This document shows, piece after piece, positions 1-32,000 of a stretch of DNA of 32,000 nt. The notes beneath the pieces were generated by a model that did not search any database, was not told where the DNA came from, and saw nothing but the letters and a program-made list of their open reading frames with translations. Every line of letters begins with the position of its first letter. Position 1 is the stretch's first letter. Source of the stretch: Faecalibaculum rodentium. Lineage in GTDB: Bacteria; Bacillota_I; Bacilli_A; Erysipelotrichales; Erysipelotrichaceae. The position numbers and the translations under genes were made by a program. The stretch covers positions 2,400,001 through 2,432,000 of the forward strand of contig NZ_CP011391.1 of the NCBI RefSeq assembly GCF_001564455.1. The letters run 5' to 3'.

Positions 1-14
1 ATAATCTTGCTCAT
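1..14 (-). CDS. dnaK: DnaK/Hsp70, 5' end only (first 5 codons MSKII; gene continues left of the window)
   Basis: ATG at 14..12 follows SD GAGGAGGT (rc of 23..30), 19 nt after the grpE stop. MSKII is the usual DnaK N-terminus. hrcA-grpE-dnaK is the canonical order. Confidence 0.5.
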
Positions 15-33
15 TTGTGAATACCTCCTCAGC

Positions 34-621
34 TTACGCGCTGACTTTCACCATGGCCGGACGAAGCATCCGGTCTTTCAACATATATCCTTTTTGAAGC
101 ACCTGGGTGACGGTTCCGGGCTCGACGCCTTCTGCAGGTTCCTGCATCACTGCCTGCATGGTGGCAGCATCGAAGGGTTTGCCTTCGGCGTCGATTTCCT
201 TCACGCCCTCTTTGTCCAGGACATCCTCGAGCTTCGTGCGGATCATTTCGAATCCCTTCACGAAGTTCTGCGTCTCCTCGGACTGAGGTGCATTGGCGAG
301 GGCCAGGTTCATGGAATCCAGCACCGGCAGCAGCTCAAGCGCCGCCTGCTGGAACCGGTACTTCCGGTCCGCCTCTGCCTGTTTCACCAGGCGCTTTCTC
401 GTGTTGTCTGCGTCCGCATAGGCGCGGGCCACATCGTTTTTGGCTTCTTTCAGATCATCCTCCAGTTTGGAGATGATGGACTGAAGTTCGGCAGCCGGAT
501 CGGTTTCCGGCGCAGGTGCTTCCTGTTCGGCAGTCACTTCTTCTTCAGCCGCCGCTTTTTCGGCTTCCGGCTTCATTTCCGCCGGTTCCGTTTCCTGCTG
601 CGGCTTCTTGTGTTTGCTCAT
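34..621 (-). CDS. grpE: GrpE nucleotide exchange factor (195 aa)
   Basis: ORF 34..669. Start moved to ATG 621..619 behind SD AAGGAGGT (rc of 629..636). Acidic/Lys-rich N-terminus, coiled coil (LEDDLKEAKNDVARAYADADNTRKR) and a C-terminal beta domain (GTVTQVLQKGYMLKDRMLRPAMVKV) are typical of GrpE. Confidence 0.9.
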   Translation of the reverse strand: MSKHKKPQQETEPAEMKPEAEKAAAEEEVTAEQEAPAPETDPAAELQSIISKLEDDLKEAKNDVARAYADADNTRKRLVKQAEADRKYRFQQAALELLPVLDSMNLALANAPQSEETQNFVKGFEMIRTKLEDVLDKEGVKEIDAEGKPFDAATMQAVMQEPAEGVEPGTVTQVLQKGYMLKDRMLRPAMVKVSA

Positions 622-1651
622 CCTGCCTACCTCCTTTTTTGTCTGTGCCAAAGATCTCCTCGATGACATCGCTCATGGCGTCTGTCAGCGCAATGACCCT
701 GGCATAAGGCATGCGATTGGGACCAACCACCATCAGGCGTCCCTCTTCCTCGTCACAGGTCCTGAATTTCGCCGTGACAACGGAACAGTCTCCAATCTGG
801 ATCAGTTCATTGCGCCCCCCGATGGGGACCGCGATGTTCGTGGACTGATGGGTCCAGGCATTGAACAGATCGCTGTCTTCCAGGATCTTCATCAGCTTCC
901 GGACCCGGTTCACGTCGGAGAACTCCGGCTGGGCCAGCATGTTGCTGCGGCCGGATACCGCCATTTTTTCCGCCGCGAAGTTCATGAACGCCGCCGCAAA
1001 GGCTTCGTACAGCACCTCGCTTCGTGCCAGCTTCGCCGCCATGAGCGGCCGGAGCTCTTCCAGGTGCCCCGCAATGTCTTCCAGACGGATTCCCTTCAGG
1101 TGACTGTTGAGAAGATCCGTGCAGGTGGTGAGATCGGGCAGGCTCACGTCCTGCTCAAACCGGAACAGCTTGTTCTCGGTGTGTCCGGTGTCGGTGACAA
1201 ACAGCGCCACGGCGGAGTCTGTGCTCAATGGCACCATCGCCACGTGCTGCAGTCTCTGACCGGATGCATCCGGTCCCAGGACAATGCTGGTCAGGCTGGT
1301 CATTTCCGACAGGACATCACTGGCGATCCGGACGACTTCCTCCAGGGTATACTGCCGCTCCATGAAGATGTCCCGGAGGGTCGTGCGCACCGTTGTCGGC
1401 AGCGAAGTCTCCATCAGGTTCTCCACATAATAGCGGTAACCCCGGCGGCTGGGAATGCGTCCGCTGGAGATGTGTGTTTTCTCCAGCAGACCTGCGCGTT
1501 CCAGCACAGCCATTTCGTTTCGGATCGTGGCACTGGACAGCGGATGATCCAGCAGTTCCATGAGCGCCTTCGAGCCAACCGGCTCGGCGGTGCAGGTGAA
1601 CCGTTCCACAATGGTCCTGAAAATAAGTTTCTGCCGCTGGGTCAGTTCCAT
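545..1651 (-). CDS. hrcA: HrcA heat-inducible transcription repressor (368 aa)
   Basis: ORF 545..1672. Likely start is ATG 1651..1649 (MELTQRQKLIFRTIVERF...EPVGSKAL winged-helix N-terminus). Sits upstream of grpE with a CIRCE-like operator in front. The 3' end overlaps grpE by 77 nt. Confidence 0.9.
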   Translation of the reverse strand: MELTQRQKLIFRTIVERFTCTAEPVGSKALMELLDHPLSSATIRNEMAVLERAGLLEKTHISSGRIPSRRGYRYYVENLMETSLPTTVRTTLRDIFMERQYTLEEVVRIASDVLSEMTSLTSIVLGPDASGQRLQHVAMVPLSTDSAVALFVTDTGHTENKLFRFEQDVSLPDLTTCTDLLNSHLKGIRLEDIAGHLEELRPLMAAKLARSEVLYEAFAAAFMNFAAEKMAVSGRSNMLAQPEFSDVNRVRKLMKILEDSDLFNAWTHQSTNIAVPIGGRNELIQIGDCSVVTAKFRTCDEEEGRLMVVGPNRMPYARVIALTDAMSDVIEEIFGTDKKGGRQDEQTQEAAAGNGTGGNEAGSRKSGG

Positions 1652-1665
1652 ATCACCGCCCCTTT

Positions 1666-1692
1666 CTAGCACTCGGACCTCTTGTCTGCTAA
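1666..1692 (-). promoter_or_regulatory. CIRCE-like HrcA operator (imperfect)
   Basis: Minus strand reads TTAGCAGAC-AAGAGGTCC-GAGTGCTAG against consensus TTAGCACTC-N9-GAGTGCTAA (7/9 and 8/9). It lies between the putative promoter and the hrcA start. Confidence 0.55.
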
Positions 1693-1693
1693 C

Positions 1694-1721
1694 AGAATAC
1701 CACTCTTTTTAGCAGAGTCAA
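1694..1721 (-). promoter_or_regulatory. Putative sigma-A promoter of hrcA-grpE-dnaK
   Basis: Minus strand: TTGACT (rc of 1716..1721), 16-nt spacer ending in TGg, then TATTCT (rc of 1694..1699), directly abutting CIRCE. Confidence 0.4.
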
Positions 1722-1895
1722 CAGTCGGATGCTATCTTCGGCAAATCCATTTTCCCATATCTCCATATACAAGGGATAATGATGTGACTGTCCGGCTGCC
1801 GATTTGCGATTGGATGGTCTGCAGGAGAAACCGCCATGATCCTTAGTGGTCTTTCAGATGCCGATGATGGGTGAAAAGGGCTGGTTTGCTCTCAG

Positions 1896-1935
1896 GCCGA
1901 TGGTGGCAGACAAGCCCGAATAGATAAGGGAGGTT
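1896..1935 (+). repeat. Copy E1 of recurrent motif GCCGATGGTGGC(A/T)GAC-N13-16-GGGAGGTT
   Basis: GCCGATGGTGGCAGAC (1896..1911) is identical to the rc of 28149..28164. GGGAGGTT at 1928..1935. Confidence 0.4.
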
Positions 1936-2023
1936 CGTTTACTGCTGTTGATGGAGGAAAGGCCGGCTGTCTGCTTCAGCTGCCTGAATCAGATGCCAGA
2001 CTGAGCGCCGGTCGTGGGTCATA

Positions 2024-2082
2024 GTACAAAAATAGGGTACAAATTTGATAAAATCAGGTAAGTTTGTACCCTATTTTTGTAC
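2024..2082. repeat. Perfect 20-bp inverted repeat hairpin (bidirectional terminator-like), stem built on TAGGGTACA
   Basis: GTACAAAAATAGGGTACAAA (2024..2043), 19-nt loop, TTTGTACCCTATTTTTGTAC (2063..2082). A/T tracts flank the GC core on both strands. Confidence 0.5.
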
Positions 2083-2756
2083 AAGGCACCGATACAAGAA
2101 ACGTATCCCACAGAAACCCAGATTCTGAGAGGCTTTATTCTTTGCGATCGATCCGCAATCTCTGTCTGTACTTTCTCCAGCAGCGGGAATGACAGCAATG
2201 AACAAAAGAGAATCGTCCGGAGCCTCGGACAGGAGTTGCGGAACATATTGGTTATTTCTGCGGAAAGAGAGACCAGATTAGCGAGGCTGAACATTGAGAT
2301 AACGGAACAGGAGAGCATTCTTTCCAGCCTGGATGGCAAGAAGGCAAGACTGAGGGCTGAACTGGAAGAGTACAGGAATATGGATTCATCCATCAGCCTG
2401 GTCTAATCCTTTGCTTGAAGAAAACTATTTCGAACCATGCTGGTATCGTTTAAACAGTGAGCAGCGGCAGGGAGTCACAAATGCCTGTCACAAACTTGAG
2501 AGCACCAGGAAGAAACTTTCAGAACTGGAATAAACCATTGTCAGGAACAATGCGATCATCACCAGGCAGAAACAGGCTTTCGATGTAAAAATGGATGAGT
2601 ACGCCAGACTGAAGACAGAGACAGACCGATACAAAGAGGTTCTGTCGGAGGCGGGATCACTGTCCGCTGTCTGGATAAATGAAGAGCCATTGTTTCATCT
2701 TTTATGGTTGCAGCGAAAGCAATGTGCAAAACAGGCATCTGACCTTAGAATAATTT
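2077..2756 (+). pseudogene. Decayed coiled-coil gene remnants (fragments in three frames), truncated by the IS3 element
   Basis: ORF 2077..2406 (…RLARLNIEITEQESILSSLDGKKARLRAELEEY), a second frame reading …YRLNSEQRQGVTNACHKLESTRKKLSELE* (about 2405..2530), and ORF 2591..2773 (MDEYARLKTETDRYKEVL…). No convincing start or SD. Confidence 0.3.
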
Positions 2757-2835
2757 ACGGACAGTCCATTTAGAGATTCTAAGAATACCGGTATCTATGT
2801 CATAGAACTACAATCACTATGAAAGAGGAAAATCT

Positions 2836-3135
2836 ATGGCAAAGAAACGTAAAACATTTACAGATGAATTCAAGCAGGATGCGGTTCAATTTTTGACTAA
2901 CCATCCAGAAATGACCGTTATAGAATGTGCTGAAACACTTGGTGTAGGCCGCAGCACCCTGGAAAGATGGAGGGCAGATTTCAACCGATCCGGTCTTTCA
3001 GCTGTGACAGCTCATAATAATGACAAGGAAGAAAAAGACCTTCTCAAAGAAAATGTCAGGCTTCAACGAGAACTCAGGGACTCACAGGAGGCTTTGAAGA
3101 TTCTAAAAAAAGCCATAAGCATTCTGGGAAACTGA
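2836..3135 (+). CDS. IS3-family transposase OrfA (HTH, 99 aa)
   Basis: SD AAGAGGA precedes ATG 2836. MAKKRKTFTDEFKQDAVQF…GVGRSTLERWRADF is the IS3/IS911-type HTH, followed by a leucine-zipper-like tail. Confidence 0.85.
   Translation: MAKKRKTFTDEFKQDAVQFLTNHPEMTVIECAETLGVGRSTLERWRADFNRSGLSAVTAHNNDKEEKDLLKENVRLQRELRDSQEALKILKKAISILGN
3105..3112 (+). promoter_or_regulatory. Programmed -1 ribosomal frameshift site A AAA AAA G
   Basis: A7G run. The zero frame reads cta aaa aaa gcc. A -1 slip continues agc cat aag… into the orfB frame (checked by hand). Confidence 0.7.
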
Positions 3136-4019
3136 AGCAGGTCGAATACGAACTTGTTGCCGAGGATCATAAAGCTGGAATCCAATTCTCGGTATCCAGG
3201 GTGCTTCATAAACTTGGTCTTTCAAGATCTGGCTATTACGACTATTTAAAGCGGAAACCCAGCCACCAGGAAAAGCGCAGGCATGATGTGAAAAAGGCCA
3301 TCCTTCAGATTTATGAAGACAGCCACGAAAACTACGGAGCGCCAAAAATCGCTAAAATCCTGAACTCAGGAGGGATCTCCATTACAGAAAGGACCGTTGG
3401 TGTTTATATGCGTCAAATGGGGATCCGAGCACAGTGGGTCAAGCCTCATACACAAACCACAATACGAAGTGATTTCAGTGGAAATCTGAAGAATCTTCTG
3501 GATAGAAACTTCTCTCCGGCTCACCCAAACTGCGTATGGTGCACAGATATCACCTATATCCACACAAAGCTGGACGGATTCGTTTACCTTGCCTGCATCA
3601 TGGATCTGTATTCCAGAAGGATCATTTCCTGGAAGCTTACAAAAACGCTGGACACAGGTCCAATTCTGAAATCGATCGAAGAAGCCAGAAAACGCCGGCC
3701 GTCCCAGGAACCGATAATGATTCATACGGACCGAGGAATCCACTATACCTGTGATCTGTACAGAAAACTGACCAGAGGAATGATTCGCAGTTATTCAGCA
3801 AAAGGAGTTCCGTATGACAACGCCTGTATTGAATCATTCCACTCCCTGATCAAGAGGGAATGGCTGAGCAGGTTCGATATACAGAACTACAGGCATGCAT
3901 ACCGACTGGTGAGTCAGTATATAGATGACTGGTACAACCCTGAACGGATACACAGCCACTGTGGATATATGTCCCCAGCAGAATATGAAGTAATGTTCCA
4001 AAGGACCAGCACTGACTGA
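3111..4019 (+). CDS. IS3-family transposase OrfB (DDE integrase domain), expressed as an OrfAB fusion by -1 frameshift
   Basis: The -1 frame is open from 3111 and in frame with ORF 3201..4019. DDE signature: WCTDITYI, HTDRGIHYT, YDNACIESFHSLIKREW. Confidence 0.85.
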   Translation, partial: SHKHSGKLKQVEYELVAEDHKAGIQFSVSRVLHKLGLSRSGYYDYLKRKPSHQEKRRHDVKKAILQIYEDSHENYGAPKIAKILNSGGISITERTVGVYMRQMGIRAQWVKPHTQTTIRSDFSGNLKNLLDRNFSPAHPNCVWCTDITYIHTKLDGFVYLACIMDLYSRRIISWKLTKTLDTGPILKSIEEARKRRPSQEPIMIHTDRGIHYTCDLYRKLTRGMIRSYSAKGVPYDNACIESFHSLIKREWLSRFDIQNYRHAYRLVSQYIDDWYNPERIHSHCGYMSPAEYEVMFQRTSTD

Positions 4020-4459
4020 GAAAGAATTCTGGAGCGCCCTTTACAGTGGGCTATCCCCTGGTAGACTGATGAGCCTTCAGCCAAGAACTGTCAGATATTG
4101 ACTCTTTGGATGAAGGCAAGAGAAAGGGGTCCAGGGGATAGTGGGCCCCACTGTCAAGGGAGGAAGCGGAGGAAATCTTTCGTAGAATTGGCAGTATCTG
4201 CCGACTCTCTAAAATCAGTGTCCGTTTTCTTGACATAGGACCAATCAGCCCGTGCCTGAAGGGTCCGGATGCCTGTTTTGATTATGTCCTCACCATGTAT
4301 CTCCCATTGTATTGCGTCTCTCGGTCGTCCACGACACCAGAAACAAGGTTACGTCTATCATCCGCGGACGATAGAGCTATCTGCCTGATTATCTGCTTTA
4401 TCTGCCTGAATCAGATCCGGGAAATTTTGCGCAGCCTCCTAAGCAACATCAGAAAACGC

Positions 4460-4508
4460 AAAAAAATAGGGTACAAACATTAAGGGTTTTCCTTAATATG
4501 TACCCTAT
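4460..4508 (-). terminator. Hairpin sharing the TAGGGTACA stem with 2024..2082; rho-independent terminator on the minus strand
   Basis: ATAGGGTACA (4466..4475)/TGTACCCTAT (4499..4508) plus ATTAAGG/CCTTAAT inner stem with a 5-nt loop. The A7 run 4460..4466 gives a T7 tail on the minus strand. Confidence 0.5.
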
Positions 4509-4692
4509 CACCTTTACCCGGCATGACTCTCATTCAGATTCTAAAGCAGGCAGATTGCCTGAGTTTCTGATTGTGGAAACTGCTCCACATCCAGCCACCG
4601 AAACATGTGCCAGACAATGCAGACCCTTCATCAGATGTATAATTTGCCTGCCCACCTTTGCAAACTCTGCAGATAGTTCGAATATTGAAGAC

Positions 4693-4730
4693 AACGCGCC
4701 AGGTCCTTCCGTCAAGGAAACTGGCGCGTT
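4693..4730 (-). terminator. GC-rich hairpin immediately after the stop of the small ORF
   Basis: AACGCGCCAG (4693..4702)/CTGGCGCGTT (4721..4730) with inner CCTT/AAGG pairing. Only a weak T tract on the minus strand. Confidence 0.4.
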
Positions 4731-4737
4731 ATTATAT

Positions 4738-4935
4738 TTATCTCATAAAACTTGGCTTTTTAAGTTTCGTGACATTTACCTTGCCTGTTTGGGCAGGCAT
4801 TTCAAGAGGCGATACATTATAATATGTACTTCTCTTATGAGCTGAAACACGAAAGCTATCAGGAAGCTTCGTATTCATGCTCCGCGAAATGTCATCTCTA
4901 ATCACCTTATTAATTACCAACTCTTCAAAATTCAT
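4738..4935 (-). CDS. Hypothetical small basic protein (65 aa), possible third gene of the AT-rich cassette
   Basis: ATG 4935..4933 lies 18 nt after the stop of the 821-aa gene, behind ACAGGAGA. A hairpin at 4693..4730 follows the stop. No recognisable motif. Confidence 0.35.
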   Translation of the reverse strand: MNFEELVINKVIRDDISRSMNTKLPDSFRVSAHKRSTYYNVSPLEMPAQTGKVNVTKLKKPSFMR

Positions 4936-4953
4936 TGTTCATCTCCTGTGATT

Positions 4954-7419
4954 CTATAATAATTCATTAAAACATTCTCTGTATTTATCAAAATACAGCT
5001 GGTTTACATATGAAAACAACTCGCTGGTTTTCAATGGACTACTGTTATGCATAGCAGACCGAAGCAAAAAGAGACTGGATTTTGGAGGGACTTTGTGAAA
5101 TGTTTTCTTCCACGCTTCCTGTTTCCTGCACTCCAACAAATATTGAAGAATTCGACCAAGATCTCCAACAAGAAACTTGTTTTCGATATTATACCAATCA
5201 CTGATTTCCGTGTGAAGTGAATTGATTATCCTCATCTGCATCTCTGTGATATAACTGATATCATTTTTCCTGGAATCCTTCATGTGTGGCTCATTAGAAA
5301 GCAGAGAATCAAAATCTGATTGAGTATAGTCTCTGGGATCCACAATTCCGTTATCAAGTATCAGCAATATGATTGCTATTCTAATACGGCTGTTGATCGA
5401 CATATCTCCGTTCTTTGGACTTTTGAACATTGCCAAAAGATACTCTTGAGGTGTCATCTTTAAAAGCTCTGCAGCAGATAGATCTGCATAGGCCTCTCTC
5501 ATGATCTCCAATGTTCGAAGTGTTCGATGATGAGCCTGATCCAATAAATCTGTCAGATTTGAAAACGCGGAAGCGTATACAATTGCAAAAATCTCAACTG
5601 GTATTGCACGCTGGTCGGATGCCATCATCTCATGAATAAATACATAATCATTCAATAATGATTTATATAAGTTTTCCTCTGATTTCAGCCCAATACCTTT
5701 GATCTCAGCTTCCATTCTGCTCGCTGTAAGATCTGAATCCCCAATAGATTCAACTTTGTTTTTCCATCTTCCTTTTTCACTGAACGACCAATCATCAAAA
5801 CTCTTCATTAACAAATCTTTCAGCCTGATAAAATCATCTTGTGTACGGTCTTTGGCTAATATATTTGCAAAGTCATCCAGAGAAAACTTTTCTCCCTCAA
5901 GAAAAGATACATAAAGATATGTTAAATTATCAAAATATGAATCAAGCAGGATTTTTGCCCGGGCTTTTCTTCTGCGGATTTTATCCCCGGCAAAATGGGA
6001 GATCTCGTGAGCCGCCGTGAACAAACCGTCACTCAATTTTAGTGTTGAACCGAAATTAACAGTATATATATACAACTCTCGTATGGTGTCATCAGATTGA
6101 AACGGTACTTTACAAATAGATGAATGATTGCTGATAGTCGGCGCAGAAAACACAAGGAATTCTTTACTCGGCTTGTCTTCCTTGCTGAGTGCTTCAATCA
6201 TGGTTTCCGCCAATACACTACTGAATCCAATCAAGGTTGCTGGTGCAATCCCATCAAACTCCCAATGGCTGTCTTTTCTTCGAAGCATGGACTGTGCATT
6301 GCAAAGCAGTAAATCCTGGAACGCTTTCGATGTAATGTCTATATTCTGTATAAGATCCTGATAAGCCTCTTCATCATTTTTCTGAATTATTTGCTGTCTT
6401 ATACTGTCAAAATCTGGTAACTTCCGCAATACAGATGACAGCAGCAAAGAAATTGGGTTTAACAATCTATTTTCTTCCTGTTGCCGTATGTACTGATATG
6501 CTGATTTGAAATAGGCATGATTCTTTGGCTCTACAGCATTATTACTCTCTACTCCTGATTTTCGAGAATTACCTACTCTATATGGCAGATTTCGATATAT
6601 ATCTTCACAAGCACTCCATGGGCTATATAACTTGACGTTAAACTGCTCAAATTGCTTAATCACTTTTTCAAAAACCGCAAAGAAGTTAGCTGCTCGTTTA
6701 TTCGTAAAGGGAACAACAACATCTATCGCTCCTGCTGTACTGGATATCCTGGAGTCTCCCTGAACATTGAGCAGGCTACCACCTGATATCGTTGTCTCAA
6801 ATCTGTTTTCAACAGAAAAGAAATCCCACATATCAGAGTTTTGCCTTGAAATATCAGACAGCTCATCTTTGTTTCTGATTTTGATTTTTAACTCGCCGGA
6901 CAATAACTCATCTGACTGTAGTTTGTCGGTTCCCGGGTTGATCATAACTATGGTATACATGTTCGAAACAGAGACACCAAATCTGCGCAGGCGCTTGATT
7001 TCCGATAAATATCTCCTCCACGCTTTTTCGTATGTATCTCCTGCCTGAAACAGAACCAGATTGTAAGTATCAAGGCTTTGAAACCAGCAATTATTTCTCC
7101 TGGCCCTTCCATTTGTCAATTCTGAGACAGCCTTCGGTATGGATGGAATGCTATTCCCAACATTTTCCGAGATAATCACGAACCCAACGAGGAGATAGGG
7201 AGACTGATCAATCCGCTTCCAAAACTGCTCCGGATCTTTCTTTTTATAGAATACCAGTGAATTAGACTGTGCTGAATCATTTATATTTATATCAGGTAAT
7301 TTATCATGAGCTTTCAGTAATTGCGGGAAGTGGTTGCGTGTCAATGACCTGAAAGAACCTAATACAGCGTCATTATTTGTCCCCCCATTCGGCTTCGCCA
7401 ATACGAGTCGGTAAATCAT
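4954..7419 (-). CDS. Hypothetical 821-aa cytosolic protein with an HExxH…ExxAD metallopeptidase-like signature (protein B)
   Basis: Long uninterrupted ORF. ATG 7419..7417 with SD AAAGAGG. ATGA overlap with the upstream gene. HEISH is encoded by rc of 5995..6009 and EAYAD by rc of 5482..5496. No signal peptide or TM segment. Confidence 0.85.
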   Translation of the reverse strand: MIYRLVLAKPNGGTNNDAVLGSFRSLTRNHFPQLLKAHDKLPDININDSAQSNSLVFYKKKDPEQFWKRIDQSPYLLVGFVIISENVGNSIPSIPKAVSELTNGRARRNNCWFQSLDTYNLVLFQAGDTYEKAWRRYLSEIKRLRRFGVSVSNMYTIVMINPGTDKLQSDELLSGELKIKIRNKDELSDISRQNSDMWDFFSVENRFETTISGGSLLNVQGDSRISSTAGAIDVVVPFTNKRAANFFAVFEKVIKQFEQFNVKLYSPWSACEDIYRNLPYRVGNSRKSGVESNNAVEPKNHAYFKSAYQYIRQQEENRLLNPISLLLSSVLRKLPDFDSIRQQIIQKNDEEAYQDLIQNIDITSKAFQDLLLCNAQSMLRRKDSHWEFDGIAPATLIGFSSVLAETMIEALSKEDKPSKEFLVFSAPTISNHSSICKVPFQSDDTIRELYIYTVNFGSTLKLSDGLFTAAHEISHFAGDKIRRRKARAKILLDSYFDNLTYLYVSFLEGEKFSLDDFANILAKDRTQDDFIRLKDLLMKSFDDWSFSEKGRWKNKVESIGDSDLTASRMEAEIKGIGLKSEENLYKSLLNDYVFIHEMMASDQRAIPVEIFAIVYASAFSNLTDLLDQAHHRTLRTLEIMREAYADLSAAELLKMTPQEYLLAMFKSPKNGDMSINSRIRIAIILLILDNGIVDPRDYTQSDFDSLLSNEPHMKDSRKNDISYITEMQMRIINSLHTEISDWYNIENKFLVGDLGRILQYLLECRKQEAWKKTFHKVPPKSSLFLLRSAMHNSSPLKTSELFSYVNQLYFDKYRECFNELL

Positions 7420-8717
7420 ACTAAGCCTCTTTCTAAGATGGCAATCAATTCAGATGGATAGCGACAAAAGAGTGTGGCATTGAATACTGCATTTCTGACC
7501 TGTTTGCCATACTCTTCTCCCTTCTTAGGAAACGTAATGCTGTTCCAGTCAACAAAGGACTTTGTGTTTAAGATATACCTGCAGGCATATTCATATACGT
7601 TCCGGATATGTTCAAAACTGGCAGCATCAGAATCTTTACTATCATAGAGTCCTGATTCCATATACCGCTGAACCGTTTGCTGCATCTCTTTATCTGGATA
7701 TTCGAGTTCAGCCAAAATGATAGGAGTCTTTACATTTTTCAGATTTGCTTCATCAAATAATTGACTGACATACAAAGCCGTAAATCCATGTAAGGCCGCA
7801 ATGTATGACCGGGCTACCTTTTCCCTCGAAGCTGTACCATCAGTAACAGTTTTCCCCAGCATGTCCAGATAACAGGTTAATAATGCTGATGCTTTTCCGG
7901 TACCATTTTTCTGTTCATGAAAAAACTGCAGCATAAGAAGAAAGAAAACCTGATCTGTAAATTTACGAGTAGATAGAGATTTGTCACAGGCCTTCAATTG
8001 CTCTGAGAACAGCCGTTTGAGAAAAATCTCTGATTCTCGTCTACCTCTTGGGGAGCATTCAAAACAGTTGAAAATAGTCGCCTCTGCCACATTATTCATC
8101 AATTCGATTGCAGAAGCCGGATCCTTCAACTTCTGCAATTCTCCATTCCAGTCAGTTTCTTCCGAGTTTTTTTGCAGATCTAACTCAATCTGTTTTAATA
8201 CATAACTGAGAATAATCGCTTTGTACTCTAATTCTTCATCATTGGACTTTAGAAACCGTTTCAACACCGAATAATCTACAGATAGTTTTTGAGGACTTAT
8301 CATTGAAACCAAATGGATTCTCTTCCTTGGTTCCACCTGTTGGTCAGCCGTTTCATTTTTTGTAATTTGCAGACCATTAGTCCTATTCTTTTTATTCCCA
8401 CGCTGTCTATATGTGTCCGGATTCATAGTCTTTACAGTGATAATGATGACAATCAGCACAACGGCTATATCAAGCAAGAGATGTAATAACGGATACTGTT
8501 CCGATATCATTACAAATCCCGGAATACCAGGTGTTTCTTCGTAATTCGTCATAATGATATACGACCCAAGAAGACCAAGAAACACTCCGATAACCAACAT
8601 TTGCATCCAGCTTCTGCGATTATAAATAGTATTTATGTGCTGAAAAACAGGAATACCCAGTATCTCGTCTTTCATGGCAATGATAATACCTATTAAAACG
8701 CCAAATACTATTTCCAT
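7416..8717 (-). CDS. Hypothetical 433-aa membrane protein: 3 N-terminal TM helices plus a ~330-aa helical cytoplasmic domain (protein A)
   Basis: ATG 8717..8715 behind SD AAGGAG (rc of 8722..8727). Hydrophobic segments at residues 1-15, 38-56 and 77-95. The rest is charged and helical with no motif I recognise. Confidence 0.85.
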   Translation of the reverse strand: MEIVFGVLIGIIIAMKDEILGIPVFQHINTIYNRRSWMQMLVIGVFLGLLGSYIIMTNYEETPGIPGFVMISEQYPLLHLLLDIAVVLIVIIITVKTMNPDTYRQRGNKKNRTNGLQITKNETADQQVEPRKRIHLVSMISPQKLSVDYSVLKRFLKSNDEELEYKAIILSYVLKQIELDLQKNSEETDWNGELQKLKDPASAIELMNNVAEATIFNCFECSPRGRRESEIFLKRLFSEQLKACDKSLSTRKFTDQVFFLLMLQFFHEQKNGTGKASALLTCYLDMLGKTVTDGTASREKVARSYIAALHGFTALYVSQLFDEANLKNVKTPIILAELEYPDKEMQQTVQRYMESGLYDSKDSDAASFEHIRNVYEYACRYILNTKSFVDWNSITFPKKGEEYGKQVRNAVFNATLFCRYPSELIAILERGLV

Positions 8718-8791
8718 AAAACTCCTTACTACATCTTCAAACGCAAAACCGTATAATATCTGTTTTATTGCGTTTTAGATTTTTGAAAATT

Positions 8792-8816
8792 GGGATTTCA
8801 GAAGCTCTGAAATCCC
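8792..8816 (-). terminator. Rho-independent terminator ending the pilus operon
   Basis: GGGATTTCAGA (8792..8802)/TCTGAAATCCC (8806..8816). On the minus strand it is followed by AATTTTCAAAAATC, 37 nt after the stop at 8853. Confidence 0.55.
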
Positions 8817-8852
8817 AAATCAGACATAAGAATTAAAAACCAATATACGAAC

Positions 8853-9506
8853 TCAAGCTTCCTTCTTCCGCCTCCACAGCACCACCAGTGCCAGTACGCT
8901 CAGGGAAATCCCTGCCAGCATCAGGAACTGATCCTGCTGCAGCTCAGCCGCCGTCTTCGCCTTTGACGGTTTCGTCGGTTTCTTTCTGTACGAGTCCGTC
9001 TTGCCAAAGGAAGTCGCATCATAGCTGCCGGACTTATCCGGGATCGTTGCCAGATAGGAAGTCATGACATACCCGGCTTCCCCCAGCTCAGTCTGACGGA
9101 CATAGTAGATCCCCAGGGGCAGATCGCTGAATGTCACCGTGTTGGATTCCCCGATGGTCCTCGTAGCATAGGGCTGCAGGCCTTCCTGATCGATGTAGTC
9201 ACCCACAAACTCAATCAGAGGATGAGACTCATCCGCATCCCAGTAGTTCAGATCCTGCTCCGTAAAGTGGAACCGGATTCCTTCAAACCCCGGTGCATTC
9301 TGATACTCATATGGACCATCCTCTGATACCCCAATGGTCGCCACCTGCCAGATGGCATAGGATGATCCCTCCAGCGGGTATTTTCCATTGAATGAAATCG
9401 TCAGGGATCCTCGCTCGTTCAAATCAATATCCTGCGCTGCAACGGGCATCGCCGCAAACAGCGGGATCAGCAGAAGGATCCATAACTTTCTCAAAATTCC
9501 CTTCAT
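8853..9506 (-). CDS. Small pilin-like/Cna-B-like surface protein (217 aa) with a C-terminal TM anchor but no LPXTG
   Basis: SD GAGGGAAA. Signal peptide MKGILRKLWILLLIPLFAAMPVAAQD. E-box-like YYVRQTELGEAGY. C-terminal hydrophobic stretch plus RRKKEA tail. Last gene of the pilus operon. Confidence 0.75.
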   Translation of the reverse strand: MKGILRKLWILLLIPLFAAMPVAAQDIDLNERGSLTISFNGKYPLEGSSYAIWQVATIGVSEDGPYEYQNAPGFEGIRFHFTEQDLNYWDADESHPLIEFVGDYIDQEGLQPYATRTIGESNTVTFSDLPLGIYYVRQTELGEAGYVMTSYLATIPDKSGSYDATSFGKTDSYRKKPTKPSKAKTAAELQQDQFLMLAGISLSVLALVVLWRRKKEA

Positions 9507-9523
9507 AAGTTTCCCTCAACTTT

Positions 9524-10351
9524 CTAACCTTTCTTTTTCCGTCCTCTGGCCATTACCCAGACAAAGAGTCCGATCAGGACAGGAACGGCAATGAACAGCG
9601 CCACAAGCTTCGAGTCAATGAGCATGGCCTCATTTCGTGTATTGATGAAATCATCCGGCAGGTTGTCCACACGGTGACCGCGTACCATTAGACGATGCGA
9701 ATTGATACCGTATGGCGTACATGTCATCAAAGTGACATAATCTTTTCCATCTTCTATCTCCAGCTTTGAATAATCTGTTGGCAGCACAATGGAAATCTGA
9801 TCTACCTGGTATGTCATAAGATTATCCAGTGACTGAATCATGAAATAATCCCCTTCCTCCAAATCATCAAGATCTGTAAGGAGCTTGGCAGATGGCAGTC
9901 CCCTGTGCCCTGAAATTACTGAATGAGTTCCCTGACCCCCGATCGGCAGAGAGGAACCCTCAATATGACCCAGAGCAGTATTTAAAACTGAATCATCCGT
10001 TCCATGATAGATGGGCAGGTTTACACGCAAAGACGGAATTTTCAGGATTCCCATCATTCCATCTTCCGTAATATTCAATGTCTCCTCATATTTTTTGTGC
10101 AATGCATCCGAAGGATTGAACCGGTAAGTCTCCTTAGAAAGCAAAGAATTGTATTCCTTTGCTCCCTCAATCATCTGATCATATTCCTCCGGACTCATGC
10201 GATTTACCGTATCCTCATAGGATACAACCGCCCTGGATGCATACATTGAATTCACCCAGTCCGAAACTGTCGGATACAACAGCAGGGACAACCCTGCCGT
10301 GAAAATGATTATGAGGAGAATCGTGGTGAGATTCTTTCTTATAAACTTCAT
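9524..10351 (-). CDS. srtC: Class C (pilin-polymerising) sortase
   Basis: N- and C-terminal TM anchors, VISGHRGLP His motif, TLMTCTPYGINSHRLMVRGHRV (TLxTC plus Arg). Sits next to the pilin genes. Confidence 0.9.
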   Translation of the reverse strand: MKFIRKNLTTILLIIIFTAGLSLLLYPTVSDWVNSMYASRAVVSYEDTVNRMSPEEYDQMIEGAKEYNSLLSKETYRFNPSDALHKKYEETLNITEDGMMGILKIPSLRVNLPIYHGTDDSVLNTALGHIEGSSLPIGGQGTHSVISGHRGLPSAKLLTDLDDLEEGDYFMIQSLDNLMTYQVDQISIVLPTDYSKLEIEDGKDYVTLMTCTPYGINSHRLMVRGHRVDNLPDDFINTRNEAMLIDSKLVALFIAVPVLIGLFVWVMARGRKKKG

Positions 10352-10370
10352 TGCAGAGTTCTCCCTGCCA

Positions 10371-10401
10371 TTGAATCAGGAAGGCAGTCTTCCTGATTCA
10401 A
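10371..10401 (-). promoter_or_regulatory. Perfect 13-bp stem hairpin between the major pilin and sortase genes (attenuator or mRNA-stability element)
   Basis: TTGAATCAGGAAG (10371..10383), loop GCAGT, CTTCCTGATTCAA (10389..10401). No U tract afterwards on the minus strand. Confidence 0.45.
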
Positions 10402-10429
10402 CGACAGTAAATCAACTTGTCAAAAGAGC

Positions 10430-11899
10430 TTATGCAGCCATTCTCTTGCGAACAACGAATAGTACTGCTGCACCAGCAACCATCAGGCCGCCAATCGTGT
10501 ACAGAGCCGTTGTACCCATACCACCTGTGGAAGGCAGAGTCGCACCACCCTTGGTGTTCTCGATGTTTGCCTTCACTTCATTCATAGAAGGATTCGAAAC
10601 ATTAGTATCATTAAGAGTTACATTAAACTGCTGACGGGATGTCATCAGGTTATAACCAGCCGGTGCTTTGGTTTCCTGCAGCCAGTAGGAACCTTCAGGC
10701 AGACCAGTCACGTGGAACTGACCATCAGTTCCAGAAGTCAGAGTGGTTACAGAACTGTCACCATCTACAGGAGCCTGTACATAACGATATGTATCTCCAT
10801 CCTTGATAAAACTCAGTTTTGTTCCTTCAGTGGCTTCTGTATAAATCTCGAATTCTGCACCAGCAAGAGTGGTAGCCTCGTCGTTTGCATCCACCTTTGT
10901 GAAGTCAGCTTTTCCAAGGAAGATTTTTACAAAGTCATTGACTGTATCGTTATCTCCCGGCTTAACTACGACAGTGTTCTGTACGGATCCTGCAGAAACT
11001 GCAGCATCCGTTACTGTTGCCCGGTAAGTAATCGTTACAGAAGTGGAAGCTGTTAATCTCTGCAGATAAGTATCTTTGAAAGCAACAGTGATTTTCTGGC
11101 CATCTACAGAGACTGAATAATCTTTGTCATTTGTCAATGTGCTAGGAGTTATAGAGATAGAATCAGCAACAAGTTCCAGACCCGTTCCCATCGTATCGGT
11201 GATGGTGAAAGATTTCAGACCAGGTTCAATGTTTGTGGTAATCTCAAAGGATTTGATTTCTCCAACATAAGCGGTTGAGTGATCGGCATCTACTTGAGTA
11301 TTTTCAGGATCATTAACCTTCTTATCAACATTAGTCGGTTTGTTCTTATCGGTAATTGTCACGCTGGGAGTTGCTGTATTAATGCTGGCAATCGTTCCTG
11401 CATCTGTTTTTACATAGTAATAACCATAAGGAACATCTGTAATGGACAATGCACCTGCTGTATCTGCCGTCACAGATTTATGATCGAATACTTTATTCAA
11501 ATCATCAACTTCTTTCGAATTCAGGAATGTAGCAATATCTTGACCTGTGATTCCAGTCTTAACTGCTACGTTATACTTGCCATTTGCAGTAGCCTGGAAA
11601 TTAAATAATTCAGGATTTGCTGAAGCAAAGAATGTTTTCTGCTCTTCTGTCGCAATATAAGAAGCAGTTCTTTTATCATCAAACTCTACGCCAGGGTTGA
11701 TTACATCATGAGTCTGTTCTGTAGCGCTTACCTCAAAAATCTGATAGGCAGTATACGTTTTTCCCTTCTGGGCATTGGCAATGGTAATGGTTCCCTCGCC
11801 GGCGGCAAGTTCTGCAGCATTGACTGTTGTCAGGCCAACACCAGCCACCATAGTAGCTGCTGCGGCAACAGAGAACATCTTTTTAAAATTTTTGTTCAT
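10430..11899 (-). CDS. Major (backbone) pilin, LPXTG-anchored (489 aa)
   Basis: Start moved to ATG 11899 (MNKNFKKMFSVAAAATMVAGVGLTTVNA signal peptide). E-box YWLQETKAPAGY. LPSTG (rc of 10523..10537) plus hydrophobic tail and RKR. Confidence 0.85.
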   Translation of the reverse strand: MNKNFKKMFSVAAAATMVAGVGLTTVNAAELAAGEGTITIANAQKGKTYTAYQIFEVSATEQTHDVINPGVEFDDKRTASYIATEEQKTFFASANPELFNFQATANGKYNVAVKTGITGQDIATFLNSKEVDDLNKVFDHKSVTADTAGALSITDVPYGYYYVKTDAGTIASINTATPSVTITDKNKPTNVDKKVNDPENTQVDADHSTAYVGEIKSFEITTNIEPGLKSFTITDTMGTGLELVADSISITPSTLTNDKDYSVSVDGQKITVAFKDTYLQRLTASTSVTITYRATVTDAAVSAGSVQNTVVVKPGDNDTVNDFVKIFLGKADFTKVDANDEATTLAGAEFEIYTEATEGTKLSFIKDGDTYRYVQAPVDGDSSVTTLTSGTDGQFHVTGLPEGSYWLQETKAPAGYNLMTSRQQFNVTLNDTNVSNPSMNEVKANIENTKGGATLPSTGGMGTTALYTIGGLMVAGAAVLFVVRKRMAA

Positions 11900-11987
11900 A
11901 ATTTCCTTTCTTTTCCTTTCCGGTATCAAATTCCCGGATTTTTTATTTATCGAATACAAATCCCCTTAAGGTCAGGGGCGGAGGCTT

Positions 11988-14900
11988 TTACTTCAACCCC
12001 CTTTCTTTGCCCCTAAGCCTCTTTTTGTATCCGTACATGAGCAGGCTACCGGCAATCATTGCCGCGCCTGCGGATGTAAGAAGTTGTGTACCGGATCCAC
12101 CGGTGTTGGGCAGCGGTTTACCTGCCTCATTTTTAATAGTAAGCGTTACACGTCTTCCATTAATTCCAACTGATACATACCTATCAGAATCAAATTCACC
12201 TGGTTTTCCATTACCATCCAGAATTTCAACAGTAGTATCCTTGCCATTGAATGTAATCTTGAAGATCACATTGTCCTGCAGATATCCGGCAGGCGGTGTT
12301 TTCTCCTTCAGGTAATAAACTTTTCCGTTTTGAACTCGTCCAATATCTATATGACCTGCATTCTCTCCGGAACCGCTCGTCGTATATTCTCTAAGCGGAT
12401 CTTTCGTCAGGTCATCATAGATTTCGAATACGGCACCATTCAGTTTTTCACTACCATCACTGGACACTTTGAATACATCCAGCAAAGCAGCATCAGTCTG
12501 AACAACAGGTTTCTGATATGGAGTAATCTCTATAACTCCGCTACCGGGATTTGTTGCAAGCCATTGTGTTTCGGATTCTTTATATGGATTCTTATATCGG
12601 TAATTCAGAGCAGAACTTTCATTTGAGAAGAATCCTCCGCGGTTGCTCGAAGTTGTGTTGCCAGATGGCCGGTAATCACTGTTGGAATCTCCAGATTCGT
12701 TGTATGTCATCTGCTGATTATCAAACTTCTCATACGCTTCGGCAGTTGTTTCTACATTGAAACTGAGTTCATATCTGTAGGCAGGATCCATGGACCAGTC
12801 CGGATTGAATTTCAGCTGAATTGTCTTGGATTTCAGATCAACAAACACGCCACCAGTACTGCCAAACACCTGAGCATTTGTCCAGTTTTTGACATTCACA
12901 TTCGTGCCAATCGTATCCCTGTTCTCAAAGCTGAAATTCGAAGTTTCATTCGGTAATGCCTGTTTCGGACTTACTTCACTCTTATTCAGGGAAGGTGTCT
13001 GATAGATGATGACTGGTTCAGGTGCTGCAGCTCCTGTTGGAATTGCCTTGACAATGATAGTTGTGTTTACTAAATCGAAATTGACATTTTGAGAAAGTGT
13101 ATCCTGAATCACCAAATTGTCACAGCGTGGGCCAATGCACATCAGATATAGCTGTTCCTGCAGAGAAGTTACATCTGTTGCGCTGCCACAAAATCCATCT
13201 TTAGAGGGCAAATCTGGGACATCTATTGTTTTCCCTTCATAAGTAAATTTTCCTACTCCATTTGGATTTTTGGCCAAGAATACGGTCGGAGTTGTATCGT
13301 AAGCAATTGTACTTAATGTAAATTGCCTAGTTGAATCTGCATATAATGCATTGATCTGGCTTACGACTCCCTTTGCATCAACCATATTGGTCTCATTGCT
13401 ACCACCGATTTCATACCTATTGCCATCATTATGTACAGTAGGTACGCCGTCACTTAGGAAGATTACATATGTGGAATAACCTCTTGGCGTCTGATCAATG
13501 ACGCCTGAAAGCTTTAAAAGTGCATCCTCATAGTTCGTGCCTCCCAAGTCCCCACTCTGAAGCGATGTACCATTCAACTTGTTCTTAACACTGCTAAAAT
13601 CCTTATATACGGTATTATCTATAGTTGCAAGAGACGCAAAAGTAATCAATCGAACCTGGTTCATAGAATTCAACTTGTAGAAATCCTGTAAAACACCAGT
13701 ATTACCAACCAAAGTATTTTTAAGATTCGACCAGCGAGACGTACTTGTGTTACCCAGATTTTCATTCATACTCGCTGAAGTATCCAGAACCAGAATCAAA
13801 TTGACAGGGTTCTCATCTGCAATTGGTCCGGCATCCAGATACAAGCGGTACGAATCAGAAAGGTTCTTATCTGATCCATATCCCGCATCAGGATTCACGA
13901 CAGAATCTCCCAGATAATCAATCATTTTCGAATGCGGGATTTCCTTTTCCGCCATGGGAATGGTTCCGGAACCAAATGATCCTGAAGCAACCTTGGTGTT
14001 TGTAATGGTGTACTGGATATCCAGTTTCTCCTGCGCAACCACTTCATATATGTGAGCTCTATGTTGAGAGGAATCCGCCCTAAAACTTGAAGTATACCAC
14101 AAATGATCAGAACCGTAGTCAATATAATAGTTCTCAGACCTAAGCCCATCATCATTAACAATGAATGACGATCTGTTATTAGGAGTACTCGTAAGTCTCA
14201 AAACACCATAATTAATCCTTAAATAATAGTTGTTATTACTCAACGCGAAGCCCCCATTATGGCTGGCAGCCGTCCACAGGATCGAGTCAGTAAGCAAACC
14301 ATCATAAGTATTTGTTGAATAGCTGCTGCCATTTCTTCCCAGGGCCCTGTTTTGGTCATCGTTGAGAATCACGTACTGCTTGCCCGCTTCCAGCTGAGAT
14401 GCAGGTTGTGATTTAACTGTTCGGAAATTATCATCTACAACTTCCTGCCGCTGGTAGGAAGCGAGATACCCATCAAGGGTTTCTGTAACGTAGAACTTTG
14501 TATAGTCCGCAGTCTGATCCGGGTATTTCTCTTTGAACTTAGTCAGAAGTTCGCTGTAACTGATTTCCCGTTTCCAGGTTCTTGATCCGGAATCATAGCT
14601 GATCTCGGTTTCCATGATGACCGGATTGGGATCTACCATACCCTCCAGCAGGTCCGGCTGATAGGTTTCAGGATTGTAGTCTCCATAGCGGATTTGGACA
14701 GGAACAGAAGTAACTTCACTTTCAAGAGGCTGCTTCGTCCATTTCTTTTCAATGATGAATGAGTTCGGCGTCACATCTGTTTCCGCAGCTGCGTTAATTC
14801 CATCCGTCTCTTCATTGGCCGTCTTCAGAACCACATCTCCTGAATAGATAGTTTCTGTACCATCTGAAGCTGTTTCTTCTGAACCAGTCATCACTTCTTC

Positions 14901-16265
14901 CAGTTTCTGAACAGGAACAAGAGGTTTCAGCTTGTAGGCCGCTCCCTCAGTGTTTCCACCGCCTGTATAAGAATCTGTGCTTACCTCCTGTGTAATCCCT
15001 ACACGCCAGTGGTGAGTCAGATTGTCGTCTGTAACCAGAATCGTCAGTTTATCGGAAGTTTCACCCTCCAGATCTTTCCAGGCTTCAGAATCTGCGTTTT
15101 CTGTATCGTTGTACTGCCACTGATAATGCAGGATTTCACCATCCTCGAATCCCTGAGGAACAGCCGTCAATGTGATTTCGTCACCAGTCTGTACTTTATT
15201 GTCAGCGCCCTCGATGGAAACCGTTTTTGTCTGTTGGTCAGATTCGGAATCCTCAGGATTGTCCTCTCCGGAACCATCACCTGGAGTCTCAGTGTCTGCA
15301 CCATTCTCGGATGGTGCTTTTTCTGAGATCTGCAGAGAACCGATCAGCTGTGCAGCAGAGCGGTCAATTACCTTTACAGATTTTTCGACATCTCCCGCAT
15401 ATATTTTTGCTTTCTTTGATGCTTCATCATAACTTTCCAGGATACCGGACTTTCTCTTGCCTTCATCATCCTGATAGAACACCACATCCCCGGCCTTCGC
15501 CTCTTTGGCATCCTTGACCAGATCTTCGGACCGGGCAGCGATCCATTCATCGGCATTTGACTTCCAGCCGGCTTTCGCATTGGCATACTTCAGAACCCAG
15601 CCGGTGAAGGCATTGTTCCAGTCACCATATCGGTCACCAGCCCATTCCCCGTACCTGGTAAAGCCGTCTTCCGTGCCGTCATCGTTGACCCGGAAGTTCT
15701 TGTCCGATTCCTTGTATCCCTTCTGGCTTTCCGCCACCTGCAAAACTCGTTCCCGGACATCTTCTTTCAGATCAGCCGGAACCGTCTTTTTCCAGTCCTC
15801 TTCCGTTTCCACGGCTTCCGGATCGGATTCGCATTGTCTGGAATGGGTGTGTTCCTCTTTCCCACACATCGGTTCGCTGCTCTTTTTGCAGTCGTCGGTA
15901 TGGATATGTCCCTCCGTGCCTTCCGACTCATTCTTATCGCAGATCAGAACCTGTTCTGTCAGGTAACAGGTCTCATCATGCACATGGAGTTCGCTTTCTT
16001 CCTGTCCGCAGATCAGTGTCTGCATTTCCTGGTAACAGGATTCGTCATGGACATGACCTTCCGTACTGTCAGATTCTTCCTGACCGCAAAGATATTCCCC
16101 GCTTCTGTAACACTCTTCTATATGCGTGTGCTCTTCCTTGCCGCAGTGTGTCTCGCTGGAAAGCGTCACGGCTGGCAGGATCAGCGCATAGGTCGTGCAG
16201 AACACGACGACCGCTGCCAGAGCACCCACCAGTTTTTTCCGTATATGGCGGTGTCTCTTCATCAT
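11988..16265 (-). CDS. Pilus tip adhesin (1425 aa): Cys/His repeats, CHAP-like domain, vWA domain with MIDAS, Cna-B-like domain, LPNTG
   Basis: ATG 16265 behind GAAAGGAAA. N-terminal anchor/signal. VLDTSAS MIDAS motif (rc of 13770..13784). YYLKEKTPPAGY E-box. LPNTG (rc of 12099..12113) plus a TM and basic tail. Confidence 0.85.
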   Translation of the reverse strand: MMKRHRHIRKKLVGALAAVVVFCTTYALILPAVTLSSETHCGKEEHTHIEECYRSGEYLCGQEESDSTEGHVHDESCYQEMQTLICGQEESELHVHDETCYLTEQVLICDKNESEGTEGHIHTDDCKKSSEPMCGKEEHTHSRQCESDPEAVETEEDWKKTVPADLKEDVRERVLQVAESQKGYKESDKNFRVNDDGTEDGFTRYGEWAGDRYGDWNNAFTGWVLKYANAKAGWKSNADEWIAARSEDLVKDAKEAKAGDVVFYQDDEGKRKSGILESYDEASKKAKIYAGDVEKSVKVIDRSAAQLIGSLQISEKAPSENGADTETPGDGSGEDNPEDSESDQQTKTVSIEGADNKVQTGDEITLTAVPQGFEDGEILHYQWQYNDTENADSEAWKDLEGETSDKLTILVTDDNLTHHWRVGITQEVSTDSYTGGGNTEGAAYKLKPLVPVQKLEEVMTGSEETASDGTETIYSGDVVLKTANEETDGINAAAETDVTPNSFIIEKKWTKQPLESEVTSVPVQIRYGDYNPETYQPDLLEGMVDPNPVIMETEISYDSGSRTWKREISYSELLTKFKEKYPDQTADYTKFYVTETLDGYLASYQRQEVVDDNFRTVKSQPASQLEAGKQYVILNDDQNRALGRNGSSYSTNTYDGLLTDSILWTAASHNGGFALSNNNYYLRINYGVLRLTSTPNNRSSFIVNDDGLRSENYYIDYGSDHLWYTSSFRADSSQHRAHIYEVVAQEKLDIQYTITNTKVASGSFGSGTIPMAEKEIPHSKMIDYLGDSVVNPDAGYGSDKNLSDSYRLYLDAGPIADENPVNLILVLDTSASMNENLGNTSTSRWSNLKNTLVGNTGVLQDFYKLNSMNQVRLITFASLATIDNTVYKDFSSVKNKLNGTSLQSGDLGGTNYEDALLKLSGVIDQTPRGYSTYVIFLSDGVPTVHNDGNRYEIGGSNETNMVDAKGVVSQINALYADSTRQFTLSTIAYDTTPTVFLAKNPNGVGKFTYEGKTIDVPDLPSKDGFCGSATDVTSLQEQLYLMCIGPRCDNLVIQDTLSQNVNFDLVNTTIIVKAIPTGAAAPEPVIIYQTPSLNKSEVSPKQALPNETSNFSFENRDTIGTNVNVKNWTNAQVFGSTGGVFVDLKSKTIQLKFNPDWSMDPAYRYELSFNVETTAEAYEKFDNQQMTYNESGDSNSDYRPSGNTTSSNRGGFFSNESSALNYRYKNPYKESETQWLATNPGSGVIEITPYQKPVVQTDAALLDVFKVSSDGSEKLNGAVFEIYDDLTKDPLREYTTSGSGENAGHIDIGRVQNGKVYYLKEKTPPAGYLQDNVIFKITFNGKDTTVEILDGNGKPGEFDSDRYVSVGINGRRVTLTIKNEAGKPLPNTGGSGTQLLTSAGAAMIAGSLLMYGYKKRLRGKERGLK

Positions 16266-16277
16266 CAAATTTCCTTT

Positions 16278-16871
16278 CTACAAAGTCCCTGCCGCATCAA
16301 GAGGCCAGAGCCGCCAGACCAGCTTGCCGACAATCTGTTCTTCGGCAATGGGCCCGATGGCCTTGGTTCTGGAGTCCAGGGAAACGCTCCGGTGGTCCCC
16401 CATCACAAACCACCGGTCTTCCGGCACCTGGTAGGGGTAGTCGATGTTCGTTTCACCCAGTGCTTTTTCCTCCAGATACGGTTCCTCCAGTTCCTTGCCG
16501 TTGACGTACACAGTGCCGTCGTCCGCAAGATCCACCCAGTCTCCCGGTCCGGCGATGACGCGCTTGACGAGGAGCTTGTTGTTGTAATAGAAGGCAATGA
16601 CATCCCCCGGCTGGAATTCTGTGGTTTTCACCGTGGCGACAATGTTGCCTTCGCTGAGGGTGGGTGTCATGGAGTTTCCGTAGATGCGCAGGACCGGGAG
16701 CCACAGGGTTGCGGCGAGAATCGCCAGTGCGGCGACGACCACGAGCACCGCAACGGTGCTTTTGAGTGTGTCCCGGAACTTTTTCTGGTACAAAATCCGT
16801 TTCTTTTCTTTCTTCCAGTCCGCCGAGTCAAACTGATCGGCCGATGGCATCTCTTTCTTATGGCTGCTCAT
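16278..16871 (-). CDS. Type I signal peptidase (197 aa), catalytic Ser/Lys retained
   Basis: Start is ATG 16871 (ATGA overlap with the upstream ORF). TM anchor, GNSMTPT (Ser box), LVKRVIAGPGD (Lys box), GDHRSVSLDSR. Confidence 0.85.
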   Translation of the reverse strand: MSSHKKEMPSADQFDSADWKKEKKRILYQKKFRDTLKSTVAVLVVVAALAILAATLWLPVLRIYGNSMTPTLSEGNIVATVKTTEFQPGDVIAFYYNNKLLVKRVIAGPGDWVDLADDGTVYVNGKELEEPYLEEKALGETNIDYPYQVPEDRWFVMGDHRSVSLDSRTKAIGPIAEEQIVGKLVWRLWPLDAAGTL

Positions 16872-17128
16872 GGAGCGGCCCTTTCTGTCTGTTGTCTGAT
16901 CTCGTTGAGGTAATCCTCGGCTGCCTGCTGGGCGGCTTCGAACACGCCGTTGAGCTGCAGGGCGGCCTGCGCGATGTTCCCGGCTTTCCGGCACTCGATG
17001 CGCCGGCTTTCGAGCTCGTCGCTGAGTTTCTGCACGAGTGTCTTCAGCCGTTCGTTTTCTTCTGTACTTTCAATGAGAAGATCCACGAGCTGAAGACGGG
17101 ACAGCTTTTTCAATTCCTTTTCTTTCAT
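16868..17128 (-). CDS. Small coiled-coil protein (86 aa), function unknown
   Basis: ATG 17128. MKEKELKKLSRLQLVDLLIESTEENERLKTL…AGNIAQAALQLNGVFEAAQQAAEDYL. Stop overlaps the signal peptidase start (ATGA). SD is weak. Confidence 0.55.
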   Translation of the reverse strand: MKEKELKKLSRLQLVDLLIESTEENERLKTLVQKLSDELESRRIECRKAGNIAQAALQLNGVFEAAQQAAEDYLNEIRQQTERAAP

Positions 17129-17147
17129 GCAAAACTTTCTAAGAAGC

Positions 17148-17666
17148 TCAGGCTTCGTCCAGCTGCCGGCTCCATCGCAGAAACGTCGTATGAGAGACAT
17201 TGAGCGATTCCCCGGCTTCCCGGCTGTTGAGCTTGCCGCTGCAGTAGTCTTCGTAGACTTCCGCGAAGCGTTCAGGGAGTTCGATCCGCCGTCGGCCAGG
17301 GCCGCTTCCGTTCTTATCACGGATCACCGTGCGGTGTTTCGGGTTGCGGAACCGCTTCTGCGAATAACACACATACTGCAGGACTTCGCCGAAGAGCTCC
17401 GGCTGGCTGTGGGCCGCGGGACAGTCCAGGATCCAGATGTGGACCTCTTTGTCCTGCAGCTTCTGCCATTTTTCGCATACCTGCGTGAGGTTGTAGCCCA
17501 GATCTGCCAGGGACGGGATGTGAAGACTGTCATTCGGCTGGATCACGGACAGAAGACGGTCGAATTCCGGGAAATCCGTGTCTCCACGGGTGTCGGTAAA
17601 GACTGAATGCTTGAGATCCCGCGGGTATTTGTCAGATTCCGCCACGAGCATGTAACTGTATTCCAA
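17148..17666 (-). CDS. Resolvase-like (catalytically degenerate) HTH protein, copy 1; putative regulator of the pilus operon (172 aa)
   Basis: TTG start 17666..17664, 6 nt after SD AAGGAGGG, aligns with the ATG of the paralogue at 27765. Resolvase-fold pattern with Ser/Arg replaced. C-terminal HTH LNSREAGESLNVSHTTFLRW. Confidence 0.75.
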   Translation of the reverse strand: MEYSYMLVAESDKYPRDLKHSVFTDTRGDTDFPEFDRLLSVIQPNDSLHIPSLADLGYNLTQVCEKWQKLQDKEVHIWILDCPAAHSQPELFGEVLQYVCYSQKRFRNPKHRTVIRDKNGSGPGRRRIELPERFAEVYEDYCSGKLNSREAGESLNVSHTTFLRWSRQLDEA

Positions 17667-17694
17667 ACCCTTCCCTCCTTGTCTGCTGAAAAAG

Positions 17695-17712
17695 TCCGCC
17701 AAAGTATACTTT
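17695..17712. promoter_or_regulatory. Box 1a TCCGCCAAAGTATACTTT (palindromic core), proximal operator-like site
   Basis: 16-bp perfect palindrome CCAAAGTATACTTTGG at 17699..17714. Lies between the conserved promoter block and the SD of copy 1. Confidence 0.5.
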
Positions 17713-17737
17713 GGAAAACATCACTATGTTCAATAAC

Positions 17738-17762
17738 TTTCTCAACTAAATGAATTTTAGCA
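17738..17762 (-). promoter_or_regulatory. Conserved block TGCTAAAATTCATTTAGTTGAGAAA (extended -10-like TGnTAAAAT)
   Basis: Near-identical block at 27838..27862 in front of the paralogue. An alternative reading is TTGAGA-17 nt-GATGTT. Confidence 0.4.
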
Positions 17763-17819
17763 TGGGAAACTAATGACTGGATACAAATTCTGTAATGTTG
17801 CAACGCATTTCCTTACAAG

Positions 17820-17837
17820 TCCGCGAAAGTATACTTT
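17820..17837. promoter_or_regulatory. Box 1b TCCGCGAAAGTATACTTT, distal operator-like site
   Basis: Same orientation as box 1a, 125 bp away. Embedded in a 35-nt block conserved with copy 2. Confidence 0.5.
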
Positions 17838-18036
17838 TAAAGACAAGTTCCGAACTGTTTCCAAACAGATTCCGGCACAATGTCCCAAAATCGATTCCAG
17901 ATAAGACAAAACAGGCCGTCATGCCCCGGATTTTTCATCGGGACTTGACGGCTTTTGTGTATTTTCGGGCAGATCCGGCCAGAGCTTGATGCAGACTCCG
18001 GCTGCAGGTTGCTTTGACTTCCCGGAATCCTGTCTA

Positions 18037-18074
18037 AACCTCCCGGTTTCCGTCCCCTGTCAGCCACCATCGGC
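18037..18074 (-). repeat. Copy E2 of the GCCGATGGTGGC(A/T)GAC…GGGAGGTT motif
   Basis: Minus strand reads GCCGATGGTGGCTGACAGGGGACGGAAACCGGGAGGTT. Confidence 0.4.
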
Positions 18075-18092
18075 CTCACATTCCCCAACGCC

Positions 18093-18129
18093 AAAAGGAG
18101 AGCAGCCCCATGCGGACTGCTCTCCCTTT
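18093..18129 (-). terminator. Bidirectional rho-independent terminator after the giant adhesin gene
   Basis: Perfect 9-bp stem GGAGAGCAG (18097..18105)/CTGCTCTCC (18117..18125) with an 11-nt loop. T runs follow on both strands (TTTTGG on minus, TTTGTTTTATT on plus). Confidence 0.6.
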
Positions 18130-18198
18130 GTTTTATTCATTCACTTTTGCAGCTGTCCTTTGACAGCAGGACTGTCATTCAGTCCGGGATTTGTCCGT

Positions 18199-21100
18199 CT
18201 ATTTCCGTTTCCGGGAAACCGGCTTTCTCCGTCTGCGTCCGGCAATGCCCAGACCTGCAACACCTGTCGCAGCCCCTGCTGCCAGCAGTGTCCAGGTCAG
18301 GATACCGGTGTTTGTCGCAGTGGGAGCGCTGGCTCCAGGATGCGGCTTTCCATTGGTGGATGTGGTCGGAACCTTGTTGGGATCCTTCTTCACTTCCACT
18401 TCATTGGACGGAGTTTCGTGTTCCGGTCCCGACGGATCGTTCTGGTATGTCAGCTTGGCAACGTTCTTCCAGCTGCCGGCTGCATTGTCCATGGGCAGCT
18501 TCGCCTGGAACTTCAGGGTCACACTCTCGCCTGGTTCCAGTGTCTCCACGTACCATGTCAGTTTGCCGTTGTCATACACCGCATTGTGACTGGCGGACCC
18601 ATTGACATATGTCAGGCCTTTCGGAACAACATCTGTCACGGTAATGCCCTCGGCAGTTGTCTTACCGACATTGCGGACAGTGAGCGCATAGGTCACCACA
18701 TCACCGGCTTTGCCCTTGAGGACTTCGCTGGTAAGTGTGCCATTGTTCAGTGCCTGTGTCTTGTCGATGAGCAGTTTCGGTCCTTCCTCAGGCCATTCAA
18801 TGATGTCCACGGGGTTGGAAGGCTCTTCCTTCGGATCCTCGCCATCCTCATTGTCCGGGTTGTTGGGATAGAACGTGTAGGCAATGTTGCGCCACATGCC
18901 CTGTTCCTCCGGCACATTGACTTTGAAGGAAACGGTCCGTTTTTCGCCTTTGGCCAGGTTGCCCAGCTTCCAGGTGATGACACCATTCTTCACGGTTCCC
19001 TTGTCGGAAATGGAACCATCCACCAGAGTCAGGCCTTCGGGCACCGTATCCGTGACTTTGACGTCTCTGGCTTCGGCGTTGCCGTCGTTGGTGACAGAAA
19101 CGTAATACGTCACGATGTCCCCGCCGTTGACTTCCATGAGGTCTTTGGTCAGGTCGCCGTCAGCCTTCTGCTGTTCCTTTTCGATCACCAGATGCGGAAC
19201 GTCGGCTTTGGATTCCACTTCGTTGGACGGAATGGGATCTTCCGGATCTTCTCTGTTGGAATAAGTTGTGCTGGCTGCGTTGATCCAGGTCGTGGCTTCG
19301 GTGACTTTCGGCGCAGTGACTTTGAACGTCACGCTCTTCGATGCCCCGGCACTGAGGGTGCCCAGACTCCAGGTGATGACACCGTCTTTGACAGTACCAC
19401 CGTCGGAAATGGAGTTTTCCACCAGTTCCAGTCCTTCCGGTACAGGGTCTTGGACAACGACATCTTTTGCAGCAGCCTTGCCGTTGTTGGAAACAGTCAG
19501 GCTGTAGGTAATGGTATCACCGGCATCCACCAGAATGGGGGTTGCAGGTGCTTCATCGTTTTTCTGCTGAGATTTTTCAATCACAAGAGCCGGCACATCA
19601 CCTTCGATCTCGACAATGTTCGAATCAACCGGTGTCTTTGGATCTTTGGGATCCGTCGGGTTGTCCGGGTTGTTGTCATACACTGCCGATGCGCCGTTTT
19701 TCCATGTGGTTGCCACAGTGATGGGATCCAGCTTTACCTGGAAGGAAACAGTCTTCGCATTCGCCTGTCCAGGTTCGATGTTGCCCACGTTCCACTCAAT
19801 GACGCCGTTGCGTTCTTTGCCGCCATCCGAGATGGAGTCCTTTACCAGCGTTGTGCCGTCAGGGATTTCATCGGTAATGATGACATTTTCCGCTGTGAAT
19901 TCGCCTTCATTGACAGCCCGCAGTGTATAGGTCACGATTTCCTCTTCACCCAGAGATGTCAGCGGCGTCTTTACCGGCTGTCCGTCTTCAAAGTTCTGGA
20001 ACTTCTCCAGACGGAGTTTCGGTGCTTTCGCCTCGACTTCCACTTTGTTGGATTCCTGCGGTTTGTCCGGTCCATCCGGGTTGTTGGAGTAGTTGACTGT
20101 TGCGACGTTGAGCCACCTGGTCAGTTCCTTGACATAGGGAACCCGAACCTGGAAGGTCACTTCGCGGCTCTCGCCTGCAGGTATTGTGCCCAGATTCCAG
20201 ACGATGGTTCCGTCAGCATACAGGTTTCCGCCCTGAATGGATTCAGGTATCACAATAAGCGGAGTTTCCGGTGTGCCTGTGGGAACTTTGTCTTTCAGGA
20301 CAACGTCTTTTGCCTCCACTTTGCTCGTGTTGGCCACAGTCAGTTTGTACGTGACGATATCCTTGTCACGGGCATGGAGAATTTCCTGCGTGAACTGTTC
20401 GTCATCGTTGAGCTTCTGGTCCTTTTGGATGGTCAGAGCCGGCACGTCGGTTTCTACGGTGACTTTGTTGGAGGGTTCTTCCGGTGTTTCCTTGCCTGGG
20501 TCCTTCGGATCCTCGTGTTTCACCGTTGCCTGGTTGGTCCAGGAATTCCATTTCGAAGCCGTCGGGATCTTCACGGAGAAGTGTACCCAGGCAGAAGCGC
20601 CAGGAGCCAGTTCCGGAATCTTCCAGGTCACTGTCTGATTTCCCTTGTCGAACGTACCGCCATCGTAAGCCTGCACAAATTCGAGCGAGAGCTTTTCTTC
20701 CTGGCTGGTCGGAATCTTGTCAGATACGATTACGTTTTTCGCAGCACCCGTACCATGGTTGGTGACTTTCAGTTCATAGACCACGAGACTTCCCTGTTCG
20801 GACATGACGGGATCCTTGGAATCCGAGAATCCGCCGACACCTGCAGCCCCCGGTTTGTTCACCGACTGTGCCTTGTAAATCTTCACATCCGGCAGAACAG
20901 GAGTTTCCTCGACAGTCACGTCGTTGGAAGTGATTTCTTCGTCAGGATCTTTCGGGTTATTGGAGTATTTCGCTGCCGCAATGTTGGTCCAGTGTGTATC
21001 CACAGTCACTGCCGGAACACGTACGGTCCAGCTCACGGTCACAGCTTTGTTCACGCCAATGTCCCCAACGTTCCAGGTCAGCAGATTCTTCGATGCATCA

Positions 21101-24100
21101 AAGGAAGCTGTTCCTTTGTCAATCAGGGTCAGTTCGGCTGCAGCATCACCGACAGGTGCAGGCACCACATCGGTGATCACCACGTCTCTGGCTGCAGCGG
21201 TTGCATCGCCGGGAACGGATGCTGTCAGGTAGTAGGTGACAGAATCGCCCGCATTGACCGGCTGTGCCTCTTTCACATCCGTGATGGGACCGCCGTTGAT
21301 GCTCATGGACTTGTGGAGATTTAGAGCCGGGGTTCCGTTGAATACGTTGGTGAAGGTGAATCCATCTGAAGAGAGGTTTCCGTCGTTGTCCTTATATTCA
21401 ACCTTCGTGACTTTCACACCGGTTACCTGGTTGTTGGTCACCACATTTTCCACTGTGATGGTGATGGTCCATACCTTGTCAGAATAGTCGATTTCCGAAT
21501 CGGTCTTGTCGATTTCAGTGACTTCATAAACATAGGTTCCGGCTCTGGTGAATTCAATCTTGCCAAAGTCGATCACGCCTGTTTCGGAGCTGTATACCTT
21601 ATTGCCTTTTTCGGGCATTGGGATATCCTCGAGTGCCAGATTGATCTTTTTGGAAACAATCCGTGGAAGGGCAATTTCCTGAACAGTGGTTTCCCCAGCC
21701 TGTTCTTCTGCTGCAGGCTCCGAATCTTCGTCCGTATCGGCTGCCGGATCAGAAGCGGCCGGTTCCTGTTCAGCATCAAAATCTGCCGGTTCAGTTTCCT
21801 CTTCCTCTGCCTTCGGTGTCGAGACAACCGGTGTATCTTCTACTTCTGCGGATATCGGCGCAATCTGGAACTCGAAGCTGTTCAGCAAATGACCAATATC
21901 AATACTCTCGTTCATGCCATCAGTACCTGTCAGGGCCTTGTAGCCGAGGATCAGACTAGTGTCAGTGCTCATCTTCACGTTTGTGAAGGAGGCAGTCATA
22001 TTCTCGCCTGGGCTGGCAGTTCCTTCGCTTAACAGAGCTTCAACGTTGAACCAGCCTTCTTCCTGTTTTTCAGCAATGCTGTACTTCGTACCTATGGGCA
22101 GTCCATAGATATAAGCAGTCTGTCCATGGGAGAGTTCAATGGTGCCCTCGCCTTTGGTAATGACAGTCTGATCACCCTCCACTACGCGATCGTCCTCATC
22201 GCGAATCACGGTTCTGAATGATCCAGCCAGAGCATTGTTGTCTTTATCTTTCAAAGACAGATTAAAAGTAAACTTCTTCGCATAATCATCTTTGGTGAGC
22301 TCCACATCTGTACCAGGCACAATCGTCTTGGTCAGGCGCAGTCCGGCATCGTTGGTGAAGACAGTGGAAGCATTGTTTCCCACTGCGTCTTCCACAGAAA
22401 GCAGGCCTGTGGCCGAATCGGCTTTCACCGTCAGGTTGAAGACGACTTTATGATCATCGCAGTTGATCTTGTCGTCCGCACCAGGCACTTCGGAAACGGT
22501 GACTTTGTAGTTTCCAGGCTTGGTGAAGCGGATCGGATCAAATGTAATTTTCCCGGTTTCATCACTGGTAGCTTCGTCACTGCCTGTGAGAGAGGCATTG
22601 GCTGCCGGGTCAAGTTTCATCTGGAATGTATAGCCGGCAGGACTGCCTCCCAGGGTTTCCTTCGTGACAGACGGTGCCCATTCCACGGAGGTGTTCCAGA
22701 TGTTGGTGATGTCCAGTGCTGTGACATCTTCGGGATTTGCCCTGTCATAGGAAACAGCCGCCTGCAGAGTCCGGTCTTCGGCTTCCGTCACCACCACGCT
22801 CACCGTGTGTTCCTTCGTGTCGTAAGTGATCTCCGGATCGTTGCCTTTGATTTCGCGGACGATGTAGTCCTGGGAATCCTCGCTCAGGAATTCGATGGGC
22901 TCAAAGGAACCTGTCACGGTGGACTGTCCTTCAATGCCCCTGAGCATCAGCGTCTGCAGGACTGTGGAGCTTCCTTTTTTCAGAAGTTCGAAGGCGAAGA
23001 CTTCGCCCTCCCGCATGGGACGGCCATCCAGTGTCTTGCGGACGTTGATGACAGCCTGCGCGCGCTGGTAGATGTTGGTGAAGACAAGGCTGTTGTCAGC
23101 CGCGTCGGCTCCACCCATCACGGAGACGGAATCCAGCACCGCTGTCAGTTGGTCGACGCCATTGACGGCTGCCTTGGAGACTTTGATCTTCGCAAGGTAC
23201 TGCTTTTCATCTGTCAGCAGACCGCCGACAGTTCCGCCCTCTTCCTGAATCACGTATTCGTAGAATTTGGTTGCATCGCCCTGACCAAGATCTTCCCTTG
23301 TATAAGAGATCGGTCCAAAGCTGCCATCATAGGGGCTCTGTCGACCATCATTGGTGATGGTCACTGTTGTTTCCTTCGGCATCGGTGCATTCGGGTTGGT
23401 GGCAGCAGCCTCGATGGTGAAAGTATACTCATCACCGGTGTTGCCGTTGGTCACACTTCCCTCACCCTGTACATTCTTGGTGAAGTTGATGGAGGCCTCG
23501 GCTTCCAGCTTTACCTTGTTGGTGAATGACACAGTATTTCCTTCAGTTTCCACCGGGTTTCCGGCATCATCTGTTATCCCGTTGGACCAGGTTACGACAG
23601 CTTCCAGATCCTGTGTCAGGTTGCCATCTTCATCCGTTGCATTCTGCACAACGACCTTCACCTGATACTTCGTATCATCATATTCCAGGCCGTTCTGTAC
23701 AGTACCTCTTCCGACTTCGGTCACGTTGAAGAGGTATTCTCCAATTTCGCTGCGGGTGAAGTGCATCGGTGCAAATTCTGCAGTGGCAGTCGTTTCACCT
23801 TCCTTGACAGTAGCCTGTGCAAGCAGCGGACTGTTGTCTTTCAAGTAGGCGATTGCCGCGTTATTGGCGCCTTCCAGCTGGAATGTGAAGGTTTCACCGC
23901 CTGCTGCGGCCTTCCGTCCGTCAATGGTCTTTTCCGCCACGATCCGTGCTGTCGCGTTGGGTGCGTAGACGTTGGTGTAGTTGACGGTGACGTTCGGACG
24001 GTTGGTTTCTGTAATGGGACCATTCGCATCCACTGTACCCTGAACCATTCCGGCAGCCAGTGTAGTGGTGTTGTTTACACCACCAGTCACTGTGATGTCA

Positions 24101-26958
24101 GAGGGCAGGTAGTTCCCGTTGGAGATTTCTGTCACTGTGTATTTGCTCTTCAGCGGAATGTTGTAGAGCGTTACTGTGTCATACTGATTCTTTTCATCAT
24201 TCCAGTGCAGCGTGACTTCGAACTCGCCATCTGCATTCGGAGCAATGTCCTGTTCCTGCAGACCGTTGCGCAGCACACTCAGGCTGTTGACAACAGAGCC
24301 TTCCGTTGCCTCCAGCTTCACACGGAACGAGAAGTCTTCCGTGGTGGTGTGTCCGCCAGCCGGATCGATTTCCTTATTCAGTGTCAGCATGCCAATGTCT
24401 GTGGCATTCACGAACTTGACGTAGTTTTCTTGCTGCGTAGAACCGGACACGGTGTTTCCTTCCTGGAAGTCTTTCTGAATGTTGGTATTTCCATCCTTAT
24501 CCACCTGTCCGCTGACAAATGTCGTGGACTCGGAGGAATCAAGCTTGATTTCTTCCACACGGTAGAGAGAACCTTCGGGGAGGCCCTTCACGGTGAAGCG
24601 CTGCCCGTCAGCCAGTTCAAATGAGCCCCCATCGGCAATATAACCGGAATCCACTGTCTGATCTGTGTCTATATCCTTGATTGTATAGGCATATATATTG
24701 ACCAGATTCTTTTTGGCTTCATCAAAGGTAGCAGGTCGAGTAGATGTCTGACCATCTTCTCCCGTCACAGAAATCTCTTCACCCTGCTTCAGGTTCAGAA
24801 GGAAGGAGTACTTTTCAGGCTGTGCATCGCCACTCTCTGCTGGCGGAACCTGCGTCTTTACTTCCTTGTCAACATTCAGGTCTGCTTTGAAATCCAGTTC
24901 ATCATACGTACTGGGTTCAAACGGAACTGTCAGACGCATAAAGCAGGATGATCCGGAGGCACCACGCTCTGTATAGAACACAGACAGGCGATAGTGCTGT
25001 ACCAGAGCCTTTTTCTCCGCTTCAGACATATTCTTGTCTGGATAAGGAATTGGCTCACCGTTATTTACGTATGGCCACAGGTTTGTGTACATACCTACAG
25101 ACGAATGAACTCCACCGACATCTGCAATCTTTTTCGTATCTGTAAGAGTTTCGTTTCCCTGGTCATCCGTTGTTACTTTGGAAAGGAAGACAAACATATC
25201 GTCATCACCGTAGAAGTAGTAACGAAGAGGACCGGAATAGCCAGGATCCAGATAGAAGTCTGTGGTAAAACTCATGCCGAAGTAGGAGTTGTGATCCAGG
25301 GCACTGTCTGCTATGGGCAGAGTTCCTTTTCCCTGATTCGCTGCTGTGGAGCTTCTGTTGAAATACCGGTTTTGCGGGTCTGCAGCTCCATAGGTGCCTG
25401 CAGTCTTCCCGGCGCCAAATTTCAGGTCGTGTCCATCTGTTCCATAGGAATCAGCCGCATCCATAGGCCAGAAATCATTGGACCAGATCACCTTGGTATT
25501 GCAGTCCAGGTCCCGGAATGACGACAAGTTGCTTGCGGAAGACACCTCGGAATATGCGCCTGAAGTTCCCTTTTTGGTTACATCCTCCAGAATATAGGTT
25601 CCACCAGATCTGTTGAACCGGAGACCAAACTCTCCCTTAATATAGTTGGTTTTTCCCTTGACCTCTTTTGTAGCGTCAGTGGTGAACAGATTGGGAGCAG
25701 AAACACCGGTGTTCCACTTCGGCGTTCCATCATCCTTCAAACCAGTTGCAAGATCGAACACGGAGCCCAGAGCATTCACACTGCCATTGGTCTTATTGAT
25801 GTTGTTGACAACACCTCCCGTCGTGAGCGTTTCATTTGCCAGTCCTGATCCTGTGTTTGAGTTGCCAAATGCAAGCTTTGCACCTGTCCCCGTATAGTTG
25901 CTGGGGGAGTTTATCCCCTGCTGATAGGTATTTCCATAGGTGATATAACCTGCATCCTGATTGTCTTTCTGACTGGAAGTGGGCAGTGGTGTGTTGGAAA
26001 CAACTGGAGAATTCTGTATTCCGTCCGGATTATTTGGGTCTTTCTTTTCACTCAGATAAATGTATCCATCCGTAATGTCATAATCGAAGAAATTGACATC
26101 ATTCTTGTCATAGGTGGAACTGGTCGGATCGAACAGCAGCCGGATGGTCGTGCCTTCTTTCACATAAATCACCCAATGATCGCCCATCCGAACAGGGTTG
26201 GTTTGGTCCACAACAATTTTCTGTCCATCTATTGTTTCTGAATAGTTGGGATTATTGGTGAAAACCACAGGATTTTTCTTGTTGATATCACCTGTAATTT
26301 CCGCCATATGAAAATCGGTTCCTTCTACATCTTTCTGTTGTTCTTCTGTCAAACCATAACCAACAAGAACTGCTTTCAGTTCGTAGTTGTCATTGTTGTC
26401 AAGGCGGTTCATGTAATCCAGATATGGTTTCTCATGGTAGGTGACTGTTTCATCTTGAAAAAGCATCTTTTTCGTATCATGAACAGCCATCTGGCCATCT
26501 TTCAGAATCAGACCATACTCCGGTGCACCCTGACCATTGGTTACCACACCTCTGGCCTCTTTGTTGTAAATCTGAAGCAGAACTCCGGATTCGACTTCAT
26601 AATCTACGCCTTCTTTCAGTTTCCCATCAGTATACTCCTGCTTGAATGTATTCCAGTTAAAACTATCACTGTAGTCCGGAGTATTTCTTAATGGATATAC
26701 CACTGTACCCTGACTGGTTTTGGGATCCGGCTTTACTGTTATCAAGCCCATAGATACCGCACTGAAATTCAGATAATGCTGTATCGTGATTTCCGGATTG
26801 GCAATCGTATCCCGCGGCGGAGTCTGTTCCGCAGTGGGAAGATCCTCAGGATTCTGATTGTCCGCGAAGACATTCAACCCGGTCTGTGTCCAGACCATCA
26901 TGCCGGCCAGAAGAATGGATAGAACCTTGTGGGCCAGCCCATTCAATTGTCTCTTCAT
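18199..26958 (-). CDS. Giant cell-surface adhesin (2919 aa): signal peptide, PA14/fibro-slime-like domain, Cna-B-like domains, 5 FctA/Spy0128-type pilin-isopeptide domains, 7 DUF11 repeats, C-terminal sorting-like signal
   Basis: Start moved to ATG 26958 (MKRQLNGLAHKVLSILLAGMMVWTQTGLNVFA/DN) behind GAAAGGAAAAA. YFYGDDDMFVFL…GGVH…ERGASGS (about 24900..25600). FxFxL…APMP…YxYxVxE units (about 21445..23900). GDxVTYxLTVxNxG…A..V.V.D units (18395..21324). Confidence 0.9.
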   Translation of the reverse strand: MKRQLNGLAHKVLSILLAGMMVWTQTGLNVFADNQNPEDLPTAEQTPPRDTIANPEITIQHYLNFSAVSMGLITVKPDPKTSQGTVVYPLRNTPDYSDSFNWNTFKQEYTDGKLKEGVDYEVESGVLLQIYNKEARGVVTNGQGAPEYGLILKDGQMAVHDTKKMLFQDETVTYHEKPYLDYMNRLDNNDNYELKAVLVGYGLTEEQQKDVEGTDFHMAEITGDINKKNPVVFTNNPNYSETIDGQKIVVDQTNPVRMGDHWVIYVKEGTTIRLLFDPTSSTYDKNDVNFFDYDITDGYIYLSEKKDPNNPDGIQNSPVVSNTPLPTSSQKDNQDAGYITYGNTYQQGINSPSNYTGTGAKLAFGNSNTGSGLANETLTTGGVVNNINKTNGSVNALGSVFDLATGLKDDGTPKWNTGVSAPNLFTTDATKEVKGKTNYIKGEFGLRFNRSGGTYILEDVTKKGTSGAYSEVSSASNLSSFRDLDCNTKVIWSNDFWPMDAADSYGTDGHDLKFGAGKTAGTYGAADPQNRYFNRSSTAANQGKGTLPIADSALDHNSYFGMSFTTDFYLDPGYSGPLRYYFYGDDDMFVFLSKVTTDDQGNETLTDTKKIADVGGVHSSVGMYTNLWPYVNNGEPIPYPDKNMSEAEKKALVQHYRLSVFYTERGASGSSCFMRLTVPFEPSTYDELDFKADLNVDKEVKTQVPPAESGDAQPEKYSFLLNLKQGEEISVTGEDGQTSTRPATFDEAKKNLVNIYAYTIKDIDTDQTVDSGYIADGGSFELADGQRFTVKGLPEGSLYRVEEIKLDSSESTTFVSGQVDKDGNTNIQKDFQEGNTVSGSTQQENYVKFVNATDIGMLTLNKEIDPAGGHTTTEDFSFRVKLEATEGSVVNSLSVLRNGLQEQDIAPNADGEFEVTLHWNDEKNQYDTVTLYNIPLKSKYTVTEISNGNYLPSDITVTGGVNNTTTLAAGMVQGTVDANGPITETNRPNVTVNYTNVYAPNATARIVAEKTIDGRKAAAGGETFTFQLEGANNAAIAYLKDNSPLLAQATVKEGETTATAEFAPMHFTRSEIGEYLFNVTEVGRGTVQNGLEYDDTKYQVKVVVQNATDEDGNLTQDLEAVVTWSNGITDDAGNPVETEGNTVSFTNKVKLEAEASINFTKNVQGEGSVTNGNTGDEYTFTIEAAATNPNAPMPKETTVTITNDGRQSPYDGSFGPISYTREDLGQGDATKFYEYVIQEEGGTVGGLLTDEKQYLAKIKVSKAAVNGVDQLTAVLDSVSVMGGADAADNSLVFTNIYQRAQAVINVRKTLDGRPMREGEVFAFELLKKGSSTVLQTLMLRGIEGQSTVTGSFEPIEFLSEDSQDYIVREIKGNDPEITYDTKEHTVSVVVTEAEDRTLQAAVSYDRANPEDVTALDITNIWNTSVEWAPSVTKETLGGSPAGYTFQMKLDPAANASLTGSDEATSDETGKITFDPIRFTKPGNYKVTVSEVPGADDKINCDDHKVVFNLTVKADSATGLLSVEDAVGNNASTVFTNDAGLRLTKTIVPGTDVELTKDDYAKKFTFNLSLKDKDNNALAGSFRTVIRDEDDRVVEGDQTVITKGEGTIELSHGQTAYIYGLPIGTKYSIAEKQEEGWFNVEALLSEGTASPGENMTASFTNVKMSTDTSLILGYKALTGTDGMNESIDIGHLLNSFEFQIAPISAEVEDTPVVSTPKAEEEETEPADFDAEQEPAASDPAADTDEDSEPAAEEQAGETTVQEIALPRIVSKKINLALEDIPMPEKGNKVYSSETGVIDFGKIEFTRAGTYVYEVTEIDKTDSEIDYSDKVWTITITVENVVTNNQVTGVKVTKVEYKDNDGNLSSDGFTFTNVFNGTPALNLHKSMSINGGPITDVKEAQPVNAGDSVTYYLTASVPGDATAAARDVVITDVVPAPVGDAAAELTLIDKGTASFDASKNLLTWNVGDIGVNKAVTVSWTVRVPAVTVDTHWTNIAAAKYSNNPKDPDEEITSNDVTVEETPVLPDVKIYKAQSVNKPGAAGVGGFSDSKDPVMSEQGSLVVYELKVTNHGTGAAKNVIVSDKIPTSQEEKLSLEFVQAYDGGTFDKGNQTVTWKIPELAPGASAWVHFSVKIPTASKWNSWTNQATVKHEDPKDPGKETPEEPSNKVTVETDVPALTIQKDQKLNDDEQFTQEILHARDKDIVTYKLTVANTSKVEAKDVVLKDKVPTGTPETPLIVIPESIQGGNLYADGTIVWNLGTIPAGESREVTFQVRVPYVKELTRWLNVATVNYSNNPDGPDKPQESNKVEVEAKAPKLRLEKFQNFEDGQPVKTPLTSLGEEEIVTYTLRAVNEGEFTAENVIITDEIPDGTTLVKDSISDGGKERNGVIEWNVGNIEPGQANAKTVSFQVKLDPITVATTWKNGASAVYDNNPDNPTDPKDPKTPVDSNIVEIEGDVPALVIEKSQQKNDEAPATPILVDAGDTITYSLTVSNNGKAAAKDVVVQDPVPEGLELVENSISDGGTVKDGVITWSLGTLSAGASKSVTFKVTAPKVTEATTWINAASTTYSNREDPEDPIPSNEVESKADVPHLVIEKEQQKADGDLTKDLMEVNGGDIVTYYVSVTNDGNAEARDVKVTDTVPEGLTLVDGSISDKGTVKNGVITWKLGNLAKGEKRTVSFKVNVPEEQGMWRNIAYTFYPNNPDNEDGEDPKEEPSNPVDIIEWPEEGPKLLIDKTQALNNGTLTSEVLKGKAGDVVTYALTVRNVGKTTAEGITVTDVVPKGLTYVNGSASHNAVYDNGKLTWYVETLEPGESVTLKFQAKLPMDNAAGSWKNVAKLTYQNDPSGPEHETPSNEVEVKKDPNKVPTTSTNGKPHPGASAPTATNTGILTWTLLAAGAATGVAGLGIAGRRRRKPVSRKRK
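18395..21324 (-). repeat. Seven tandem DUF11-type coding repeats (~0.42-kb period) inside the adhesin gene
   Basis: Seven diverged units, each with (G/E)D.VTY.L.V.N.G…A..V.V.D.VP.G and W.N.A..(Y/H) motifs. The repeats are protein-level, not identical DNA. Confidence 0.8.
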
Positions 26959-27162
26959 AGTTTTTCCTTTCTTTTTCCTTTTGCAGACCTGCCCCTTCCC
27001 AGATCTGCTTTGTTCTGCCGAACACAAAAACTGCCTGTTCCCCTTGCCCCTGCGTGGTTCATATCCGGTACCCGGACAGGATCCGGCTTTCGAATCCCTC
27101 ATTTCCGCACGGTGCCTGCAGGCAGCGCCTTTTGTTTCGGTAAAACGCTTTGTAAAACATAC

Positions 27163-27199
27163 CCGGTTTCCCGGATTCGAGCCGGGCTTTCCAAACCGG
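27163..27199 (-). terminator. Nested GC hairpin (acceptor-stem plus T-arm-like minihelix) followed by a T-rich tract; terminator/attenuator between regulator copy 2 and the adhesin
   Basis: Minus strand: CCGGTTT-GGAAAG-[CCCGG-CTCGAAT-CCGGG]-AAACCGG then GTATGTTTTAC. Lies 48 nt after the stop at 27247. Confidence 0.45.
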
Positions 27200-27246
27200 C
27201 TCTCTTTTCCCCTTTTCTCAAACGATCCGAACCTTTTCCAGGGTTT

Positions 27247-27765
27247 CTATGCCTGGTTCAGTTCCCGTGTCCACCGCAGAAACGTCGTGTGGGACACATT
27301 CAGTGCTTCTCCCGCTTCCCGGCTGTTGAGCTTGCCGCTGCAGTAGTCTTCATAGACTTCCGTGAAGTTGTGCGGCAGCTGCATCGGCTTGCGCCCGGGA
27401 TTCAGCCCGCCTTTGGAGGCAGACGAAGACCGCACCTGCTTCGCACCGAACTGCTGCTGGGAATAGGAGACATACTTCAGGAATTCCCCGAAGAGATCCG
27501 AATGATTCCGCAATGCCGGGCAGTCCAGGATCCACACTGTGACCTGGCGTCCCTGCAGCTCCTGCCATTTGTCACTGATCTCGGACAGGCTGTTCCCCAG
27601 GTCCGAGAGCGTCGGGATGTTCAGCCTGTCGCCGGGCTTCACCACGGTGAGAAGACGGCGGAATTCCGGATAGTCCAGATCTCCGCGGGCATCAGCGAAT
27701 ACAGAGTCTTTCAGTTCTGACGGTAATTTGTCTGCTTTCGCTGTCAGCATGTAACTGTATTCCAT
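27247..27765 (-). CDS. Resolvase-like (catalytically degenerate) HTH protein, copy 2; putative regulator of the giant adhesin (172 aa)
   Basis: ATG 27765 behind SD AAAGGAGGAAA. 103/172 residues are identical to copy 1 (ungapped hand alignment). Same degenerate catalytic motifs and HTH. Confidence 0.75.
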   Translation of the reverse strand: MEYSYMLTAKADKLPSELKDSVFADARGDLDYPEFRRLLTVVKPGDRLNIPTLSDLGNSLSEISDKWQELQGRQVTVWILDCPALRNHSDLFGEFLKYVSYSQQQFGAKQVRSSSASKGGLNPGRKPMQLPHNFTEVYEDYCSGKLNSREAGEALNVSHTTFLRWTRELNQA

Positions 27766-27794
27766 ATGATTTCCTCCTTTTCTAATAATAAAAA

Positions 27795-27812
27795 TCCGCC
27801 AATGTATACTTT
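27795..27812. promoter_or_regulatory. Box 2a TCCGCCAATGTATACTTT
   Basis: Same position relative to the SD as box 1a (offset 10100 nt). Confidence 0.45.
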
Positions 27813-27837
27813 CAAAAACATATTTTCTACGTGCAGT

Positions 27838-27862
27838 TTTCTCAAGTAAATGAATTTTATCA
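27838..27862 (-). promoter_or_regulatory. Conserved block TGATAAAATTCATTTACTTGAGAAA (extended -10-like)
   Basis: Paralogous to 17738..17762. Confidence 0.4.
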
Positions 27863-27918
27863 TACAAAACAATGGAACGATTGCATTTCATTAAGGATTC
27901 ACCGCAATTCCTTACAAG

Positions 27919-27936
27919 TCCGCCAAAGTATACTTC
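27919..27936. promoter_or_regulatory. Box 2b TCCGCCAAAGTATACTTC
   Basis: 124 bp from box 2a, same orientation. Confidence 0.45.
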
Positions 27937-27949
27937 GAAAGACACAGTG

Positions 27950-27973
27950 CGGACCGTCCACGGTCCGTTTTTT
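27950..27973 (+). terminator. Orphan terminator-like hairpin on the plus strand
   Basis: CGGACCG (27950..27956), loop TCCA, CGGTCCG (27961..27967), T6 (27968..27973). No plus-strand gene upstream. Confidence 0.35.
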
Positions 27974-28127
27974 CTGTTCCAGCTGGAACGCAATGTGAAA
28001 ATCCGGGGATTTTCCAGCCTTTGCGCGTATCCCCTGTTATCCGTTATGCGCTATTTGTTATATTTTTAATATAACTTCATAATTCAAATCTTCTGCAGTT
28101 TCCTTCAATCCCTGCAGATATTGTCTT

Positions 28128-28164
28128 AACCTCCCGGTTTTGGCCCCCGTCTGCCACCATCGGC
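28128..28164 (-). repeat. Copy E3 of the GCCGATGGTGGC(A/T)GAC…GGGAGGTT motif
   Basis: Minus strand reads GCCGATGGTGGCAGACGGGGGCCAAAACCGGGAGGTT. Confidence 0.4.
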
Positions 28165-28245
28165 ATCCAGATTCTCTTTCCTCTATATACCGGTCTCTGA
28201 CACTGTCCCGGGGTGTGGTCTGCGGTTTTCTGTTATGATGACGAC

Positions 28246-29046
28246 ATGAAAGCAATTTGGCATACAACGGATGTCGTTCATGGGGGAACGACTTTGAAGG
28301 ACCGGCAGGCACCGGAGAACGGAAACATGGCGCTCCATGTCTGTCAGGATCCGGTGGCGGTGCTGGAAAACCGCCGGATACTCGCAGGCCAGACCCTGCC
28401 TCTGGACCACTGGGCGCTGCCGTGGCAGAAACATACGGCGAACAGTCACCGGGTGACGGCGGATGAACGCGGCAGGGGGGCAGCGGACAAAGACACGAGC
28501 ATCATGGATGTGGATGCGGTGTGGATCACGGAGCCCGATACGCTGATCGGGGTCTTCACGGCTGACTGTGTGGGGCTGCTTGTGGCCGATCCGGGGATTC
28601 CGCTGGTGGCGTGCATTCATTCAGGGTGGAAGGGCACGGCCCAGGCCATCACGCTGAAGACCATGCGGGAACTCATCTCTGTGGGCGGACTGGATCCCGC
28701 CCGGGCGCAGGCCTGGTTCTCCCCTTCGATTCTTCAGGACTCCCTGGAGGTGGGGCCGGAGGTCATCGAAGCCATGAAACCATTGAAGGAACTAGGTCTG
28801 GATGTGGATGCCTTCTGGCGCCGTTCTGAGGATCCGGACAGTGACCGGCTGTATCTGGACAACCAGGGGCTGAATGTGGCGATGCTGCGCATGGCGGGTC
28901 TGCCGGCAAAAAACATCCATGTGTCGGATCTGGACACCAAAACACATCCCGACTGTTTCAGTTACCGGAATGAAGGACGGAAGACCGGGGAGCACTTCAC
29001 ATTTGGATGGATCGAGTCCTCAGATCCGGGAACGGGAGCGTCATGA
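28246..29046 (+). CDS. pgeF: YfiH/PgeF-family (DUF152, purine nucleoside phosphorylase/peptidoglycan editing factor-like) protein
   Basis: Motifs VFTADCVGLLVAD, ACIHSGWKGT, PDCFSYRNEGRKTG. The start is uncertain (ATG 28246 or GTG 28213; no clear SD). The stop overlaps the next start (ATGA). Confidence 0.75.
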   Translation: MKAIWHTTDVVHGGTTLKDRQAPENGNMALHVCQDPVAVLENRRILAGQTLPLDHWALPWQKHTANSHRVTADERGRGAADKDTSIMDVDAVWITEPDTLIGVFTADCVGLLVADPGIPLVACIHSGWKGTAQAITLKTMRELISVGGLDPARAQAWFSPSILQDSLEVGPEVIEAMKPLKELGLDVDAFWRRSEDPDSDRLYLDNQGLNVAMLRMAGLPAKNIHVSDLDTKTHPDCFSYRNEGRKTGEHFTFGWIESSDPGTGAS

Positions 29047-29798
29047 GGGCGTCGAAGGAGAAGCGCCTGGGACGGATCCTGGAAATTCTGGAGCGGGAGG
29101 AGAAAATGCGGGTGCGCGAACTGGCGGATGAACTGGAAATCACGCCGGAGACCCTGCGCTCAGATCTCGGGGACCTTGTGCGGATGAGTGTGGTGGAGCG
29201 TGAACACGGCTATGTGCGGCTGGTGCAGGCGCCGCAGGAAACGCCCATGGCCATCCGCTCGGGGCATCATGTGCAGGAGAAGATCGCGGTGGCCTACGCC
29301 GCGCTGTCAACGGTGAAGGACGGCCAGGTGATTTATGTGGATGCCGGCAGTACGGTATTGCTGGGGCTCCAGGCGCTGGCGCGGCGCAGGGACCTGCTGG
29401 TGGCCACCAATTCGCTGCCCGGAGCGCTGAAACTGGCGCAGATGAACATCCGGACCCTGGTGGTGGGCGGTATGGCCTACAATCCCGGGGAGAGGACCTA
29501 TGGCAATTTCGCCACCAGTGTGGTGGACCACATTCAGTTTGATGTGGTGTTTCTGGGAACCGACGGGTTTCAGGATGCGCGGGGATTTACGACAGTGCAC
29601 GACAATGAGCTGGGGCTCAAGCGCCATCTGATTGCCCAGACGGAAAAAGTCGTGGTGGTCTGCGACCGGTCAAAGTTTCATGACAAGGCTCCGTTCATGT
29701 TCTGCACCTTCGCGGAGGCAGATCTGCTGGTGACAAACCGGCTGACGGAACAGGAGCGCAACGAGGTGGATGGTGTCAGGGAAATCCTGGAGGTATAG
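29043..29798 (+). CDS. DeoR-family transcriptional regulator (251 aa)
   Basis: ATG 29043 behind GGGAG. N-terminal HTH (KRLGRILEILEREEKMRVRELADELEITPETLRSDL) plus a DeoR C-terminal sugar-phosphate sensor domain (VIYVDAGSTV…VFLGTDG). Confidence 0.85.
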   Translation: MRASKEKRLGRILEILEREEKMRVRELADELEITPETLRSDLGDLVRMSVVEREHGYVRLVQAPQETPMAIRSGHHVQEKIAVAYAALSTVKDGQVIYVDAGSTVLLGLQALARRRDLLVATNSLPGALKLAQMNIRTLVVGGMAYNPGERTYGNFATSVVDHIQFDVVFLGTDGFQDARGFTTVHDNELGLKRHLIAQTEKVVVVCDRSKFHDKAPFMFCTFAEADLLVTNRLTEQERNEVDGVREILEV

Positions 29799-30115
29799 GC
29801 CCCGGGGGTTCCCTTTTTGTTTTCGGGCAGCGAGGCTCGCGTGGCGGTGAAGCCAGGGTGGGGCCGCTGATGGTGGGGAGCGGGCAGCGGGTGGGGCGGG
29901 AGAGCCATCATCGACGTAGGGATGAACATGGGCGCCACCATCGGCAGGCGAGGAACGGTGGTCTGACTTGGGGCGCAGAGTCACGCGGTGTTTCGGTGTC
30001 TGGCGGTATCGACGGCTGTCGGGGCGGAACAGTGTTCTTATTTTTCGGGAATCCTTCTCAAGTGTTTCGTTTCGCCGGATAATACCAGGGAAGAAAGAAA
30101 GTAGAGGGACTGGGA

Positions 30116-32000: not shown

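What the first reader, a model, noticed from the sequence alone, without database searches (positions are those of the whole stretch)
4460..8816. AT-rich, hairpin-bounded cassette (3-TM protein + 821-aa HExxH protein + 65-aa ORF) matching no family I can name: candidate new conflict/defence module
Three minus-strand ORFs are packed as one unit. A (8717..7416) and B (7419..4954) overlap by ATGA. C starts 18 nt after the B stop, behind an AGGAG SD. A has its own AAGGAG SD. The unit lies between the pilus-operon terminator (8792..8816) and two downstream hairpins (4693..4730, 4460..4508), directly beside an intact IS3 element. Spot GC counts of single 60-nt lines give 38% at lines 5401 and 7741. 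The same count gives 65% in hrcA (line 1021), 57% in the giant adhesin (20101) and 53% in hisJ (30421), so the cassette looks foreign in composition. Apart from an HExxH…ExxAD signature in B, I see no Walker A, nuclease, TIR/SIR2-like or HTH motif in A or B. Neither protein resembles any defence, secretion or biosynthetic family I know. A membrane partner plus a large cytosolic putative protease in an accessory hotspot fits abortive-infection-type modules; the HExxH protease Lit of prophage e14 is a precedent. The function is inference only.
Basis: partly seen in the sequence, partly recalled or inferred. Interest (0 to 1): 0.85.

Follow-up and report, generated by a model that had tools for sequence, protein, structure and literature searches.

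The report
Orphan membrane-protein plus zinc-protease gene cassette
A foreign-looking three-gene unit in the mouse-gut bacterium Faecalibaculum rodentium encodes a membrane protein and a large predicted zinc protease from an undescribed family; the protease's few distant relatives ride on mobile elements beside signalling or defence-type genes, so a role in genetic conflict is plausible but unproven.

Summary
ORFs A (433 aa, 3 N-terminal TM helices), B (821 aa) and C (65 aa), the ATGA overlap, both Shine-Dalgarno sites, all three hairpins and the low GC (GC3 0.35-0.39 against 0.67-0.72 in hrcA/grpE) are confirmed.

None of the three proteins hits Pfam, NCBIfam, PHROGs, PADLOC or PDB sequences. 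A and C are orphans confined to Faecalibaculum rodentium.

B is a divergent member of a sparse, unnamed family of 790-930 aa proteins found in gut Firmicutes metagenomes. All members keep HExxH plus a downstream ExxxD helix, which is the gluzincin metalloprotease signature. Membership of any named peptidase family could not be shown, and the AlphaFold model was weak.

B's relatives sit in mobilisable elements or variable loci. Each is paired with one of several unrelated partners: multi-TM proteins, or DACNH-DAC cyclases of a type recently linked to anti-phage defence. One lies beside a KAP NTPase matching PADLOC candidate PDC-S20.

In F. rodentium the cassette was present in every contig examined. 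The IS3 is a recent strain-specific insertion, and B carries several independent loss-of-function alleles.

Verdict: a real, undescribed module. A conflict role is circumstantially supported; the Lit-like abortive-infection mechanism is untested.

The parts
8792..8816 (-). Terminator hairpin of the upstream sortase-pilus operon; upstream boundary of the cassette
   Evidence: 13-bp stem, dG -18.3 kcal/mol, z -5.1 against shuffles, followed by UUUU
8718..8791 (-). Leader of the cassette: candidate -10 box TATTAT (8758..8753) and Shine-Dalgarno AAGGAG (8727..8722)
   Evidence: Read directly from the sequence. The promoter assignment is inference only; the consensus scan did not list it
7416..8717 (-). 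Gene A: 433-aa membrane protein. Three N-terminal TM helices (residues ~1-100, window 8418..8717), then a ~330-aa soluble domain that the positive-inside rule places in the cytoplasm
   Evidence: ORF; hydrophobic segments 1-25, 36-59, 73-100 with a KR-rich stretch after TM3; no family hit; homologues only within F. rodentium
4954..7419 (-). Gene B: 821-aa soluble protein, a divergent member of an unnamed family of large HExxH...ExxxD proteins
   Evidence: ORF; ATGA overlap with A; one distant hit in the exhaustive search; family alignment with invariant H471 E472 H475 G478 R482 R484 R487 E642 D646
5350..6234 (-). Predicted zincin-like core of B (residues ~396-690). HEISH is at 6009..5995 and EAYAD at 5496..5482
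   Evidence: It is the only part conserved across all clades. The AF2 model has pLDDT 50-81 here, with helix, 3-stranded sheet, HExxH helix and a long Glu helix
4738..4935 (-). Gene C: 65-aa basic ORF with SD AGGAG (4947..4943), 18 nt after the B stop; coding status unproven
   Evidence: ORF and SD; called in other strains; no homologue or family; unrelated to small ORFs next to other family members
4693..4730 (-). Strong hairpin directly after the C stop, without a U tract
   Evidence: dG -26.3 kcal/mol, z -5.4
4460..4508 (-). Canonical intrinsic terminator (long stem plus U7); likely 3' end of the transcription unit
   Evidence: dG -23.8 kcal/mol, z -5.8, followed by UUUUUUU

Best explanation
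A-B-C is a horizontally acquired accessory operon built around B. B is a large cytosolic metalloprotease of a new gluzincin-like family, with catalytic HExxH at 471-475 and the third zinc ligand and helper Asp in E642xxxD646.

The family behaves as a modular conflict gene of gut Firmicutes. It is carried on mobilisable elements and in variable loci, and each clade pairs it with a different tightly linked partner.

In F. rodentium the partner is A, which has three TM helices and a cytoplasmic domain facing B.

Proposed mechanism (inferred, not shown): B's non-catalytic N-terminal alpha/beta region and helical regions hold the protease inactive until an invader-derived or signalling cue arrives. 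Active B then cleaves a target. That target is either A's cytosolic domain, releasing or activating a membrane-damaging TM module, or a cellular or invader protein with A serving as the membrane anchor. The outcome is growth arrest or exclusion of the invading element. C is a small co-transcribed accessory or regulatory peptide.

Shown: gene structure and coupling, foreign composition, the conserved zincin signature, the family's mobile-element, DAC and KAP contexts, and partner swapping.

Inferred: protease activity, the trigger, the substrate, and the defence outcome.
For: - Operon anatomy: ATGA coupling, SD sites and flanking terminators.
- Foreign composition: GC3 0.35-0.39 against 0.67-0.72.
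- B family found by exhaustive phmmer and motif scans. Members are only 20-28% identical, yet H471, E472, H475, E642 and D646 are invariant, together with G478, R482, R484 and R487.
- HExxH+ExxxD matches the thermolysin and neprilysin gluzincin pattern (established knowledge).
- The AF2 core has zincin-like secondary-structure order at pLDDT 50-81.
- The only functional Pfam hints are zincins: MPTase-PolyVal E 0.054 and Peptidase_M48 E 0.11.
- Contexts of relatives:
  - L011 lies between NikA/MobC and ImpB, relaxase and integrase.
  - L021-25 lie in an element with relaxase, NikA and a serine recombinase inserted at different chromosomal sites.
  - DACNH-DAC partners belong to a cyclase class reported as defence-associated (bioRxiv 10.64898/2026.08.10.743927 and 10.64898/2026.08.10.743972).
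  - L020 lies next to a KAP NTPase matching PADLOC PDC-S20 at E 1.9e-60.
- The same two-gene layout (a ~410-490 aa partner coupled to a ~800-900 aa B) recurs with unrelated partners.
- Repeated loss-of-function alleles of B in natural strains fit a dispensable, possibly costly gene: R380*, a 2-bp deletion in a (TA)n run, a frameshift near residue 276, and a replaced C-terminus.
Against: - No significant similarity to any peptidase or defence family.
- The structure model is low-confidence (mean pLDDT 45) and fold searches found nothing below E 1e-3.
- A has no homologue, so A-B linkage rests on a single clonal species.
- The F. rodentium locus has housekeeping and pilus neighbours, not defence genes.
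- The cassette was present in all contigs examined.
- No relatives occur in the phage or plasmid collections.
- Strain variation is too low to show selection on the genes.
- Two relative contexts are surface-structure loci (the pilus operon here, a polysaccharide locus in L026-29), which suggests an envelope role instead.
Confidence: 0.4

Rival explanations
1. Counter-defence or establishment factor of mobile elements. B-family proteases would be delivered or expressed early by conjugative or mobilisable elements and would degrade recipient defence proteins, as proposed for the ArdC metalloprotease domain. On this reading the F. rodentium copy is a chromosomal leftover of such an element.
For: In L011 and L021-25 the module lies within a few kb of the NikA/MobC and relaxase genes, next to ImpB/UmuC and DUF3846/3848/3849 genes typical of transfer-associated regions. 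There is a faint Pfam hint to MPTase-PolyVal, the zincin of polyvalent and ArdC-type proteins (E 0.054, one member).
Against: The hint is not significant. No ArdC-like ssDNA-binding domain was detected. No mobile-element remnants flank the F. rodentium cassette. The pairing with a membrane protein or a cyclase is not typical of known anti-restriction proteins. Orientation relative to oriT is unknown.
Confidence: 0.17
2. Cell-envelope signalling or quality-control module. A membrane-anchored partner and a regulatory protease, in other clades coupled to a c-di-AMP-type cyclase, would tune surface structures such as pili or wall polysaccharides.
For: The F. rodentium cassette sits immediately downstream of a sortase-pilus operon in every contig read. 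The L019/L026-29 clade is embedded in a glycosyltransferase, RgpF and epimerase locus. c-di-AMP is a known regulator of wall and osmotic homeostasis (stated in 10.64898/2026.08.10.743927).
Against: A strong terminator and a sharp GC3 break (0.65 to 0.38) separate the cassette from the pilus operon. Other clades sit on mobilisable elements with no surface genes. B is repeatedly inactivated without loss of the pilus genes.
Confidence: 0.15
3. Functionally inert or decaying foreign DNA in F. rodentium. The cassette would be a hitch-hiking remnant acquired along with the low-GC pilus island and under no selection in this host.
For: At least four independent disrupting alleles of B occur in a nearly clonal population. 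All 6 cassette variants seen in the strain loci are non-synonymous or disruptive, with none synonymous. A and C are orphans.
Against: Most strains keep all three ORFs intact over 4 kb of AT-rich sequence, where stops arise easily. The catalytic motif residues are intact. The pilus operon shows a similar excess of non-synonymous variants (6 against 3), so the population is simply too young to read selection.
Confidence: 0.13

Closest known systems
Gluzincin metallopeptidases (MEROPS clan MA(E): thermolysin M4, neprilysin M13, and the M48/M56 HExxH...ExxAD-type enzymes)
   Same: HExxH on a predicted helix preceded by a small beta-sheet. A downstream helix carries Glu and, four residues later, Asp (EAYAD). 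These five residues are invariant across the family.
   Different: No significant sequence or fold match to any MA family. There is a 140-200 residue helical insertion between HExxH and the Glu helix. The protein is much larger (about 800-930 aa), with an extra conserved N-terminal alpha/beta region and a C-terminal helical region. B is soluble, unlike M48/M56 enzymes.
Lit protease of prophage e14
   Same: An HExxH protein proposed to act in phage exclusion.
   Different: No sequence relation was detected (no Pfam, PADLOC or PHROGs hit). Lit is roughly 300 aa, prophage-borne and acts alone on EF-Tu (own knowledge). B is 821 aa, not on a prophage and coupled to a membrane protein.
DAC-based defence signalling (CdaG / DS-2C class; Panoptoo and PanDA systems)
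   Same: Two clades of B relatives are linked to DACNH-DAC proteins, one by a 4-nt gene overlap and one within about 430 nt. This cyclase class is reported as defence-associated.
   Different: The window encodes no cyclase. A is unrelated to DAC or DACNH. The described systems pair the cyclase with 2TM-beta, Cap15-like or CD-NTase partners, not with a large HExxH protein.
ArdC / MPTase-PolyVal zincins of conjugative elements
   Same: An HExxH domain carried close to relaxase genes on mobile elements in the relatives, with a faint Pfam hint.
   Different: The hint is non-significant (E 0.054, one of seven members). No ArdC N-terminal domain is present, and both size and partners differ.

Membership tests
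Gluzincin (clan MA(E)) metallopeptidase | HExxH zinc-binding and catalytic motif | tested here: met
   HEISH at 471-475; H, E and H are invariant in 8 of 8 family members; 1.4% chance occurrence in shuffled B
Gluzincin (clan MA(E)) metallopeptidase | Third zinc ligand Glu on a downstream helix, with Asp at +4 (ExxxD) | tested here: met
   E642 and D646 (EAYAD) are invariant in all members, within the [RK]E.[FY][AS]D motif. This is motif-level evidence only; metal binding was not tested
Gluzincin (clan MA(E)) metallopeptidase | Zincin fold (beta-sheet edge strand plus active-site helix plus Glu helix) confirmed by structure comparison | tested here: inconclusive
Gluzincin (clan MA(E)) metallopeptidase | Significant sequence similarity to a curated peptidase family | tested here: not met
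   No Pfam, NCBIfam or PDB hit for any member. The best results were MPTase-PolyVal E 0.054 and Peptidase_M48 E 0.11, one member each
Lit-type abortive-infection protease | Sequence membership of the Lit family | tested here: not met
   No hit in Pfam, PADLOC or PHROGs at E<=1
Lit-type abortive-infection protease | Phage-triggered cleavage of a host translation factor | not testable with these tools
   Requires infection assays and biochemistry
Known or candidate defence systems in PADLOC-DB v2 | Any component matching a system HMM | tested here: not met
   A, B and C and six other B-family members gave no hits. Only a neighbour of the L020 relative matches PDC-S20
DAC/CdaG-type nucleotide-signalling defence operon | Cyclase (DAC) gene in the operon | tested here: not met
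   No DAC in the window cassette. A against a DAC-partner profile gives hhalign probability 0.9%. The feature is met only in distant relatives L013-17, L019 and L021-29
ImmA/IrrE (M78) regulatory protease with HTH repressor | M78 domain and an adjacent HTH repressor | tested here: not met
   No Peptidase_M78/DUF955 hit and no HTH gene in the cassette
Prophage- or plasmid-borne module | Relatives present in phage, viral or plasmid collections | tested here: not met
   tblastn of A, B and B' against INPHARED and PLSDB gave no match. IMG/VR scans gave none

The most novel reading that the evidence does not exclude
The B family would be a new class of signal-gated protease effector in bacterial immunity, with its N-terminal alpha/beta region acting as a receptor for DAC-made cyclic dinucleotides. 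Clades with their own DACNH-DAC gene would run a self-contained cyclase-protease pathway. The cyclase-less F. rodentium version would monitor the host's housekeeping c-di-AMP pool in a Panoptes-like guard arrangement. When a phage sponge or nuclease perturbs that pool, it would fire and cleave the membrane protein A, collapsing the membrane.
Probability: 0.08. Interest if true: 0.85.

Novelty: new variant of a known kind. Interest (0 to 1): 0.6.

Why it matters
If B is an active protease, it founds a new metallopeptidase family absent from Pfam, NCBIfam, PADLOC and the PDB. The family is restricted so far to gut Firmicutes and moves on mobilisable elements.

Its swapping of partners (membrane proteins in some clades, DACNH-DAC cyclases in others) is the pattern seen in conflict systems. 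It would also give the orphan CdaG-like cyclases, whose downstream effectors are an open question in two 2026 preprints, a candidate partner to test.

For F. rodentium, a mouse commensal, natural B-null alleles offer ready-made genetics.

Tried and rejected
- Family libraries (Pfam, NCBIfam, PHROGs, PADLOC) on A, B and C gave nothing.
- PDB sequence searches with single proteins and with whole-family and core profiles gave nothing. An RNase L hit at E 0.2 and Srr1 hits at E about 0.01 were judged to be chance.
- Word-indexed homologue searches returned only the F. rodentium clusters. A 2-sequence profile did not even recover P0032.
- Single-sequence AF2 of B was useless (pLDDT 34).
- The 8-sequence AF2 model was only marginal. 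Foldseek against the PDB and BFVD gave only sub-threshold ferredoxin-like matches of about 100 aa.
- A against A' and against the DAC partners, by BLAST and hhalign, showed no relation. The idea that A is a cryptic cyclase or an A' homologue was rejected.
- The small ORFs next to different family members are unrelated to C.
- No Rfam family or tRNA was found anywhere in the window.
- No mobile-element remnants lie near the cassette.
- A functional link to the pilus operon was rejected, because of the terminator, the GC3 break and the absence of pilus genes near any relative.
- The IS3 as a boundary or vehicle of the cassette was rejected, because several strains have the empty site.
- A dN/dS-type test was not informative, because the strains are at least 99.9% identical.

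Full report

- The A stop and B start share ATGA.
- C begins 18 nt after the B stop, behind AGGAG.
- A is preceded by AAGGAG.

The three hairpins are real and each is about 5 sd more stable than dinucleotide shuffles:

- The pilus-operon terminator at 8816..8792 is followed by a U run.
- A strong stem sits right after C at 4730..4693, without a U tract.
- A canonical terminator with U7 lies at 4508..4460.

A has three hydrophobic segments in its first 100 residues. A KR-rich stretch follows the third segment, so by the positive-inside rule the ~330-aa C-terminal domain should be cytoplasmic. B has no hydrophobic segment.

GC3 is 0.38 for A, 0.39 for B and 0.35 for C, against 0.72 for hrcA and 0.67 for grpE. 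The pilin and sortase genes next door are also low (0.35-0.49). However, the 217-aa gene that directly abuts the cassette is host-like (0.65), so there is a sharp break at about 8850.

**2. Source and population.** A, B and C are exact matches to hypothetical proteins of Faecalibaculum rodentium: WP_067559796, WP_067559794 and WP_067559792.

- In other F. rodentium contigs the cassette always lies between the SpaA-type pilus operon and hrcA-grpE-dnaK-dnaJ.
- The IS3 (HTH_Tnp_1 + rve; about 2745..4243) is missing from several otherwise 99.96-100% identical strains. It is therefore a recent insertion, not part of the unit.
- No contig with the pilus gene but without the cassette was seen among the 21 read.
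- B has several independent disrupted alleles: a CGA>TGA nonsense at codon 380, a 2-bp deletion in a (TA)n run at codon ~450, a frameshift near codon 276, and a replaced C-terminus.
- Variation is otherwise too low to measure selection. The cassette has 0 synonymous, 4 missense and 2 disruptive variants; the pilus operon has 3 synonymous and 6 missense.

**3. What the proteins are.**

- None of A, B or C hits Pfam, PADLOC, NCBIfam, PHROGs or PDB sequences.
- A and C have no detectable homologue outside the species.
- An exhaustive phmmer of B against 1.84 billion cluster representatives found one distant relative, P0032 (E 3.9e-5).
- Motif-guided scans of genomes and metagenomes added more. 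Together they form at least five further clades of 790-932 aa proteins, 20-28% identical to B and to one another around a central core.
- Across eight sequences the invariant positions are P393, H471, E472, H475, G478, R482, R484, R487, D528, E642, D646, L653, E659, Y760 and C764.
- The consensus motifs are AHE[IL][SA]H[FY]VG..R.RE.R and, 140-200 residues later, [RK]E.[FY][AS]D.

HExxH plus ExxxD on a later helix is the gluzincin arrangement, as in thermolysin (E166/D170) and neprilysin (ENIAD); this is established knowledge, not a test run here.

I therefore call B a predicted zincin-like metalloprotease of a new family. It is not a member of any named family.

**4. Context of the relatives.** Each relative has a tightly linked gene of about 410-490 aa, but these partners are unrelated to one another.

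- **L010/L011.** The partner is a 412-417 aa multi-TM protein overlapping B' by 4 nt. It is unrelated to A by BLAST and hhalign. The pair lies between NikA/MobC and ImpB, relaxase and integrase, next to DUF3846/3848/3849 genes.
- **L013-17/L021-25.** This is the most abundant clade, listed in more than 350 index blocks. A DACNH-DAC protein, a 61-aa ORF and B' lie inside an element with relaxase, NikA and a serine recombinase, inserted at different chromosomal sites.
- **L019/L026-29.** B'' overlaps a downstream DACNH-DAC gene by 4 nt, inside a polysaccharide locus of mouse-gut Lachnospiraceae.
- **L020.** B lies beside a KAP NTPase matching PADLOC candidate PDC-S20 at E 1.9e-60.

Two August 2026 preprints report DACNG-DACNH-DAC proteins (CdaG / DS-2C) as defence-associated cyclases. 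They mention no protease partner. No family member was found in the phage, viral or plasmid collections.

**5. Interpretation.** The best-supported reading is an accessory, horizontally acquired conflict module centred on a signal-gated metalloprotease, with a lineage-specific membrane partner.

- The mechanism I commit to is trigger-dependent activation of B, followed by cleavage either of A's cytosolic domain or of another target at the membrane, leading to growth arrest or exclusion. This is inference; I put it at about 0.4.
- The rivals are an ArdC-like counter-defence factor of mobile elements, an envelope or surface regulator, and decaying cargo.
- The Lit analogy is a functional analogy only, because every membership test for Lit failed.

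**6. Novelty and score.** The cassette is real and undescribed. Its catalytic domain most likely belongs to a known superfamily, while the family, its architecture and its partnerships are new. I rate it a new variant of a known kind, with interest 0.6.

Noticed in passing
window 2745..4243: The IS3-family element (orfA 2836..3135 HTH_Tnp_1; orfB 3201..4019 rve) is absent from strains L001-L004 and L009, which have an empty site. Comparing filled and empty sites shows no obvious target-site duplication. Contigs of other strains break inside it.
   Followed up: partly
window 6071..6072, 6282; proteins P0004-P0012: B has several independent loss-of-function alleles in natural F. rodentium populations: R380* (C>T), a 2-bp loss in a (TA)n run at codon ~450, a frameshift near codon 276, and a replaced C-terminus in WP_217947068. 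No clearly disrupted A allele was seen.
   Followed up: partly
L013 3085..7437; L021 8555..12643; L019 2445..6625; L026 7317..11479: DACNH-DAC (CdaG-like) cyclase genes are paired with B-family HExxH proteins in human- and mouse-gut Firmicutes. The two 2026 DAC-defence preprints do not mention this pairing. The cyclases carry DGA but have RHN or RYN in place of RHR.
   Followed up: partly
L013 4366..4797: The 432-nt spacer between the DAC gene and B' holds a 61-aa ORF. Just before the B' start codon there is a GC-rich hairpin followed by a T run, which looks like a terminator or attenuator.
   Followed up: no
L010 1226..2464; L011 7716..8969: The partner of B' on the mobilisable element is a conserved multi-TM protein with a strongly conserved motif (GWIYSERDKLTLGKSQ.DMIH..YG.GYAGS). 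It has no family assignment.
   Followed up: no
L020 7708..9300: A KAP-family P-loop NTPase matching PADLOC candidate PDC-S20 (E 1.9e-60) lies 445 nt downstream of a 932-aa B-family gene. An HTH gene and a Ser/Thr-kinase fragment lie upstream.
   Followed up: no
window 1673..2744 and 4244..4737: About 1.56 kb between C and hrcA (in IS-free strains) has no convincing gene, Rfam family or tRNA. Its GC is about 0.47, intermediate between the cassette and the host.
   Followed up: partly
window 8853..16994: The pilus operon is compositionally mosaic. The 217-aa gene and the signal peptidase have host-like GC3 (0.65-0.69), while the sortase, the pilin and the VWA tip pilin are low (0.35-0.49).
   Followed up: no
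window 7419..6940 (B residues ~63-160): The only sub-threshold Foldseek matches of the B model are ~100-aa ferredoxin-like/ABM domains (E about 0.05, probability 0.99). They may correspond to the predicted beta-alpha-beta-beta-alpha-beta unit in B's N-terminal region. The aligned residues were not reported and the model confidence there is low.
   Followed up: no
A 276-aa ORF on the plus strand (30116..30946) overlaps it and may be the real gene.
   Followed up: no

Follow-up and report, generated by a model that had tools for sequence, protein, structure and literature searches.

A candidate gluzincin-type zinc metallopeptidase family with widely separated active-site motifs, represented by a hypothetical protein of Faecalibaculum rodentium

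Here we describe gene B of Faecalibaculum rodentium, a commensal bacterium of the mouse gut, which lies in a window of 32,000 nucleotides (the whole stretch of DNA that was analysed) and encodes a soluble protein of 821 amino acids with no transmembrane segment (4954..7419, minus strand), annotated as 'hypothetical protein'. Gene A, which precedes it (7416..8717, minus strand), encodes a protein of 433 amino acids with three N-terminal transmembrane segments and a soluble part of ~330 residues, and its stop codon overlaps the ATG of B (ATGA). Gene B is situated in a horizontally acquired island. The A-B pair closes a pilus operon, with no obvious defence island or ICE there, and a scan for promoters and terminators around the pair was uninformative, with no terminator detected downstream of B or in the interval from the pilin gene to A. 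Comparison with Pfam, NCBIfam, PHROGs, PADLOC and PDB sequences returned no significant match for B and no family match for A; likewise, PADLOC-DB 2.0 gave no match with a meaningful E-value for B, A or the relatives of B described below.

Two short motifs stand out in the translation of B. Re-reading of the open reading frame confirmed HEISH at residues 471-475 (5995-6009, minus strand; codons cac gag atc tcc cat; context LFTAAHEISHFAG) and EAYAD at residues 642-646 (5482-5496, minus strand; context MREAYADLSAAELL), which a sequence-only reading of the locus had noted as a split pair some 170 residues apart; H471 and E642 are separated by 171 residues. The combination of HEXXH with EXXXD has been described as the gluzincin signature of BlaR1/M48-type enzymes (PMC9834060), the helix carrying the third-ligand glutamate following the pattern ExxxD or (E,H)xx(A,F,T,S,G) (PMC9834060, PMC7213743). 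By this pattern H471 and H475 are proposed as zinc ligands and E472 as the catalytic base, while E642 would be the candidate third ligand and D646 the aspartate of the ExxxD signature.

Relatives of B proved to be few and distant. A word-based homologue search with B returned B itself alone, as did a search with the diverse family alignment, and a tblastn comparison of B with collections of phages and plasmids gave no match. A search among 1.8 billion representatives produced a single distant relative, which seeds a family of 47 proteins, and a genome scan yielded six further divergent members. These relatives, about 50 in number, share 13-23% identity with B, and B, the sole representative of the family in F. 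rodentium, stands as the one lineage known from its branch. Despite this distance, the residues of HExxH and ExxxD (H471, E472, H475, E642 and D646) are unchanged in every relative found. The columns invariant in an alignment of 45 sequences (B and 44 relatives) include these five together with G478, R482, R484, R487, R641 and A645, whereas 15 diverse members (29% mean column identity) retain only 11 invariant columns, nine of which are H471, E472, H475, G478, R482, R484, R487, E642 and D646. In two relatives A645 of EAYAD is replaced by Ser; the Glu and Asp are always kept.

This pattern of conservation bears directly on the possibility that the motif pair is a coincidence in a non-enzymatic protein. 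From the composition of B, 0.20 occurrences of ExxAD would be expected per protein, so that this motif alone carries little weight, but only 0.014 of HExxH, which is close to the estimate made in the sequence-only reading. About 50 homologues of 13-23% identity keep both motifs unchanged although nearly every other position differs, and by this conservation we regard coincidence as already refuted. The two motifs thus belong together, as had been suspected, in the conserved core of a protein family; variation among homologues, which could have spoken against the idea, was not seen in either of them. Judged by their conservation, the two motifs appear to mark a genuine protease family that has so far escaped annotation.

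In the C-terminal part of B, a predicted three-stranded sheet (residues 421-428, 434-437 and 448-455) is followed by a helix (residues 462-474) running into HEISH (5995..6159, minus strand). Directly after HExxH comes G478-x3-R482-x-R484-x2-R487 (5959..5988, minus strand), an invariant Gly/Arg motif specific to the family. The invariant G lies at position +7 of the motif, as in metzincins (HExxHxxGxxH/D); an assignment to that group was rejected because +10 carries neither His nor Asp, being Ile in B and a variable non-ligand residue in the relatives. Further downstream, residues 505-618 (5566..5907, minus strand) constitute a charged helical insert with low model confidence and weak conservation, and residues 619-652 (5464..5565, minus strand; pLDDT 84-92) form a long helix that we propose as the 'glutamate helix' of the site.

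The sequence-only reading had also pictured a charged helical filling between the motifs, and this description was borne out. Helices are predicted at residues 484-504, 514-523, 527-546 and 566-601, D, E, K and R account for 32% of residues 505-618, and the corresponding stretch across the family is weakly conserved and variable in length, the spacing of the motifs ranging from 129 to 208 residues. The insert accounts for most of the unusual motif spacing of B.

In comparison with this core, the N-terminal ~334 residues of B (6418..7419, minus strand) are alpha/beta and poorly modelled, and a relative of 490 residues at locus L017 lacks them. They barely align with the N-termini of the relatives, with which they have only the short motif FxSLTRxHFP in common. 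A palm/GGDEF/Cas10-like domain, prompted by 'ELSD' and 'GNED' in relatives, was considered for this region and dropped, because no computed result supports it and because the N-terminus of B barely aligns with the family.

The AlphaFold2 (AF2) model of the C-terminal part (pTM 0.73) places a helix, three strands, the HExxH helix, the insert and the long helix with E642 in that order, an arrangement that, as modelled, fits a zincin. Of the features expected of a gluzincin, an HExxH on a helix after a small beta-sheet is present in the predicted structure of B, and a Glu on a downstream helix within an ExxxD motif is present at the level of sequence. Structural comparison by Foldseek gave nothing at E<0.2 against PDB and BFVD: the full-length model produced weak ferredoxin-like matches in PDB to the N-terminus alone, the C-terminal model produced noise in PDB, and its best matches in BFVD, which are annotated as M48/BepA, are not significant.

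These structural results leave some room for a reading in which HExxH is a real metal site and E642 is not its third ligand, the RExYAD helix being used otherwise (for substrate binding or as a structural element) or the protein being a dead scaffold. Foldseek found no significant zincin match, and alignments of the glutamate helix to M48 and ArdC, taken alone, are not significant (P 0.3-0.4). Against this, the 15 diverse members have no further Glu, Asp or His that is invariant downstream of HExxH, which leaves E642 and D646 as the sole candidates for the third-ligand position; no element of the C-terminal model has higher confidence than the helix bearing E642; and the invariance of the catalytic E472 argues against a pseudo-enzyme. 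We therefore consider this reading very improbable.

Profile comparisons support a gluzincin core at the sequence level and do not settle which family it belongs to. The full-family profile found nothing among PDB sequences, and a core profile from which the insert had been deleted found noise, for example glycogen phosphorylase and LRR proteins. Alignments by hhalign to known gluzincins reached probabilities of 26-75%, largely driven by the short motifs, with the strand and HExxH block of the family aligning to the same blocks of HtpX/BepA and of ArdC. In Pfam comparisons, four of 17 family core sequences match M48, and others match MPTase-PolyVal, WLM or SprT weakly. The M78 protein of locus L022, used as a single-sequence control, gave no alignment at HExxH (P 0.14). 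Profile-profile comparison, which had been suggested as a check on the motif pair, thus yielded weak links to gluzincins (ArdC 74%, M48 26%) and nothing for M78. Enzymes of the M78 group (ImmA/IrrE) are gluzincins of small size, which serve mobile elements as regulatory proteases triggered by a signal, and their ExxA(N/D)xxA...LL...P look is a similar one; unlike them, the B family has no consistently present adjacent HTH repressor at its loci.

The sequence-only reading had assigned EAYAD to the third-ligand helix of M48-type peptidases, and on that reading B would be a true M48 member (Ste24/HtpX/BepA type) with a large insert between its HExxH and ExxAD helices. All four E. coli M48 enzymes checked (HtpX, YcaL, LoiP and BepA) carry HExxH followed by ExxAD; HtpX has an identical HEISH, with EFHAD as its second motif, and E201 of the EQEAD motif of BepA is a metal-ligand glutamate. 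Against an E. coli M48 profile, hhalign gave 26% probability (P 7e-4); the two motifs were colinear, the block of strand, 'LL' and HExxH aligned, and the second-best alignment set RExYAD against rExeAD. One divergent relative (L019) exceeded the cut-off of Pfam Peptidase_M48 (PF01435; 21.8 bits against 20.3). BepA and HtpX, too, carry additional material between these helices: HtpX has a longer stretch there, and BepA has the alpha6 lid loop, which covers the active site. The annotation of the best BFVD matches points the same way. However, none of the 45 sequences in the family alignment, B included, has a Pfam M48 match, and the match of L019 is confined to model positions 57-104, i.e. the HExxH part. 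A global hhalign of the family against M48 failed to align, and the ArdC-type profile scores better. The spacing of 59-83 residues in the E. coli enzymes is shorter than the 171 of B, as had been anticipated for Ste24-type proteins, and than the family range of 129-208; in BlaR1 (M56) it is 41. The invariant G-x3-R-x-R-x2-R after HExxH is no M48 feature, and M48 and M56 enzymes are mostly membrane-bound or periplasmic, while B is soluble and lacks a signal peptide as well as a TM segment. The invariant ExxxD signature of the earlier assignment stands, and membership of M48 appears unlikely.

The best profile score was obtained with a different gluzincin. Against a seven-sequence ArdC profile the family core reached 74.5% probability (P 2.7e-5), and in an alignment with a single ArdC that spans HExxH (P 1.4e-4), E642 falls on E229, the metal-ligand glutamate of ArdC. 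Like B, ArdC has its HExxH on the active-site helix and this glutamate on a later helix; it has HExxHxxGxxxR, i.e. G(+7) and R(+11), in common with the family (HEATHWTGHKSR), and it too is carried on conjugative elements. The core could accordingly be an ArdC-type 'MPTase-PolyVal' zincin, a domain known from anti-restriction and polyvalent proteins of phages and conjugative elements, in which case the family would serve mobile elements in counter-defence or establishment and would not be a host defence; the main family lies in ICE regions, adjoining DUF3846/3848/3849, Toprim, SNF2-type giant proteins and relaxases. We hold this reading to be doubtful. Matches to PF18818 occur in four of 17 cores, with E-values of 0.055-0.2 and scores of about 13 bits, far below the cut-off of 27.5, and no Pfam match to the ArdC-N ssDNA-binding domain was detected in the N-termini of B or its relatives. 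The two motifs of ArdC are 28 residues apart, its glutamate-helix motif is EExxAE as opposed to RExYAD, and the copy in the window lies outside any recognisable conjugative element. Furthermore, the anti-restriction activity of R388 ArdC did not need its protease activity (PMC7213743).

Setting these assignments aside, we favour, with a probability of about 0.6, a reading in which B is a gluzincin-type zinc metallopeptidase, soluble and made up of several domains, with a split, insert-gated active site and a role in a mobile-element module. From the invariant motifs, the variable insert, the order of secondary-structure elements, the weak gluzincin profile links and the gene neighbourhood, we infer metal binding, the three-dimensional geometry of the site, gating and a biological role along the following lines. 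[quoted passage not shown] By analogy with BlaR1 and thermolysin, D646 may pair with an invariant arginine (R482, R484, R487 or R641). The lineage-variable helical insert, roughly 90-140 extra residues, would separate the two halves of the site. Its most likely place would be above the active-site cleft or next to it, where it would control access, by analogy with the alpha6 loop of BepA, which lies between the two helices. Such gating or autoinhibition, which the sequence-only reading had also entertained, is a guess, since the insert is modelled with low confidence. Should the insert indeed gate the active site, the family would offer a tractable soluble model of lid-regulated gluzincins.

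The genomic context of the family suggests where such a protease might act. At 13 of the 16 distinct places examined, the family gene comes after one that encodes a multi-pass membrane protein, in many cases with an overlap between the two; a membrane-protein gene is found upstream in the window and at loci L007-L015, L019 and L022-L025. Protein A shows no detectable homology to the partners of the relatives, nor do the partners of different branches to one another. Most family loci lie on conjugative elements, including cargo regions of those of gut Clostridia, or in DNA that is rich in defence genes or was acquired horizontally, with neighbours that include relaxase and T4SS genes, TIR-WD40, Abi_2, HipA, ThiF/E2 and recombinases. 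The pairing with a membrane protein points to a candidate signalling, defence or counter-defence module, and, combined with the mobile or defence-rich setting, it suggests as the likeliest role that of a protease gated by a signal and working within a conflict or regulatory module of mobile elements, in which the membrane protein would be the sensor, anchor or target of the protease.

A more specific version of this idea, which we put forward only tentatively, is that an undescribed gluzincin family, its site split by a regulatory lid domain, serves as the effector of a new conflict module, and that some lineages are wired to DACNH-DAC-type nucleotide cyclases; at loci of the L017 and L020 types a DACNH-DAC gene neighbours the family gene. 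As a tentative part of the same joint reading, the module would comprise the multi-pass membrane partner and the protease, with or without a conserved 63-residue protein; the corresponding ORF of the main family was looked for in the window and is absent there. Diadenylate-cyclase-based immune signalling has been described only in 2026 preprints, in which no protease is mentioned. If this version is true, the B family would be a protease effector for such signalling. The preferred reading of B as a gluzincin-type peptidase would give a likely catalytic function to a family that has no entry in Pfam, NCBIfam, PHROGs or PADLOC and whose sole annotation is 'hypothetical protein', and it names H471, E472, H475, E642, D646 and the insert (residues 505-618) as targets for mutation.

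Gene B (window 4954..7419, minus strand) encodes an 821-residue hypothetical protein with HEISH at residues 471-475 (window 5995-6009) and EAYAD at residues 642-646 (window 5482-5496). Translation of the ORF bore out the coordinates and flanking sequence of both motifs given by the sequence-only reading, which had paired them as a split zinc-peptidase signature; its estimate that HExxH would arise by chance in a few percent of such proteins was also right, with 0.014 HExxH and 0.20 ExxAD motifs expected per protein at the composition of B itself. B had no match in Pfam, NCBIfam, PHROGs, PADLOC or PDB sequences, nor in the phage and plasmid collections searched, and its 90%-identity cluster is the Faecalibaculum rodentium "hypothetical protein" WP_217947068. 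When 1.8 billion representative proteins were searched in full with HMMER, one real relative came back, P0028 (E 3.9e-5), in an alignment that spans residues 330-685 and sets HELSH opposite HEISH and RETYAD opposite REAYAD. From P0028 we obtained a main family of 47 proteins of gut Clostridia, each ~780 aa and none with a Pfam domain, and six further divergent members (loci L015-L020) came from a genome scan.

The two motifs are retained across these homologues, so their pairing was not refuted. In a 45-sequence alignment, where B is 16-22% identical to the other members, the invariant positions include H471, E472, H475, G478, R482, R484, R487, R641, E642, A645 and D646. An alignment of the 15 most diverse members, with a mean column identity of 29%, keeps just 11 invariant columns (P427, H471, E472, H475, G478, R482, R484, R487, E642, D646 and Y760), which leaves E642 and D646 as the sole invariant potential metal binders after HExxH; A645 is replaced by Ser in two members (REVFSD and REIFSD). 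These two residues form in B the E-x-x-x-D pattern named as the second gluzincin signature in the BlaR1 structure paper (PMC9834060). The first His and the Glu are 171 aa apart in B and 129 to 208 aa apart (median 141) in 50 family members, compared with 59-83 aa in the Escherichia coli M48 enzymes HtpX, YcaL, LoiP and BepA, 41 aa in BlaR1 and 28 aa in R388 ArdC.

In the full-length AF2 model the N-terminal 335 residues are poorly predicted (mean pLDDT 56), and residues 335-821 modelled separately reach a pTM of 0.73. The latter model begins with a helix (391-412) and strands (421-428, 434-437, 448-455), continues with helix 462-474 leading into HEISH and then the insert, and arrives at a long helix (619-652; pLDDT 84-92) on which E642 lies. 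A backing helix, a small sheet, an active-site helix and a later glutamate helix follow one another in the zincin or minigluzincin order. The minigluzincin is described as the minimal scaffold of M48 and M56 catalytic domains (BepA preprint). The charged helical stretch anticipated between the motifs was confirmed: it is helical in the predicted models, and residues 505-618, of which 32% are charged, show poor conservation and low model confidence. In BepA, the active site is covered by an additional loop (alpha6) that lies between the corresponding two helices (BepA preprint), a precedent for the variable helical insert of B as a candidate lid. Foldseek searches of the B models gave no significant match in the PDB or in BFVD; the non-significant BFVD ranks 1, 3 and 4 were phage proteins annotated as Peptidase M48 or BepA (E 0.2-0.4).

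The assignment to a particular zincin family was approached with 17 family members from which the insert had been removed. Peptidase_M48 (Pfam) was matched by four of these 17 core sequences (best E 2.7e-5) and MPTase-PolyVal likewise by four, while WLM, SprT-like or Zn_peptidase_2 were each matched weakly by single sequences. The intact L019 relative scores 21.8 bits against M48 (gathering score 20.3), in a match limited to the HExxH portion of that profile. The interpretation first proposed for B was borne out in part, with M48 as one of two candidate types. With hhalign, the family core matched the strand-plus-HExxH block of an alignment of the four E. coli M48 enzymes at 26% probability (P 7e-4); the local alignment ranked second set RExYAD against rExeAD, and both motifs were colinear at full extension. 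ArdC scored higher. R388 ArdC alone gave one alignment spanning HExxH (52%, P 1.4e-4), with E642 falling on E229, which was mutated as a metal-coordinating glutamate in ArdC (PMC7213743); a seven-sequence ArdC profile, which shares HExxHxxGxxxR with the B family, raised the probability to 74.5% (P 2.7e-5). With a single M78 protein as control, nothing aligned at HExxH. A metzincin reading was ruled out by position +10, which holds neither His nor Asp in the family. We conclude from these sequence comparisons that the core of B is probably a gluzincin, M48-like or ArdC-like, and is not classifiable as a member of either family. The best-supported reading is of B, which has no transmembrane segment, as a soluble gluzincin protease with a putative zinc site built from two helices far apart in sequence. 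Its family, which is unannotated, would be one of gluzincins in which the split between the motifs is unusually long and varies in length.

Between the N-terminal 335 residues of B and the family N-terminal domain, the sole detectable likeness is F-x-S-[IL]-T-R-x-H-F-P (hhalign P 0.0066; window 7285-7359, residues 21-45 of B and 86-110 of the relative P0032, offset by ~65 residues). The N-terminal region is missing altogether from the 490-aa relative in L017.

In all main-family loci the protease gene is preceded by that of a ~400-455 aa protein with about four transmembrane segments, and this in turn by a conserved 62-64-aa ORF (consensus ...DRIPGTNKVRTYCANASLYSRESDL...), forming a three-gene cassette. 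The small ORF lies at L007 6410-6601, L008 6485-6676, L023 5743-5934, L024 6531-6722, L022 6374-6562 and L011 6444-6638, and also in L009, L010, L012-L014 and L025; it was not found in the window or L015-L020. Its product may have a regulatory role, or may serve the protease as substrate or precursor. The membrane partners of B, L015, L019 and the main family have no detectable homology to each other; what the branches share is the gene order, with the protease after a multi-pass membrane protein. Most three-gene cassettes adjoin relaxase, coupling-protein, Toprim and DUF3846/3848/3849 genes of conjugative elements, and others adjoin TIR-WD40, Abi_2, HipA or ThiF/E2/ubiquitin-like genes, types typical of defence islands. 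The latter neighbours (L010 408-5755 and 11190-12137; L022 2273-5997; L007 12387-13298) include two TIR-WD40 genes, one Abi_2, a ThiF/E2/multi-ubiquitin trio accompanied by an HTH-M78 regulator, and HipA. The link to a membrane protein, together with the position on mobile DNA, suggests that B may be a protease gated by a signal, in a module for conflict or regulation that might serve defence, ArdC-like counter-defence or something else. PADLOC had no model for B, its upstream partner A or the relatives' proteins at these loci.

The divergent relatives in L017 and L020 have no such membrane partner upstream and adjoin proteins that combine a DACNH domain with a weak match to DAC (diadenylate cyclase) (L017 9214-10386, where DACNH scores 32.6 bits, above the cut-off; L020 2555-3805). 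Two bioRxiv preprints of August 2026 tie DACNG-DACNH-DAC proteins to anti-phage signalling, and neither mentions a protease effector. In L020, a 1.6-kb gap between the DAC-like and protease genes (3806-5440) holds no ORF longer than ~97 aa on either strand.

In F. rodentium, gene A (window 7416..8717, minus strand) encodes 433 aa with three N-terminal transmembrane segments and no family match in Pfam, NCBIfam, PHROGs or PADLOC, and its stop codon overlaps the ATG of B. All F. rodentium contigs retrieved have a sortase-pilus operon before the pair and IS elements after it. The operon is complete, lies directly upstream on the same strand (window 8853-16994, minus) and encodes an S26 signal peptidase (16278-16994, minus), an LPXTG protein of 1426 aa (VWA-containing by Pfam in L001, a nearly identical locus), a major pilin of the SpaH/EbpB type, a class C sortase and a minor LPXTG pilin of 217 aa. 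Between the last pilin gene and A, the window showed no terminator-like site. The A-B pair has a GC content of ~39%, within a low-GC stretch between hrcA-grpE and the gene of a giant surface protein (2967 aa; window 18199-27102, minus; seven DUF11 repeats and five FctA/Spy0128-like isopeptide domains). The GC content of 38-45% across the IS, B, A and pilus genes (window ~2000-16000), against 55-62% in the flanks (hrcA-grpE, 34-1672; DeoR regulator, 29007-29798), suggests a horizontally acquired island. Just downstream of B, two adjacent plus-strand ORFs of 99 and 272 aa (window 2836-4019) resemble by eye an IS3-family transposase pair, the second with a DDE-type HTDRG...YDNACIESF pattern; IS1595 transposases occupy this position in other F. 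rodentium contigs (L001).
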